This document shows, one piece after another, positions 1 through 33,643 of a DNA stretch of 33,643 nt. The position numbers were made by a program, and so were the translations under genes. The notes under the pieces are model-generated. The model saw only the letters and a list, made by a program, of their open reading frames with translations, did not search any database and had not been told where the DNA came from. Every line of letters begins with the position of its first letter. The first letter of the stretch is position 1. Source of the stretch: an uncultured archaeon (GTDB taxonomy: Archaea; Aenigmatarchaeota; Aenigmatarchaeia; CG10238-14; SCSR01). The stretch is taken from assembly GCA_964514495.1 (NCBI GenBank), contig CAZERL010000003.1, positions 1 through 33,643 on the forward strand, read 5' to 3'.

Positions 1-74
1 CAATTCTTTCTTGTTCTCGTTAAATTGCCTTCAGTTTTGAAGTATTCATGCTGCTTGACTGGCTTGTGCTTCAT
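1..74 (-). CDS. rps27ae: 30S ribosomal protein S27ae (5' part; runs off window)
   Basis: Manual translation MKHKPVKQHEYFKTEGNLTRTRKN(C), leading into the expected first Cys of the Zn ribbon; lies directly downstream of rps24e as in the conserved archaeal order. Confidence 0.8.
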   Translation of the reverse strand, partial: MKHKPVKQHEYFKTEGNLTRTRKN

Positions 75-339
75 TGCTTTTCTCCTTTGTTTCTTGTTTA
101 ACCACAACTTTTGGTCTTTCCTTCAAAATTTTTATCTTTACCATAGATTCTGCAATTCCTTTCTTGGTAAAAATGTAATCAATCATCACCTGACTTTCAT
201 CGACAGAATTGCTACCTGCAACAGATTTGATAATTTCTGTTTTCGATGGTGTCGAGGCATTCGGATGCTTTAATGACAAAACCATTTCTTTTCTCTTCAA
301 GAACGGATTTTCTTTTTCATTGACAATAGCTATATCCAT
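46..339 (-). CDS. rps24e: 30S ribosomal protein S24e
   Basis: KENPFLKRKE...HPNASTPSK motif; ATG at 339 follows the spt4 stop and is preferred over the TTG at 348. Confidence 0.92.
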   Translation of the reverse strand: MDIAIVNEKENPFLKRKEMVLSLKHPNASTPSKTEIIKSVAGSNSVDESQVMIDYIFTKKGIAESMVKIKILKERPKVVVKQETKEKSNEAQASQAA

Positions 340-340
340 G

Positions 341-529
341 TTAACCAACGTACAGTGCGTAATTGCCTTGCTCTGATATGTTGAGCATTTTCGCTATTTC
401 GGAATTTGTGTCGATGATGATTACAAGTCCCTTCCAGCTTAGCGAAAGATTTGTAGACTTGCATACAGGACATGTTTTTTCTGTTGTAAATCTCCTGCAG
501 TTCCTGCAGACTTGTTTTTTCTTAGCCAT
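341..529 (-). CDS. spt4: Transcription elongation factor Spt4 (RpoE'')
   Basis: CRNC...CPVC Zn ribbon, SWKGLVIIID, C-terminal G.YAL.V; adjacent to rpoE'. Confidence 0.95.
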   Translation of the reverse strand: MAKKKQVCRNCRRFTTEKTCPVCKSTNLSLSWKGLVIIIDTNSEIAKMLNISEQGNYALYVG

Positions 530-533
530 GTTA

Positions 534-1076
534 TCATTTCTTTTTCTTCTTCTCAGCCTCTATCCAAGCGACAGAACCCAACCCACTCTGTCGCATCGTC
601 AACCCAACTTTGTTCTGCTCGGTGAATGAGACGGAGATTACCCTTGCTCTTACCTTGTCCCCTTCCTTCAAAGTTCTCTTGGTTTCTTTGCCTAGGAACA
701 CAGAATTCTTGTTGTCATAGCTTACGAAATCGTCCATCAACTGGGATATGTGGATCAAGCCGTCCATAGGTCCTATCCTGACAAAAGAACCGTATTCGGC
801 GTTATCTACAACCTCACCAGACACCAGTTCATGCAACTCAGGCTTGTATGCCAACAGCTTGAATGCGGTCATGTAGTAAACACCAGCGTCATTGGCCATT
901 ATCTTTCCTTCACCCACCTTTTCAACATCCACTACAGAAAGTATGACGCCGATTCTTGTATCCAGAGTGCCAACCAGTTTTTCAGCTATAGCCTGCTTGA
1001 CAGATTCTTTTAGGTTGGATGTAAATTTCTCTGGCGGAACTCTGATTCTATCTGATACAGTTACTATGCGATACAT
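534..1076 (-). CDS. rpoE: DNA-directed RNA polymerase subunit Rpo7 (E')
   Basis: MYRIVTVSDRIRVPP, GEGKI, S1-domain IGPMDGLIHISQLMDD, KVGLTMRQ.GLG; probable start ATG 1076 (ORF track extends to 1103). Confidence 0.95.
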   Translation of the reverse strand: MYRIVTVSDRIRVPPEKFTSNLKESVKQAIAEKLVGTLDTRIGVILSVVDVEKVGEGKIMANDAGVYYMTAFKLLAYKPELHELVSGEVVDNAEYGSFVRIGPMDGLIHISQLMDDFVSYDNKNSVFLGKETKRTLKEGDKVRARVISVSFTEQNKVGLTMRQSGLGSVAWIEAEKKKKK

Positions 1077-1334
1077 GATATCACAAGATAAGCTTTTAAT
1101 CAAATTAAACAGCTTAGTTTAAATAATTCAATACATTGAAGCTTTAGGTTTCACAATAGTATATGTTTCATTCGTTATAGTTACTAGCTGTCGCTTCTGT
1201 TCATGGCTAAACGGGAAAGGCTCTAATGCACTATGGATTAGCATTTTAATTCTAGAAAGTGTCGACAAGAAATGGGATTGAAGTTAAAGATGAATCAACA
1301 GAATTGAGAAAACGGATAAAGGAAACTGTGGCAA

Positions 1335-3293
1335 CTAAAGAAGAGAGTATGCAACAATCAGACCCGCAAATAAAAGAGCCACCATATTCATAACCTTCAA
1401 AAGCGGATTGATTGACACTCCAGAACTGTCCTTTAACGGATCACCTACAGTATCACCTACAACACTTGCGGCATGTGCAAAACTTCCTTTACCGCCGAGA
1501 TTACCAGCTTCTATATACTTCTTTGCGTTGTCCCAAGCAGCACCCGCGGTCGTTTGAGTTATTGCCAACATCAGCCCTGACGTGATGCTTCCAGCAAGCA
1601 TTCCACCCAATGCCTCAGCCCCGAATATAAATCCTACAATTAACGGAGACATCACTGCAATAATACCTGGCGCTATTAATTCCTTTAATGCCGCTCTTGT
1701 TGTAATGTCTACGCATCTTTGATAATCTGGTTTGGCACTGCCTTGCATCAAACCTTTAATTGTTTTGAACTGTCTACGAACCTCTTCCACTACAGAGAAC
1801 GCAGTCTTGCCTACAGCCTTTATTATAAGAGAGGAAAATATAAATGGTATTACCGCGCCTATGAACAGCCCGATAACAACGTTTACATTTAAGATGTCAA
1901 TAACCTTCAAATCCGCATCGTGTGCATAAGCCACGAATAACGACAACGCTGCTAAAGCTGCACTACCAATGGCAAACCCTTTAGTAACAGCTTTTGTTGT
2001 ATTTCCAACAGCATCCAAAGCATCTGTATTCTTCCTGACTTTTGGCGGTAGTTTGGCCATTTCAGCTATTCCACCTGCATTATCTGTTATCGGTCCATAA
2101 GCATCAATTGCTACAAGCATTCCTGTAACAGAGAGCATACCTAAAGCCGCAACCACTACTCCATATATTCCTGCAAAATAAAATGCTGCAAAGATTGCGC
2201 CTGCAATCAAAATAGTTATAGGAAGTGTGCTTCTCATCCCTAGTGCTAATCCGCTAATTATGGTGGTGGCTGCCCCGGTCTTTGACGCTTCTGCAACTTC
2301 TCTAACTGCTTTTCTGTCTCTTCCAGTATAAAATTCTGTTATGTAACTGATGATTACCGTTACGCCTAATCCGACTATTGTCGCATAAAAGATATTCAGA
2401 TTTTGGAACATGAAAAAGGAAACAAGAAAGAATAAAACTGCCGCGATAACTGATGTTACAATAATTCCTTTAAACAAAGCCTTCCAGATGTCATTATCTT
2501 TACCCAACCTTACAAAAAAAGTCCCTATTACCGATGCTACTATTCCCGCAGCTCCTATTGTCAGAGGAAACAAGACAGCATTTGGCCCTATCAACGAACC
2601 TAAAAGCATCGCTGCAATCAATGTTACAGCATAAGATTCGAACAAGTCCGCAGCCATGCCAGCGCAATCGCCGACTGCATCGCCGATGTTGTCAGCAATG
2701 ACAGCAGGATTTCTTGGGTCGTCTTCTGGTATTCCTTTTTCTATTTTACCAACCAAATCAGCTCCCACATCTGCGGCTTTTGTATAAATGCCTCCGCCGA
2801 CTCTCATGAATAGACTCATCAAACTCGCGCCAAAACCAAACCCAATTAGAAGTTCTGGCTTGCCAAACAAAACAAACAAACCACTAACACCAAGCAAACC
2901 GAGCCCAACAACCATCATTCCTGTTACTGTCCCTCCTTTGAATGCAATGGATAAGGCTTGTTTCAAACCCTTGCTTGCTGCACTAGCTACACGTGAATTG
3001 GTTTTCACAGAAACGTTCATTCCCATGTATCCTGCTAATGCAGACATTATAACGCCAAGAACAAACGACAAAGTTGTTTCAAGGTTAATCAATAGGAGAA
3101 CCAAGGAAAGCACAACAACTACAGGAACCAATGTCTTGTACTGCCTGTTCAAGTATGCTGAAGAGCCGTCTTGGATTGCTTTTGATATCTCTTTCATCCT
3201 TGCTGTACCATCATCTTGTTTCATGACGTTTTGTGTCAATACAATTGAAAATACAACTGCCAGCAGACCGGCTAAGATAGTGAGTTCAATCAT
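1335..3293 (-). CDS. hppA: Membrane-bound H+-translocating pyrophosphatase, predicted K+-independent
   Basis: GGGIYTKAADVGADLVGKIE, EDDPRNPAVIAD, DAYGPITDNAGGIAEM, GNTTKA (Lys at the K+-dependence-determining site), WDNAKKYIE, GDTVGDPLKD; many TM segments. Confidence 0.95.
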   Translation of the reverse strand: MIELTILAGLLAVVFSIVLTQNVMKQDDGTARMKEISKAIQDGSSAYLNRQYKTLVPVVVVLSLVLLLINLETTLSFVLGVIMSALAGYMGMNVSVKTNSRVASAASKGLKQALSIAFKGGTVTGMMVVGLGLLGVSGLFVLFGKPELLIGFGFGASLMSLFMRVGGGIYTKAADVGADLVGKIEKGIPEDDPRNPAVIADNIGDAVGDCAGMAADLFESYAVTLIAAMLLGSLIGPNAVLFPLTIGAAGIVASVIGTFFVRLGKDNDIWKALFKGIIVTSVIAAVLFFLVSFFMFQNLNIFYATIVGLGVTVIISYITEFYTGRDRKAVREVAEASKTGAATTIISGLALGMRSTLPITILIAGAIFAAFYFAGIYGVVVAALGMLSVTGMLVAIDAYGPITDNAGGIAEMAKLPPKVRKNTDALDAVGNTTKAVTKGFAIGSAALAALSLFVAYAHDADLKVIDILNVNVVIGLFIGAVIPFIFSSLIIKAVGKTAFSVVEEVRRQFKTIKGLMQGSAKPDYQRCVDITTRAALKELIAPGIIAVMSPLIVGFIFGAEALGGMLAGSITSGLMLAITQTTAGAAWDNAKKYIEAGNLGGKGSFAHAASVVGDTVGDPLKDSSGVSINPLLKVMNMVALLFAGLIVAYSLL

Positions 3294-3297
3294 TGCC

Positions 3298-3660
3298 TCA
3301 ACCTATAGCTAAATGTTTTCTTGCCCTTAAATAAATAGTTTTCAGTCCTTTTTGCTTCAACTTCTGCCGCAATTTCCTGTCGTTTGTTGCTATCAGAAAA
3401 CTACCGGACAATTCAAATAAGTTCTTGTCTACATCTCCGGTAGTGTCTAAAATTTTTATTTTTCTGCCTTTCACCAGCTCCAGTGCAAGCTTTGCATACC
3501 TGCCATGCTTAAATTTTTTTGATACAGACTCAAGTTCGCTTATAGTTTTGTTTAACACATATAATTCCACAGGCTCTGAAACCAAATCATGTATTTCTAG
3601 CAAGTCTATTCTAAATCTACACAAATCCACGATGAAATTGGTGTCAAGTATAACTTTCAT
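3298..3660 (-). CDS. PIN-domain protein (Fcf1/Utp24-like rRNA processing nuclease)
   Basis: VILDTNF, EL, DVD, IATNDRKL PIN motifs; usual position between aIF2-gamma and rpoE'. Confidence 0.88.
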   Translation of the reverse strand: MKVILDTNFIVDLCRFRIDLLEIHDLVSEPVELYVLNKTISELESVSKKFKHGRYAKLALELVKGRKIKILDTTGDVDKNLFELSGSFLIATNDRKLRQKLKQKGLKTIYLRARKHLAIG

Positions 3661-3756
3661 AAGCTATAATTTCGTTTTTAATTTTAATTGTTTAGAAGCA
3701 ATTGTTATAAATAAATAGATAAGTATTTAAAAGGATTTCACGTTATATATTTAAGG

Positions 3757-4155
3757 ATGTCGATGGGAAAGGGTATTTCTACCGTTATAGCTACTCTTCT
3801 GATGCTCATCATCACAATTGCATTGGCAGGTTTTGCTTATACTTACTTGAGTGGTGTGCTAACCGGGCAGACCGCAAAGATTGTTGAGTTGATAGGGGCG
3901 GTAGATTGCATAACAGGTACATCTCATACACTAACGGTTAAAAATCTTGGAACTTCTGCTATCACTGCAGCAAGTGAAATATCGGTTACTGTAGACGGGT
4001 CTGCTGCAACTTGCACATGGTCATCAGCAACCCTGTCATCTGGTGGTGGCATATCTACCTGCACTACAGGTGCGGCAGGTGTCAGCGCAGGCTCTCATAG
4101 AATTAGGATAACAGGCCCAGGCAATGTCCTTAGTGGAACAAGCCTCTGCCCTTAA
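3757..4155 (+). CDS. Archaeal type IV pilin-like protein (class III signal peptide)
   Basis: KG|ISTVIATLLMLIITIALAG prepilin cleavage site and hydrophobic helix; S/T/G-rich C-terminal domain with Cys residues. Confidence 0.85.
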   Translation: MSMGKGISTVIATLLMLIITIALAGFAYTYLSGVLTGQTAKIVELIGAVDCITGTSHTLTVKNLGTSAITAASEISVTVDGSAATCTWSSATLSSGGGISTCTTGAAGVSAGSHRIRITGPGNVLSGTSLCP

Positions 4156-5363
4156 ATTATAACACCATAGCCTACCAAACGCCATCTTCCGTCTATCTGC
4201 CTCGATATTGCTACCTTTTCCTTCTCTTCAACACAAACGGGTATTTTCAGCTTCATTTCCATAGTTTCTTTTTTGTAATTGGTTACAGTCCCGACTGACC
4301 TTGCGGTTCCAACGTTTATTAAAATTGTTTCATCCGCTTTGACGCTTGGCATGCCTTCTATCCTGTTCATAAATTTTACATTCATGGAAATAGTTTCCTT
4401 TGATTCTGGCAACTTACCCGGCAAACCCACAACATTCCCAACCAAAGAATCTGATTTGGTTAACGAAGGGTCTAGGCTGGTCATCATTCCTAACAAACCG
4501 CCAGTTCCAGCGGCATCAAGATTTATGCCTGCCCTCTGCAAACCAACTATCTTTGCAAACAAGGGTTGGTATTTGCTGCCTATTTTCACCCCAGGTCTTA
4601 TCTCTATTTTTTCACCTACAGAAAACTTGTTGCATGTAATAGCTCCGCCAAGGATTCCGCCAACCAATTTTTCAGGTTTAGCTCCTGGCTTGTTTATGTC
4701 AAAACTCCTGGCAACGAGCATCTTAGATTCTTTCGACTCATCATGCTTTGGTGTTGGGATGAATTCTTCCATCGCCTCCAGAACAACATCAATATTTGTC
4801 CTATATTGTGCGGATACAGGGATTATTGGGGCGTTTTCTAGAAGTGTTCCTTTTATGAATTCCTTTATCTCGTTATAATTTTTAAGCGCCTGCTCTTCAG
4901 AAACCAGGTCTATCTTGTTTTGTATGATTATCGCATTCTTGATTCCTGCTATTTCGAGCACAGCCAGATGCTCTCTGGTCTGCAGCTGGGGGCATTTTTC
5001 ATTTGCAGCGATGACAAACAAAACACCGTCCATCAAACTAGCGCCTGTTAACACAGTTGCCATCAATGTCTCATGCCCAGGGGCGTCTACAAAACTTATT
5101 GTTCTAGTTATTTCAGCATCAGAAAAGCAATAGGGGCATTTGTTGGATGTGGAATATCTGATGCACTTCACGCATCTGTAGATAGTTGCGTCGGCATAGC
5201 CCAAGCGTATGGTTATCCCGCGCTTCAATTCCTCTGAATGGGTTAGTGTTATTTTCCCTGTCAATGAAGCTACTAAACTGGTTTTACCGTGGCTGACATG
5301 CCCTAAGGTCCCTATGTTGCATTCTGGTATCATTTTTGGATTGATTTCTTTTAAAGTGCCCAC
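4152..5363 (-). CDS. eif2g: Translation initiation factor 2 gamma subunit (aIF2-gamma)
   Basis: GHVSHGKT P-loop, HSEELKRGITIRLGYA, CxxC..CxxC Zn knuckle, DAPGHE, QNKID, RSFDINKPG, RWRLVGYG. Confidence 0.96.
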   Translation of the reverse strand: MGTLKEINPKMIPECNIGTLGHVSHGKTSLVASLTGKITLTHSEELKRGITIRLGYADATIYRCVKCIRYSTSNKCPYCFSDAEITRTISFVDAPGHETLMATVLTGASLMDGVLFVIAANEKCPQLQTREHLAVLEIAGIKNAIIIQNKIDLVSEEQALKNYNEIKEFIKGTLLENAPIIPVSAQYRTNIDVVLEAMEEFIPTPKHDESKESKMLVARSFDINKPGAKPEKLVGGILGGAITCNKFSVGEKIEIRPGVKIGSKYQPLFAKIVGLQRAGINLDAAGTGGLLGMMTSLDPSLTKSDSLVGNVVGLPGKLPESKETISMNVKFMNRIEGMPSVKADETILINVGTARSVGTVTNYKKETMEMKLKIPVCVEEKEKVAISRQIDGRWRLVGYGVII

Positions 5364-5402
5364 CTCCGATGATGTTAAAATTTAGAATATGAAATAAAGA
5401 GT

Positions 5403-6014
5403 TTAAGCTTTGGCTTCTGCTGCTTCTTTTGGATTTTCGGATTTTTGCTCTTGCTTGACTTCTTCCTTCTTTTCTGCGGGCATTGCCTCGGGTTCTTTTT
5501 TGGCTTCAGCAGGCTTTTCTTCTTTTTTCTCGGCTGGTTTCTCTTGGCTAGGCTCTTCCTTTTTCTCTTTTGGTTTTTCTTCCTTTACTTCTGCAGGTTT
5601 CTCCTGCTTTGCCTCATCCTTCTTCTCCTTCGGCTTCATTGGAACCAATTCTTCCAAAGCCTTCTCGCCCTTTTTTACAACCTTTACATTGATTTGCGTG
5701 ATGTCTGTTGATAAGGCATCTCCCCTTACAGTCTTCCTCTTCCTCTGCCCCTTTAATTTCGGATAAAACCCTGGAGGACCACTCAGCAGAACTCTTCTCT
5801 TGCCAGGACCTTTTACTGATGGCATCATAGGAAAACCATCTTTATCAGTTCCGCCAGTGATTTTCAAAGTATAACCGACTAAATCAATCAAATCCCCAGA
5901 GAACTCGTCACCGATTTTCTTGTTGACCAAAGAAATGGCTTTGGCTTGGTCTATCTCTTTTTGGAATGATTTCCTTGTCTGCGGTTCGGAAATAACGAAT
6001 TTGAATGCTGCCAT
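5403..6014 (-). CDS. rps6e: 30S ribosomal protein S6e with charged low-complexity C-terminal tail
   Basis: FKFVISEP, LKITGGTDKDGFPM, GQRKRKTVRG, QINVK; ~75-aa E/K/P/A tail. Confidence 0.95.
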   Translation of the reverse strand: MAAFKFVISEPQTRKSFQKEIDQAKAISLVNKKIGDEFSGDLIDLVGYTLKITGGTDKDGFPMMPSVKGPGKRRVLLSGPPGFYPKLKGQRKRKTVRGDALSTDITQINVKVVKKGEKALEELVPMKPKEKKDEAKQEKPAEVKEEKPKEKKEEPSQEKPAEKKEEKPAEAKKEPEAMPAEKKEEVKQEQKSENPKEAAEAKA

Positions 6015-6068
6015 ATTTTCTGTAATTGGTTATTGCATTTATTTAAAGGTTTTTTCTACTGCTAAGAT

Positions 6069-6410
6069 TTACATTTTGATATAAGACTTCGTGAGCTTTA
6101 CGGCACCAGTATTTTCATCTATAACAGCTTTACCCAATTGTAAAAAATCATGTCCTATAAGGTTCTTCCTACCACCCGTTACCAAAAGACCAAACTTACA
6201 ATTATATATTTCAACCATAGCCCCATATAAAAGTTTTTTATCTTTGTATTCACCAGCTGTTACTATAGTCTCACTTCCTAGTTGGGGGGCACCTAGCCTT
6301 AACAATACCTCCTCATCAATCATAGTCCGTTCGGCACCAGTGTCAATAACTGCTTCTATTTCCTCAGACTTCCCGTTAATTGAAATTAGAGCTTTCTTAA
6401 CAATTTCCAT
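6069..6410 (-). CDS. Retropepsin-like (clan AA) aspartic protease
   Basis: AVIDTGA catalytic motif and LIGHDFL motif; 113 aa single domain. Confidence 0.82.
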   Translation of the reverse strand: MEIVKKALISINGKSEEIEAVIDTGAERTMIDEEVLLRLGAPQLGSETIVTAGEYKDKKLLYGAMVEIYNCKFGLLVTGGRKNLIGHDFLQLGKAVIDENTGAVKLTKSYIKM

Positions 6411-6469
6411 AAATCAATATTTGTTTTCACATAATAAACCTTGCACTGCTTCAAGTCTTCTTTAGAAGT

Positions 6470-6514
6470 TTAGTCATAATTTCTGCCCAAAAAGCATTTA
6501 AAAACATTTATATA
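6470..6514 (+). promoter_or_regulatory. Putative aro-operon promoter (TATA TTTATATA 6507-6514, A-rich BRE) with degenerate upstream palindrome
   Basis: TTTATATA ~40 nt before leader ATG 6547; TTAGTCAT-N5-CTGCCCAA (6470-6490) resembles the trp-promoter palindrome. Confidence 0.55.
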
Positions 6515-6546
6515 CTTAATCATGTAATTTTAATTAAGTGAATTGA

Positions 6547-6615
6547 ATGACCATAGTTCATAGAACTCAGGCCATAACTTGGCAATATTTCTATAGCTTT
6601 AGCTATGGTCAATAG
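6547..6615 (+). CDS. Putative aromatic-rich leader peptide MTIVHRTQAITWQYFYSFSYGQ (22 aa)
   Basis: 6 of the last 11 codons are W/Y/F; sits at the predicted transcript start; ATG lies within the stem TGACCATAGTT(6548-6558)/AGCTATGGTCA(6601-6611). Confidence 0.72.
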   Translation: MTIVHRTQAITWQYFYSFSYGQ

Positions 6616-6692
6616 ATGCCAGATAGTTGATTTATTTCTTGCATCTTATCTGGAGGTTCTAATTGACATATCAACAAAAAAGGGGTGAAAAT

Positions 6693-6767
6693 ATGGATAA
6701 CAAAGGTGAATTAGTTTGGAAGCAAGGTGAACGCCTTTACACAAAGGGCGAGTGTCTTTTCAAGTAG
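6693..6767 (+). other. Zero-frame sensor ORF MDNKGELVWKQGERLYTKGECLFK with three putative +1 frameshift cassettes (Trp, Tyr, Phe) leading into aspartate kinase
   Basis: Strong SD GGGGTGA-N4-ATG; cassettes GGT GAA TTA GTT TGG (6705), GGT GAA CGC CTT TAC (6726), GGC GAG TGT CTT TTC (6747); the +1 frame is the kinase frame and opens at 6715, right after TAG 6712-6714. Confidence 0.78.
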
Positions 6768-7890
6768 ACCTAAGATTATAAAAATTGGAGGCTCATGTTT
6801 AAGTTCAACAGAAGATATCAAAAGAATTGCTGATATACTTATTGGTCGAATTTCAGATAATGAAAAATTAGTAATTGTAATTTCTGCAATGAAAGGGGAT
6901 ACGGATAGGTTATTGGAATTGGCCAATTCTATTTCACCTAACGTTAGTAAAGAAGATCTTGATCAAATATTGTCAATAGGAGAACGTCTTTCATCTAGGC
7001 TATTAACAGCCGAACTAAAAAGCAGGGGCATTTCAACTAGGTTAATAGATCCAGACAATGCAGTTATAATTACAGATAATATTCATGGCGATGCTAATCC
7101 TATAATAGAATTTACAAAAGAAAAGGTAAACGACAAATTAGTTCCCTTGTTACAAAATGGTACTACTATAGTTACAGGTGGCTTTTTTGGCAAAAGTACT
7201 AGTGGCAAAACGACAACATTGGGACGAGGGGGAAGTGATTCTACAGCAGTTCTTCTTGGTGATTGTTTAAACGCAGAAGAGATAGTTCTTTTAAAAGATG
7301 TAGATGGCTTATTAACTTCTGATCCCAAGAAAAATAAAAATTCAAAACTTATCAAAAAAATTACTGCAGAAGAAGCATTCATTCTTAGCTGTAGTGGAGC
7401 TAAGATTATACAACCTAAATCTTTGAAGTTAAAACCTGCAAATGTTCCAATAAAAATAGTTGGGAATGGTTCTATAGGGACAGTAATAGAAGGTAGTCTA
7501 AAATTAATAAACCATGATGAAAGACCTGTAGCCTTGTTAACTGTACTGACATCTAATATAGAAGCAGTACATGGCATAAAAAATCTAACGATGGTTAGAG
7601 ATGATAAGAGTGCAACACTAATTATATTTCAAGAAGATGTTTCAAAAGCAATTGATGAATTAAACCAATTAATAGAAAAAAGTAAGGCAAAAGCCTTTAC
7701 TGTTAAAGAAAATCTTGGATTAGTTTCAATAAAATCTAGCTCAGACACAATTCCTAAAATAGTAAATTCTTTGGAACAATCTGGTATACAAATTGAGAAT
7801 ATCATTTCAACACCTTCTACAATTAACATTCTCATCAAACTTTTTGACACAGATAGAACCGTACAGCTTTTGAAAGAGGTGATAAGATGA
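6727..7890 (+). CDS. lysC: Aspartate kinase (probably translated from ATG 6693 via +1 frameshift)
   Basis: IIKIGGS, VISAM, GER, TTLGRGGSD, DVDG..TSDP, GAKII; C-terminal ACT-like region; the only in-frame start before the N-terminal motif is a GTG inside an SD-like motif. Confidence 0.93.
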   Translation: MNAFTQRASVFSSRPKIIKIGGSCLSSTEDIKRIADILIGRISDNEKLVIVISAMKGDTDRLLELANSISPNVSKEDLDQILSIGERLSSRLLTAELKSRGISTRLIDPDNAVIITDNIHGDANPIIEFTKEKVNDKLVPLLQNGTTIVTGGFFGKSTSGKTTTLGRGGSDSTAVLLGDCLNAEEIVLLKDVDGLLTSDPKKNKNSKLIKKITAEEAFILSCSGAKIIQPKSLKLKPANVPIKIVGNGSIGTVIEGSLKLINHDERPVALLTVLTSNIEAVHGIKNLTMVRDDKSATLIIFQEDVSKAIDELNQLIEKSKAKAFTVKENLGLVSIKSSSDTIPKIVNSLEQSGIQIENIISTPSTINILIKLFDTDRTVQLLKEVIR

Positions 7891-8948
7891 AAAAGAAAAT
7901 ACCAGTAGCTGTTTTAGGTGCAACAGGATTAGTTGGGCAGAAATTTATAGAATTGTTACAAAACCATCCAATGTTTGAAATAGCAGAATTGGTTGCATCA
8001 GAAAAATCAGTTGGTAAAAGATTTGCAGAAGCTTGCAATCAAATTGTCATTCCACATATAATGCCTGAAATAGAAAATATAATCGTTAAACCAACAAACC
8101 CAAATGAGGTAAATTCTAAATTGGTATTTTCTGCATTACCAGCAGACATAGCACTTAATGTTGAGAATGATTTTGCACGAGCAGGAAAAATAGTCATAAG
8201 TAAAGCCAGCGCATTCAGAATGGTCAAAGATGTACCGTTACTTATACCAGAAGTTAATTCAGAACATTTAGAATTATTGAAAATACAAAAAAATCAAAGG
8301 GATTTGGAAGGGTGTATAATAACTGATCCCAATTGTACAACTGCAGGATTAGCTTTAGTCCTAAAACCAATATTAGATAATTTCGGAATTAAGCAAGTTA
8401 ACGTAACAACTATGCAGGCATTGAGTGGTGCTGGATTTCCAGGTGTCCCTTCCTTATCAATATCAGATAACATCATACCATTCATCGATGGTGAAGAAGA
8501 AAAAGTTGAGAGAGAAACTCTAAAGATTTTAGGTAAACTTAATGGAAACAAAATAGACAATGCTCACTTCAAAATATTTGCAACATGCACCAGAGTTCCA
8601 GTAATTGACGGTCATACAGAAGTTGTAAATATAATAACTGAAAGGGATGCGTCAATTGAAGATTTGAAGAAAGCTTTGACTGAATTTAAAGGATTACCAC
8701 AAGAGCTTAGACTACCAAGTGCCCCAGAAAAACCTATAATAGTGAGAGAAGAATTGGATAGACCACAACCTAAATTAGATAGAGATTCTGGTAGAGGAAT
8801 GAGTGTAACTGTTGGCAGAATTAAGAAACTAGGAGAATGTAATTTCTCTCTTGTACTTCTTGTTCATAATCTGGTGCGTGGAGCAGCTGGTGCAGGTGTT
8901 CTGGATGCTGAATTGTTAGCTAAAACTAACTTAGTGGAGGTGAGTTGA
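7887..8948 (+). CDS. asd: Aspartate-semialdehyde dehydrogenase (archaeal type)
   Basis: VLGATGLVGQ, PNCTT catalytic Cys, TMQALSGAG, RVPVIDGH, HNLVRGAAG. Confidence 0.96.
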   Translation: MKKKIPVAVLGATGLVGQKFIELLQNHPMFEIAELVASEKSVGKRFAEACNQIVIPHIMPEIENIIVKPTNPNEVNSKLVFSALPADIALNVENDFARAGKIVISKASAFRMVKDVPLLIPEVNSEHLELLKIQKNQRDLEGCIITDPNCTTAGLALVLKPILDNFGIKQVNVTTMQALSGAGFPGVPSLSISDNIIPFIDGEEEKVERETLKILGKLNGNKIDNAHFKIFATCTRVPVIDGHTEVVNIITERDASIEDLKKALTEFKGLPQELRLPSAPEKPIIVREELDRPQPKLDRDSGRGMSVTVGRIKKLGECNFSLVLLVHNLVRGAAGAGVLDAELLAKTNLVEVS

Positions 8949-9733
8949 TGAACGGTAAGGAAATTAGATTAAACAGAATATTGGAAAAAGGTAAGGCAAT
9001 AATCATACCAATGGATCATGGGACTAGTGAAGGTCCTGTAACAGGATTAACGGATATGAACGATATGGTAAGGAAATTAGGTTCCGGTGGTGCCACTGCT
9101 GTATTGTTGCATAAAGGGATAATAAAATCTTTGAAAGAACCACCTAAATGCGGACTGATAATGCATGCATCAGCTAGTACAAAACTTGCATCCGATGTAA
9201 ATAATAAAGTTCTTGTATCTGAAGTGGAAGAAGCTGTCACGCTTGGTGCTGATGCTTTTTCTGTTCATATAAACATCGGTGGGAGTGATGCTGAACCAGA
9301 AATGTTGAAAGCATTAGGAAAAGTTGCAAGGGATTGCGAAAAAATGCAAATGCCATTGTTGGCAATGATGTATGCTAGAGGCAAAAATATACAAAACCAA
9401 CTTGATGCGGATGTCCTTGCGCACGTTGCTAGAGTTGGTGCAGAATTAGGGGCTGACTTAGTCAAATGTCCATATTCAGGAGATCCTGAAACTTTCAAAA
9501 AAGTAGTTAAGGGATGTCCAGTACCTGTAATAATAGCTGGTGGTCCTAAATATGAAACTGACAGAGAAGTATTAGAAATGGTTAGAGGGGCTATGGATGC
9601 TGGTGCAATAGGAGTTTCTTTAGGAAGGAATGCATTCCAGCATAAAAATCCAACACAGATAGTAAAGGCAATAAGAAGCATCATAGTAAAGGACTCCAGT
9701 GTGGAAGAAGCATTAAAGCTATTAGGTGAGTGA
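8945..9733 (+). CDS. 2-amino-3,7-dideoxy-D-threo-hept-6-ulosonate (ADH) synthase, class I aldolase DhnA family (AroA')
   Basis: GKEIRLNRI, PMDHG, LLHKG, AMMYARG, ELGADLVK, VIIAGGPK, GRNAFQH; context of asd and DHQ synthase II; ATG at 8948. Confidence 0.9.
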   Translation: MMNGKEIRLNRILEKGKAIIIPMDHGTSEGPVTGLTDMNDMVRKLGSGGATAVLLHKGIIKSLKEPPKCGLIMHASASTKLASDVNNKVLVSEVEEAVTLGADAFSVHINIGGSDAEPEMLKALGKVARDCEKMQMPLLAMMYARGKNIQNQLDADVLAHVARVGAELGADLVKCPYSGDPETFKKVVKGCPVPVIIAGGPKYETDREVLEMVRGAMDAGAIGVSLGRNAFQHKNPTQIVKAIRSIIVKDSSVEEALKLLGE

Positions 9734-10654
9734 ATGAGAGAGCTTATAGTAAAAACTGATAACCCAAAAATTCAGAAAGAAGCAAAAGGTTTAGGCTTAG
9801 AAATAGTTACAGAAGACGAAGCCATAGAAGTTAAAAATAGGAAAGACGAAGACGAAGCCATAAAGTTAGCTAGCAAAAAAGATAAGCTCATAATCTCGTC
9901 GCCAGATTGGAAAATAATTCCGTTGGAAAATTTAGTTTCAAAATTAAAAGGAAAAGTTAAATTAATTGCAAAAGTGAAAACAGCGGAGGAAGCAAAACTA
10001 GCTTTAGGTGCATTGGAACTTGGTGCTGATGGTGTTTTACTAGATACTGACAATGTGAATGAAATCAAGAAAACAATGTCTGCAATAGAAGAATTAGAAG
10101 AGAAAGGTAAGCTTCAGTTAGTTGAAGCTACTGTTACAAACATTAACAAACTGGACTTGGGTGCAAGATCCTGCATAGATACATGTAGTCTGATGGAAAA
10201 AGGAGAAGGCATGTTGGTTGGTTGCTCTTCTCAAGGCATGTTGTTAGTTCAAGCAGAAGTTGAGGAAAATCCGAGTGTTTCTCCAAGACCTTTTAGAGTC
10301 AATGCTGGAGCTGTTTCACTATATGTGTTAGCTCCAAACAACAAGACAAGGTACATAGAAGAAGTAAAAGCTGGCGATGAAGTTCTATTAGTAAACAAAA
10401 ATGGAAAAATTAGGTCAGCTTTCGTGGGTAGATCTAAGATTGAAATAAGGCCGTTGACATTAGTAGAAGCTGAAAGTAATGGAAAAGTTGCTAAAGCAAT
10501 ACTACAAACAGCTGAAACGATAAGACTTGTAACTACCGAAGATAGTAAACCAGTAACAGAGCTTAAAGTTGGAGATAAGATACTGACTTACTTTCAAGAG
10601 GGTGGAAGGCATTTTGGAACTTTAGTTAAAGATGAATACTGTGTGGAAAAATGA
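9734..10654 (+). CDS. 3-dehydroquinate synthase II (AroB')
   Basis: DWKIIPLENL, LELGADGV, R.CIDTCSLM..GEGMLVG, RPFRVNAGAV, QTAETIRL, GRHFG. Confidence 0.93.
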   Translation: MRELIVKTDNPKIQKEAKGLGLEIVTEDEAIEVKNRKDEDEAIKLASKKDKLIISSPDWKIIPLENLVSKLKGKVKLIAKVKTAEEAKLALGALELGADGVLLDTDNVNEIKKTMSAIEELEEKGKLQLVEATVTNINKLDLGARSCIDTCSLMEKGEGMLVGCSSQGMLLVQAEVEENPSVSPRPFRVNAGAVSLYVLAPNNKTRYIEEVKAGDEVLLVNKNGKIRSAFVGRSKIEIRPLTLVEAESNGKVAKAILQTAETIRLVTTEDSKPVTELKVGDKILTYFQEGGRHFGTLVKDEYCVEK

Positions 10655-11348
10655 GTTGACTTCTATGATCAGAATATGCGCAAGTATAACTGAAAGCAAT
10701 ATAGAAGATTGCCTTAAAGCTATTTCCAAAGCAAAAGAACTAGGTGCCAGAATAGTAGAACTACGTATAGACTTTTTGGATAACCATGAAGAGATTTCAA
10801 AAATAATTCAGCAGGCAAAACTACCTTTAATAGCGACAAACAGAAGTAAAAAAGAAGGCGGGGAATTTGAAGGAAATGAAGAAGAAAGGATTAATAGTCT
10901 CATCAATGCTATTGACGATGGATGTGAATTTGTTGACATAGAGTTAAATACAAACAAGAAATTGAGAGGACGAGTTACAAATCTTGCAAGAAGAAACAAA
11001 TGTGAAGTAATAGTTTCTATTCATGATTTTAAGAAAACTCCTAATATGAAAAATTTAAATAAATTATTAACTGAAGAAAAAGCGATAGCTGACATAGGGA
11101 AAATAGTTACTTTTGGTAACAAAAATGAAGATACTATAAAAATTTTCAATTTATTGAGAATAGCCAATTCTAGAAATTTCCCTTTGATAACTTTTGCTAT
11201 GGGTTCTTTATGTAGTTTCTCTAGAATAGTGGCTCCACTATTTGGTTCATATTTAACATATGTGTCGGTAGGCAAACCGTCTGCAATTGGACAGATGAAC
11301 ATAAGGGAGATGGTAAATGTTTACAAGCAATTAGGTGTGAAAATATGA
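10632..11348 (+). CDS. aroD: Type I 3-dehydroquinate dehydratase
   Basis: ICASI, VELRIDFL, IATNR..EGG, VDIEL, SIHDF..TP, FAMG, SRI, SAIGQ; true start probably ATG 10665. Confidence 0.93.
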   Translation: MNTVWKNELTSMIRICASITESNIEDCLKAISKAKELGARIVELRIDFLDNHEEISKIIQQAKLPLIATNRSKKEGGEFEGNEEERINSLINAIDDGCEFVDIELNTNKKLRGRVTNLARRNKCEVIVSIHDFKKTPNMKNLNKLLTEEKAIADIGKIVTFGNKNEDTIKIFNLLRIANSRNFPLITFAMGSLCSFSRIVAPLFGSYLTYVSVGKPSAIGQMNIREMVNVYKQLGVKI

Positions 11349-12205
11349 TTTCTAGCAAAACTAAATTATTATGCCTTATAGGCAATCCTGTAGAGCATAG
11401 TATATCACCTCAAATGCATAATGCTATGTTTAAAGAATTGAATTTAGATTTCGCACTTGTCTCATTCAAAGTTGAAGAAACTGAATTGTCTGATGCTGTT
11501 AAAGGTATTAGAGCATTAGGCATAAAAGGAGGCAATGTAACATTACCACACAAGACAAGCATAATGAAACTTTTAGATGAAATAGATGACTCATCAAAAG
11601 AAGTGGATTCTGTAAATACTTTTTTAAATGATAATGGCATACTTAAGGGGTTCAATACAGATGGTATAGGTGCGTTAAAGGCTTTGGAAGAAAATGGTAT
11701 ATCACTTAAAAATAAGAAGGTCGTCATTATTGGTGCAGGTGGTGCATCAAAATCAATATCACATGTTGTTGCAATGGAAAGTCCATCTGAACTTGTGATC
11801 TTAAATAGAAATATAAGTAAAGCCAAATCAATCGCAGACAAGATAAATAAAAAACTTGGTAAGAAAGCAAGAGTATTTGAACTAAGTTCAGAAAATTTAA
11901 AATCAGAATTGAAAGATACCGATATACTAATTAATTGCTCATCAGTTGGTATGAAGCCCAATTTAAATGAAACTACTGTGTCTAAAGAATTTCTTCATAA
12001 AAATCTTACAGTAATGGACATTATATACAATCCATTGGAAACTAGACTACTAAAAGAAGCCAAATCAGTAGGGGCAAAGACAATTAACGGTATTGGCATG
12101 TTGGTTAATCAAGGTGCCTTAGCGTTTGAAATATGGACTGGTAAAAAAGCTCCTGTTGAATTGATGAGAAGAGTTGCAATAGAAAACTTGAAGGGATTTA
12201 CATGA
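11345..12205 (+). CDS. aroE: Shikimate dehydrogenase
   Basis: IGNPVEHSISPQMHN, GGNVTLPHK, SVNT, GFNTDG, GAGGA, DIIYNPLET.LL, MLVNQG. Confidence 0.96.
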   Translation: MISSKTKLLCLIGNPVEHSISPQMHNAMFKELNLDFALVSFKVEETELSDAVKGIRALGIKGGNVTLPHKTSIMKLLDEIDDSSKEVDSVNTFLNDNGILKGFNTDGIGALKALEENGISLKNKKVVIIGAGGASKSISHVVAMESPSELVILNRNISKAKSIADKINKKLGKKARVFELSSENLKSELKDTDILINCSSVGMKPNLNETTVSKEFLHKNLTVMDIIYNPLETRLLKEAKSVGAKTINGIGMLVNQGALAFEIWTGKKAPVELMRRVAIENLKGFT

Positions 12206-12711
12206 AAGATAATGTTGCTTTAATTGGATTCATGGGTACTGGAAAGAATTCAGTAGGGATTTCATTAGCCAAAAGGTTCAACAAAAAATTTATTGATACA
12301 GATATCCTAATTGAAAAATTAGCAGGTAAATCCATTCCAAAGATATTCAAAGAAGATGGGGAAATCAAATTCCGTGAATTAGAAATAGAAGCGATAAAGA
12401 AAGTCGCAAAAATGAAAAATGTTGTCATATCGTGTGGTGGAGGTGTCGTCCTAAATCAAATAAATATAGATAGGTTAAGAAAAAACTCAAAAATAATCTT
12501 GCTTACAGCTTCACCCAATGTTATTTTAAAAAGAATAAAAAGTGGTAAACAAAATCGTCCTCTTTTAAAAGTCTCTAATAAACTCAATACGGTTAAACAA
12601 CTTCTATCATTAAGAAAGCCTTTGTACAAAATGTCAGCAGATTACACAATAGATACTTCTAGGTTAAATGAAGGAAAGGTTGTTAACAAAACAATAGAAC
12701 TTTTGAGGTAA
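12202..12711 (+). CDS. aroK: Shikimate kinase (bacterial NMP-kinase-fold type)
   Basis: LIGFMGTGK Walker A, DTD, GE..FRELE, SCGGGVV, RPLL, R..LY. Confidence 0.94.
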   Translation: MKDNVALIGFMGTGKNSVGISLAKRFNKKFIDTDILIEKLAGKSIPKIFKEDGEIKFRELEIEAIKKVAKMKNVVISCGGGVVLNQINIDRLRKNSKIILLTASPNVILKRIKSGKQNRPLLKVSNKLNTVKQLLSLRKPLYKMSADYTIDTSRLNEGKVVNKTIELLR

Positions 12712-12715
12712 TTTT

Positions 12716-13972
12716 ATGATAGCTACAATCGAAACTAGTGAAATAAATGGAACTGTTGCTTCACCTCCTTCTAAGAGTTACACCCATAGGTCTATAATAT
12801 GTGCAGCTCTGGCAAATGGACGAAGTAAAATCATGAATCCTTTGTTAGCTGATGATACACATGCAACTATTGATGTATTAAGCAAAATAGGAGTAGGGAT
12901 TTCTGGAAATAATGATCATATAATTGTCAAAGGAAATGGTCTTTCTGAACCTAAAGAGGAATTATTTTGCAAGGAATCTGGAACTACTCTTAGGTTGATG
13001 ACATCTGTGTGTTCTTTAATCAAAGGCAGATGTAAACTAACTGGTAGCTTGTCACTATTAAAAAGACCTATAAAACCTTTAGTTGATGCTCTTGAAAAGT
13101 TAGGTGTCAATTGCTCTTGTAATGGCAACTTCCCACCTGTTATTGTAAATAACAACCTTATGGGTGGCATAACTAAAGTGCCTGGTGATATCAGCTCACA
13201 ATTTATTTCTGGATTACTCTTAGTTGCGCCGTTAACACAAAAAGAAACACAAATTTTACTGTCAACAGAACTTGAATCAAAACCTTACGTGATGATGACA
13301 ATTGATGTGCAAAAAGATTTTGGAATTGAAATAAAAACTAGCAAAAATTTAAGGAAATTTTCTGTAACTAGACAAGAGTATAAACCAAGAAATTACAAAG
13401 TAGAAGGCGATTGGTCTGCTGCATCTTTTCCACTAGCTGCAGGTGCAATTGCTGGTAGAGTTGAAGTAACTAACATAGATAATGAAAGCTTACAGGCAGA
13501 TAGAAAAATAATTGATGTACTGAAAATGATGGGTGCTAGCCTAAAGACTACATCAAAAGGTATTTTAGTGATTAAATCTAGGTTAAATGCAATAGATTTT
13601 GATGTTTCAAACTGTCCAGATTTATTTCCAATAGTATGTGTATTATGTTCTGCTGCTAATGGTACTAGCAAAATTTCTGGAATTAGAAGATTGCTGTTGA
13701 AAGAATCCAACAGGCTTGATGAGATGAAAAATGGTCTAACAAAAATGGGAGTAAAAGTAAAACAATCAAGAGACTCTATACAAATAACAGGTTCTCAAGT
13801 TAAAGGAAGTACAATAAATTCAAATGACCATAGGATTTCAATGGCATTTGGTATCTTAGGAATGATTGCTAAAGGTAAAACTATAATAAAAAATGCAGAA
13901 TGTGTTAGTAAATCTTTCCCAGAATTTTGGAATTATTTAAGCAAGTTAAATTCGAATCTTGATATAAGGTGA
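12716..13972 (+). CDS. aroA: EPSP synthase (3-phosphoshikimate 1-carboxyvinyltransferase)
   Basis: PPSKSYTHR, ESGTTLR, ISSQFISGLL, SKPYV.MT, EGDWS, KESNR, DHRISM, KSFPEF. Confidence 0.96.
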   Translation: MIATIETSEINGTVASPPSKSYTHRSIICAALANGRSKIMNPLLADDTHATIDVLSKIGVGISGNNDHIIVKGNGLSEPKEELFCKESGTTLRLMTSVCSLIKGRCKLTGSLSLLKRPIKPLVDALEKLGVNCSCNGNFPPVIVNNNLMGGITKVPGDISSQFISGLLLVAPLTQKETQILLSTELESKPYVMMTIDVQKDFGIEIKTSKNLRKFSVTRQEYKPRNYKVEGDWSAASFPLAAGAIAGRVEVTNIDNESLQADRKIIDVLKMMGASLKTTSKGILVIKSRLNAIDFDVSNCPDLFPIVCVLCSAANGTSKISGIRRLLLKESNRLDEMKNGLTKMGVKVKQSRDSIQITGSQVKGSTINSNDHRISMAFGILGMIAKGKTIIKNAECVSKSFPEFWNYLSKLNSNLDIR

Positions 13973-13976
13973 CATT

Positions 13977-15071
13977 ATGAATGGCAATAGTATAGGCAAA
14001 GCGTTCAAGGTAACAAGTTTCGGAGAAAGTCATGGAAGATGTGTAGGTGCAATTATAGACGGTTGTCCTGCAGGTTTAAAGCTAGATACAGAAAAAATTC
14101 AGAGAGATCTAGATAGAAGAAAACCTGGACAAAGTACAATAACAACTGCCAGGAGGGAGGAAGACAAATTAGAAATAATATCAGGGGTTTTAAACGAATT
14201 TACTACTAGTGCACCAATTTGTATGCTAACATGGAACAAAGATGTAATTTCGAGTGGCTATGAACAAAGAAGATTTACAGTGAGACCAGGCCATGCTGAT
14301 TACACAGCATTCATGAAATACGGCGGGTTCGAAGATTACAGGGGAGGTGGAAGGTTTTCTGCTAGAATAACCACTGGATTTGTGATGGCAGGCGCTTTAG
14401 CAAAACAATTACTGAGTTTGTTAAATATAGAAATTCTAGCGCATACTGTTGAAATTGGTGGAATCAAAGCTAGAGAAATGTCGGTTGACGATATAAGAAA
14501 AAATACGGAAACAAATGAGGCAAGATGTGCTGATTCAGAAACTGCTAAAAAAATGATAGAAAGAATAAAGCAAGTAAGACTTGAAAAGGATAGCTTAGGA
14601 GGACTTGTTGAAGGTATTGCTTTGAATGTTCCAGTTGGTTTAGGTGAACCTGTTTTTGATAATTTGGATAGTGAATTAGCTAAAGCACTATTTGCTATAC
14701 CTGCAGTTAAAGCAGTAGAATTTGGTTTAGGATTTCAAAGTAGTAGACTAAAAGGCTCTGAAAATAATGATATTTTTGTTATGAAAAAAGGTAAGATTGT
14801 AACTAAAACAAATAATTCTGGGGGAATATTGGGCGGCTTAAGTAATGGTATGCCTATTGTTGTTAAAGTGGGTTTTAAACCTATATCATCCATTCCAAAA
14901 GAACAAAAAACTATTAACATGAAAGAAATGAAAGAAACGGAAATAAAATCTATTGGTAGATTTGACCCTTGCCCTGTGCCAAGAGCAATTCCTATTGTTG
15001 AATCTATGATGGCTATAGTGTTGTGCGACTTTGCACTTCGTTCACAATTGATTCCAAGAGTGATTAAATGA
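13977..15071 (+). CDS. aroC: Chorismate synthase
   Basis: FGESHG, RRKPGQ, RPGHAD, GGGRFSARIT, DSLGG, NNSGGILGG, GRFDPC. Confidence 0.97.
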   Translation: MNGNSIGKAFKVTSFGESHGRCVGAIIDGCPAGLKLDTEKIQRDLDRRKPGQSTITTARREEDKLEIISGVLNEFTTSAPICMLTWNKDVISSGYEQRRFTVRPGHADYTAFMKYGGFEDYRGGGRFSARITTGFVMAGALAKQLLSLLNIEILAHTVEIGGIKAREMSVDDIRKNTETNEARCADSETAKKMIERIKQVRLEKDSLGGLVEGIALNVPVGLGEPVFDNLDSELAKALFAIPAVKAVEFGLGFQSSRLKGSENNDIFVMKKGKIVTKTNNSGGILGGLSNGMPIVVKVGFKPISSIPKEQKTINMKEMKETEIKSIGRFDPCPVPRAIPIVESMMAIVLCDFALRSQLIPRVIK

Positions 15072-15346
15072 AATCACAAAAGATCATTATAGAACAAAGG
15101 GAAAGGATAGATAAAATAACTGAAAAATTGATTGAATTAATTGCCGAGAGAAAGAAACTGACATTTAAAATTAGTGAGCTAAAGAAGAAGTCTAGCATAC
15201 CTTCGATTGATCATGAACGGGAAAAGAAAATAATTAGCAATGCCAAAAAACTTGCTAAAAAGTTCAAGGTTAGTCCTAGTCTCGTAGAAAACATAATGAA
15301 ATTACTGATTAATGATTCTAGAAAGACCAAGGTTAATTTGTTATGA
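15068..15346 (+). CDS. Chorismate mutase type II (AroQ)
   Basis: RERIDKI..KLIELIAER, K, D.ERE AroQ pattern; 92 aa helical. Confidence 0.88.
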   Translation: MKSQKIIIEQRERIDKITEKLIELIAERKKLTFKISELKKKSSIPSIDHEREKKIISNAKKLAKKFKVSPSLVENIMKLLINDSRKTKVNLL

Positions 15347-16152
15347 GAATTGCATTTCAAGGAGAAATGGGAGCATATAGTGAAGAAACAGCTTTTAAGT
15401 ATTTTGGCAATTCTATTGTCACTATACCATGTAAAGATTTGAAAAAAGTGTTTAATGAAGTAGAAAAACGAAAAGCAGATTACGGCATTGTACCAGCTGA
15501 AAATTCCATAGAAGGTAGTATTATTCAAACTTATGATTTGTTACTTGAACATAACTTACATATTATTGGTGAAGTAATTCAAAGAATTGTTCACTGTTTG
15601 ATTGCTAGTAAAAGTTCTAATTTAAGATCTATAAAAACTGTATATTCACATCCTCAAGCCTTAGGCCAATGTAGAGATTTTTTGGACAAATCAAAATGCG
15701 AAGTCATGCCAACATATGACACTGCTGGTAGTGTTAAAATGATAAAGGAAAGGAAACTGAAATATGTTGCGGCCATAGCAAGTGAGCTATCTGCAAAAAT
15801 TTATGATATGAAAATTCTAGCAAAGGGGATTGAAGGTAATCGCAACTTTACAAGGTTTTTTATAATTGGCAAAAATGAAACAAAGCCTACAGGAAATGAT
15901 AAAACATCTTTAGCACTTGTGATAAAACATATACCAGGTTCTTTGGCTAGCGCGTTGAAATTATTTGCATCTGAGAAAATTAACTTAACTCATATTCAAT
16001 CTAGACCGCTGTTGGGCAAGCCATGGGAATATACTTTTTACATAGATTATGAAGGGCATAAAGATGATGAACATTTTAAAAAAGCACTTAACAATCTAAA
16101 CAAGGTTTCGTTATTTGTGAAAGTATTGGGCTCCTATCCTAAGGTGAAGTAA
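15343..16152 (+). CDS. pheA: Prephenate dehydratase
   Basis: IAFQGEMGAYSE, PAENSIEG, SHPQALGQC, NFTRF, ACT domain with IQSRP, LGSYP. Confidence 0.96.
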   Translation: MRIAFQGEMGAYSEETAFKYFGNSIVTIPCKDLKKVFNEVEKRKADYGIVPAENSIEGSIIQTYDLLLEHNLHIIGEVIQRIVHCLIASKSSNLRSIKTVYSHPQALGQCRDFLDKSKCEVMPTYDTAGSVKMIKERKLKYVAAIASELSAKIYDMKILAKGIEGNRNFTRFFIIGKNETKPTGNDKTSLALVIKHIPGSLASALKLFASEKINLTHIQSRPLLGKPWEYTFYIDYEGHKDDEHFKKALNNLNKVSLFVKVLGSYPKVK

Positions 16153-17220
16153 ATGCTATATGATATACATGAAAAAGTAAAGGAACTTGAAAGTAAAGGA
16201 AAGGAGATAATAAAATTCAACATAGGCGATCCTGATCAAGATACTGATAAAAGAATTGTAAAAATGGCTTTGGAAGCAATTGAAAGGGGTGAAACTAAAT
16301 ATGGAAGTTCTTTTGGAAATCATGAGCTTAGAAAAGAATTGGCGGATATCCATAATGTTGATATAAATAAGGTAATTATCACACCAGGTTCTAAATGGGC
16401 AATATTTTCCACTATGTATTTATTACTTAAAGAAGGGGATAATGTTGTAATACCATCCCCACACTATACTGCATACGAACTTATTGCAAAACAAGTTAAG
16501 GCAAAGGTAAAGCTTTTGGAATGCTCATTAGATAATGATTGGGATATTGATGTAGACAAATTGGAAAATTTGATAGATGACAAAACTAAAATCATTGTAC
16601 TAAATAGTCCTAATAACCCTACGAGTAAAGTTATTAAAAAGAAAACTTTGGAAAATATAGTAGAAACAGCTAACAAAAAAAATATTACTATTCTATCAGA
16701 TGAAGTTTATTCTGATATATCTTTTGTTAAAACGACGAGTATACTAGATATCGATAAAAATCATATTTTTGTGAACAGTTTTTCTAAGACATTTGCTATG
16801 ACAGGATGGAGAATTGGGTATGCGATCATTAGTAAAGAGTTAGCAAACAAAATAGCTACCTTAAATCAAATAACAATAACCAATGTGCCGTTATTTATAC
16901 AAGCAGCTATTTTAAAAGTTCTGAAATATAAAGAGAGAATTTCTAGCAAAATGAGAAATATTTACAAAAAGAGGGCGGATTTAGCTTACAAAATACTATC
17001 CAAAACAAGATTAAAATTCTCGAAGCCTGATGCACCATTTTATCTTTTCCCATATTGTAGAATGAATTCTGAAGAACTTGCCGATAAATTAATTCAAAAA
17101 GGTATAGCAATTGTACCAGGAACAGCTTTTGGTAATTACAAAGAATACTTTAGGTTAGCATTAACATTATCAGATGCAGAAATTAAGACTGGTCTAGAGA
17201 AATTGGTTGAGGTCTTATGA
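16153..17220 (+). CDS. PLP-dependent class I/II aminotransferase (probably aromatic amino acid aminotransferase)
   Basis: IGDPD, LNSPNNPT, SDEVY, NSFSKTFAMTGWRIGY; lies between pheA and tyrA. Confidence 0.9.
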   Translation: MLYDIHEKVKELESKGKEIIKFNIGDPDQDTDKRIVKMALEAIERGETKYGSSFGNHELRKELADIHNVDINKVIITPGSKWAIFSTMYLLLKEGDNVVIPSPHYTAYELIAKQVKAKVKLLECSLDNDWDIDVDKLENLIDDKTKIIVLNSPNNPTSKVIKKKTLENIVETANKKNITILSDEVYSDISFVKTTSILDIDKNHIFVNSFSKTFAMTGWRIGYAIISKELANKIATLNQITITNVPLFIQAAILKVLKYKERISSKMRNIYKKRADLAYKILSKTRLKFSKPDAPFYLFPYCRMNSEELADKLIQKGIAIVPGTAFGNYKEYFRLALTLSDAEIKTGLEKLVEVL

Positions 17221-18053
17221 AAGTAGCAATAATTGGTGGAGCGGGGAAAATGGGTAAGTGGTTTTGTAATTTTTTCCTAAATGAAGGATATGAAGTAATA
17301 GTTTCTGGTAGAAAGGAAACCAAACTAAATAAATTAGTTAAGCAATTTAATGTGAAATCAGCGAAGAACAATATAGAAGCTATAAAAAATGCTGATTTGA
17401 TAATGATTGCTGTCTTATTTCAAGATTTTGAAAGTGTAGTAAAGGAAATTGCACCCGCTATTAATAATACCCAAAAAGTCGTAGATATAACATCAATTAA
17501 AGATCAACCAGTAAAAATAATGCACAAATACATAAAAAGAGGTATTACGTTGGGCGCACATCCCATGTTTGGTCCTAATGTTAAAGACAATAATCATAAT
17601 TTTGTTCTAACACCTGTAACTAAAAAAGAAAGGGCATATGCACAAGAATTTTCAAATTGGTTAACAAAGAAAGGCTTTAATGTTAGCATTATGCCACCTA
17701 GGAGGCATGATGAGTTAATGTCTACTATTTTAGGACTGCCACATTTTATAGGTCTTGTCACTGCAGATACTTTGACAAACTTAAATCTTAAAGAACTTAA
17801 AAAGGTTTGTGGTACAAGTTTTAACATGCTTTTAGAGCTCACAACTAATGTTATATCAAATGACCCAGAATTTTATTCGCACTTACAGATGATCTTACCA
17901 AAAATCAATAAAGTTGAGTCTTTATTTTCTGATAAAACTAAAAAATGGCTAACCATTGTAAATAAAGAAGATAAATCACAATTCAAAAGAGAAATGATAA
18001 AAATAGCACAAAAAAGCAAATATTTATTAGTTAGTAAGGACGAAAATATATAG
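17217..18053 (+). CDS. tyrA: Prephenate/arogenate dehydrogenase
   Basis: IIGGAGKMG, DITSIK, HPMFGP, HDELM..ILGLPH. Confidence 0.93.
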   Translation: MKVAIIGGAGKMGKWFCNFFLNEGYEVIVSGRKETKLNKLVKQFNVKSAKNNIEAIKNADLIMIAVLFQDFESVVKEIAPAINNTQKVVDITSIKDQPVKIMHKYIKRGITLGAHPMFGPNVKDNNHNFVLTPVTKKERAYAQEFSNWLTKKGFNVSIMPPRRHDELMSTILGLPHFIGLVTADTLTNLNLKELKKVCGTSFNMLLELTTNVISNDPEFYSHLQMILPKINKVESLFSDKTKKWLTIVNKEDKSQFKREMIKIAQKSKYLLVSKDENI

Positions 18054-18255
18054 ATATATCATACTTTCTAAGTTTGCCTACATTGGAGGCATATCACAGT
18101 CTGGAAAATCAAAATACCTTTAAGTGACTTCTTTATTGTCATTTAATTCTATCTTCAGCAATAACATGTCCATTTCTGCTATCTTGGTTTTGCGAGAATT
18201 GGTGCAGAATTAGGGGTAAAGTTGATTACCAAAACTTAGTAGATAAGATAAAGTG

Positions 18256-18288
18256 TAGGGCAAAAAAGTTGCCCTAAAGGTTTATAAA
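18256..18288 (+). promoter_or_regulatory. Putative trp-operon promoter: perfect palindrome TAGGGCAA-N5-TTGCCCTA abutting BRE/TATA (TTTATAAA 18281-18288)
   Basis: 8-bp perfect inverted repeat 18256-18276; TATA begins 37 nt before ATG 18318. Confidence 0.65.
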
Positions 18289-18317
18289 TACGAGTATATT
18301 AATTATAAATTGATTGT

Positions 18318-18353
18318 ATGAAGAGTGATTGTGTTTGGCATACCAAGAAGTGA
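18318..18353 (+). other. Zero-frame sensor ORF MKSDCVWHTKK with a Trp +1 frameshift cassette leading into the wHTH gene
   Basis: (G)AGT GAT TGT GTT TGG; the +1 frame is the wHTH ORF; near-leaderless ATG. Confidence 0.7.
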
Positions 18354-18624
18354 ATTTAAGATTTTCTTAGGACAATCGCTCAACAAAAAAGAAACTGAAT
18401 TGCTTCGTTCTTCCAATAGGTTACGAGGAAATACCTTTTATTATGTGGTTAAGAGGTTGTCAGAGAAGGGGTATTCACCAAGTACAATCAAATTTGTTCT
18501 AAAGCGACTTAAATATTTAAACTTGGTTGATTTTGGCGATGGCAAAAGCAGAGGCAAGCCCCTCGTATTAACTGCGTTAGGTCAGATATTCCTAGAAGTC
18601 ATCAGTGGTGAAAAGTATGGGTGA
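18325..18624 (+). CDS. Winged helix-turn-helix protein, putative transcription regulator of trp/aro genes
   Basis: Basic 99 aa protein; SPSTIKFVLKRLKYLNLVDF recognition helix and LTALGQ wing end. Confidence 0.72.
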   Translation: MIVFGIPRSEFKIFLGQSLNKKETELLRSSNRLRGNTFYYVVKRLSEKGYSPSTIKFVLKRLKYLNLVDFGDGKSRGKPLVLTALGQIFLEVISGEKYG

Positions 18625-18679
18625 ATATCTTTGGAAATGCAATGAACTTTGTAGCTCCCAAAAGAATCAAAATAGATAA
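18617..18679 (+). other. Zero-frame sensor [23 protein letters not shown] with a Trp +1 frameshift cassette leading into trpE
   Basis: SD GGTGA(18607)-N5-ATG; GGT GAA TAT CTT TGG; the +1 frame is trpE. Confidence 0.7.
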
Positions 18680-19991
18680 GAAAATAGATACAAAATTTTC
18701 GCCTTTTGAAATTTACTGTAAGATTAATGAAAATTTTGGAACTTCTTTCCTTTTAGAATCAAGAGAAGGTAAAAGAAAGTTGGCTAGATTCTCTTTTATA
18801 GGATTTGAGCCTTCTCATATATTAAAAGCAAATAGCAAATTCCTAACTATCAATGATAAGAAGATTATTTGTAAAGATCCCTTATTAGAATTGCGTTCAA
18901 TAGTTTCTAAAAAATTTGGGATTAGATCTGGTTTCTTAGGCGGTGCAGTAGGATACATAACCTATGATTATGTCAGAAGTATAGAAACTATACCTAATAC
19001 AACAAAAGATGAATTCAAGTTTCCAGATTTCGAATTCGGTATATTTCAAGATTGCTTAGTATTTAATCATAGGAAAAATGAATTGAGATATCTTTCATGT
19101 GATAAGAATAGATTACCTTTAATTAAAAAAATCATACATAAAGAAACCAATAACTCTAATCTAGAGATTGGAAAAATAAAAGCAAACATGAGTAAAAGAA
19201 GATTTGAAAACATCGTAAGCAAATCTAAAGAATACATAAAAAGTGGTGATATACTCCAAGTGGTTTTGTCTAGAAGGTACAAATTCTCTTTTAAAGGAAA
19301 CCTTATTGAATTTTACAAAAATCTCAGAAAAATCAACCCATCACCATACATGTATTACATAAAATTTGGAAAAAGACAAATTATTGGAACTAGTCCTGAG
19401 AATCTAGTTAGAGTAGAAGGCAAAAAAATAGATAGCTATGCAACCATTGCTGGAACAAGACATAGAGGGAAAACAAAAGCCGAAGATAAAAAGTTAGAAA
19501 AGGAATTGTTGTCAGATAAAAAGGAACGAGCAGAACATCTGATGCTTGTAGATCTGACAAGGAATGACATTGGAAAGGTATCTAGTTTTGGTTCTGTCAA
19601 AGTTCCAGAGTTCATGCAAGTATACAAATTCAGTCATGTACAACATATTGTATCTAGAGTCGCAGGAAAATTAAACAACCATGATTGTTTTGACGTATTC
19701 AAATCCATATTCCCTGCTGGAACAGTCAGTGGTGCACCGAAGATTAGAGCAATGGAAATAATTGAAGAATTAGAACCTGCTAAAAGAGGACCTTATGCTG
19801 GTGCAGTTGGTTATTTTTCCTTTAATGGTAATGCTGACTTTGCGATAACTATCAGAAGCCTATTTGCAAATGACAATAAGGCATTTATTCAGGTTGGAGC
19901 CGGCATAGTATACGATTCTATTCCAGAAAGAGAATTTTTTGAAACAGAAAATAAAGCAAAGGCTTTGTTAAAGGCTTTAAAAGGTGATTAA
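18621..19991 (+). CDS. trpE: Anthranilate synthase component I
   Basis: [66 protein letters not shown]. Confidence 0.96.
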
Positions 19992-19993
19992 AA

Positions 19994-20533
19994 GTGAGTC
20001 AATTAGATGAAATTAAAAATGAATTAAAAATATATTCAGATTTCCCAAAAAAAGGAATTAAGTTTTTAGATATCAGTCCATTAATCAGCAATCCAAAGAA
20101 TTTTAGAACAGTAATAAATGCTCTATACAAAAAATACAAAAATTCTGGAATAAATAAAATAATTGCTGTCGAATCTCGTGGGTTCTTGTTTGCTAGTGCA
20201 TTAGCATTGTTAATGAAAGCTCCTTTGGTTATGGCTAGGAAGAAAGGCAAACTTCCAGGTACTGTTATTAGTTATTATTACAAATCAGAATATGGTAAAA
20301 ACGTACTTGAACTACGAAAAGATTCAATTAATCCAAATGATAAACCTTTGGTACTTGATGATGTTTTCGCAACTGGAGGTACGCTTAATGCAGTTATATC
20401 CATTTTGAAGAAAATAGGCTGTTCTGATTATAGATGTTGTACAATAATAAATCTGACGGATATCGAAAAGAAATATAATCCTGGTAATGTTAACTCTTTG
20501 ATTGATTTTTCTGTTAATGGTGAGATTCTATGA
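19994..20533 (+). CDS. apt: Adenine phosphoribosyltransferase-like type I PRTase
   Basis: [50 protein letters not shown] loop. Confidence 0.88.
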
Positions 20534-21108
20534 AAATTCTTATTATTGATAATTACGATTCATTCGTATACAATCTTTACCAATATTTTGGTAGTTTGGG
20601 AAATGATGTAATTGTAATCAGGAGTGATAAACTTACACTAGAAGACGTTAGCAAATTAGCACCAGACAAGATTGTAATATCACCTGGTCCAGGTTCACCT
20701 GAAGATAGGAAATATTTTGGTGTCTGTTTGGATGTTATAAAAAGATTCGGTAAAAAAATTCCAATATTGGGAGTTTGTTTGGGACATCAAGGAATAATTT
20801 ATTCATTTGGCGGCAGGATAGTTAGGGCAAAAGAACCAATGCATGGTAAAACTAGTTCAATTAAACACAATGGTAAAGATATTTTCAAAGATATACCAAA
20901 TCCAATTATAGGAACTAGGTATCATTCTTTAGTTGGTGAAAAATCTTCATTACCTCAATGTTTAGAGGTAACTGCAACCAGTTTAGATGACAAGGAAATA
21001 ATGGCAATAAAACATAAAGAATATCCTATATATGGCGTCCAATTTCATCCTGAAGCTATAATGACACAACATGGTATGAGGATAATTGAAAATTTTTTGG
21101 TGATTTGA
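20530..21108 (+). CDS. trpG: Anthranilate synthase component II (glutamine amidotransferase)
   Basis: IDNYDSF.YNL.QY, ISPGPG.P, GVCLGHQ, HGK.S, RYHSL, GVQFHPE. Confidence 0.96.
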
Positions 21109-22121
21109 TGGAAATAAAAACAATATTGAAAAAAGTAGTCAATTATCAGAATTTAACGGAAAAAGAGGCAGAATTCGCCATAAATCAAATAACAGAAGGT
21201 AAATTAACTAATGCACAAATAGTCTGTTTGCTTATTGCATTGAAAATGAAAGGAGAAACTGTAGAAGAGATTACTGCTTTCGCAAAAGTTATGAGAGAAA
21301 AGGCATTTAAAATAAAACCTCGTGTAAAGATGCTCGTTGACGTATGCGGTACTGGTGGTGATGTTAGTAATAGTTTTAATATTTCTACAACTGCAGCTTT
21401 TGTTGTAGCAGGTGCTGGGATACCTGTAGCAAAACACGGCAACAGATCTGTGTCCAGTAAATGTGGTTCAGCTGATGTTTTAGAATATCTTGGGATTGAC
21501 TTAAACTTAACGCCGAAGAAAATAGAAAAAATTATTGAGAAGATTGGAATAGGATTCTTGTTTGCACCATCTTTCCATCCTTCAATGAAACATGTTAAAG
21601 ATGCGAGAAGAGAGATTGGCATAAGAACTATATTTAATATTTTAGGTCCTTTGACTAATCCTGCAAATGCAAACATTCAACTTATGGGCGTATTTGACCC
21701 GAATTTAACTGAACCTTTAGTTCATGTTCTCAAAAATCTTGGACTAAAATCAACATTAGTTGTTCATGGCTCTGGTTTAGATGAAATAACAACTACAGGA
21801 AAAACTAAGATTTCTGAATTATATAATGGTAAAATTAAAACTTATTATATAAAACCTGAAAATTTTAGTTTCAAACAAAACAAGCTTAGTGAAATTCAAA
21901 CTAAATCTATCAAAGAAAATGCAAACTCATTGTTAGATGTATTGAAAGGTAACAATAGTGCAAAAAGAAATATCGTGTTGATGAATGCTGGTGCTACGAT
22001 ATACATAGCTGGAAAGGCTTCCAGCATTAAAGAAGGTATAGGAATTGCTAAAGACTCTATAGATTCTGGCAAGGCTTTAGAAAAACTATATATGTTGAGG
22101 GATTTCAATGGACATTCTTGA
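21105..22121 (+). CDS. trpD: Anthranilate phosphoribosyltransferase
   Basis: [50 protein letters not shown]; ATG at 21108. Confidence 0.96.
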
Positions 22122-22878
22122 TAAATTCATTGAACAAGCAAAAGAGAATATAAGAAACGGATATTATAATCCATATAGTAAGATTGAATTAAACAAAAAA
22201 AGAATTTCTCTAAAACAAAAACTAACTCAACATTTTACTTTAATTGCAGAAATAAAACATGCTTCACCTGCTGGAGAATATTCTTTCGATTACATAGATG
22301 TTGAAAAGGCTGCATTTACATTTAGAGATGCTGGTGTGGATGCTATTTCAGTGGTAGTAGAACCAAAAATTTTCAAGGGGCATTTGAATAACATTATCAT
22401 TACAAAAAAAACCAGTTTACCTGTACTTTTCAAAGATTTTATCATTAACGAAACTCAAATAAGAACTGCCGCAGCATTGGGAGCAGATTGTATACTTCTA
22501 ATTATGAAAGTGGCAGAGAGGTTGAATCTAGACCTTAACAAGTTCATAAAAACAGCTCATTCTTATGGTTTAGAAGTCTTATTGGAATGCTATGACAAAA
22601 AAGAAATGCAAAAAGCACTGGAGACAGAAGCTGATATTCTTGGCATAAATAATAGAGATTTACGAACATTGCAAGTTGGTTTAAATCGGACTAAAGAGAT
22701 TATGGAATATTTTAATGGTACAAATAGGTTAGATAGACCAGTCATAAGCGAGAGTGGGATAAAATCGAGGAAAGATGCTGAATTTGTAAAATCAACAGGA
22801 GTAAACGGTATACTAGTTGGCACCGCCATTTGGACTGCAGCATATCAATATGCAAAAATCAAGGAACTTAGGTTGTGA
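22108..22878 (+). CDS. trpC: Indole-3-glycerol phosphate synthase (monofunctional)
   Basis: IAEIK.ASP, AISV..EP..F.G, PVL.KDFI, GAD.ILLI, GINNRDL, ISESGI. Confidence 0.93.
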
Positions 22879-24047
22879 TTGAGATGAAAAGTAAATTTGG
22901 AGAATTTGGTGGGAGGTTTGTCCCAGAAACATTAATGCCTGCTTTAGAAGAATTGGGTGAGGCATGCAAGAAATATTTGAATGATTCGAAATTTAAAAAA
23001 GAACTCAATGAACTGTTAAGAAATTATGCTGGCAGGCCAACACCTCTTTACTTTGCAGAATCACTTAGCAAGCATTTGAATGTGAAAATTTATTTCAAGC
23101 GCGAAGACTTACTACATGGCGGAGCGCATAAGATAAACAATACATTAGGACAAGTTTTATTAGCAAAAAGAATGGGAAAGACAAGAGTTATAGCAGAAAC
23201 TGGTGCTGGCCAGCATGGTGTGGCTACTGCAATGGCTTGTGCTGCATTAGGATTAAAATGCGAAATTTACATGGGTGCTGTGGATGTAGAGAGACAGAAG
23301 CCGAATGTATTAAGGATGAAATTATGCGGAGCTAAACTAAATATTGTTCATAGTGGCTCAAAAACATTGAAAGATGCTATTAACGAAGCATTGAGGGATT
23401 GGGTCACTAATGTCAAAAATACATATTACATGCTTGGCTCAGTAGTAGGACCACATCCTTATCCAACCATGGTTAGAGAATTCCAAAGAGTAATAGGGAA
23501 AGAAACAAAACGACAGTGTTTAAATCAAATAGGAAGACTGCCAGAGATTATAGTAGCCTGTGTTGGTGGAGGGAGTAATGCAATTGGAATCTTCTACGAT
23601 TTCCTTAAAGATAAGAAAATAAAGTTAATAGGTATTGAAGCTGCTGGCAAAGGGTTGAATACAAACAAGACTGCCGCCACATTATCTAAAGGTTCGAAAG
23701 GTGTGCTACATGGTTCACTTAGTTATTTACTTCAAGATGCACAAGGCCAAGTTAGTACAACCCACAGCATTGCAGCTGGCTTAGATTATCCTGGAGTAGG
23801 GCCCGAGCATGCTTACTTGAAACATCTCGAGAGAATTAAATATACATCTGTTACTGATAAAGAAGCTCTTGAAGCTTTCAAATTACTATCAAAATTAGAA
23901 GGGATTATACCAGCGTTAGAGCCATCTCATGCTATTGCGTATGTAATGAAGATCGCTAATCAACTAAAAAATAAAACTGTTGTAATAAACCTCTCGGGAA
24001 GAGGTGACAAAGATATAGAACAACTTGAACTAGGTGATATGACATGA
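22875..24047 (+). CDS. trpB: Tryptophan synthase beta subunit (TrpB1)
   Basis: [64 protein letters not shown]; ATG at 22884. Confidence 0.97.
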
Positions 24048-24823
24048 CACTTATTGATGACGTGTTTAATAAATTGAGAGTCAACAAAGAGAAAGCGTTG
24101 ATTACTTACATATGCGGTGGTGATCCTGACATCAAGACTAGCATAGAAATAGCTAAGGTTGTTGAAAAATATTCTGACATAATTGAATTAGGTATACCAT
24201 TTAGCGATCCGATAGCTGACGGACCTACGATACAAAAAGCTACTGAAAGGTCACTAGCAACTGGAACTAAAACAAAAGATGTATTAAAGATTGCTTCTGT
24301 TCTTAAGAAACCAGTTGTAATAATGACTTACTATAATATAATTTACAAATATGGTATAAGGCAATTCTGCAATGATGCAAAAAGAAATAATGTGCATGGA
24401 ATAATCATACCAGACTTGCCTCCTGAAGAAGCTAAAGATATTGTAAAGCATGCTGATGGCTTGAATTTGATATTTTTGATATCACCATTCTCTACGGATG
24501 AAAGAATAAAATTAATATCTAAAATTTCCTCTGGATTTGTTTATCTTGTATCTTTGCTAGGTACAACCGGAGAAAGGGAACAAGTGTCTAAAGATGCGAA
24601 ACAATTAGTAACGCGAGTGAGAAAATATACGAACAAACCTTTAGTGTTAGGATTTGGTATATCCAAGCCTGAGCATGTCAAGACTGCATTAAGTTATGGT
24701 GCAGATGGTGTAGTGGTTGGTAGTGCGATTGTAAAGTTAATAGAACAGAATTTAAGCAACAAACTCGATATTTTAAATAAACTAGAAACATTTTGTAGAA
24801 GATTGAAAGAAGCAACAAGATGA
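24044..24823 (+). CDS. trpA: Tryptophan synthase alpha subunit
   Basis: [51 protein letters not shown]. Confidence 0.97.
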
Positions 24824-25947
24824 TAGCAATGACTAAAGAATTTGTAGTCACACCATGGGAAGTTAAAGGTGATATTGATTATGATAAGTTGGTAAAGCAG
24901 TTTGGTGTAAAGTTAATCGACGATTCAATTCTAAAGAGAGTGGAGAAACTTACTGGAGAATTGCATTATTTCCTTAAGAGAAAGATTTTCTTTTCTCATA
25001 TGTATTTTGACTCGATTCTGGAAGATGTTGAAAACAAGAAGAAGTTTTATCTGTATACAGGGCGAGCCCCATCCGGACCAGTTCATTTGGGACATTTGAT
25101 TCCATGGATATTTTGCAAATGGTTGCAGGATAAATTAGATGTGAACTTATTGTTCCAAATACCCGATGAAGAGAAGTTTTTCTTCAAGGAAGAACTGACA
25201 TTGGAAGATACGAAGAAATGGGCTTATGAAAATATACTAGATATAACAGCTATTGGGTTTGACCACAAGAAGACGAAGATATTTTTGGATACAGAATATG
25301 CAGGACATATGTACAAGTATGCTTGCTTGGTTGCAAAGAAAACCACATTATCTACTGCCAAAGCCTTGTTCGGATTCAATGATTCTAATAATTTGGGTGA
25401 AGTATTCTATACAAGCATGCAGTCTGTACCGTCATTTATGCCTACTATACTGGAAGGTAAATCAACGCAGTGTTTGATTCCTTGTGCCATAGATCAGGAC
25501 GTCCATTTCCGTTTAACCAGAGATGTTGCGCCGAAGATAGGATATCCAAAGCCAGCAACTATACTTTGCAGATTTTTGCCAAGCCTTGCAGAGGGAGGGA
25601 AGATGTCTACCTCAGTCGAAAATACAGCAATCTTTACTAACGATAAACCAGAACAAGTTAGAAATAAAATTTTGAAATATGCATTCTCTGGGGGAAGGGA
25701 TACTGTAGAAGAGCATAGAAAGAAGGGTGGTGTGCCTGAGGTTGATGTATCTTACCAGTATCTTACATACTATCTTGAAGATGACAAGAAACTAAAGAAA
25801 ATTTATGAAGATTATAAGTCTGGGAAAATGCTGACTGGTGAACTTAAAGAAATTACAATTGGGTTAATAAACAAATTCTTGAAAGACCACCAAAATAAAA
25901 AAGAGAAGGCAAAAGACGTGATCGAGAAATTTATGTTAAGAGATTAA
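24820..25947 (+). CDS. trpS: Tryptophanyl-tRNA synthetase (archaeal/eukaryotic type)
   Basis: VTPWEV.G.IDYDKL, YTGRAPSG.VHLGH, PCAIDQD.HFRLTRD, KMSTS, YAFSGG. Confidence 0.96.
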   Translation: MIAMTKEFVVTPWEVKGDIDYDKLVKQFGVKLIDDSILKRVEKLTGELHYFLKRKIFFSHMYFDSILEDVENKKKFYLYTGRAPSGPVHLGHLIPWIFCKWLQDKLDVNLLFQIPDEEKFFFKEELTLEDTKKWAYENILDITAIGFDHKKTKIFLDTEYAGHMYKYACLVAKKTTLSTAKALFGFNDSNNLGEVFYTSMQSVPSFMPTILEGKSTQCLIPCAIDQDVHFRLTRDVAPKIGYPKPATILCRFLPSLAEGGKMSTSVENTAIFTNDKPEQVRNKILKYAFSGGRDTVEEHRKKGGVPEVDVSYQYLTYYLEDDKKLKKIYEDYKSGKMLTGELKEITIGLINKFLKDHQNKKEKAKDVIEKFMLRD

Positions 25948-25972
25948 ATAAACTAAATTTAAAAGATATTGT

Positions 25973-27232
25973 ATGACAAAGGAAGTTTTTTACAGGTTGA
26001 CAAAAGAGGGTAATGAATATTTAGAAAGGGGTTTGCCAGAAAAGAACCTTGTTGATTTCCTAAACAACCATCCTAAAAAATCTATCAAAATCGAAAAAGC
26101 AATTGCCCATGTGAAGAATTTTTCTATTGCATTGAAGTGGGCTATGGACAAAGGATGGGTCGATAGGGAAAGGGATGAAATTTTCCTTGTAAAGATGCCT
26201 AGAGAACTACCAGAACAGCAGGCTTTGGAGAAGATAGGGAAAAATGAAACTATTGATGACAAATTATTGGAAATTTTACTGCAAAGAAAATTGGCTGAAA
26301 AGGCTGTGATTAGTGATGTTGATAAATTAATTGGGAAGGAGGTAACGGATGTTACACCAGAATTGTTGAAGACCGGGATATGGAAACAAGTCAAGTTCAA
26401 ACCTTATAATGTTGAAGCTGTGGGAAAGAAGGTTTATGCAGGCAAGAGACAACCCTATAACCGATTTTTAAAACAGGTCAGACAGAGTTTAGTTGAATTG
26501 GGCTTTGAAGAGATGACTGGTCCTTTGATTGAAACAGAATTTTGGAACTTCGACAGCCTGTACCAGCCGCAAAACCATCCTGCGAGGGATTGGACACAAA
26601 CATATCAGTTAAAATATCCAAAGGTAGGTCAATTGCCAAACAAAAATATTGTTGATAATGTAAAGAAGGCACATGAAACTGGCGTATCTGGCAGTACTGG
26701 TTGGGGATATAAATGGAATCCTAGAATTGCTATGAGATTGATGCCAAGAGCTCATGGCACTGCATTATCAGCAAGGATATTAGCAAGTAAACCAAAAATT
26801 CCTGGAAAGTATTTTGCAATGGTGAGATGTTTTAGACCTGATATCATAGATGCTACTCACGGCGTTGAATTCAACCAAACAGAAGGCATAGTCCTTGATG
26901 AAAGTTTGAATTTTAAACATCTGCTTGGAATTTTGAAGATGTTTGCAATGGAAATTGCTGGCGCCGAAAAAGTAAAATTTATTCCAGACTACTATCCGTT
27001 CACAGAGGTAAGCTGCCAATTGTCAGCGTTGCATCCTGATCTAGGGTGGATTGAATTTGGTGGTTCAGGTATATTCAGGGAGGAGCTGACAAAACCGCTG
27101 GGTGTGGATGTGCCTGTATTGGCATGGGGAATTGGTATCGATAGATTGGCAATGTTTAAACTCGGAATAAAGGATATACGCCATTTGTTCAGTCAAAACT
27201 TGGAGTGGTTAAGGAACCAAAAGGTGTTGTGA
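25973..27232 (+). CDS. pheS: Phenylalanyl-tRNA synthetase alpha subunit
   Basis: LT.EG.EYLE.GLPE, FWNFD.LYQPQ.HPARD, FRPD..DATH..EF.Q.EG, YYPFTE, WGIG.DRLAM. Confidence 0.96.
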   Translation: MTKEVFYRLTKEGNEYLERGLPEKNLVDFLNNHPKKSIKIEKAIAHVKNFSIALKWAMDKGWVDRERDEIFLVKMPRELPEQQALEKIGKNETIDDKLLEILLQRKLAEKAVISDVDKLIGKEVTDVTPELLKTGIWKQVKFKPYNVEAVGKKVYAGKRQPYNRFLKQVRQSLVELGFEEMTGPLIETEFWNFDSLYQPQNHPARDWTQTYQLKYPKVGQLPNKNIVDNVKKAHETGVSGSTGWGYKWNPRIAMRLMPRAHGTALSARILASKPKIPGKYFAMVRCFRPDIIDATHGVEFNQTEGIVLDESLNFKHLLGILKMFAMEIAGAEKVKFIPDYYPFTEVSCQLSALHPDLGWIEFGGSGIFREELTKPLGVDVPVLAWGIGIDRLAMFKLGIKDIRHLFSQNLEWLRNQKVL

Positions 27233-28885
27233 ATGCCGACTATAGAAGTTTCACACAATGATTTGTGCAGTTTAATTGGGAAGAAACTATCTTTAGGGGA
27301 ATTGAAGGATGCGATGCTATTTGCAAAGGGCGAGATAGATTCGGAAGACGGGGACTTATTGAAAATTGACATCAAAGATACGAATCGCCCGGATTTGTGG
27401 TCTGCTGAAGGAATCGCAAGAGAGATTCAAGGTAGATACACAAAAGAGATTGGTTGCCCTAGGTATTCTGTTGGCAAATCCAATGTAGTTGTCAAAGTAG
27501 ATAAGAAGATGAAAAATGTTAGACCTTATACTGTCTGTGTAGTTGCAAGGAATTTGAAATTAAACAAAGATTCTTTATCACAATTAATTCAGTTGCAAAA
27601 CAAAGTTGATCAAACATTTGGAAGAAATAGAAAGGAAGTTTCATCCGGATACTACGACCTAGATAAGATAAAACCACCAATAAAATTTACTACAGTAAAG
27701 TCAGATGGAATAAAATTTGTACCTTTAGAATTTGAAGAGGAGTTAACACCGAAAGAAATTTTAGAAAAACATCCAAAAGGTAAAGAATTTGGACATTTGC
27801 TAGCAGGCTATAAAGAGTACCCAATATTCCTAGATGCAAACGGTGAAGTTCTTTCAATAGTACCGATAATTAATTCTAATACTTCTGGTCAAATCACTGG
27901 AAAAACTAGAAATATATTTTTGGAATGCTCTGGATTCAACCTAAAGTTCTTAGTGCCGGCATTGAACGTGATGGCATGCGCTTTAGCTGACAGAGGCGCT
28001 AGGATAGAAACTGTCAAAGTGGTATATCCGGACAAAACAATGATAACGCCTGACCTTACACCAAAAAAATCTTCCGTAGAAATAGACTACCTAAATAAAA
28101 TTTCTGGACTAGGTTTAACGACAAAACAAATAATTCACTTGTTACAGCAAGCGAGATACGATTCAAAAGTGAAAGGTAACAGAATAGAAGTCTTATACCC
28201 TGCTTACAGGCAAGATATGATGCATCAAAGGGATGTCGTTGAAGATGCGATAATCTCTTATGGTTATAATAGAATTGAGCCGACTCCTCCCCGAATAGCC
28301 ACTATTGGCGGTGAAAGCAAATTATCAAAAGTTTCCGATAAAATTGCGGAGATAATGGTCGGCTTGGGATTGCAAGAAATATTGTCGTATACTTTGACTA
28401 ATAATAAGAACCTTTTTGATAAAATGAATTTCAAGGAAGAAAAAATTGTGGAGATAGAAAATGCTGTATCAGAAAATTGGAATGTTTTCAGGAATTGGCT
28501 GCTTCCAGGTATAATGGAATTTCTGTCTGCAAACAAGCATGTAGAATATCCGCAGAAGATTTTTGAAATTGGTGATGTTGTGATTATAGACCAAGGCAAG
28601 GAAACGAAAACTAAAGATGTAAGAAAACTGGCATGCGCTATTGCTGATAGTAATGCCGGTTATCAAGAAATTTCCTCTGTGCTGGAAGAATATTTGTTGA
28701 ATTTAGGTGTTGATTACAAGTTGAAAGCTATTGCACATGATTCGTTTATTGCTGGCAGATGCGCGAGCATAATAGTTGATGGAAAGCAAGTAGGTATAAT
28801 TGGGGAGATGCATCCGCAAGTTTTGGAAAATTGGAAGCTAGAAGTGCCTGTTGCAGCTTTTGAAGTTGATTTAGAGTTTATTTAG
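27233..28885 (+). CDS. pheT: Phenylalanyl-tRNA synthetase beta subunit (archaeal type)
   Basis: MPTIEV, NRPDLWSAEGIAR, RPY, PAYRQD..HQ.DVVED..I.YGYN, KIFEIG, GEMHP.VL. Confidence 0.96.
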   Translation: MPTIEVSHNDLCSLIGKKLSLGELKDAMLFAKGEIDSEDGDLLKIDIKDTNRPDLWSAEGIAREIQGRYTKEIGCPRYSVGKSNVVVKVDKKMKNVRPYTVCVVARNLKLNKDSLSQLIQLQNKVDQTFGRNRKEVSSGYYDLDKIKPPIKFTTVKSDGIKFVPLEFEEELTPKEILEKHPKGKEFGHLLAGYKEYPIFLDANGEVLSIVPIINSNTSGQITGKTRNIFLECSGFNLKFLVPALNVMACALADRGARIETVKVVYPDKTMITPDLTPKKSSVEIDYLNKISGLGLTTKQIIHLLQQARYDSKVKGNRIEVLYPAYRQDMMHQRDVVEDAIISYGYNRIEPTPPRIATIGGESKLSKVSDKIAEIMVGLGLQEILSYTLTNNKNLFDKMNFKEEKIVEIENAVSENWNVFRNWLLPGIMEFLSANKHVEYPQKIFEIGDVVIIDQGKETKTKDVRKLACAIADSNAGYQEISSVLEEYLLNLGVDYKLKAIAHDSFIAGRCASIIVDGKQVGIIGEMHPQVLENWKLEVPVAAFEVDLEFI

Positions 28886-29642
28886 TCATCCACCCAACTA
28901 ACCAACCAACTAACCCTTGATGTACTGCATGAAATTCTTTGCCGACCAAATGGTGAGCCACCCGTCTAATTTCTACTGATGCTGGGGAATTTGGATAGAA
29001 ATCCAAAATAGGTTTTTTGGCAGCTATAGATTTTGGAACATTCTTGTCTTCCGGTATCTCTGCCATAACTTGGCTGCCAAGTATTTCTTCCACCTCCCAT
29101 CTTTTCAATTCTTCCGATTTACGATTAACCCTGTTTATAACCGTCCCTAAAGTTTTCTTACCAATTTTTTGGGCGAATTTCAAAGTTTTCAAAGCATCCG
29201 CAACTGATGGTAAATCAGGATTCGTCACAACAAGAACTTCATCTGCAGCCTGTAATGCTGTTATAGCTTCTTTACCTAGACTTGGGGCGCAGTCCAGCAA
29301 AATAAAATCTGACTTATCAGAAAGGTAAGATGTGACGTTTGGCAATCGTGTTATATCCACATCCACCAAGTCTTTGACCGAAATGCTGCCTGGGATTACT
29401 TTGAACCCCAAAGGATGAGCATAGGTTGCATATTTTAATGAAGTCGTGCCTCTTAGAACATCGTGCAAAGTTTTTGGAACTAAGTGCATGCCCAAATGAA
29501 ACCCCAGATGTGGTGTTGTAATATTCGCATCTACAAGTGTTACGTCATGGCCTAACTCAGTTAAAGCATATCCTAAATTTGCCGTTAAAGTAGTCTTCCC
29601 TATACCGCCTTTACCTGACACGATACCAATTACTCTTGACAT
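28878..29642 (-). CDS. minD: MinD-family ATPase (archaeal cell division ATPase-like)
   Basis: VSGKGGIGKTT deviant Walker A, LVDAN, LLDC, VTNPD.PSV.DALK, IPED. Confidence 0.9.
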   Translation of the reverse strand: MSRVIGIVSGKGGIGKTTLTANLGYALTELGHDVTLVDANITTPHLGFHLGMHLVPKTLHDVLRGTTSLKYATYAHPLGFKVIPGSISVKDLVDVDITRLPNVTSYLSDKSDFILLDCAPSLGKEAITALQAADEVLVVTNPDLPSVADALKTLKFAQKIGKKTLGTVINRVNRKSEELKRWEVEEILGSQVMAEIPEDKNVPKSIAAKKPILDFYPNSPASVEIRRVAHHLVGKEFHAVHQGLVGWLVGWMTK

Positions 29643-29710
29643 TACAAATTAAAGTTGGTTTTATAAGTAAAAAGGTTTATGTTTAGATGATCGTTTTAAT
29701 TTAAGAGAGT

Positions 29711-30622
29711 ATGATTAGGCTTGCGGTTGGAGTTGATATTGGGGGCACTAACCTAAGAGTTTGTCTAGGCGATGAGAGGGGGAAGATAAAAACTAAACTA
29801 TCAGAAAAACTGGATGTCGAAAATAAAAATTCTGTTGTTGAGCAGATTACAAGATTAATAAAATCCTTAGGGGGTGACTTTTCTGCTATAGGAATCGGTT
29901 CTATAGGTTTGTTGGATTTGAGAAAGGGTGAACTTTCTAAGCCAGTTCATATACCTTTCAAAAATATTCCTATCGTTAAGTTGTTGAAAAAAGAGTTTGG
30001 TGTTCCTGTATATCTTGTTAACGACTGTGATGCTGGTGTGATTGGAGAGAAATTTTTTGGTTTAGGAAAGAATGAGGAGAATTTAGCATACCTAACTATC
30101 AGCACTGGTATCGGATGCGGAGTGATTTTAAACGGAAGATTGCTTTTGGGTAAAGATGGTAATGCAACCGAGGTAGGCCATATTACAGTTGATTTGGGCA
30201 AGAAATTAAAATGTGGCTGCGGCGGATACGGGCATTGGGAGGCTTATTGCTCAGGAAGAAATATCCCTAATTTTGTCAGAGTGGTTGCTGAAAACGATTC
30301 AAGATTTAATTCGATTGCTACTGAGCAATTTTTCGATAAGGCAAAATCTAAAGATAAGGTGGCTATGGAAATTGTAGATAAACTAGGCGAGATAAATGCG
30401 ATTGGTATTTCAAACATCAATGCCGCCTATGACGTTTCTTTGGTTACGGTTGGTGGGAGTGTTCCTTTGAAAAATAGAGATTTGATTTTAAACCCGATTT
30501 TAAAGTATTTGCCGAAGTATTCGATAAACAGAATTCCTAAAGTTGAATTAACACCACTAGGAGAAGATATTATTTTATATGGGACTTTGGCGTTAGCATT
30601 AAATCCTACAATTTTAAAGTAG
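29711..30622 (+). CDS. ROK-family sugar kinase (glucokinase-like)
   Basis: GVDIGGTN, NDCDA..IGE, ISTGIG.G, EVGH, CGCGGYGHWEAYCSG. Confidence 0.9.
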   Translation: MIRLAVGVDIGGTNLRVCLGDERGKIKTKLSEKLDVENKNSVVEQITRLIKSLGGDFSAIGIGSIGLLDLRKGELSKPVHIPFKNIPIVKLLKKEFGVPVYLVNDCDAGVIGEKFFGLGKNEENLAYLTISTGIGCGVILNGRLLLGKDGNATEVGHITVDLGKKLKCGCGGYGHWEAYCSGRNIPNFVRVVAENDSRFNSIATEQFFDKAKSKDKVAMEIVDKLGEINAIGISNINAAYDVSLVTVGGSVPLKNRDLILNPILKYLPKYSINRIPKVELTPLGEDIILYGTLALALNPTILK

Positions 30623-30721
30623 TGCCCCCGGAGGGATTTGAACCCTCGACCTTCTCCTGACTCCAAATTTAGAAGGGAGCTGCTATAGACTTTCCATCTA
30701 TCCGAACTGAGCTACAGGGGC
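30623..30721 (-). tRNA. tRNA-Arg(UCU) with two introns (13 nt in D-arm, 30685-30697; 11 nt at 37/38, 30659-30669)
   Basis: Acceptor GCCCCTG/CGGGGGC, T-arm GAGGG-TTCAAAT-CCCTC, anticodon TCT at 30673-30671, A20; removing both inserts gives a 75-nt cloverleaf; no encoded CCA. Confidence 0.88.
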
Positions 30722-31046
30722 TTAAATTAATTATAGACTTTTTGTGTGAAATAGTTTATATTGTCTTTAATGTGATGTACATAAAAAATATTTAAACCTA
30801 TGTTTGCTAATTATATAACAGAAATAACCTTGGTGTTATTTATGAGTTGGGAAATAGGCGCTAAAAATTCGTTAGTAAGCAAATTTTCCACTCATGTCTA
30901 TAAGTTCATCAGGATGTTCTGGCCTCTATCTGCTCTAAAGATTATTACAAAGGGGCGATGGGGGAGGATTCTGCAAGGCAGCAGAGGACCCATGTACGGA
31001 GTTGTTTCCTAGAAGTTTCTAATTCGTTTCTAGAGGTGCATCGAGT

Positions 31047-31253
31047 GTGAGTTTTGGTTTACCAATTCGTACGTTTCGCTACAACGGATTAGACGTTCAG
31101 CTGATACCTAGAAATCGTCGTGATACTTATCATCTTCAAGTCAGAGGGGAGGAAGATTACACACCTAGAATAACAAATCATGAAAGACGAGATTTGCTTA
31201 AAGACAGAAGAGTTGAAGAAATTTTAAGGAAATATTTTAAACCAAGGAGATGA
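31047..31253 (+). CDS. Hypothetical small basic protein
   Basis: 68-aa ORF with GTG start; GAGGTG lies upstream; no recognisable motif. Confidence 0.4.
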   Translation: MSFGLPIRTFRYNGLDVQLIPRNRRDTYHLQVRGEEDYTPRITNHERRDLLKDRRVEEILRKYFKPRR

Positions 31254-31631
31254 AAATTAAATGGATATATGCTACAGAAACGATCGGTCGCCGATATTAG
31301 TAAGAAAGGTGATGACGCCCGAAGGTAAAAGACGAGGAGTATTTACGACCAAAATAATAGTCCAGTCAGTAAAATAGTTCAAGGAGAACTGTATAAAGCA
31401 AAACTTAATGGAACACATAGAGACGTCGTCGCAGGACCTAACGAAATAATGTACCTCTTAGACGAAAAGGACCCGATAGAAGATGTGGAAGACCCGAGAA
31501 CACGTGCAGTTCGGGCAATGCTTAAGGATGTTGGATTTGATATGGGAAGTGGAACCTATCACTATACTCCACCCCACTTTTCTTCTTAAGAAAGTTGTAA
31601 CCTTTTATTTTATCCTTAATAAGTGTTATTA

Positions 31632-33643
31632 ATGGATTTCAAAAAAATCGAAAAGAAATGGCAAGCTAAATGGGAGAAAGCTAAAATTTTTGAAGCTAAT
31701 GTGAATCCGAAGAAGAAAAAATTCTTCACTTCAAACATAATTCCTTACGTCAATGGCAATATCCATATCGGTCATTCATTTACATACACAAGGGTTGATG
31801 CGTATGCTAGATTCAAAAGAATGCAAGGATTCAACACATGTTTAGCTCAAGGATTCCATGCTACAGGTGAACCAATTATCGGAACTGTGAAGAGATTAAA
31901 AAAGGGTGATAAAGATCAAATAGAGACTTTCAAGATATATGGAGCTAGTGATAAAGATATACAGAATTTCAAAAAACTTGGGGCTGAAGAAGTTGCGAAA
32001 TTTTGGACTAAACATATTACTGAAACGATGAAATTAATGGGTTATTCAGTTGACTGGAGAAGAAAATTCATTCTTTCCATAACTCCTGAGTTTAGTAGAT
32101 TCGTGGAATGGCAGTATAATACACTAAGGAAGAAAGGTTATGTGATCCAAGGAACCCACCCTGTAATCTGGTGCCCTCAAGACCAATCGCCCACAGGTGA
32201 CCATGACAGGCTAAAAGGTGAAGGGGAGTCTATCAAAGATTTCATCTGGGTTAAATTCAGATTGAGGGGCTCTGATCTCATATTGATGGCTGGTACAACA
32301 AGACCGGATGCCTTACTTGGCCAAGTGAATCTTTGGGTTGACCCAAGTGCGACGTACATGATTGTAAAAGTAGGTGACGAAAAGTGGGTTGTGGGAAAGG
32401 AGTCCATCATAAAAATAGAGGACCAGTACAAAAAACCAGAAATAATAGGCACTATAAAAGCTACGGAACTTATAGGCAAATGGGTAAAAGGGCCGATTGT
32501 TGATTATGAACTTTACATATTGCCAGCTTCGTTTATTGATGCGGATGTGGGTTCGGGTATTGTATATTCTGCACTGGAAGATCCTGTTGACTTGATAGAA
32601 CTGAAAAAACTCCAGAGTTCTCCTGCAATCCTAAAGAAATATGGTTTGGACTCAAATGTTGTTTCCAAGCTTAAGCCAATTTCAATAATCAATATCCCTG
32701 GAATGGGTGATGACTTGGGGCAGGACATAATTGATGAATTTGGTGTCAAGTCAGAAAATGATAAAGAAAAACTAGAAGCGGCTAAAGGCGAACTCAACAG
32801 GCGTGTATTCAGAAAAGGTATCATGAAGGAAAATTGCAAAAAATATGCTGGGATGACTGTTCCTGAAGCACAGGCTGTTTTAAAAAAGGATTTAATAAAC
32901 TCAAAAGACTCCATCATGTTTTACGAAATGACTGGGGAGGTTATCTGCAGATGCACTACAAAATGCCATGTGAAGGTGCTAGAAAAACAGTGGTTTTTGA
33001 AATTTTCCGATAAAGAATGGAAAGAAAAGGTCAAGAAATGCATAAGCCAAATGGTGTTTTACCCTGAAGCGGCGCGGCTACAATTTCTAAATACAGTAGA
33101 TTGGCTTGATGACAAAGCATGTGCAAGAAAAAGTGGTCTGGGAACAAAACTGCCGTGGGATAAAGAATGGATTGTCGAAACGTTGAGTGATTCTGTAATA
33201 TATATGGCCTATTATACAATAGCTCGGGTTATCAACGAGAATAAAATATCAGCTGATAAGTTGACAGATGAGGTGTTTGATTATATCTTTGTTAACAAAG
33301 GAGATTTGAAAAGCGTTAGCAGGAGCTCTGGCTTAAATGAAAAATTGATAAAGGAAATGAAAGATGAGTTTGAATATTTCTACCCTCTTGATTTGAGAAG
33401 TTCTGGAAAAGATTTGTTGCAAAATCACCTGACATATGCACTATTCCATCATGTAGCAATATGGGACGATTCCAAATATTGGCCGAGGGCCTATGGTGTC
33501 AATGGATTTGTAAAAGTCCATGGAGAAAAGATGGCAAAGTCTAAAGGTAACATCATCCCATTAAAGGACTTGATAGAGGAATATGGTACTGACCTAGTTA
33601 GAATAAACATCACAACAGCAAACGAGAACATGGATGATGCAGA
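31632..33643 (+). CDS. leuS: Leucyl-tRNA synthetase, archaeal type (runs off window)
   Basis: Manual translation MDFKKIEKKWQAKW...PYVNGNIHIGH (HIGH), TTRP editing motif, GKDLLQNHL, GEKMAKSKGN (KMSKS). Confidence 0.95.
   Translation, partial: MDFKKIEKKWQAKWEKAKIFEANVNPKKKKFFTSNIIPYVNGNIHIGHSFTYTRVDAYARFKRMQGFNTCLAQGFHATGEPIIGTVKRLKKGDKDQIETFKIYGASDKDIQNFKKLGAEEVAKFWTKHITETMKLMGYSVDWRRKFILSITPEFSRFVEWQYNTLRKKGYVIQGTHPVIWCPQDQSPTGDHDRLKGEGESIKDFIWVKFRLRGSDLILMAGTTRPDALLGQVNLWVDPSATYMIVKVGDEKWVVGKESIIKIEDQYKKPEIIGTIKATELIGKWVKGPIVDYELYILPASFIDADVGSGIVYSALEDPVDLIELKKLQSSPAILKKYGLDSNVVSKLKPISIINIPGMGDDLGQDIIDEFGVKSENDKEKLEAAKGELNRRVFRKGIMKENCKKYAGMTVPEAQAVLKKDLINSKDSIMFYEMTGEVICRCTTKCHVKVLEKQWFLKFSDKEWKEKVKKCISQMVFYPEAARLQFLNTVDWLDDKACARKSGLGTKLPWDKEWIVETLSDSVIYMAYYTIARVINENKISADKLTDEVFDYIFVNKGDLKSVSRSSGLNEKLIKEMKDEFEYFYPLDLRSSGKDLLQNHLTYALFHHVAIWDDSKYWPRAYGVNGFVKVHGEKMAKSKGNIIPLKDLIEEYGTDLVRINITTANENMDDA

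Follow-up and report, generated by a model that had tools for sequence, protein, structure and literature searches.

Can an archaeon sense its amino acid supply through a ribosome that reads a short leader ORF? In bacteria this principle is well established: trpL, pheL and hisL act by ribosome-mediated transcription attenuation, as in the pheA and trp operons of E. coli. Archaea couple transcription and translation and terminate transcription differently from bacteria; no archaeal leader-peptide amino-acid sensor was found in a full-text literature search. The question is raised here by a 22-codon ORF, rich in aromatic codons, which sits in the 316-nt gap preceding a 22-kb aromatic supraoperon. 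The ORF was found in a window (the whole stretch of DNA analysed) of 33,643 nt, belonging to an archaeon with a 1.04-Mb genome, hereafter G000.

Genomic setting of the leader

The operon was delineated by Pfam scans and the ORF map, and is organised as follows:

6727–28885, + strand: aromatic supraoperon
First block, ending at 18053: aspartate kinase (AK), ASD, ADH synthase (aroA'), DHQ synthase II (aroB'), aroD, aroE, aroK, aroA, aroC, chorismate mutase, prephenate dehydratase, aminotransferase and prephenate dehydrogenase
Gap between the blocks: a promoter and a 99-aa ORF
Second block: trpE, a PRT-domain gene, trpG, trpD, trpC, trpB, trpA, a class I W/Y tRNA synthetase, PheRS alpha and PheRS beta

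According to the Pfam assignments, the cluster makes all three aromatic amino acids and includes the W/Y and Phe tRNA synthetases. The operon is missing from the genomes of the same genus and the Logan contigs from other samples part from the window directly after 6501–6505, so that the region looks like an acquired island, in which remnants are to be expected. A relative, P0002 (80% identity), is encoded on a Logan contig of 11,165 nt. Among the 371 genomes of the phylum, AK, a true aroA' and aroB' occur together only in G000 and in a second genome, G053; the true aroA' of these two share 50% identity, and every other match in the phylum lies at 33–39%. Two metagenome loci, L031 and L032, carry AK genes without linkage to aro genes. 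The DHQS-II genes of two further genomes, G110 and G016, are solitary.

The leader ORF and its predicted promoter

The elements at the 5' end of the leader are the following:

6503–6514, + strand: BRE/TATA-like element AACATTTATATA, the best PWM site
6525–6536, + strand: second TATA-like site TAATTTTAATTA (PWM score 8.6 bits, background frequency 0.0005)
6547–6615, + strand: leader ORF of 22 codons, MTIVHRTQAITWQYFYSFSYGQ, with ATG at 6547 and stop codon TAG at 6613–6615
6580–6606, + strand: aromatic codon tract TGG, TAT, TTC, TAT, TTT, TAT, encoding W12, Y14, F15, Y16, F18 and Y20

The PWM was built from 408 upstream regions of G000. On the + strand, between 6411 and 6719, AACATTTATATA is its top site: it scores 9.4 bits, where the median promoter has 7.4, at a background frequency of 0.0004. 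Across the genome, TATA elements peak at −32 to −27 relative to start codons and, by this leaderless geometry, the site predicts transcription to start at about 6536–6539, leaving ahead of the ORF a 5' UTR of 8–11 nt, with a partial SD only (GTGA, 6538–6541). If, on the other hand, TAATTTTAATTA were the real promoter, the start would be expected at about 6560, inside the ORF, and the reading of the ORF as a leader would fail.

Aromatic residues account for 6 of the last 11 residues of MTIVHRTQAITWQYFYSFSYGQ. A density of at least six aromatic codons in nine was reached by 10 out of 2543 small intergenic ORFs (246,330 nt of G000), four of which begin with ATG, and in 9–32 of 5000 dinucleotide shuffles of the leader. 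No convincing other amino-acid-run leader was found upstream of any G000 gene, the search giving 85 weak candidates; a W-rich candidate on contig C65 was rejected, as it lies inside a Gly-rich gene.

The start of the ORF resembles that of a gene. In fact, over its first 16 nt it agrees with the AK gene start of G053 (ATGACNATAGTTCATA) at 15 of 15 specified positions, and nothing else in the 1.04-Mb genome matches this 16-mer with up to one mismatch. Since this is the start of a real gene, the leader ORF would be a present or past working initiation site. The leader ORF and AK share the same frame, with four stops between them (TAG 6613, TGA 6628, TGA 6664 and TAG 6712). An alternative genetic code or readthrough was rejected, because both TAG and TGA occur among the in-frame stops and table 11 reads the other genes normally. 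Similarly, a bulge-helix-bulge intron at 6563–6781 (219 nt, in frame, which would yield MTIVHKIGGS) was discarded, as its junctions pair no better than 36% of random partners, and so was a repeat or mobile element, given that blastn-short matches of the leader do not exceed 16 nt, besides one 30-nt match at 90% (6434–6463, contig C15).

The next start downstream of the leader ORF comprises:

6682–6695, + strand: Shine-Dalgarno sequence GGGGTGA followed by ATG 6693, corresponding in position to the SD and start of AK in G053
6693–6767, + strand: ORF2, MDNKGELVWKQGERLYTKGECLFK, which overlaps the start of the AK frame, open from 6715

Genome-wide, the SD motif GGTG peaks at −12 to −9. The overlap of ORF2 with the AK frame had been described earlier and was found again.

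Folding of the leader RNA

The original prediction had described the locus as an attenuator-like leader peptide with mutually exclusive hairpins. The 22-codon aromatic ORF, all the stems and the U-rich tract at 6631–6640 are present exactly as it described them:

6548–6611, + strand: hairpin P1, joining the start-codon region to the last codons and enclosing the whole ORF
6608–6667, + strand: hairpin P2, with the leader stop codon in its 5' arm and an SD-like GGAGGT (6652–6657) and TTG 6663 in its 3' arm
6631–6640, + strand: U-rich tract TTTATTTCTT, in the loop of P2

The P1 stem pairs 6548–6558 with 6601–6611 over 11 bp, including a U6557–G6602 wobble, and is extended by the pairs 6560–6565/6589–6594 and by GCCA 6571/TGGC 6580. 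The window 6545–6614 has a predicted energy of −23.9 kcal/mol, equalled or bettered by 0.2% of 5989 random genomic 70-nt windows; the same stability is reached in 52 out of 15,416 intergenic windows, grouped in about 24 regions, which places P1 among roughly the 25 most stable predicted intergenic structures of the genome. P2 (GTCAAT 6608/ATTGAC 6662 and CCAGATA 6619/TATCTGG 6647) is not exceptional, its window (6605–6674) having −17.3 kcal/mol, at 3.5% of the genomic windows. The fold of the whole region 6540–6700 has z = −1.62, with 13 of 200 shuffles equally stable. The further alternative pairs, AGATGC 6614/GCATCT 6641, GTTGAT 6626/ATCAAC 6670 and TAGAAC 6561/GTTCTA 6656, are present and, being 6-mers, are trivial at 30% GC.

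The mutual exclusivity of P1 and P2 turned out to be overstated: they overlap only at 6608–6611 (4 nt), and the MFE fold of the full leader holds P1 together with the inner part of P2. Folding with ribosome-footprint constraints, which had been proposed as a check, did not reveal a two-state switch in G000. In this thermodynamic modelling the unpaired probability of the downstream SD (6682–6688) was 0.57 in the free RNA, 0.51–0.59 with stalled ribosomes and 0.20 when a ribosome occupied the stop codon, so that the effects of stalling are small and of mixed sign. The contigs of the relatives break at about 6501–6510 and resume at 6661. In one relative (L030, 98%), the 15 visible leader nucleotides (6661–6675) hold three substitutions, and the segment 6676–6780 is identical to that of G000; one of the substitutions, G6665A, breaks the P2 pair C6610–G6665 and abolishes TTG 6663.

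It had also been stated that a classical hairpin followed by polyU is missing, and this was confirmed: no intrinsic terminator consisting of a stem and then a U-run was found downstream of the leader ORF, the U tract lies in the loop of P2, and it holds no T-run longer than 3. With 8 T in 10 nt, TTTATTTCTT is matched in T density downstream of 48 out of 402 genes and upstream of 37 out of 440. T5+ runs do not mark gene ends, being no commoner after stops (89/402) than before starts, and the tract is hardly credible as an oligo-T terminator. Pairing of TTTATTTCTT with the SD region 6680–6689 (10 bp, four of them G-U) was considered and rejected, because the duplex energy of −6.9 kcal/mol is equalled by 19% of random 21-mers and is not significant. 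A scan of 5900–7300 with the Rfam 15 covariance models gave best matches with E = 0.56–9.9, all far below gathering. Taken together, the hairpins that are not truly exclusive, the missing terminator, the lack of a clean switch upon footprint-constrained folding and the P2 pair broken in L030 leave the predicted attenuator anatomy unsupported.

A second aromatic uORF in G053

The G053 genome carries an ATG-started, aromatic-rich uORF, MRSRLYFKYTQYFFTFM, between a BRE/TATA-like element (AAAGCTTTAAAT) and its AK gene. Its 108-kb contig has 146 small intergenic ORFs, of which this one alone reaches the threshold, set beforehand, of six aromatic codons in nine, and 9–46 of 5000 local shuffles of the G053 leader reach the same density. 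The layout is like that of G000: the ATG follows the start of the PWM site by 44 nt in G000 and by 43 nt in G053; the motif Q-Y-F-[YF]-[ST]-F is common to both peptides; an A6 run, an SD and an ATG follow downstream in both; and both leaders contain a TATTTCT.TA..TTTA stretch. A global alignment of the two leaders has z = 2.7, with equal scores in 1.1% of shuffles and in 1.6% of 247 real upstream controls.

In G053 the stop codon of the uORF is located 2 nt ahead of an 11-bp hairpin that buries the AK SD (−13.6 kcal/mol, 1.65% of windows; duplex −12.8 kcal/mol, 0.5%). The modelled unpaired probability of this SD is 0.00–0.04, and rises to 0.18–0.36 only with a ribosome on the last 2–3 codons of the uORF, namely to 0.18 at the last aromatic codon and to 0.34–0.36 at the last two positions. 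Because opening would need a ribosome at the very end of the uORF, early stalls upon starvation would lower the translation of the G053 AK, an effect opposite to that expected for a biosynthetic gene. A pyrimidine-rich tract, CACTTTTCTTCTC, found 10–20 nt past the uORF stop, is in the model clearly an anti-SD rather than a terminator. Rfam 15 gave no match at gathering in G053 11200–11460 (best E = 0.39).

In G053, which is 91% complete, no match was found for chorismate synthase, EPSP synthase, DHquinase I, shikimate dehydrogenase and trpE; AK, aroA' and aroB' may therefore not feed aromatic amino-acid synthesis in this organism. No uORF was observed upstream of the G053 ASD, and no aromatic uORF precedes the other AK genes of the phylum at L076, L077 and L079 (genomes G367, G370 and G183). 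This comparison covered the loci with an AK frame on the + strand, and therefore left out L078, L080 and L081, where none was found.

Proposed mechanism and alternative explanations

We propose, at roughly even chances, that the leader ORF is a ribosome-read aromatic sensor acting on translation, and not a trpL-type terminator. Its six Trp, Tyr and Phe codons, if translated, would tie the speed of the first ribosome to the supply of charged aromatic tRNAs; the position of this ribosome near the 3' end of the ORF would alter the folding of the roughly 150-nt leader, and the refolding would change the use of the next start (SD 6682–6688, ATG 6693), which leads to aspartate kinase and the aromatic supraoperon. 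The control would thus be of the translational, RBS-accessibility type, the class of ermC and of the mycobacterial Cys sORFs. P1 covers the start codon of the ORF once its 3' arm has been transcribed and, consequently, probably only the co-transcriptional pioneer ribosome would read the sensor. What the sequence shows is the ORF with its composition, P1, the promoter-like site ahead of them, the aromatic operon behind them and the G053 uORF of like layout; transcription and translation of the ORF, stalling within it and an effect of stalling on downstream expression, in either direction, are inferred.

The sensor function had been part of the original prediction. It now finds more support than before in the aromatic supraoperon, the promoter geometry and the G053 uORF, and less in the attenuator anatomy. 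In its favour are the aromatic context, the rarity of the codon density, the replication in G053 with a common layout and the stability of P1; the SD-burying hairpin beside the G053 uORF and the presence of W, Y and F together in the G000 peptide support it too. The footprint-constrained folding of G000, without a clean switch in the model, and the substitution of L030 in P2 argue against it, and so do the direction of the effect modelled in G053, the pathway genes for which G053 gave no match and the literature search without an archaeal precedent. Moreover, the predicted 5' UTR is short with a partial SD, the second TATA at 6525 may compete as promoter, and the leaders are only two and possibly of common ancestry.

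The ORF could instead be an untranslated or non-sensing by-product, namely what is left of the 5' end of an older, decapitated aspartate kinase gene (MTIVH[KR]...), running into unrelated sequence up to the first stop, with its aromatic richness due to chance and with P1 functional, for example, as a stabiliser of the mRNA 5' end or as an occluder of the old start. We consider this rather unlikely. The 16-nt match to the G053 AK start, unique in the genome, and the AK frame kept across four stops are what a stump would leave; P1 is far more exceptional than any feature linked to a switch, remnants would be expected in an acquired island, and AT-rich sequence readily encodes F and Y. Chance, however, reaches the aromatic density at a frequency of just 0.002–0.006 in local shuffles, and would have to do so again (0.002–0.009) ahead of the only other aro-linked AK of the phylum, where the uORF is separate from the AK start, hence not a stump. 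In addition, a neutral stump would not be expected to have kept its ATG intact and its frame open, with a partial SD.

Two explanations would place the control on transcription. The classical attenuator, with exclusive P1 and P2 and termination at the U-rich 6631–6640 relieved by a stall on the aromatic codons, appears very improbable: the ORF, the stems and the tract do exist, a U-rich tract with no hairpin can suffice to terminate archaeal RNA polymerase, and a pyrimidine-rich CACTTTTCTTCTC follows the uORF stop in G053; but the two hairpins coexist in the MFE fold with their 4-nt overlap, the U tract is within the P2 loop and not after a stem, its longest T-run is 3, its T density is common near other genes, and the G053 tract is predicted to be an anti-SD. 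The least probable of the readings is that of a DNA operator, in which the inverted TGACCATAG copies (6548–6556 and 6603–6611) and the TATTTCT.TA..TTTA stretch would be binding sites for a transcription factor, such as the 99-aa winged-helix-like ORF (18325–18624), the leader ORF being incidental. P1 is equally an inverted DNA repeat, this small regulator-like ORF lies inside the operon with its own TATA, and TrpY, an archaeal trp regulator, is a DNA-binding repressor. Nevertheless, archaeal repressors act at the BRE, TATA or transcription start, so that repeat arms 46 bp apart and 10–75 nt downstream of the predicted start would be unusual; the genome holds no further copy of the motif, not even upstream of the trp block, and an operator would not account for the open, ATG-started frames with aromatic codons that two genomes have.

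Comparison with known systems and significance

As in pheL and trpL, the candidate sensor is a short ORF with end-product codons, in the predicted 5' leader of the cognate operon, with its coding region within a strong hairpin. It differs from them in that G000 has neither a hairpin-plus-U-run terminator nor a clear 1:2/2:3/3:4 alternation, and in its mixed W/Y/F codons in place of a single-residue run, its archaeal host and its output, which is likely translational. In the Corynebacterium ilvBNC attenuator, studied by Morbach and colleagues in 2000, the leader peptide is reportedly made without a ribosome-binding site; the leader start with little or no SD is a likeness, whereas ilvBNC is a bacterial, terminator-based attenuator. 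The arrest peptides TnaC and SecM sense a free ligand or force via a specific nascent-chain motif, and here the analogy may extend to the principle only, a short uORF in which ribosome occupancy near the stop governs downstream expression.

An analogous mechanism is reported for mycobacteria, with the leaderless polycysteine sORFs of the 'Cys ribulon' (Canestrari et al., bioRxiv, 10.1101/834739), in which stalled ribosomes are proposed to block an RNA structure sequestering the RBS of the next gene. The likeness lies in a near-leaderless short sensory ORF as the first cistron of the operon and, in G053, in a predicted RBS-sequestering hairpin beside the uORF; the differences are that the main SD of G000 (6682–6688) is not clearly sequestered, that the modelled opening in G053 needs a ribosome at the very end of the uORF, and that other amino acids and another domain of life are involved.

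With a probability that we put somewhat short of even, the locus would be an archaeal first: a near-leaderless W/Y/F-rich uORF, read once by the pioneer ribosome before a stable hairpin closes its start, tuning an aromatic supraoperon of 22 genes that a DPANN-like archaeon acquired horizontally. It would be common to a second family of the phylum, and in G000 it may be stacked on a +1 shift into aspartate kinase that depends on a Phe codon (CTT TTC). As a candidate the leader is compact and clearly delimited, and a second natural variant is available for comparison. If true, the leader-peptide principle would have been re-implemented in archaea without bacterial terminators, and a reduced DPANN-type genome would regulate in this way an acquired biosynthetic island. 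Leader-peptide sensing has so far been described only in bacteria, and this leader may be an archaeal ribosome-based amino-acid sensor.

Leader ORF and P1 Hairpin

The 22-codon aromatic-rich leader ORF (6547-6615, plus strand), together with all the stems and motifs claimed for it, was found where the original prediction had placed it. The outer stem of P1, the hairpin enclosing the ORF (6548-6611), has 11 bp, one of them G-U. Genome-wide, 2.09 million codon positions contain 402 clusters with at least six W/F/Y in nine codons, and the same threshold was passed by 10/2543 small ORFs (8-45 codons, starting with ATG, GTG or TTG, from 246,330 nt of intergenic sequence of the genome), 4 of these 10 having an ATG start; dinucleotide shuffling of the leader sequence gives this aromatic density in 9-32/5000. 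The 70-nt window of P1 (6545-6614) folds at -23.9 kcal/mol, a value matched by 0.2% of 5989 random genomic windows and reached in 52/15,416 intergenic windows, in about 24 regions. For the downstream hairpin P2 (6608-6667) the value is -17.3 kcal/mol, which 3.5% of genomic windows match, and the 161-nt fold as a whole has z = -1.62. The two hairpins had been proposed to be mutually exclusive; instead, they have just four bases in common and both are present in the minimum-energy fold. Nor does the U-rich tract stand out as an element, since its T-runs do not exceed 3 and such T density is common upstream and downstream of genes. Thus, the leader ORF is real and unusual, as is P1, and the competing hairpins plus U tract are not.

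Gene Neighbourhood

The window is one contig of an archaeal assembly of 1.04 Mb (130 contigs, 95% complete), and the genome sizes of its relatives, 0.3-1.5 Mb, suggest a DPANN-like organism. The leader sits in a 316-nt gap (6411-6726, 30% GC), and Pfam scans identified an array of genes on the plus strand at the other side of this gap.

Features flanking the leader ORF (gene assignments by Pfam)
6069-6410, minus, divergent from the leader: aspartyl-protease-like gene, retroviral-type domain (PF13975/PF13650), 113 aa
Array start, plus: aspartate kinase (AK), aspartate-semialdehyde dehydrogenase (ASD), DeoC/LacD aldolase (ADH synthase, aroA'), 3-dehydroquinate synthase II (DHQS-II, aroB')
Shikimate genes, plus: aroD, aroE, aroK, aroA, aroC
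Phe/Tyr genes, plus, the last ending at 18053: chorismate mutase, prephenate dehydratase, aminotransferase, prephenate dehydrogenase
18054-18624: gap between the Phe/Tyr and Trp blocks, with GC-rich hairpin, strong TATA and 99-aa ORF
Trp genes after the gap, plus: trpE, PRT-domain gene, trpG, trpD, trpC, trpB, trpA
19994-20533: the PRT-domain gene of the row above (PF00156, phosphoribosyltransferase), inserted between trpE and trpG
24820-28885, plus, directly after the trp genes: class I W/Y tRNA synthetase and both PheRS subunits

Because of this gene content, the leader ORF heads an aromatic amino-acid supraoperon, the context that makes an aromatic-rich leader ORF meaningful, and aromatic biosynthesis and aromatic tRNA charging may be co-transcribed. 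The 18054-18624 gap contains the hairpin GGGCAA..TTGCCC (about 18257-18277), the strong TATA GGTTTATAAATA and the 99-aa ORF, which gave no Pfam match and resembles a winged-helix regulator of small size. The start of the 99-aa ORF is overlapped by an 11-codon ORF (MKSDCVWHTKK, then the stop; ATG 18319) with one Trp codon. The aspartyl-protease gene has a TATA-like TTTATTAT about 20 nt from its own ATG. Upstream of the leader promoter, 6434-6463 matches 14683-14712 of contig C15 of the same genome (30 nt, 90%, E = 0.004), perhaps as a promoter or operator motif common to both places.

Promoter and Predicted Transcript Start

Upstream of the start codons of this genome, TTTAWA peaks at -32 to -27, a position indicating that many mRNAs are probably leaderless, and GGTG peaks at -12 to -9. 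A promoter PWM refined on 408 upstream regions has AAnnTTTAAATA as its consensus, and its sites most often begin at -36 to -33. The highest-scoring plus-strand site anywhere in the gap is AACATTTATATA at 6503, with 9.4 bits and a frequency of 0.0004 in the background. From this site, transcription is predicted to begin near 6536-6539, and the 5' UTR would then be 8-11 nt long and carry a partial SD, GTGA, at the 5' end. Another site, at 6525 and with 8.6 bits, would put the RNA start near 6560, within the leader ORF, and a promoter there would be the simplest way for the leader reading to be wrong. Scanning of the gap revealed no TATA-like site near 6631; therefore, a leader of at least 130 nt would precede the main SD (SD2, GGGGTGA, 6682-6688) and ATG 6693.

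Resemblance of the Leader Start to an AK Gene Start

The first 16 nt of the leader ORF, ATGACCATAGTTCATA (6547-6562), equal the first 16 nt of the AK gene of G053, a genome of another family of the same phylum (11401-11416 in its locus L029), at 15/15 specified positions, the peptides being MTIVHR and MTIVHK, respectively. Local alignments as good as that of the two starts arise in 0.2% of shuffles and in 0.13% of genomic chunks, and the motif has no further copies in the leader's genome at up to one mismatch. The leader ORF and the AK of its own genome share the reading frame, with four stops between. From this sequence likeness, we read the initiation region of the leader as probably descended from a genuine AK start. 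If so, ATG 6547 would serve, or would once have served, as a working start, and an origin of the leader ORF as a leftover stump would also be possible. A spliced intron joining the leader start to AK was tested and dropped. The AK starts of two further genomes, G367 and G370, have TTAATTAA..AATTGA..ATGAC-like upstream sequence in common with the leader.

A Second Aromatic uORF in G053

In the phylum, represented by one class of 371 species genomes, DHQS-II is present in 4 and AK-like genes (E of 1e-25 or better) in 8. True aroA' was found only in the leader's genome and in G053 (50% identity); the other 28 hits, at 33-39% identity, have an aldolase-like appearance. In G053, aroB' and aroA' on the minus strand are followed by a gap of about 155-170 nt and then by AK.

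Features upstream of AK in G053 (positions in L029)
11258-11269: BRE/TATA-like site AAAGCTTTAAAT, fitting the consensus as judged by eye
11301-11354: uORF with ATG start, MRSRLYFKYTQYFFTFM and stop, 7 aromatic residues of 17
11401: ATG of AK, MTIVHKFGGG

By the aromatic threshold set beforehand on the leader's genome, this uORF is the sole passer among 146 small intergenic ORFs of its 108-kb contig, and its local shuffles pass in 9-46/5000. The ATG comes 44 nt after the PWM-site start in the leader and 43 nt after it in G053, both peptides have the motif Q-Y-F-[YF]-[ST]-F, and in both the aromatic tract is followed by GTCAA and a pyrimidine-rich stretch, with an A6 run, SD and ATG closing the leader. 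The alignment of the two leaders is modest (z = 2.7); shuffles score as high in 1.1% of cases, and the 247 real upstream regions in 1.6%. No aromatic uORF was found at three other readable AKs of the phylum, whatever their aro linkage.

In G053 (91% complete), searches for chorismate synthase, EPSP synthase, DHquinase I (aroD), shikimate dehydrogenase (aroE) and trpE found no match, and its ASD is on another contig, without a uORF. Its AK/aroA'/aroB' may thus serve something other than aromatic amino-acid synthesis, and the reasoning that treats G053 as a replicate is weaker for it; by gene content, L029 and a further locus, L123, look like an early aromatic pathway, truncated. A Tyr/Trp-type tRNA synthetase adjoins aroB' in this genome.

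Close Relatives

The nearest AK relatives in the protein collection, P0001 (98%) and P0002 (80%), have 387 aa each and a shared N-terminus, the next match being a Bathyarchaeota MAG at 37%. Relatives' contigs from the right (the JGI contig L030, from the 98% relative, and one Logan contig) both start at 6661, and left-hand contigs stop at about 6501-6510 in 4/4 sequencing runs. L030 has 3 substitutions in 6661-6675 (G6665A, T6669C, C6672T) and 0 in 6676-6780: G6665A disrupts the P2 pair C6610-G6665 and abolishes TTG 6663, and C6672T leaves a G-U pair in the alternative stem GTTGAT/ATCAAC. Logan contigs of one run, X6, are about 90% identical over 6300-6500, then unrelated past 6501-6505, and DHQS-II gave no match in the same-genus genomes (0/3). 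For these reasons, the supraoperon and leader together resemble an island in the lineage, putatively acquired, with its left edge at the promoter (about 6501-6506).

Folding and Proposed Mechanism

In G053, the SD of AK is buried in an 11-bp hairpin (UCAACACUUUU paired with AAAAGGUGUUGA; -13.6 kcal/mol, at 1.65% of contig windows; duplex at 0.5% of random partners), and the uORF stop precedes this hairpin by 2 nt. In constrained folding with the ribosome modelled as a 30-nt footprint, this SD was unpaired at 0.00-0.04 in free RNA and with the ribosome along most of the uORF. The value rose to 0.18 once the A site held the last Phe codon, and to 0.34-0.36 for a ribosome at the last sense codon or the stop. 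Since the modelled SD opens at the uORF end, AK translation in G053 should depend on a ribosome reaching or lingering there. The switch picture of the leader under study is weaker in the same model: the unpaired probability of SD2 is 0.57 without a ribosome, 0.51-0.59 when one stalls and 0.20 when one sits at the stop, the values for ATG 6693 lie between 0.10 and 0.64, and the sole anti-SD candidate, the U tract, was not significant in the pairing test.

In the proposed mechanism, the supply of charged aromatic tRNA would set the ribosome dwell time on the uORF, which would act on downstream translation initiation. Since the start codon of the leader ORF is buried in P1, sensing would be limited to ribosome loading during RNA synthesis: only a ribosome loaded on nascent RNA would read the sensor, P1 hiding the start codon thereafter. 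The G053 counterpart of P1 is weaker (UGAGAAG with CUUCUCA, -8.7 kcal/mol, 3.4% of random partners).

ATG 6693, with a good SD ahead, opens the 24-codon ORF2, ending at TAG 6765-6767; the AK frame, +1 relative to it, is open from 6715. The overlap has CTT TTC (6756-6761), where a ribosome on an empty Phe codon would move into the AK frame by slipping +1, CTT to TTT. Across 6676-6780, L030 is identical to the window, and the N-terminal differences of P0002, N2S and S9N, are at third positions of the ORF2 frame, if single-base changes.

Relation to Known Systems

The leader does not belong to the trpL/pheL class: a terminator and mutually exclusive hairpins were looked for, and neither is present. 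The closest systems in working are translational uORF sensors, above all the mycobacterial leaderless polycysteine sORFs (10.1101/834739). Archaeal leader-peptide attenuation was not found in the non-subscription full-text literature, and passages of PMC1262725, PMC2965389 and PMC13158618 hold nothing bearing on archaea.

The leader ORF is real and unusual, its position is highly suggestive, and it has one independent replicate. We consider the chances evenly balanced that it works as an aromatic-sensing uORF; a leftover stump or by-product, an origin that descent from an AK start would allow, is a less likely account of it.

What the first reader, a model, noticed from the sequence alone, without database searches (positions are those of the whole stretch)
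6682..6767. Three-input (Trp/Tyr/Phe) +1 frameshift 'OR gate' gating the first enzyme of the aromatic pathway
Seen: the strong SD+ATG (GGGGTGA-N4-ATG 6693) opens a 24-codon ORF that is one base out of frame with aspartate kinase. It contains three units at exact 21-nt spacing: GGT GAA TTA GTT TGG, GGT GAA CGC CTT TAC and GGC GAG TGT CTT TTC. Each unit is an SD-like GG(T/C)GA, 4 nt, a (G/C)TT codon, then one codon each for Trp, Tyr and Phe. All aromatic codons begin with T, so a +1 slip places the P-site tRNA on TTT every time. The +1 frame is the kinase frame and is open from exactly the first slip site (stop TAG 6712-6714, then TTT 6715). The GTG called by the ORF track (6727) lies inside the second SD-like motif. 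Known: the layout resembles bacterial prfB (RF2) +1 frameshifting (internal SD, CUU-U slip, slow A-site), and hungry codons are known to promote +1 shifts. Inference: shortage of any one aromatic aminoacyl-tRNA stalls the A site and diverts ribosomes into aspartate kinase and the translationally coupled operon; when amino acids are plentiful they stop at TAG 6765. I know of no described system of this kind. Caveat: the SD spacing equals the initiation spacing used by this cluster's genes, so its stimulatory role is unproven.
Basis: partly seen in the sequence, partly recalled or inferred. Interest (0 to 1): 0.97.

Follow-up and report, generated by a model that had tools for sequence, protein, structure and literature searches.

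The report
Aromatic-sensing +1 frameshift gate
A short decoy reading frame ahead of an archaeal aromatic amino-acid operon seems to let ribosomes slip into the enzyme's frame only when tryptophan, tyrosine or phenylalanine is scarce, and the same device sits at the tryptophan genes of many other small archaea.

Summary
A strong SD plus ATG (6693) opens a 24-codon ORF one base out of frame with the aspartate kinase that heads an AK-ASADH-AroA'-AroB'-aro operon. It carries three 21-nt units: SD-like motif, N4, (G/C)TT, then TGG, TAC or TTC. An independent metagenome contig has the same frames and no indel. In a sample of another archaeal phylum, 12 of 47 trpE heads have an SD-led leader ending X-TGG with TrpE in the +1 frame. 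Five of these have no TrpE-frame start upstream of the shift site, and two have none at all. Three of five homologous AK operon heads carry Tyr and Phe units. The gated enzymes are depleted of the sensed amino acids. The best reading is a hungry-codon programmed +1 frameshift used as feedback control (about 0.68). A conventional GTG start cannot be excluded for this AK, and there is no expression evidence. An aromatic-rich classical leader peptide (6547-6615) lies upstream. My literature searches found no description of this. It is a new variant of sensor frameshifting, of high interest.

The parts
6547..6615 (+). Upstream leader peptide 1, MTIVHRTQAITWQYFYSFSYGQ*, with 6 aromatic residues of 22. 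It looks like a classical attenuation-type leader.
   Evidence: Homologous aromatic-rich peptides precede 5 micrarchaeal AK heads and 3 of 4 DAHP-synthase heads. The core AGCTTTAGCTAT is invariant in the 4-way alignment.
6616..6681 (+). Spacer with competing short stems (6614-6623/6637-6646 versus 6619-6625/6647-6653) and T tracts. Its role is unknown.
   Evidence: The fold z-score is -1.62, which is not significant.
6682..6688 (+). Shine-Dalgarno GGGGTGA, 4 nt before ATG 6693.
6693..6767 (+). Leader ORF 2 (frame 0), 24 codons, MDNKGELVWKQGERLYTKGECLFK*.
   Evidence: It is identical in L059.
6705..6719 (+). Unit 1: GGTGA-ATTA-GTT-TGG (Trp). The +1 frame opens at TTT 6715, just after TAG 6712-6714.
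   Evidence: This unit is extra relative to the 2-unit micrarchaeal leaders.
6726..6740 (+). Unit 2: GGTGA-ACGC-CTT-TAC (Tyr). It contains GTG 6727 in the AK frame.
6747..6761 (+). Unit 3: GGCGA-GTGT-CTT-TTC (Phe).
6715..7890 (+). Aspartate-kinase frame (+1). The called ORF is GTG 6727-7890. The conserved KIGGS motif begins about 16 codons after GTG 6727. The protein has 0 Trp and 0 Tyr.
7887..15071 (+). Overlapping or abutting operon genes: ASADH, AroA' (DeoC-type), DHQ synthase II, aroD, aroE, aroK, aroA, aroC.
18318..18353 (+). Leader of the small wHTH ORF, MKSDCVWHTKK*, with the unit AGTGA-TTGT-GTT-TGG at 18324-18338. No SD precedes it, so the mRNA may be leaderless.
18322..18624 (+). Small winged-helix-like ORF in the +1 frame (GTG 18325 or 18331).
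   Evidence: Pfam finds nothing. Atlas hits give MarR/wHTH leads only.
18607..18611 (+). SD GGTGA, 5 nt before ATG 18617.
18617..18679 (+). trpE leader [23 protein letters not shown], with the unit GGTGA-ATAT-CTT-TGG at 18620-18634.
18621..19991 (+). trpE in the +1 frame. GTG 18621 lies inside the SD-like word. The internal ATG 18642 is not conserved in the 85% relative.

Best explanation
The leader is a sensor made of programmed +1 ribosomal frameshift sites. Ribosomes load at the strong SD and ATG 6693 and translate the 24-codon leader. At each unit the P site holds a (C/G)UU codon and the A site waits for Trp-, Tyr- or Phe-tRNA. When the charged tRNA is plentiful the codon is read, the ribosome goes on, and it stops at TAG 6765 without making enzyme. 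When any one of the three is scarce the A site stays empty. The peptidyl-tRNA then re-pairs one base downstream on UUU, the same CUU-to-UUU move as in prfB, and the ribosome continues in the aspartate-kinase frame and through the overlapping operon genes. Three sites in series act as a logical OR. A single-Trp version gates trpE and a small winged-helix protein in the same cluster. Shown here: the sequence anatomy, its recurrence, its conservation, and the absence of any alternative start in some homologues. Inferred: the slip itself, its dependence on aminoacyl-tRNA supply, and the helper role of the SD-like or encoded Gly/Asp/Glu element.
For: Anatomy is confirmed. No indel appears in an independent contig. 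The A-site codon matches the pathway. It is TGG at all 13 trpE gates (window plus 12 micrarchaeal loci). At AK heads 7 of 8 units carry an aromatic codon: TGG, TAC and TTC in the window, TAC and TTC in L169, TAT in L170 and L168, with one CTC in L170. An SD plus start lies 5-10 codons before the TGG in all 13 trpE gates (weak in L152). The P-site codon is CTT in 10, TTT in 1, CAT in 1 and CGT in 1. The TrpE frame has no ATG/GTG/TTG upstream of the shift in L137, L149, L151, L152 and L156. In L151 and L152 it has none anywhere before the conserved LLES motif. The shift site lies 27-38 codons before that motif, close to where plain-start homologues begin (about 26-29 codons before it). Between L140 and L143, changes downstream of TGG are mostly synonymous in the TrpE frame and all non-synonymous in the leader frame (read by eye). 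Leader stops vary from +3 to +30 codons, which argues against reinitiation. TrpE relatives at 85% and 68% identity keep V/M-N-x-F-G while the rest of the N-terminus diverges. In the AK relative at 80% identity, both N-terminal changes fit GAA/GAG changes that are silent in the leader frame; this is a protein-only inference. AK homologues start 3-6 residues before KxGGS, so the window's roughly 12-residue extension is the dual-coded stretch. tRNA-Leu(GAG) is present. The enzymes are built for starvation. AK plus ASADH have 0 Tyr in 740 aa (P about 2e-12). AK through AroC have W 6 against 25.8 expected, Y 22 against 99.1 and F 80 against 140.1. TrpE, PRT, TrpG and TrpD have 0 Trp in 1165 aa (P about 2e-5). 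No terminator or antiterminator fold surrounds the leader (z -0.34 and -0.25).
Against: There is no expression, proteomic or ribosome-profiling evidence. The window's AK and trpE each have an in-frame GTG (6727, 18621), and gene callers pick the same start position in the 80-85% relatives, so ordinary initiation could supply some or all of the protein here. In L169 each AK unit has an AK-frame ATG two codons before TTT. L168 and L170 also have AK-frame starts. The SD-like word in the window sits at the genome's normal initiation spacing, not the tight prfB spacing. Unit 1 and the wHTH site use GTT, and L149 and L145 use CAT and CGT, which re-pair poorly after a +1 move. About 20 in-frame copies of the relaxed motif lie inside ordinary long ORFs (my tally by eye), including aroC 14643. 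The CTT-TGG codon pair is not avoided (35 observed, 37.2 expected), so the motif alone cannot be strongly shifty. Close relatives are few, and DNA for the 80%, 85% and 68% relatives could not be fetched. pheA heads (25 inspected) and DAHP-synthase heads (4) show no gate.
Confidence: 0.68

Rival explanations
1. AK starts conventionally at GTG 6727 and TrpE at GTG 18621. The ATG-led ORF is an overlapping upstream ORF that competes with or tunes that initiation. Its aromatic codons modulate how long ribosomes cover the true start, and no frame change occurs.
For: In-frame GTGs exist. The caller's start lies at the same position in the 80% and 85% relatives. AK-frame ATG or GTG codons exist in L168, L169 and L170.
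Against: A ribosome paused at any of the aromatic codons would cover or sit just upstream of the GTG, so starvation would lower expression, which is the wrong sign. GTG 6727 has no SD of its own, while ATG 6693 has the best one. Five micrarchaeal trpE gates have no TrpE-frame start upstream of the shift, and two have none at all. This reading does not explain the conserved CTT before the aromatic codon.
Confidence: 0.15
2. A +1 frameshift does occur but at a fixed ratio. It sets a low, constant translation level or merely adds an N-terminal tag, and it does not sense amino-acid supply.
For: All the structural evidence for frameshifting applies equally. No data on regulation exist.
Against: The A-site codon tracks the pathway product in 20 of 21 units (13 trpE gates plus 8 AK units). 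Codons for Trp, Tyr and Phe each occur once in the window leader. The gated enzymes are depleted of exactly those residues.
Confidence: 0.08
3. The 21-bp-phased repeats are DNA operator sites for a transcription factor, for example the small winged-helix protein encoded before trpE. Their coding appearance is incidental.
For: The 21-bp phasing equals two helical turns. Copies lie at the regulator's own gene and at trpE. An inverted repeat and TGTACA-type boxes lie near promoters in related loci.
Against: The sites lie inside translated sequence downstream of an SD. The variable positions spell W, Y and F in the ATG frame and W at the trp genes. Micrarchaeal sites share the codon logic but not a common DNA word (AGGGAT..., GGCGGT..., GGTGAA...). 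The frame relations are conserved.
Confidence: 0.04
4. The frame break is an assembly or sequencing indel, or the genes are decaying pseudogenes.
For: The genome is a 130-contig MAG. T runs are error-prone on some platforms.
Against: The same frames occur in a contig from another study with 0 gaps. Three sites in one window and 15 loci in other genomes share the same break at the same motif. The downstream ORFs are intact with full Pfam domains.
Confidence: 0.02

Closest known systems
Bacterial prfB (release factor 2) autoregulatory +1 frameshift
   Same: A short zero-frame ORF, a CUU-U shift with tRNA-Leu re-pairing on UUU, a slow A site, an upstream SD-like word, and the product made only after the shift as negative feedback. 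The micrarchaeal sites (AGGGAU-N3-CUU-U) even copy the prfB spacing, compared here with the prfB site as I recall it.
   Different: [quoted passage not shown] In the window the SD-like word sits at initiation spacing. The host is archaeal, several sites lie in series, and the genes are unrelated to RF2.
Hungry-codon frameshifting (Gallant's E. coli work) and yeast Ty1 CUU-AGG-C
   Same: P-site CUU with a slow-to-decode A-site sense codon gives +1 slippage. Amino-acid starvation raises it.
   Different: Those cases are laboratory constructs or a retrotransposon with a constitutively rare tRNA. The 2016 review I read in passages states that no example is known of such frameshifting making a starvation-specific trans-frame protein (PMC5009743).
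Antizyme (OAZ1) polyamine-sensing +1 frameshift
   Same: The frameshift acts as both sensor and effector in a feedback loop on a biosynthetic pathway.
   Different: It senses polyamines at a stop codon, it is eukaryotic, and more metabolite gives more shifting and less synthesis. Here less metabolite is proposed to give more shifting.
Leader-peptide transcription attenuation (trpL, pheL, hisL)
   Same: A short leader ORF whose regulatory codons read the supply of charged tRNA for the pathway's own product. An ORF of exactly this kind (6547-6615) lies just upstream.
   Different: Leader 2 overlaps the structural gene, has single rather than tandem regulatory codons, and has no terminator or antiterminator fold. 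The output is a change of frame, not transcript elongation. Frameshifting in E. coli pheL is described as incidental (PMC3082878; I saw only the title and the start of the abstract).
Archaeal recoding known so far (fucA1 -1 PRF in Saccharolobus solfataricus)
   Same: Programmed frameshifting in a cellular archaeal gene.
   Different: It is a -1 shift on A-AAA-AAT with no known sensing role. The 2021 review says it is the only reported archaeal PRF case, apart from proposals for viruses and Mg-chelatase (PMC8211752, passages).

Membership tests
prfB-type SD-stimulated +1 PRF | A short zero-frame ORF that ends soon after the shift site, with the functional product in +1 | tested here: met
prfB-type SD-stimulated +1 PRF | CUU-U slippery P-site context | tested here: met
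   CTT-T occurs in units 2 and 3 and at trpE. Unit 1 and the wHTH site have GTT-T. Ten of 13 trpE gates have CTT.
prfB-type SD-stimulated +1 PRF | The A-site codon is the stop codon UGA read by the gene's own product | tested here: not met
   The A-site codons are TGG, TAC/TAT and TTC.
prfB-type SD-stimulated +1 PRF | An internal SD 3 nt upstream of CUU, which is too close for initiation | tested here: not met
   The window has GGTGA-N4, the modal initiation spacing of this genome. Micrarchaeal AGGGAT-N3-CTT fits by sequence only.
prfB-type SD-stimulated +1 PRF | The gene encodes release factor 2 | tested here: not met
   The Pfam domains are AA_kinase and Chorismate_bind/Anth_synt_I_N.
Hungry-codon +1 frameshift used for regulation | Shift efficiency rises when the A-site aminoacyl-tRNA is limiting | not testable with these tools
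   This needs a reporter or a cell-free assay. Only codon identity and enzyme composition speak for it.
Hungry-codon +1 frameshift used for regulation | A trans-frame protein is actually made | not testable with these tools
   No RNA run was listed and no proteomics is available. Indirect support: no alternative start in L151 and L152.
Classical leader-peptide transcription attenuator | A terminator hairpin with a U run and a competing antiterminator downstream of the leader | tested here: not met
   For leader 2 the fold z-scores are -0.34 and -0.25. For leader 1 in the window the result is inconclusive (z -1.62). A hairpin plus T7 is seen in L228.
Classical leader-peptide transcription attenuator | A leader ORF separate from the structural gene and rich in regulatory codons | tested here: not met
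   Leader 2 overlaps AK and has one codon of each kind. Leader 1 (6547-6615) does meet this feature, with 6 aromatic residues of 22.
Rfam leader or riboswitch families | A covariance-model match at or near the gathering score | tested here: not met
   The best hit scored 22 bits against cut-offs of 35-208.

The most novel reading that the evidence does not exclude
DPANN archaea carry a family of 'frameshift attenuators'. These are short SD-led leaders in which a single hungry codon for the pathway's end product diverts ribosomes by +1 into the first biosynthetic gene. They can be stacked in series as a logical OR (Trp/Tyr/Phe here, Tyr/Phe in Micrarchaeota, Trp alone at trpE). They are paired with an upstream classical aromatic-rich leader peptide. 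If so, this is the first natural use of hungry-codon frameshifting to make starvation-specific proteins and the first ribosome-mediated amino-acid sensing described in Archaea.
Probability: 0.6. Interest if true: 0.95.

Novelty: new variant of a known kind. Interest (0 to 1): 0.9.

Why it matters
Sensor frameshifts are known for a release factor (prfB) and for polyamines (antizyme). Amino-acid supply is classically read by leader-peptide attenuation, T-boxes or repressors. A natural switch that reads charged-tRNA supply through a change of reading frame would join the two ideas. It would fill a gap stated in the 2016 frameshifting review, which says no examples are known. It would also give Archaea, where no leader-peptide control has been shown to my knowledge, a ribosome-based feedback device. 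The serial three-codon layout is a compact biological OR gate that can be tested directly with reporters. There is a practical consequence for annotation. Gene callers mis-start or truncate these genes: the window's own TrpE was called from an internal ATG that is not conserved, and some micrarchaeal TrpE ORFs have no start codon at all. The result also bears on how genome-reduced DPANN archaea that keep aromatic biosynthesis regulate it.

Tried and rejected
Relatives in the same order (60 genomes), the same family (69) and the same phylum sample (370) lack the operon. AK orthologues were not found (best 30% identity). TrpE was found in 0 of 69. DHQS-II was found in 3 of 370 at 37-43% identity and without the operon. 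Comparative support therefore had to come from metagenome proteins and from another phylum.

The genome contigs and metagenome-contig scans with AK gave only one close locus, L059.

For sequencing runs, no RNA holder was listed and only contigs were laid, not raw reads.

RNA structure around both leaders is not significant, and no Rfam family matches.

I looked for gates at other heads. Of 30 pheA loci, 25 were printed and inspected by eye, and 5 with long open frames upstream were not inspected. None showed a gate, and L224 has no in-frame start and remains unexplained. Four DAHP-synthase heads have a plain SD plus ATG. AroA' is absent from 9 of 10 gate-type micrarchaeal genomes searched.

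I tested the idea that loss of the frameshift-suppressing factor aMBF1 permits the device. TIGR00270 was not found above its cut-off in G000. Full-length matches were found in 5 of 5 gate-type and 4 of 5 plain-type micrarchaeal genomes, so there is no correlation and the idea is dropped.

Codon-pair avoidance of CTT/GTT followed by an aromatic codon was not seen.

ARAGORN found only 14 tRNAs in the MAG, so the tRNA complement could not be assessed beyond the presence of tRNA-Leu(GAG).

The C54:2679 site (GGTGA-TACT-CTT-TAT before a 220-codon ORF) has no Pfam match and runs into masked N, so it stays unresolved.

A conserved GGTGR-TTTTATT-GTG head in five other TrpE loci contains TTG-TGG in another frame. 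I judged it an ordinary SD plus GTG start.

Supplementary files of papers were not consulted.

Literature searches for a prior description were made, and none was found. The library lacks most subscription journals.
Full report
WHAT IS THERE. The window comes from a 1.04-Mb, 130-contig archaeal MAG of a small-genome lineage. It has 37.5% GC and is 95% complete. Contig C3 carries eIF2-gamma that is 83-92% identical to same-genus genomes, so the contig belongs to the bin. From 6.7 kb onward it encodes, on the + strand and mostly with overlapping stops and starts, a long aromatic cluster. The genes are an AA_kinase protein, aspartate-semialdehyde dehydrogenase, a DeoC-type aldolase (AroA'), DHQ synthase II, aroD, aroE, aroK, aroA, aroC, chorismate mutase, pheA, an aminotransferase and tyrA. 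After a gap come a 99-aa ORF, trpE, a PRT-domain gene, trpG, trpD, trpC, trpB and trpA. These are followed by a class I W/Y-type aaRS gene (Pfam tRNA-synt_1b) and both PheRS subunits. From established knowledge of the archaeal DKFP route, aspartate semialdehyde is a substrate of AroA'.

THE OBSERVATION. The genome's 16S rRNA ends ...GGATCACCTCCT, so GGTGA is a genuine SD word. In 552 long ORFs the GGTGA-to-ATG distance peaks at 4 nt. ATG 6693 is therefore a first-rate start. The relaxed motif occurs 6 times in the window against 1.99 expected, with 1 of 100 shuffles as high. It occurs 76 times in the genome. Five of the six window copies stand at gene heads, each with a short frame 0 and a long +1 ORF opening at that point. 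A contig from a different study (L059, the same as an X5 record) carries 33 SNPs and 0 gaps over 6661-8297. It is identical across the SD and the whole leader. An assembly indel is therefore very unlikely, although only contigs and not raw reads could be laid.

Three things were missed.

First, trpE has the same device. GGTGA, 5 nt and ATG 18617 are followed by GGT GAA TAT CTT TGG, reading MGEYLW... with a stop at 18677. TrpE lies in +1 and a GTG sits inside the GGTGAA word.

Second, the small ORF before trpE has it too. ATG 18318 is followed by AAG AGT GAT TGT GTT TGG, with the ORF in +1. Both sites use Trp codons only. This is the logic expected if the codon is the sensor: a three-amino-acid gate on the common pathway and a Trp gate on the Trp branch.

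Third, 80 nt upstream of the SD lies another small ORF, 6547-6615, reading MTIVHRTQAITWQYFYSFSYGQ*. It has the look of a classical attenuation leader.

RELATIVES. The operon was not found in 60 order-level, 69 family-level or 370 phylum-level genomes searched. Protein searches found an AK at 80% identity whose N-terminus is MSAFTQRANVFSSRPK, against MNAFTQRASVFSSRPK in the window. Both differences can be produced by GAA/GAG changes that are silent in the leader frame. This is an inference from protein only. Other AK homologues begin 3-6 residues before the KxGGS motif, so the window's extension is exactly the dual-coded stretch. TrpE relatives at 85% and 68% identity begin MNIFGNIINF... and VNVFGLEDKS.... 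The V/M-N-x-F-G word, which is GTGAA-NNNN-TTTGG, is kept while what follows diverges. The internal ATG 18642, which the public gene call of this very contig used as the start, is not conserved.

ANOTHER PHYLUM. TrpE's nearest named homologues are micrarchaeal, so I searched 401 genomes of that phylum. I fetched 49 TrpE loci and could place the 5' end in 47.

Twelve of these have a start codon 5-10 codons upstream of a TGG codon, with TrpE in the +1 frame from that point. The start is preceded by a recognisable SD word (GGTGA, AGGTGA, GAGGTG, GGGGTG, GAGGA or AGAGGGA); in L152 the SD is weak. The loci are L122, L127, L137, L140, L143, L144, L145, L148, L149, L151, L152 and L156.

The codon before TGG is CTT in nine of them, TTT in one, CAT in one and CGT in one. 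The TrpE frame has no ATG/GTG/TTG upstream of the shift in five loci. In L151 and L152 it has none at all between the preceding stop and the conserved LLES motif. The shift point lies 27-37 codons before that motif, close to where plain-start homologues begin (about 26-29 codons before it). Leader stops fall anywhere from 3 to 30 codons after TGG, which speaks against termination-reinitiation.

Between the close pair L140 and L143, the differences downstream of TGG are mostly silent in the TrpE frame and all replacement in the leader frame. I read this by eye, and the sample is small.

Most micrarchaeal sites read AGG GAT NTA CTT TGG. This puts an AGGG word at the same distance from CUU as in the prfB site as I recall it.

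THE AK GATE HAS HOMOLOGUES. Of the five best AK matches in that phylum, L168, L169 and L170 head AK-ASADH-AroA' operons like the window's. L169 reads SD-N5-ATG TGT GGA AAG AAG GAA AGG GAT GTC CTT TAC ATC GGA AGG GAT GTC CTT TTC AGA CTG TGA. That is a Tyr unit and a Phe unit 21 nt apart, with AK in +1. L170 has a Tyr unit and a decayed second unit (CTT CTC). L168 has one Tyr unit with CGG in the P site. The four regulatory regions align from leader 1 through the SD to the units. The window's Trp unit appears as an extra unit added to a two-unit Tyr/Phe leader. In these three loci AK-frame ATG or GTG codons do exist, so they do not by themselves force a frameshift reading.

SUPPORTING BIOLOGY. 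AK plus ASADH contain no Tyr and no Trp in 740 residues (P about 2e-12 for Tyr at the genome's 3.6% frequency). The nine enzymes from AK to AroC hold 6 Trp, 22 Tyr and 80 Phe, against 25.8, 99.1 and 140.1 expected. TrpE, the PRT protein, TrpG and TrpD hold no Trp in 1165 residues. Such cognate depletion is what one expects of proteins that must be made when those amino acids are short. tRNA-Leu(GAG), which reads CUU by wobble and can re-pair on UUU, is encoded.

MECHANISM. The best-supported model is a programmed +1 frameshift at a hungry codon. I hold the frameshift route at about 0.75 for the trpE class and about 0.68 for this AK leader as a regulated gate.

Shown: the anatomy, its recurrence, its conservation in two phyla, the match between codon and pathway, and the absence of any alternative start in some homologues.

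Inferred: the slip itself, its dependence on charged-tRNA supply, the OR logic, and any stimulation by the SD-like word or by the encoded Gly/Glu/Asp-x-Leu peptide. Nucleotide and peptide conservation cannot be separated with these data. For example, unit 3 keeps Gly-Glu but weakens the SD word.

Against the model: in-frame GTGs exist in the window. GTT, CAT and CGT P-site codons re-pair poorly. Roughly 20 in-frame copies of the motif sit in ordinary genes, including aroC 14643. The CTT-TGG pair is not avoided. The bare motif therefore cannot be very shifty and would need starvation, high leader traffic or further context.

RIVALS. A plain GTG start with a regulatory overlapping uORF (0.15) gives the wrong regulatory sign and fails for the start-less homologues. 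Fixed-ratio frameshifting (0.08) ignores the codon-pathway match. Operator repeats (0.04) do not explain the codon logic or the differing DNA words. Artefact (0.02) is contradicted by independent contigs and by 15 loci elsewhere.

KNOWN SYSTEMS AND NOVELTY. The device works like prfB and like Ty1-type hungry-codon shifting. Functionally it stands in for leader-peptide attenuation. It is not a member of the prfB family, because it has a sense codon rather than UGA and an unrelated gene. It is not a member of the classical attenuators either, because it has no terminator switch and overlaps the structural gene. No Rfam family matches. The 2016 review by Atkins and colleagues, read in passages, says of hungry-codon frameshifting that it could make trans-frame proteins specific for starvation but that no examples are known. 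The 2021 review of archaeal recoding, read in passages, reports a single demonstrated PRF case in archaea, the -1 shift in fucA1. Five full-text searches found no description of frameshifting at trpE or at aromatic operon leaders. The library lacks most subscription journals, and supplements were closed. I rate the finding a new variant of a known kind (sensor frameshifting) with high interest.

LIMITS. DNA of the closest relatives could not be fetched. The pheA and DAHP-synthase checks were made by eye. The substitution-pattern argument rests on a few short pairs.

Noticed in passing
window 6547-6615 (+) and spacer 6616-6692; L166-L170, L228, L229, L231: An aromatic-rich small ORF (MTIVHRTQAITWQYFYSFSYGQ*) lies upstream of the frameshift leader. 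Homologous peptides (...FFSFSFWY*, ...FWFFSFSYGH* and others) precede micrarchaeal AK heads and DAHP-synthase heads. In L228 the peptide is followed by a CCAACACCAAAC...GTTTGTTGTTGG hairpin plus T7. This looks like classical leader-peptide attenuation in archaea and may be a finding in its own right.
   Followed up: partly
window 18318-18624 (+): A 99-aa ORF with no Pfam match, and winged-helix/MarR-like only by Atlas leads, sits just before trpE and is itself behind a Trp unit. It may be a regulator made only under Trp shortage.
   Followed up: partly
window 6727-15071 and 18621-22121: The pathway enzymes are strongly depleted of the pathway's own products. AK plus ASADH have 0 Tyr and 0 Trp in 740 aa. 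TrpE through TrpD have 0 Trp in 1165 aa.
   Followed up: yes
L117, L121, L124, L126-L128, L131, L132, L136, L137, L139, L144 and others, upstream of trpE: Micrarchaeal trpE promoters show TGTACA/TGTATA-type palindromes flanking a TTTAAATA box. From memory this resembles TrpY-type operator boxes. I did not test it.
   Followed up: no
G000 contig C54, about 2667-3350 (L196): ATG AAA ATA ATT GGT GAT ACT CTT TAT is followed by a roughly 220-codon +1 ORF with no Pfam family that runs into masked N. It may be a further Tyr unit or may be chance.
   Followed up: partly
window 6500-33000 versus relatives: The whole aro/trp/aaRS cluster was not found in 69 family-level genomes. Its regulatory region aligns with micrarchaeal operon heads, which suggests the operon was acquired together with its control region.
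   Followed up: partly
window 30623-30721 (-): Rfam calls a 99-nt tRNA (43 bits) that ARAGORN misses. It may carry an intron. ARAGORN finds only 14 tRNAs in the whole MAG.
   Followed up: no
window 19994-20533 (+): A phosphoribosyltransferase-domain gene is inserted between trpE and trpG, which is unusual for trp operons.
   Followed up: no
L224 (G559:C40), pheA head: The PDT frame has no ATG/GTG/TTG in the 19 open codons before the alignment starts. An SD-led ATG lies in another frame that would need a -1/+2 change. This is unexplained.
   Followed up: no
L154, L158, L159, L160, L162, trpE heads: A third TrpE head type has a conserved GGTGR-TTTTATT-GTG GAG TTC. I judged it an ordinary SD plus GTG start, although TTG-TGG appears in another frame.
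   Followed up: partly
G000 whole genome: The archaeal MBF1 family (TIGR00270) was not found above its cut-off in this 95%-complete MAG. It was found at full length in 9 of 10 micrarchaeal genomes checked.
   Followed up: partly

What the first reader, a model, noticed from the sequence alone, without database searches (positions are those of the whole stretch)
18318..18624. A wHTH regulator whose own synthesis appears to need a Trp-dependent +1 frameshift
Seen: the first ATG after the TATA box (18318) opens MKSDCVWHTKK*, with GAGTGA-TTGT-GTT-TGG. GAGTGA-N4-ATG is also the apparent SD of chorismate mutase at 15068. A +1 slip enters the wHTH ORF (MKSDCV-GIPRSEFK), whose called GTG start again lies inside the SD-like motif. 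The protein has no obvious ligand-binding domain and no Trp. Inference: the ribosome, rather than an allosteric site, senses Trp, and a factor made only under starvation would logically be an activator. Because the wHTH stop overlaps the trpE sensor ATG, two Trp gates in series could sharpen the trp response. This differs from known archaeal TrpY-type repression.
Basis: partly seen in the sequence, partly recalled or inferred. Interest (0 to 1): 0.85.

Follow-up and report, generated by a model that had tools for sequence, protein, structure and literature searches.

The report
Trp-codon frameshift gate on regulator
A small DNA-binding regulator at the head of an archaeal tryptophan operon seems to be made only when ribosomes slip frame at a starved Trp codon, and relatives carry the same device with the codon matching the tRNA synthetase gene next door.

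Summary
ATG 18318 opens MKSDCVWHTKK*, and the winged-helix ORF (to 18624) lies in the +1 frame. The protein is a distant relative of Tar (TK0271), the Thermococcus activator of aromatic amino-acid genes. It heads a trpE-to-TrpRS operon behind a palindrome and TATA box.

I analysed 98 family loci from 64 small archaeal genomes. Of these, 74 carry an out-of-frame ATG leader: 23 need +1 and 51 need -1. Thirty of the 74 have no in-frame ATG/GTG/TTG ahead of the conserved domain.

The leader codon at the frame junction matches the downstream aminoacyl-tRNA synthetase:
- TGG with TrpRS, TAY with TyrRS, TTY with PheRS, CCA with ProRS, TCC with SerRS, CTC with LeuRS.
- The match holds in 23 of 24 -1 loci and 15 of 15 +1 loci.

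The regulators are depleted in their own cognate amino acid. The same Trp cassette recurs in front of trpE (18617) and other genes. In one case stops on both sides confine the shift to GTT-TGG.

Best reading: a starved-codon programmed frameshift acts as an amino-acid sensor with T-box-like logic. Nothing here is experimental. In this genome, in-frame GTGs leave an ordinary start possible. I found no published description.

The parts
18256..18276 (.). Palindrome TAGGGCAA-N5-TTGCCCTA, the candidate operator of the regulator, 5 nt upstream of the TATA box
   Evidence: unique in the genome at 0 mismatches. Orthologs have GG(G/A/T)CAA-N5-TTG(T/C)CC at the same place. It resembles the Tar box TGGACA-N8-TGTCCA, which lies upstream of BRE/TATA (PMC6737238, passages read).
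18282..18289 (+). TATA-box-like TTTATAAA; 28 nt separate it from ATG 18318, which implies a very short 5' leader (inference)
   Evidence: A similar TATA-to-ATG spacing of about 29-31 nt is seen in orthologs.
18318..18350 (+). Zero-frame leader ORF MKSDCVWHTKK*
   Evidence: The ATG is conserved in 9 of 9 orthologs of the order.
18323..18329 (+). Internal Shine-Dalgarno-like GAGTGAT, 3 nt before the slip codon
   Evidence: GGTGA/AGTGA-N4-NTT-TGG recurs in most +1 cassettes.
18333..18338 (+). Proposed +1 shift site GTT TGG: P-site Val codon and starved A-site Trp codon. After the slip the reading is TTT then GGC.
   Evidence: NTT or CTG followed by TGG is found in 20 of 20 Trp-type first cassettes. 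L016's second cassette confines the shift to GTA|GTT, GTT|TGG or TGG|TGA.
18325..18624 (+). Winged-helix regulator ORF in the +1 frame, distantly Tar-like; stop TGA at 18622-18624
   Evidence: NCBIfam NF053753: E 2.1e-5, 24.6 bits. AlphaFold2 pLDDT 85. Best Foldseek matches are MarR-family. The profile finds 484 cluster representatives.
18617..18679 (+). Second leader [23 protein letters not shown], preceded by GGTGA-N5 (18607-18611); shift site CTT TGG at 18629-18634
   Evidence: Equivalent cassettes follow the regulator in L014, L015, L016, L020, L062, L063, L064, L069 and L073.
18621..19991 (+). trpE (anthranilate synthase I), in the +1 frame of the second leader; it also has an in-frame ATG at 18642
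19994..25947 (+). Rest of the operon: phosphoribosyltransferase-like ORF, trpG, trpD, trpC, trpB, trpA and tryptophan-tRNA ligase (24820-25947)
   Evidence: NF008927 scores 502.6 bits against a cut-off of 478.

Best explanation
The locus encodes a Tar-like winged-helix transcription factor whose synthesis is gated by a Trp-sensing +1 programmed ribosomal frameshift.

Proposed steps:
1. Transcription starts a few bases before ATG 18318 (inferred).
2. Ribosomes initiate there and read MKSDCV.
3. With GTT in the P site, the A site holds the single Trp codon TGG.
4. When Trp-tRNA is plentiful, the ribosome reads on and stops after 11 codons, so no regulator is made from that ribosome.
5. When Trp-tRNA is scarce, the A site stays empty and the ribosome is held. 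Pairing of the GAGTGAT element with the 16S 3' end may contribute to the hold (inferred).
6. The P-site tRNA slips GTT to TTT and Gly-tRNA reads GGC. The ribosome then completes the regulator in the +1 frame.
7. The regulator contains no Trp, so it can be finished under starvation.
8. It binds the palindrome just upstream of the TATA box and, by analogy with Tar, activates its own promoter. That promoter drives trpE through trpA and TrpRS (inferred).
9. A second cassette of the same design (ATG 18617, CTT TGG) gates trpE translation.

What is shown: the sequence architecture, its conservation, the covariation with neighbouring genes, and the residue depletion. What is inferred: the frameshift itself, its response to Trp, and activation.
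For: 1. Conservation. ATG at -7 and the aTGA stop occur in 9 of 9 orthologs of the order, down to 29% identity and across GC 31-55%. A +1 leader with TGG occurs in 12 of 12 Trp-type relatives from other orders. The P-site codon is GTT in 7, CTT in 11, TTT in 1 and CTG in 1.

2. No ordinary start in many relatives. 3 of 23 +1 loci (L062, L065, L068) and 27 of 51 -1 loci have no in-frame ATG/GTG/TTG before profile position 15. L090 has no in-frame start until codon +94, beyond the matched domain, and L046 has none until codon +51. L020 has GCG where the others have GTG.

3. Tight windows. In L016's second cassette, ATG ACT GGT GAA GTA GTT TGG TGA, the zero frame stops right after TGG. The +1 frame opens exactly at TTT, after a TAG. 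The 296-codon ORF has its first in-frame start at codon 129. L073's second cassette has its first start at codon 44. In the -1 class, L042 (MVIDSRF*) and L032/37/38/59 leave only 4-5 possible P|A codon pairs.

4. Specifier covariation. In the -1 class, 23 of 24 loci with a motif-defined codon and a downstream synthetase are concordant. Shuffled labels give mean 9.6 and maximum 19 in 100,000 shuffles. In the +1 class, 15 of 15 are concordant (14 TrpRS, 1 LeuRS with GTT CTC). Family models confirm TrpRS, TyrRS, ProRS, LeuRS, SerRS and PheRS alpha/beta.

5. Cognate depletion.
- Tyr-type regulators: 1 Tyr in 1871 residues, against 2.2-2.5% in the other types.
- Pro-type: Pro 0.65% against 2.6-3.0%.
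- Phe-type: Phe 1.33% against 4.7-5.3%.
- Trp-type: 3 Trp in 2050 residues.

6. Signals. A Shine-Dalgarno sequence precedes the leader ATG, for example AGGAGGTGA-N7-ATG in L022. The genome's preferred Shine-Dalgarno geometry comes and its 16S 3' end.

7. Regulator identity. Weak TK0271-family match, winged-helix model, and a Tar-box-like palindrome upstream of the TATA box.

8. Tar precedent. In PMC6737238 (abstract and sections 13 and 16 read), Tar is an activator, Trp/Tyr/Phe do not release it in vitro, and how the cell senses their absence is left open.
Against: - This genome has in-frame GTGs at 18325 and 18331. A gene caller's product starts at 18331, so a frameshift is not strictly required here.
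- GTG at that position is kept in 8 of 9 close orthologs. That could mean it is a start codon rather than part of a Shine-Dalgarno-like stimulator.
- The slips are imperfect. Moving from GUU to UUU mispairs at codon position 1. Moving from CAA to CCA in the -1 class mispairs at position 2.
- The Shine-Dalgarno sequence before ATG 18318 is weak (TTGAT) in this genome, and the transcription start is only inferred.
- 24 of 98 family loci lack such a leader, and some have plain in-frame ATGs.
- One locus is discordant (L107: Trp codon, TyrRS downstream). Many loci have neighbours of unknown function.
- The loci are related to one another, so the counts and the shuffle test overstate independence. 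Roughly eight independent codon/gene groups exist.
- Several TrpRS labels rest only on best tblastn hits of 26-37% identity.
- There is no RNA, ribosome or protein evidence.
Confidence: 0.65

Rival explanations
1. Ordinary initiation plus a competing upstream ORF. The regulator starts at GTG 18325 or 18331. The ATG leader is a short overlapping ORF that tunes expression of the regulator by occlusion or stalling, without any change of frame.
For: In-frame GTG is present in this genome and in 8 of 9 close orthologs. The database protein starts at 18331. Called homologs begin M-x-x-F-G.
Against: - It fails where no in-frame start exists: L062, L065, L068, the second cassettes of L016 and L073, and 27 of 51 -1 loci.
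- In L016's second cassette, GTG is followed by a stop two codons later.
- A ribosome stalled at TGG would cover the GTG and lower expression under starvation. That is the wrong direction for an activator of trp genes.
- The GTG is part of the GGTGA motif, which is also explained as a frameshift stimulator.
Confidence: 0.2
2. The leader peptide senses the amino acid, but the output is not a frameshift. A stall changes mRNA stability, structure or transcription, as in attenuation. The regulator is then started at a non-canonical codon such as ATA or ATT.
For: Two related subfamilies use separate, non-overlapping leaders: about 30 codons ending ..FW..* before TrpB-like/TrpRS operons, and 23 codons before LeuRS. 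Many -1 loci have ATA/ATT right after CCA.
Against: The Pro-type loci have ACC, not AT[AT], at that position. The Shine-Dalgarno sequence is placed for the out-of-frame ATG, 15 or more nt from ATA. No conserved RNA structure was sought or seen. This reading does not explain why the two frames always overlap exactly at the specifier codon.
Confidence: 0.1
3. There is no function. The out-of-frame ATG and the Trp codon are by-products of the protein's conserved N-terminus (V-x-x-F-G gives GTT TGG) and of AT-rich sequence. Alternatively the frames differ because of assembly errors, transcriptional slippage or an intron.
For: TTT GGN for Phe-Gly automatically yields TGG in the other frame. Only the probable source run covers 18304-18413.
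Against: - The same architecture occurs in 74 loci from many independent assemblies.
- The junction codon changes with the neighbouring synthetase across six amino acids.
- The regulators are depleted in their cognate residue.
- No homopolymer long enough for slippage exists at the -1 sites.
- The windows of 4-5 codon pairs leave no room for an intron.
Confidence: 0.05

Closest known systems
Tar (TK0271), the Thermococcales aromatic amino acid regulator (PMC6737238)
   Same: Both are small (~90-100 aa) helix-turn-helix-type proteins encoded with aromatic amino-acid genes. Both have a palindromic operator of GGNCA/TGNCC half-sites just upstream of BRE/TATA. Tar is an activator switched on when Trp, Tyr or Phe is missing. 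Tar has no demonstrated amino-acid ligand, and this protein has no recognisable ligand domain.
   Different: The match is only distant: 24.6 bits against a family cut-off of 130. The half-site spacing here is N7, not N8. The Tar paper describes no leader or frameshift in the parts I read; it proposes erythrose 4-phosphate as effector. I could not fetch Thermococcales DNA to look.
Release factor 2 (prfB) +1 programmed frameshift
   Same: Both have a short zero-frame ORF, a Shine-Dalgarno-like element a few bases upstream, and a slip codon NUU followed by U (CUU UGA C in prfB; CUU/GUU UGG N here). A slowly decoded A-site codon acts as the sensor, and the functional product comes from the +1 frame (recalled, and from passages of PMC5009743 read).
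   Different: The A-site codon here is a sense codon read by an aminoacyl-tRNA, so the quantity sensed is Trp-tRNA rather than the gene's own product. The output is a transcription factor and biosynthetic or synthetase genes. The Shine-Dalgarno-like spacing equals the genome's initiation optimum rather than being shorter.
T-box riboswitches and leader-peptide attenuation in bacteria
   Same: The logic is the same: a codon cognate to the regulated synthetase or pathway reports tRNA charging and turns the genes on under starvation. One codon per specificity acts as a 'specifier'.
   Different: Here the codon is read by the ribosome and the output is a change of reading frame. There is no tRNA-binding RNA and no terminator/antiterminator switch. 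The host is archaeal.
Hungry-codon frameshifting (Gallant) and Ty1 CUU AGG C
   Same: [quoted passage not shown]
   Different: Those cases are error phenomena or fixed-ratio devices. Here the event would be a conserved, amino-acid-specific regulatory sensor.
TrpY of Methanothermobacter
   Same: Both are archaeal regulators of a trp operon.
   Different: TrpY is a Trp-binding repressor (as described in PMC6737238). This protein shows no family match to it, and the proposed sensing step is translational.

Membership tests
TK0271/Tar family (NCBIfam NF053753) | Score at or above the curated cut-off (130 bits) | tested here: not met
   24.6 bits, E 2.1e-5, covering profile positions 5-86 of 89. 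The paralog on contig C91 scores 52.9 bits. This is a distant relative, not a member of the equivalog.
TK0271/Tar family (NCBIfam NF053753) | Winged-helix DNA-binding fold of about 90 aa | tested here: met
   AlphaFold2 mean pLDDT 85.1, topology H-H-H-H-hairpin-H. Best Foldseek matches are MarR-family, E 3e-3 and weaker, TM 0.58-0.67.
TK0271/Tar family (NCBIfam NF053753) | Palindromic operator upstream of BRE/TATA of amino-acid operons | tested here: inconclusive
   GGGCAA-N5-TTGCCC lies 5 nt before the TATA box, with similar sites in orthologs. Binding was not tested. No second site was found in the genome at 2 mismatches or fewer in a promoter-like place.
TK0271/Tar family (NCBIfam NF053753) | Activates transcription | not testable with these tools
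   Inference from Tar (PMC6737238) and from operator position only.
RF2-type +1 programmed ribosomal frameshift | Short zero-frame ORF overlapping a long +1 ORF that lacks its own start | tested here: inconclusive
   In this window the +1 ORF has in-frame GTGs. The feature is met in relatives L062, L065 and L068 and in the second cassettes of L016 and L073.
RF2-type +1 programmed ribosomal frameshift | Conserved slip site with a slowly decoded A-site codon | tested here: met
   NTT/CTG-TGG is present in 20 of 20 first cassettes and NTT-TGG in 10 further second cassettes. That TGG is slow under Trp shortage is inference.
RF2-type +1 programmed ribosomal frameshift | Upstream Shine-Dalgarno-like stimulator | tested here: met
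   GAGTGAT lies 3 nt before GTT. GGTGA/AGTGA-N4-NTT is found in most cassettes. It is absent or displaced in L062, L067 and L068.
RF2-type +1 programmed ribosomal frameshift | Trans-frame protein demonstrated | not testable with these tools
   No proteomic or RNA data. No RNA run is listed.
Hungry-codon -1 frameshift (the family's -1 cassettes) | P-site tRNA can re-pair in the -1 frame with a vacant A site | tested here: inconclusive
   The conserved motif is NNC CAA/CGR + specifier. Re-pairing CAA to CCA keeps positions 1 and 3 only.
TrpY-type Trp repressor | Sequence family membership | tested here: not met
   No Pfam family at E <= 0.01. The only NCBIfam hits are TK0271_fam and a spurious one at E 0.11.

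The most novel reading that the evidence does not exclude
Small-genome archaea use modular 'ribosomal T-boxes'. These are short leader cassettes in which a single specifier codon, when starved of its aminoacyl-tRNA, makes the ribosome change frame and so switches on a gene.
- The +1 cassette has the form SD-like-N4-NUU-specifier.
- The -1 cassette has the form C-CAA-specifier.

The gene switched on is a Tar-like activator that lacks the cognate amino acid, or directly an enzyme or synthetase gene. Leaders carrying Tyr, Trp and Phe codons in series would give OR-logic for aromatic starvation. This could be the missing amino-acid sensing step for Tar-type regulators and for archaeal aminoacyl-tRNA synthetase genes in general.
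Probability: 0.55. Interest if true: 0.95.

Novelty: new variant of a known kind. Interest (0 to 1): 0.92.

Why it matters
How archaea sense amino-acid supply and regulate their aminoacyl-tRNA synthetase and biosynthesis genes is largely unknown. They are not known to have T-boxes or attenuators. The one characterised aromatic regulator, Tar, does not respond to Trp, Tyr or Phe in vitro (PMC6737238).

A conserved frameshift gate keyed to a specifier codon would be a third solution to the same problem that bacteria solve with T-boxes and attenuation. It would be the first amino-acid-specific regulatory frameshift. It would also raise the number of programmed frameshifts in archaeal cellular genes from one reported case of -1 frameshifting (fucA1; PMC8211752) to dozens.

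It matters for annotation too. These regulators are currently called truncated or with wrong starts; for example the database products are 97 and 69 aa.

The idea is directly testable with reporters and by looking for junction peptides.

Tried and rejected
**Searches and checks that led nowhere**
- The search for homologous proteins with the window protein found only itself, 1 of 5 candidates. With the C91 paralog it found 2 proteins. Neither gave names or Thermococcales relatives.
- I could not obtain Tar gene DNA, so I could not check whether Tar itself has a leader.
With the single protein it confirmed none of 214 pattern matches.
- No RNA holder was listed.
- Laying four DNA runs showed no differences. 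Only the probable source run covers 18304-18413. One other run covers 18435-18684 without change.
- The genome-wide regex scan for -1-type cassettes was far too permissive (381 hits, mostly inside genes) and was dropped. The +1-type scan gave 4 hits, of which only the finding itself is convincing, and my pattern missed the trpE cassette.
- I looked for a second operator in the genome, for example before the aro cluster. None was convincing at 2 mismatches or fewer.
- Pfam gave nothing for the ORFs behind the second cassettes, 0 of 6, nor for several other neighbours.
- Rfam at gathering thresholds found only a tRNA in the window.

**Ideas rejected**
- Read-through of TGA: the regulator frame has three TGAs in a row in G001.
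- A small intron, or transcriptional slippage: the windows are 4-5 codon pairs and there are no homopolymers.
- The uORF stop position as a signal: it falls on a conserved Leu-Lys/Arg of the regulator frame and is a by-product.

**Not done or not available**
- The supplements of PMC6737238 (Fig. S5, the phylogeny of Tar homologs) were not seen and may bear on distribution.
- Literature searches that found no description of this system. I read passages of PMC5009743, PMC8211752 and bioRxiv 10.64898/2026.05.13.725050.
Full report
**What is in the window**

- TTTATAAA lies at 18282-18289.
- ATG 18318 opens MKSDCVWHTKK*, with the stop at 18348-18350.
- A 99-codon ORF in the +1 frame runs to 18624. 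That frame is shut just upstream by the TGA contained in aTGA, and it has in-frame GTGs at 18325 and 18331.
- GAGTGAT sits 3 nt before GTT TGG (18333-18338).
- The genome's ribosome-binding preference is GGTGA/AGTGA 9 nt, and GTGAT 8 nt, before the first ATG of 850 long ORFs. This is complementary to its 16S 3' end ..GGATCACCTCCTTAA. Chorismate mutase has GAGTGA-TTAA-ATG.

The surroundings are a long plus-strand cluster.
- It begins with aspartate kinase, aspartate-semialdehyde dehydrogenase, a DeoC-type aldolase and DHQ synthase II, and continues through to prephenate dehydrogenase (6727-18053).
- A 264-nt gap follows, holding the palindrome and the TATA box.
- Then come the regulator, trpE, a phosphoribosyltransferase-like ORF, trpG, trpD, trpC, trpB and trpA.
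- Tryptophan-tRNA ligase is the last gene.

**What the protein is**

- Pfam finds nothing.
- NCBIfam gives a weak but full-length match to the TK0271 (Tar) family: E 2.1e-5, 24.6 bits, cut-off 130.
- An AlphaFold2 model (pLDDT 85) is a winged helix. Its best PDB matches are MarR-family proteins, though weakly: E 3e-3 and worse, TM 0.58-0.67.
- A profile of six relatives finds 484 cluster representatives at E <= 1e-3.
[quoted passage not shown] It is not released by Trp, Tyr or Phe. [quoted passage not shown]
- The window's palindrome (GGGCAA-N5-TTGCCC, unique in the genome) and its counterparts in orthologs occupy the same promoter position.

**Orthologs**

- With the single protein, 8 of 41 related genomes had a match.
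- With a 17-sequence profile, 33 of 118 genomes of the order had a match, and 64 of 371 of the phylum.
- The genomes are 0.3-1.2 Mb. The source is a groundwater metagenome.
- In all 9 close relatives of the order the ATG lies 7 nt before the position of GTG 18325, and the aTGA stop closes the regulator frame. GTG is present in 8 of 9; L020 has GCG.
- Twelve further Trp-type relatives from other orders all have a +1 leader containing TGG.
- Across these 20 loci the codon before TGG is GTT (7), CTT (11), TTT (1) or CTG (1).

**The whole family**

I analysed 98 distinct loci.
- 23 have an out-of-frame ATG leader that needs a +1 shift.
- 51 have a leader that needs a -1 shift.
- 24 are otherwise. 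Three of these have GTG/TTG-started leaders of the same kind, one is cut by a contig end, and two subfamilies have separate leaders (see below).
- The -1 leaders share NNC CAA (rarely CGA or CGG) followed by one variable codon.
- 27 of the 51 -1 loci, and 3 of the 23 +1 loci, have no in-frame ATG/GTG/TTG anywhere between the opening of the regulator frame and profile position 15. In L090 the first one is at codon +94 and in L046 at +51.
- Gene callers cope badly. The called products start at scattered profile positions. The two products from this genome are 97 and 69 aa.

**The specifier codon**

The variable codon tracks the gene downstream. I predicted SerRS for L027 (CAA TCC) and proline genes for the CAA CCA group before looking, and both predictions held. 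Family models give the following.

| Junction codon | Neighbouring genes | Loci |
|---|---|---|
| TGG | TrpRS | window, L018, L021 |
| TAY | TyrRS | L024, L029, L050, L052 |
| CCA | ProRS | L040, L049 |
| CCA | Ornithine cyclodeaminase | L028, L049 |
| CTC | LeuRS | L022 |
| TCC | SerRS | L027 |
| TTY | PheRS alpha downstream | L023, L048 |
| TTY | PheRS beta just upstream | L038, L059 |
| Tyr, or Tyr/Trp/Phe in series | Prephenate dehydratase, prephenate dehydrogenase or aminotransferase | L035, L051, L036 |

With an automatic rule and tblastn labels, 23 of 24 -1 loci are concordant. The exception is L107 (Trp codon, TyrRS). Shuffling the labels gives mean 9.6 and maximum 19 in 100,000 shuffles. 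For the +1 class, 15 of 15 are concordant. L093 has CTT TTC before prephenate dehydratase.

The loci are kin, so the true number of independent observations is about eight codon/gene groups, in both shift directions. Some TrpRS labels rest on 26-37% identity hits only.

**Depletion of the cognate residue**

| Regulator type | Cognate residue in that type | Same residue in other types |
|---|---|---|
| Tyr-type | 1 Tyr in 1871 residues; 17 of 18 proteins have none | 2.2-2.5% |
| Pro-type | Pro 0.65% | 2.6-3.0% |
| Phe-type | Phe 1.33% | 4.7-5.3% |
| Trp-type | 3 Trp in 2050 residues | 1.08% in Phe-type |
| Triple-aromatic | low in Trp, Tyr and Phe | - |

The window's protein has no Trp. This is what one expects of proteins that must be completed while that amino acid is short.

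**Where the shift must happen**

- In the -1 class, the regulator frame opens one or two codons before CCA in L026, L027, L032, L037, L038, L042 and L059. The leader stops right after the specifier in L026 and L042. Four or five P|A pairs remain around CRR|specifier.
- In the +1 class, the regulator frame opens two codons before TGG in L066 and L067. Leaders end two codons after TGG in L016, L017, L018, L065 and L070.

**The cassette is modular**

- Directly after the regulator's stop, the window has GGTGA-N5-ATG 18617 GGT GAA TAT CTT TGG.. (MGEYLWKC..*). trpE lies in its +1 frame. trpE also has an in-frame ATG at 18642, so here the second gate is optional.
- The same seven-codon design stands before ORFs of unknown family in L014, L015, L016, L020 (TTG start), L062, L063, L064, L069 and L073.
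- L016 is the tightest case. In ATG ACT GGT GAA GTA GTT TGG TGA, the zero frame ends right after TGG. The +1 frame opens at TTT, right after a TAG. The 296-codon ORF has no in-frame start before codon 129.
- L073's 328-codon ORF has none before codon 44, and its homolog in L071 begins three residues after the junction.

**Mechanism proposed**

The design is that of the RF2 frameshift: a short ORF, a Shine-Dalgarno-like element, and NUU-U with a slow A-site codon. The difference is a sense codon in the A site.

- The -1 cassettes fit one-tRNA 'hungry' slippage with a vacant A site, as described in the reviews (PMC5009743 and PMC8211752, passages read).
- Starvation would raise the frameshift rate. 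The regulator would then be made and, if it acts like Tar, would activate its own operon.
- All of this is inference from sequence.

**Rivals and limits**

- The main rival for this genome is a plain GTG start with a competing upstream ORF. It cannot explain the relatives without starts, nor L016's GTG-AAG-TAG.
- A stall-only sensor with a non-canonical start remains possible.
- Chance, assembly error, slippage by RNA polymerase and introns are not tenable.
- Weak points:
  - the slips are imperfect in their re-pairing;
  - the Shine-Dalgarno sequence before ATG 18318 is weak;
  - the transcription start is inferred;
  - 24 loci have no such leader;
  - there are no RNA or protein data;
  - only the probable source run covers the site;

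**Novelty**

Four full-text searches found no description of this system. The 2021 review of archaeal recoding names a single case of -1 programmed frameshifting in archaea (fucA1) plus viral cases. A 2026 preprint on Nanobdellota counts frameshifts only as assembly quality. It lists a winged-helix regulator and PheRS alpha among phylum markers without linking them.

I rate the finding a new variant of regulatory programmed frameshifting, with T-box-like logic, and of high interest.

Noticed in passing
G000 contig C91 (locus L010) 1155-1432 and downstream to 2788: The same genome has a second family member with a -1 leader MIQPKTLISI* (ATC CAA CCA). It is followed by a tRNA-binding-domain ORF and a class II synthetase that is 79% identical to ProRS of L049. 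This is a Pro-type cassette. It is also the closer relative of the Tar family (52.9 bits).
   Followed up: partly
L081, L082, L084, L085, L087, L095 (about 230-290 nt upstream of the regulator core): A LeuRS-linked subfamily has no overlapping leader. Instead it has a conserved separate 23-codon ORF (MGKNTY.M.WK.F...HI..NLCL*) in no fixed frame, followed by a conserved CCCTGGTCG..T-rich stretch. This may be a different, attenuation-like sensor.
   Followed up: no
L078, L094, L100, L103, L109 (150-250 nt upstream of the regulator core): A subfamily upstream of TrpB-like plus TrpRS genes has an in-frame ATG and a separate leader of about 30 codons. The leader starts about 23 nt after a TATA box and ends ..K/Y-F-W-x-x-x-stop (TTT TGG again).
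   Followed up: no
L053, L056, L057, L067, L080, L088, L089, L107: An Asp/Glu-racemase-family gene (PF01177) repeatedly follows regulators with aromatic specifier codons, often ahead of TyrRS or TrpRS. Its role in aromatic metabolism is unexplained.
   Followed up: no
window 19994-20533: A 179-aa phosphoribosyltransferase-domain ORF (PF00156) sits between trpE and trpG, which is an unusual member of a trp operon.
   Followed up: no
window 24820-25947: Tryptophan-tRNA ligase is the last gene of the trp operon, overlapping the trpA stop. Biosynthesis and charging of Trp are therefore co-transcribed.
   Followed up: partly
window 6727-9733: Aspartate kinase, aspartate-semialdehyde dehydrogenase and a DeoC-type aldolase precede DHQ synthase II at the head of the aro cluster. 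This fits the archaeal aspartate-semialdehyde route into the shikimate pathway (recalled).
   Followed up: no
window 30623-30721 (minus strand): Rfam calls a 99-nt tRNA (43 bits) that ARAGORN does not report. It may be an intron-containing tRNA.
   Followed up: no
L036 846-1160 and 1456-1800; also L058, L060: Two family members stand in tandem, the first with a Phe leader (MMPIQFKSLL*) and the second with a Tyr leader (MPIQYVCQIETGKT*), ahead of an aminotransferase.
   Followed up: no
L098, L108: TyrRS-linked members have a different leader with three Tyr codons (MSDYDYAYQ.., MTDYDYCYQ..) and no C-CAA motif. Their shift site, if any, is unclear.
   Followed up: no

What the first reader, a model, noticed from the sequence alone, without database searches (positions are those of the whole stretch)
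18607..18679. Same frameshift cassette, Trp-only, at the start of trpE
Seen: SD GGTGA(18607)-N5-ATG 18617 opens MGEYLW... (stop 18677), containing GGT GAA TAT CTT TGG. A +1 slip CTT->TTT enters trpE ([15 protein letters not shown]). The site differs from the RF2 core TAT CTT TGA only in the last base, with Trp replacing the stop. Its specificity matches pathway logic: Trp only for the trp branch, all three aromatics for the common pathway. This independent recurrence 12 kb away argues strongly against chance or sequencing error. Caveat: GTG 18621 overlaps the wHTH stop (GTGA) and an in-frame ATG exists at 18642, so a conventional start remains possible.
Basis: partly seen in the sequence, partly recalled or inferred. 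Interest (0 to 1): 0.9.

Follow-up and report, generated by a model that had tools for sequence, protein, structure and literature searches.

The report
Tryptophan-sensing frameshift switch before trpE
A five-codon leader that ends in a slippery Leu codon followed by a Trp codon lies one reading frame off the start of the tryptophan-synthesis gene trpE, and the same arrangement in about a hundred other archaeal genomes, many with no other way to start the gene, indicates that ribosomes must slip one base forward there, most likely when tryptophan is scarce.

Summary
The window alone cannot decide, because GTG 18621 and ATG 18642 could start trpE conventionally.

Relatives decide it. The closest TrpE (68% identity, L150) keeps GGT GAA TGT TTT TGG one frame off trpE. 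In Bathyarchaeia, 98 of 110 trpE loci have start-4 codons-NTT-TGG in the -1 frame exactly where the trpE frame opens. Wrong-frame and other-codon controls gave 0 of 110. Of the 98, 74 have no in-frame ATG/GTG/TTG before the site. Two loci are natural in-frame fusions.

The same module precedes other genes with matching sensor codons:
- An isopropylmalate/citramalate-synthase-like gene, with an Ile codon, in 30 of 30 loci.
- Aromatic-pathway operons, with Phe and Tyr codons, in 5 of 30 loci.

A leuA paralogue (0 of 20) and hisG (0 of 30) lack it.

Best reading: an RF2-like programmed +1 frameshift in which a hungry sense codon replaces the stop. My searches found no report of this, and a 2016 review says no such examples are known. 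No experiment exists.

The parts
18607..18611 (+). Shine-Dalgarno GGTGA, five bases upstream of the leader's ATG. It lies inside the end of the upstream wHTH ORF.
   Evidence: The 16S rRNA 3' end of this assembly reads ...GGATCACCTCCT (contig C51), so GGTGA pairs with UCACC.
18617..18679 (+). Leader ORF in the 0 frame: ATG GGT GAA TAT CTT TGG ... TAA ([20 protein letters not shown]). Only the first six codons are conserved in kind.
   Evidence: L150 has MTGECFWLGR*. In 98 Bathyarchaeia loci there is almost no conservation after TGG, and the ORF length varies from 7 to 51 codons.
18620..18625 (+). Internal SD-like hexamer GGTGAA, three bases upstream of the slip codon. The in-frame GTG 18621 is part of it.
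   Evidence: The same hexamer position is conserved as RGGNAT in 98 loci; G+4, G+5, A+7 and T+8 were not imposed by the search. A GGTGAA/GGCGAG/GGTGAY hexamer recurs before every module of the aromatic-operon leaders. That it pairs with the rRNA is inferred.
18629..18634 (+). Proposed shift site CTT TGG. Peptidyl-tRNA(Leu) on CTT re-pairs with TTT (18630-18632) while the A-site TGG waits for Trp-tRNA. The next codon read is GGA (18633).
   Evidence: In the 98 loci the P codon is CTT 47, GTT 33, ATT 11, TTT 7, and the A codon is TGG in all 98.
18630..19991 (+). trpE reading frame from the slip codon to its stop. The predicted product is [15 protein letters not shown]...
18325..18624 (+). Upstream 99-codon ORF. 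It is a wHTH protein with a weak match to the TK0271-family transcriptional activator. Its stop TGA overlaps GTG 18621.
   Evidence: no Pfam match; NF053753, E 2.1e-5, 24.6 bits, below the cut-off of 130.
18318..18353 (+). A second Trp module, not in the finding: ATG AAG AGT GAT TGT GTT TGG ... TGA (MKSDCVWHTKK). The wHTH ORF lies in its +1 frame. AGTGAT-N3-GTT-TGG has the same layout, and the wHTH 'GTG start' at 18325 lies inside AGTGAT.
   Evidence: Its conservation could not be tested, because only weak wHTH matches were found.
18281..18290 (+). TATA-like TTTATAAATA, 28-37 nt upstream of ATG 18318. It is the likely promoter of the wHTH-trp transcript, which would then have a very short leader.
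   Evidence: The promoter role and the start-site position are inferred from general knowledge of archaeal promoters.
6693..6767 (+). Sister leader of the aromatic common-pathway operon (MDNKGELVWKQGERLYTKGECLFK). It has three modules: GGTGAA-TTA-GTT-TGG, GGTGAA-CGC-CTT-TAC and GGCGAG-TGT-CTT-TTC. The aspartate-kinase gene (frame of GTG 6727) is +1 to it.
   Evidence: Relatives with two modules (Phe, Tyr) occur in 5 of 30 Bathyarchaeia aromatic operons.

Best explanation
This is a programmed +1 ribosomal frameshift that uses a hungry sense codon as its sensor.

Proposed steps:
1. Ribosomes start at the SD-led ATG 18617 and make Met-Gly-Glu-Tyr-Leu.
2. CUU then sits in the P site and UGG in the A site.
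3. If charged tRNA(Trp) is plentiful, UGG is read, translation stays in the 0 frame and ends at 18679. The product is a 20-residue peptide and no TrpE.
4. If charged tRNA(Trp) is scarce, the ribosome waits. Peptidyl-tRNA(Leu) slips from CUU to UUU, helped by the SD-like GGUGA(A) three bases upstream pairing with the 16S 3' end. GGA is read next and TrpE is made as MGEYL-GNAMNF...
5. The downstream trp genes overlap each other's stops and starts and would follow by translational coupling.

Shown here: the anatomy, its conservation, its frame and codon specificity, and the lack of any other start in most relatives. Inferred: the slip itself, the role of the SD-like hexamer, and the response to Trp supply.
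For: 1. Anatomy in the window.

2. Closest relative. L150 (TrpE 68% identical) has ATG ACC GGT GAA TGT TTT TGG with trpE in the +1 frame, behind its own TATA-like box. The window and L150 form one clade with 100/99 support.

3. Bathyarchaeia survey. In the class of G041, 124 of 301 genomes have TrpE. Of the 110 loci scored, 98 have (ATG 93, TTG 4, GTG 1)-4 codons-NTT-TGG in the -1 frame at the point where the trpE frame opens. L145 has the same with 6 codons. Controls on the same intervals gave 0 of 110 for both other frame relations and 0 of 110 for each of 13 other codons in place of TGG.

4. No alternative start. 74 of the 98 have no ATG/GTG/TTG in the trpE frame before the site. For 31 the next one is at least 90 nt downstream (up to 426 nt, inside the conserved N-domain). 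For 14 there is none in the 250 nt or more that were fetched. In L110, L137, L146 and L145 a stop lies directly before the TTT.

5. The constraint is on nucleotides. The trpE-frame codon at the site is always TTT. Elsewhere in 33 of these genes Phe is TTT 398 times and TTC 422 times.

6. Natural in-frame versions. L083 (MRNHLDNQTTKQ...) and L138 (MSDLPSTLRP...) are colinear with the predicted trans-frame products of their neighbours (MRNYL|GTQKPK..., MGDSL|GTLRSI...). L062, which has a conventional start, nests inside the frameshift clade.

7. Sensor codon matches pathway.
- An isopropylmalate/citramalate-synthase-like gene has ATG GGG NAT YGC TTT ATY in 30 of 30 loci. ATT (18) and ATC (12) are synonymous in the leader frame but give Phe or Ser in the gene frame.
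- Aromatic operons have GGTGAY-N3-NTT-TTC plus GGTGAT-GGC-GTT-TAC in 5 of 30 loci.
- The window's aromatic leader has TGG, TAC and TTC.

8. Negative controls. The leader is absent from a leuA paralogue (0 of 20) and from hisG (0 of 30).

9. Layout equals RF2. Both have an SD-like hexamer, a short spacer, CUU_U and a slow A-site codon (passages of PMC5009743). The 16S 3' end of this assembly is complementary to GGUGA.
Against: - No experiment, proteome or ribosome profile exists for any of these uncultured organisms.
- In this window trpE has two conventional options. GTG 18621 overlaps the upstream ORF's stop (GTGA), which is a classic coupling arrangement. ATG 18642 is the other. L150 likewise has an in-frame GTG and TTG.
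- Only one close relative of the window's own gene was found. The window/L150 clade lies outside the Bathyarchaeia clade, so homology of the two cassettes, as opposed to convergence, is not shown.
- 24 of 98 Bathyarchaeia loci have some in-frame start at or before the site, and 8 of 110 loci are plainly conventional.
- For GTT and ATT P codons (44 of 98), re-pairing on TTT needs a first-position mismatch.
- Pairing of RGGNAT with the rRNA would be imperfect.
- The direction of regulation (more TrpE when Trp is low) rests on logic and on the codon-pathway match.
- The mechanism is not general: hisG and a leuA paralogue do not use it.
Confidence: 0.75

Rival explanations
1. Conventional start in this window. 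TrpE begins at GTG 18621, by termination-reinitiation from the wHTH ORF through the GTGA overlap, or at ATG 18642. The short ORF from ATG 18617 is then an incidental or merely modulating upstream ORF.
For: Both starts exist and are in frame. GTGA stop/start overlaps are common in operons (general knowledge). 24 of 98 relatives also have an in-frame start near the site.
Against: - The GTG is part of the conserved GGTGA hexamer. The same by-product GTG appears in L140, L143, L150 and the aromatic leaders.
- No SD precedes GTG 18621 or ATG 18642 at a useful distance, whereas ATG 18617 has GGTGA-N5.
- A ribosome stalled at TGG would cover both alternative starts. As a plain upstream ORF it would therefore lower TrpE during Trp shortage, which is the wrong direction (inference).
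- This reading does not explain the exact recurrence of hexamer-N3-NTT-aromatic codon five times in the window, or its conservation in L150 and in 99 Bathyarchaeia loci.
Confidence: 0.12
2. The frameshift is real but not a Trp sensor. Ribosomes slip at NTT-TGG at a fixed rate, which sets a low constitutive level of TrpE or a fixed ratio of peptide to enzyme. TGG is kept only because it is a slow or rare codon.
For: One locus (L147) has CTT TAG instead of CTT TGG, so a slow A site of another kind can stand there. No data exist on the response to Trp.
Against: The sensor codon follows the pathway in three gene families: Trp, Ile, and Phe plus Tyr (plus Trp). TGG is invariant in 99 loci, and no other codon appears in 110. 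ATT and ATC alternate, which keeps Ile in the leader frame.
Confidence: 0.08
3. Chance, assembly error or pseudogene. The out-of-frame ATG is accidental, and the relatives without a start are mis-assembled or dead genes.
For: All the genomes are metagenome-assembled. One hisG locus (L308) does show a break in a run of A that looks like an indel.
Against: 98 of 110 independent assemblies share the same frame offset at the same spot, with invariant TTTGG. The other frames and other codons gave 0 of 110. The genes are otherwise intact, at 453-475 codons. The site is not a homopolymer.
Confidence: 0.02
4. Non-canonical initiation in the trpE frame itself, for example at the conserved ATH codon of 'G-I-x-F-G', with no frame change.
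For: In many loci the trpE frame reads GGN ATH NNN TTT GGN just after a stop.
Against: In L110, L137, L146 and L145 a stop lies directly before TTT, so nothing upstream can be in frame. The window reads GTG AAT ATC there. The in-frame natural variants start with the leader's residues: MRNHL and MSDL.
Confidence: 0.02

Closest known systems
Autoregulatory +1 frameshift of bacterial release factor 2 (prfB)
   Same: - A short 0-frame ORF is followed by the functional protein in the +1 frame.
- The shift site is CUU_U, with UUU_U in a minority; both forms are seen here.
- A 5' SD-like stimulator lies a few bases upstream.
- A slow A-site codon is decoded at a rate set by the very product the pathway supplies.
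- Some species have in-frame versions without the cassette.

(Passages of PMC5009743. Here.)
   Different: - The A-site codon is a sense codon (UGG; elsewhere AUY, UUC, UAC), read by an aminoacyl-tRNA rather than a stop read by a protein factor.
- The genes are amino-acid biosynthesis genes of Archaea, which have no RF2.
- The site is at codons 5-6, against codon 26 in E. coli.
- The modules can be repeated in one leader.
Ty1 / ABP140 / EST3 +1 frameshift at CUU_AGG_C in yeast ('hungry' rare codon)
   Same: P-site tRNA(Leu) on CUU slips +1 while a slowly decoded sense codon waits in the A site (passage of PMC5009743).
   Different: - There the slowness comes from a constitutively rare tRNA, not from the supply of an amino acid that the downstream gene makes.
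- It is eukaryotic.
- It has no SD-like stimulator.
- It is not a feedback loop.
Leader-peptide transcription attenuation of bacterial trp, phe, ilv and his operons
   Same: A short upstream ORF carries codons for the end product. The ribosome's speed at those codons reports charged-tRNA supply and sets expression of the biosynthetic operon (general knowledge).
   Different: - Here there is no terminator/antiterminator choice, and the leader overlaps the gene.
- One sensor codon per module replaces a run of codons.
- The output is a change of reading frame by the sensing ribosome itself.
- A leader that does look like a classical attenuator (a Tyr/Phe run plus a hairpin) was seen before other Bathyarchaeia aromatic operons, so both designs coexist in that class.
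Antizyme +1 frameshift (polyamine sensor) and Saccharolobus solfataricus fucA1 -1 frameshift
   Same: Antizyme: the frameshift is both sensor and effector of a metabolic feedback loop. fucA1: the only cellular programmed frameshift demonstrated in Archaea (passages of PMC8211752).
   Different: Antizyme senses a small molecule at a stop codon, in eukaryotes. fucA1 is a -1 shift on a heptamer, with no known regulatory logic.

Membership tests
RF2-type programmed +1 frameshift cassette | A short 0-frame ORF, with the functional protein encoded in the +1 frame | tested here: met
   Also 98 of 110 relatives.
RF2-type programmed +1 frameshift cassette | Slippery P-site codon CUU_U (UUU_U in a minority) | tested here: met
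   CTT T at 18629-18632. Relatives: CTT 47, GTT 33, ATT 11, TTT 7 of 98. The RF2 feature is from passages of PMC5009743.
RF2-type programmed +1 frameshift cassette | SD-like stimulator a few bases 5' of the shift codon, complementary to the 16S 3' end | tested here: met
GGTGAA at 18620-18625, three bases before CTT. The 16S 3' end is ...GGATCACCTCCT. That it stimulates the slip is inferred.
RF2-type programmed +1 frameshift cassette | The A-site codon is the in-frame stop UGA, read by the gene's own product (RF2) | tested here: not met
   The A-site codon is the sense codon TGG, and the gene is trpE. It therefore works like RF2 but is not a member of that family.
Hungry-codon (+1) frameshifting as a natural regulatory device | The A-site sense codon specifies the amino acid whose supply the downstream gene controls | tested here: met
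   TGG before trpE (99 loci plus the window plus L150). ATY before the citramalate/isopropylmalate-synthase-like gene (30 of 30). TTC and TAC (and TGG in the window) before aromatic operons.
Hungry-codon (+1) frameshifting as a natural regulatory device | Frameshift efficiency rises when the cognate aminoacyl-tRNA is limiting | not testable with these tools
   This needs a reporter assay, ribosome profiling or proteomics.
Leader-peptide transcription attenuator (trpL type) | A short leader ORF with codons for the regulating amino acid | tested here: met
   One Trp codon at position 6 of a 20-codon ORF.
Leader-peptide transcription attenuator (trpL type) | Alternative terminator/antiterminator hairpins between leader and gene | tested here: not met
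   The leader overlaps trpE by 59 nt, so there is no spacer. There is no conservation downstream of TGG in 98 loci. Rfam finds nothing in the window except a tRNA.
Anthranilate synthase component I (TrpE) | Match above the curated cut-off to the TrpE equivalog and chorismate-binding domains | tested here: met
   TIGR01820 scores 527.7 bits against 512.05. Pfam PF00425 and PF04715 match.

The most novel reading that the evidence does not exclude
Archaea have a modular, ribosome-borne amino-acid sensor that plays the part attenuation plays in Bacteria. The module is an SD-like hexamer, three bases, an NUU codon and one codon for the end product. It makes the ribosome change frame when that aminoacyl-tRNA is scarce, and only then is the biosynthetic enzyme made.

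The module is used for:
- Trp (trpE);
- Ile (a citramalate/isopropylmalate-synthase-like gene);
- the aromatic common pathway (Phe, Tyr and Trp modules in series, acting as an OR gate);
- in this window possibly also the pathway's Tar-like activator.

This would be the first natural use of hungry-codon frameshifting, and the first +1 programmed frameshift of cellular genes in Archaea.
Probability: 0.7. Interest if true: 0.95.

Novelty: new variant of a known kind. Interest (0 to 1): 0.92.

Why it matters
- It would fill a gap. How most archaea tune amino-acid biosynthesis to charged-tRNA supply is largely unknown, and leader-based control has been regarded as bacterial.
- It would be a first. 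The 2016 reference review says of hungry-codon frameshifting used to make starvation-specific products that 'no examples are known'. The 2021 review of archaeal recoding lists a single -1 case for cellular genes.
- It matters for annotation. Gene callers must give these genes wrong or truncated starts, or call them pseudogenes. In 45 of 98 trpE loci the nearest canonical start is at least 90 nt inside the gene or was not found at all. Metabolic reconstructions of Bathyarchaeia may therefore under-call Trp, Ile and aromatic synthesis.
- It is directly testable. The element is about 18 nt, self-contained and easy to move into a reporter. It could serve as a compact sensor of charged-tRNA levels.

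Tried and rejected
- Taxonomic relatives of the assembly. 0 of 40 close relatives and 2 of 370 other genomes of the phylum have TrpE at all, so they could not test conservation. Relatives by sequence were used instead.
- Genome-contig scan with TrpE. Of the 25 loci checked, 23 have a conventional start. L025's match contains a stop. Only L002 showed the cassette, and that led to the class-wide survey.
- Aspartate kinases of four Bathyarchaeia genomes. L180-L182 are ordinary kinases with normal starts. L179 turned out to head an aromatic operon.
- Pattern ATGRGGNATNNNNTT in five large genomes. There were 64 hits against 31 for the reversed control. Apart from trpE (5) and the synthase-like gene (2), the rest look like ordinary gene starts or chance.
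- Relaxed scan of the own genome. It gave 12 hits against 1-8 in the controls. The seven hits outside the window were judged chance or unresolved. One of them is C34, with a His codon and a +1 ORF of unknown function that has its own ATG.
- hisG (0 of 30) and a leuA paralogue (0 of 20) do not carry the leader.
- wHTH homologues. Only weak matches (24-31 bits) to longer proteins were found, so conservation of the 18318 module could not be tested.
- Transcriptional slippage was considered and rejected. The T run is only 3-5 bases and variable, and slippage would not explain the invariant TGG.
- Literature. Seven searches were seen as listings only. They found no paper on a frameshift in trpE, on frameshift control of amino-acid biosynthesis in archaea, or on Bathyarchaeota recoding beyond the review read. 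Supplementary files were not consulted. Subscription-journal papers are not in the library.
- Not run: sequencing-run search, read laying, structure prediction and complex prediction. None can show a frameshift in uncultured organisms.

Rows left out:
- L149 gave no tblastn hit and was not scored.
- From the table, four nearly full-length matches (in G230, G159, G316, G111) and all truncated, fragmentary or weak second matches were not fetched.
- For the synthase-like gene and the aromatic-operon kinase, only the 30 best loci of each search were examined. The searches found matches in 209 of 301 and 46 of 151 genomes respectively.
Full report
**What is in the window.** The finding is accurate to the base.
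- GGTGA lies at 18607-18611, five bases before ATG 18617.
- The 0 frame reads ATG GGT GAA TAT CTT TGG and runs to TAA at 18677-18679.
- trpE is +1 to it: GTG 18621 ... TTT 18630, GGA 18633, ending at 19991.
- trpE is a bona fide TrpE (TIGR01820 above its cut-off; Pfam).
- The upstream 99-codon ORF (18325-18624) ends in a TGA that overlaps GTG 18621. It matches only weakly the TK0271 family of transcriptional activators. That this family activates aromatic amino-acid genes in Thermococcus is my recollection.

**Gene context.** The window carries an aromatic common-pathway operon: aspartate kinase, aspartate-semialdehyde dehydrogenase, a DeoC/LacD-family aldolase (ADH synthase by my reading), DHQ synthase II, aroD/E/K/A/C, chorismate mutase, prephenate dehydratase, an aminotransferase and prephenate dehydrogenase (6727-18053). 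After it come the wHTH ORF, trpE, a phosphoribosyltransferase-domain ORF, and genes I read from their Pfam families as trpG, trpD, trpC and trpB. Their stops and starts overlap.

**The window alone cannot decide.** GTG 18621 and ATG 18642 are possible conventional starts. The 9-mer shared with the RF2 site is not significant by itself: 4 occurrences against 1.32 expected.

**Context is significant.** In the whole 1.04-Mb assembly, 5 sites fit 'ATG-ORF of at most 45 codons holding GGYGAD-N3-NTT-NNN with a +1 ORF of at least 120 codons'. Three are the modules of the aromatic leader at 6693, one is the trpE leader, and one lies on C54. The C54 target frame has its own TTG/GTG, so it is probably chance. 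Permuted hexamers give 0-2 sites. The 16S rRNA 3' end of the assembly (...GGATCACCTCCT) is complementary to GGTGA.

**Relatives by taxonomy were useless.** TrpE occurs in none of 40 close relatives. It occurs in 3 of 371 genomes of the phylum, counting this one. The assembly is about 1 Mb, like its relatives. The contig's G+C (0.358) is close to the assembly's (0.375). So the aromatic and trp gene set is unusual for this lineage.

**Relatives by sequence.** A scan of metagenome contigs gave one close relative, L150 (68% identity). About 55 nt downstream of a TATA-like box it reads ATG ACC GGT GAA TGT TTT TGG CTT GGA AGA TAA, with trpE in the +1 frame. That is the same hexamer, the same three-base spacer, an NTT codon and TGG. 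Nothing after TGG is conserved.

The genome-contig scan gave mostly conventional trpE genes and one exception. L002, a Bathyarchaeota MAG, reads ATG GGG AAT CGC CTT TGG. Its trpE frame has no ATG/GTG/TTG for 456 nt after it opens, although the conserved N-terminal domain is encoded there.

**Class-wide survey.** In 301 genomes of the class of that MAG, 124 have TrpE, 50-58% identical to the window's for the full-length matches. I examined 111 loci: L002, the 30 delivered, and 80 fetched. 110 could be scored.
- 98 carry (ATG|GTG|TTG)-N9-NTT-TGG in the -1 frame relative to trpE, at the place where the trpE frame opens.
- On the same intervals (median 162 nt) the two other frame relations give 0 and 0. 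Each of 13 other codons in place of TGG gives 0.
- The starts are ATG 93, TTG 4, GTG 1.
- The P codon is CTT 47, GTT 33, ATT 11, TTT 7.
- Positions the search did not impose are also conserved: G+4, G+5, A+7 and T+8, that is RGGNAT-N3-NTT-TGG. An AGGAG-like SD and a TTTAAATA-like box lie upstream in many loci.
- After TGG conservation vanishes, and the 0-frame ORF ends after 7-51 codons.

**No other way in.** 74 of the 98 have no canonical start in the trpE frame between its opening and the site. For 31 of these the next one lies 90-426 nt inside the gene. For 14 none was seen in the 250 nt or more that were fetched. For 29 it lies within 90 nt. In L110, L137 and L146 (ATG GGT GAY CTA GTT TGG, the form closest to the window's) and in L145, a stop in the trpE frame lies directly before the TTT. 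The frame can therefore only be entered at that codon.

The trpE-frame codon there is always TTT. Elsewhere in 33 of these genes Phe is TTT 398 times and TTC 422 times. The constraint is therefore on the nucleotides T-T-T-G-G, not on a Phe residue.

**The 12 loci without the strict motif**:
- L145 has the motif with six codons before TGG.
- L147, a second copy in its genome, has CTT TAG.
- L083 and L138 are in-frame fusions.
- Eight are ordinary genes.

The in-frame N-termini, MRNHLDNQTTKQ... and MSDLPSTLRP..., are colinear with the predicted trans-frame products of their neighbours, MRNYL|GTQKPK... and MGDSL|GTLRSI.... RF2 genes show the same relation between species with and without the cassette.

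In a TrpE tree the conventional L062 nests within the frameshift clade. The window and L150 form their own clade (100/99), outside the Bathyarchaeia clade (99/96). Common descent of the two cassettes is therefore not established.

**The same module on other genes.** A consensus pattern search in five large genomes turned up the same prefix in two of them, followed by an Ile codon: ATG GGG TAT YGC TTT ATT. The +1 ORF of about 500 codons scores above the cut-off for NCBIfam's 2-isopropylmalate synthase subfamily and the archaeal isopropylmalate/citramalate/homocitrate family. Across the class, 209 of 301 genomes have this gene. In all 30 best loci it is preceded by (ATG 29, GTG 1) GGG NAT YGC TTT ATY.
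- ATT (18) and ATC (12) alternate. That is silent in the leader frame but gives Phe or Ser in the gene frame.
- In 9 loci a stop directly follows the Ile codon.
- 15 of the 30 have no in-frame start upstream.
- That the enzyme is the citramalate synthase of the Ile pathway is my inference from the codon.

The aromatic-operon aspartate kinase of these genomes is found in 46 of 151 genomes. In 5 of the 30 best loci (L347-L351) it shows a start codon (ATG, GTG or TTG) followed, directly or after a few codons, by the two modules of a consensus GGT GAC NNN NTT TTC GGT GAT GGC GTT TAC. The kinase lies in the +1 frame, which is open about 50-60 codons upstream of its conserved start. These are Phe and Tyr modules of the same build as the window's leader at 6693, which has Trp, Tyr and Phe modules.

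The sensor codon thus matches the pathway in three families. The leader is absent from a leuA paralogue (0 of 20) and from hisG (0 of 30), so it is not a general property of gene starts in these genomes.

**Mechanism.** The layout is that of bacterial RF2: a short 0-frame ORF, a 5' SD-like stimulator, a CUU_U shift site (UUU_U in a minority), a slow A-site codon, and the product in the +1 frame (passages of PMC5009743). The difference is that the slow codon is a sense codon for the pathway's end product.

The simplest reading is a feedback switch. With ample charged tRNA(Trp) the ribosome reads UGG and soon terminates. When it is scarce, the ribosome waits, slips CUU to UUU and makes TrpE. The overlapping downstream trp genes follow by coupling.

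The anatomy, conservation and specificity are shown. The slip, the role of the hexamer and the response to Trp are inferred.

A plain upstream-ORF model fails on logic, because a ribosome stalled at UGG would cover GTG 18621 and ATG 18642 and would lower TrpE in starvation. The GTG at 18621 is part of the conserved GGTGA, and the same 'start' appears as a by-product in L140, L143, L150 and the aromatic leaders.

**A further module in the window.** ATG 18318 AAG AGT GAT TGT GTT TGG ... TGA 18353 has the wHTH ORF in its +1 frame. Its AGTGAT-N3-GTT-TGG has the same build, and the wHTH 'GTG start' at 18325 lies inside it. A TATA-like box lies 28-37 nt upstream. If this module is real, the putative activator is under the same Trp switch. 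I could not test its conservation.

**Known or new.**
- The reference review states of hungry-codon frameshifting that yields starvation-specific products that 'no examples are known'.
- The review of archaeal recoding lists one demonstrated -1 case for cellular genes, and only suggested +1 cases in a virus and in Mg-chelatase.
- Seven full-text searches found nothing on trpE or amino-acid biosynthesis.
- The library lacks most subscription journals.
- I class this as a new variant of a known kind: RF2-like autoregulatory +1 frameshifting with an aminoacyl-tRNA sensor.

**Verdict.** Confidence is about 0.75 that this window's trpE is expressed through, and regulated by, the slip. Confidence is higher, about 0.85, that the Bathyarchaeia family requires a +1 frame change at NTT-TGG. 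The main weakness is the absence of any experimental or proteomic evidence. For the window itself, a further weakness is the existence of conventional start codons and of only one close relative.

Noticed in passing
window 18318-18353: A second Trp module heads the wHTH (TK0271-like) ORF: ATG AAG AGT GAT TGT GTT TGG ... TGA, with the wHTH frame +1 to it. A TATA-like box at 18281-18290 suggests a very short mRNA leader. The regulator may be under the same switch.
   Followed up: partly
window 6693-6767; L347-L351: The aromatic-operon leader has three modules (TGG, TAC, TTC), with the aspartate-kinase gene +1 to it. Two-module relatives (consensus MGD-LFGDGVY, Phe plus Tyr) precede the aromatic-operon kinase in 5 of 30 Bathyarchaeia loci.
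   Followed up: partly
L251-L280 (e.g. L251 = G237:C1:325830-330329): An isopropylmalate/citramalate-synthase-like gene is preceded in 30 of 30 loci by ATG GGG NAT YGC TTT ATY (MGYCFI...), with the gene in the +1 frame. This would be an Ile-codon version of the same switch.
   Followed up: yes
L333-L346, L352-L356, L358-L361: Most Bathyarchaeia aromatic operons have a separate upstream small ORF that ends in a run of Tyr/Phe codons (e.g. ...SFDYYFYYYYFS*). The script flagged 22 of 30, and one more (L353) looks alike by eye. At least in L333, L337 and L344, read by eye, an inverted repeat (GCCCAG...CTGGGC) follows it, 20-80 nt before the kinase start. This looks like a bacterial-type leader-peptide attenuator, which I do not know to be described in Archaea.
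   Followed up: partly
L147 (G291:C40:1633-2533): A second trpE copy has CTT TAG in place of CTT TGG (leader MGDPL*), so a stop sits in the A site as in RF2. This copy also has an in-frame GTG.
   Followed up: no
L303-L306, L308, L316 (hisG loci): A conserved inverted repeat (GTGGGA...TCCCAC, followed by AAATTTCCCAC) lies between a TATA-like box and hisG in several genomes. It is probably an operator for a His regulator. L308 has a frame break in a run of A at the hisG start that looks like an indel.
   Followed up: no
whole assembly G000 and its phylum: A complete aromatic and tryptophan pathway sits in an assembly of about 1 Mb, yet only 2 other genomes of 370 in its phylum have TrpE. This points to horizontal acquisition or a mis-binned contig. 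The contig's G+C (0.358) is near the assembly's (0.375).
   Followed up: partly
window 18258-18277: An inverted repeat, GGGCAA-AAAAG-TTGCCC, lies just upstream of the TATA-like box, between the aromatic operon's end (18053) and the wHTH gene. It could be a terminator or an operator.
   Followed up: no
G000 contig C34, + strand 1940-2902 (gene on the - strand): An SD-led ATG AGT GAT TTA CTT CAC ... leader has a His codon after CTT and a 317-codon +1 ORF of unknown function that has its own ATG four codons later. I judged it probably chance.
   Followed up: partly
window 19994-20533: A phosphoribosyltransferase-domain ORF (179 codons, GTG start) sits between trpE and trpG. This is an unusual member of a trp operon.
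   Followed up: no
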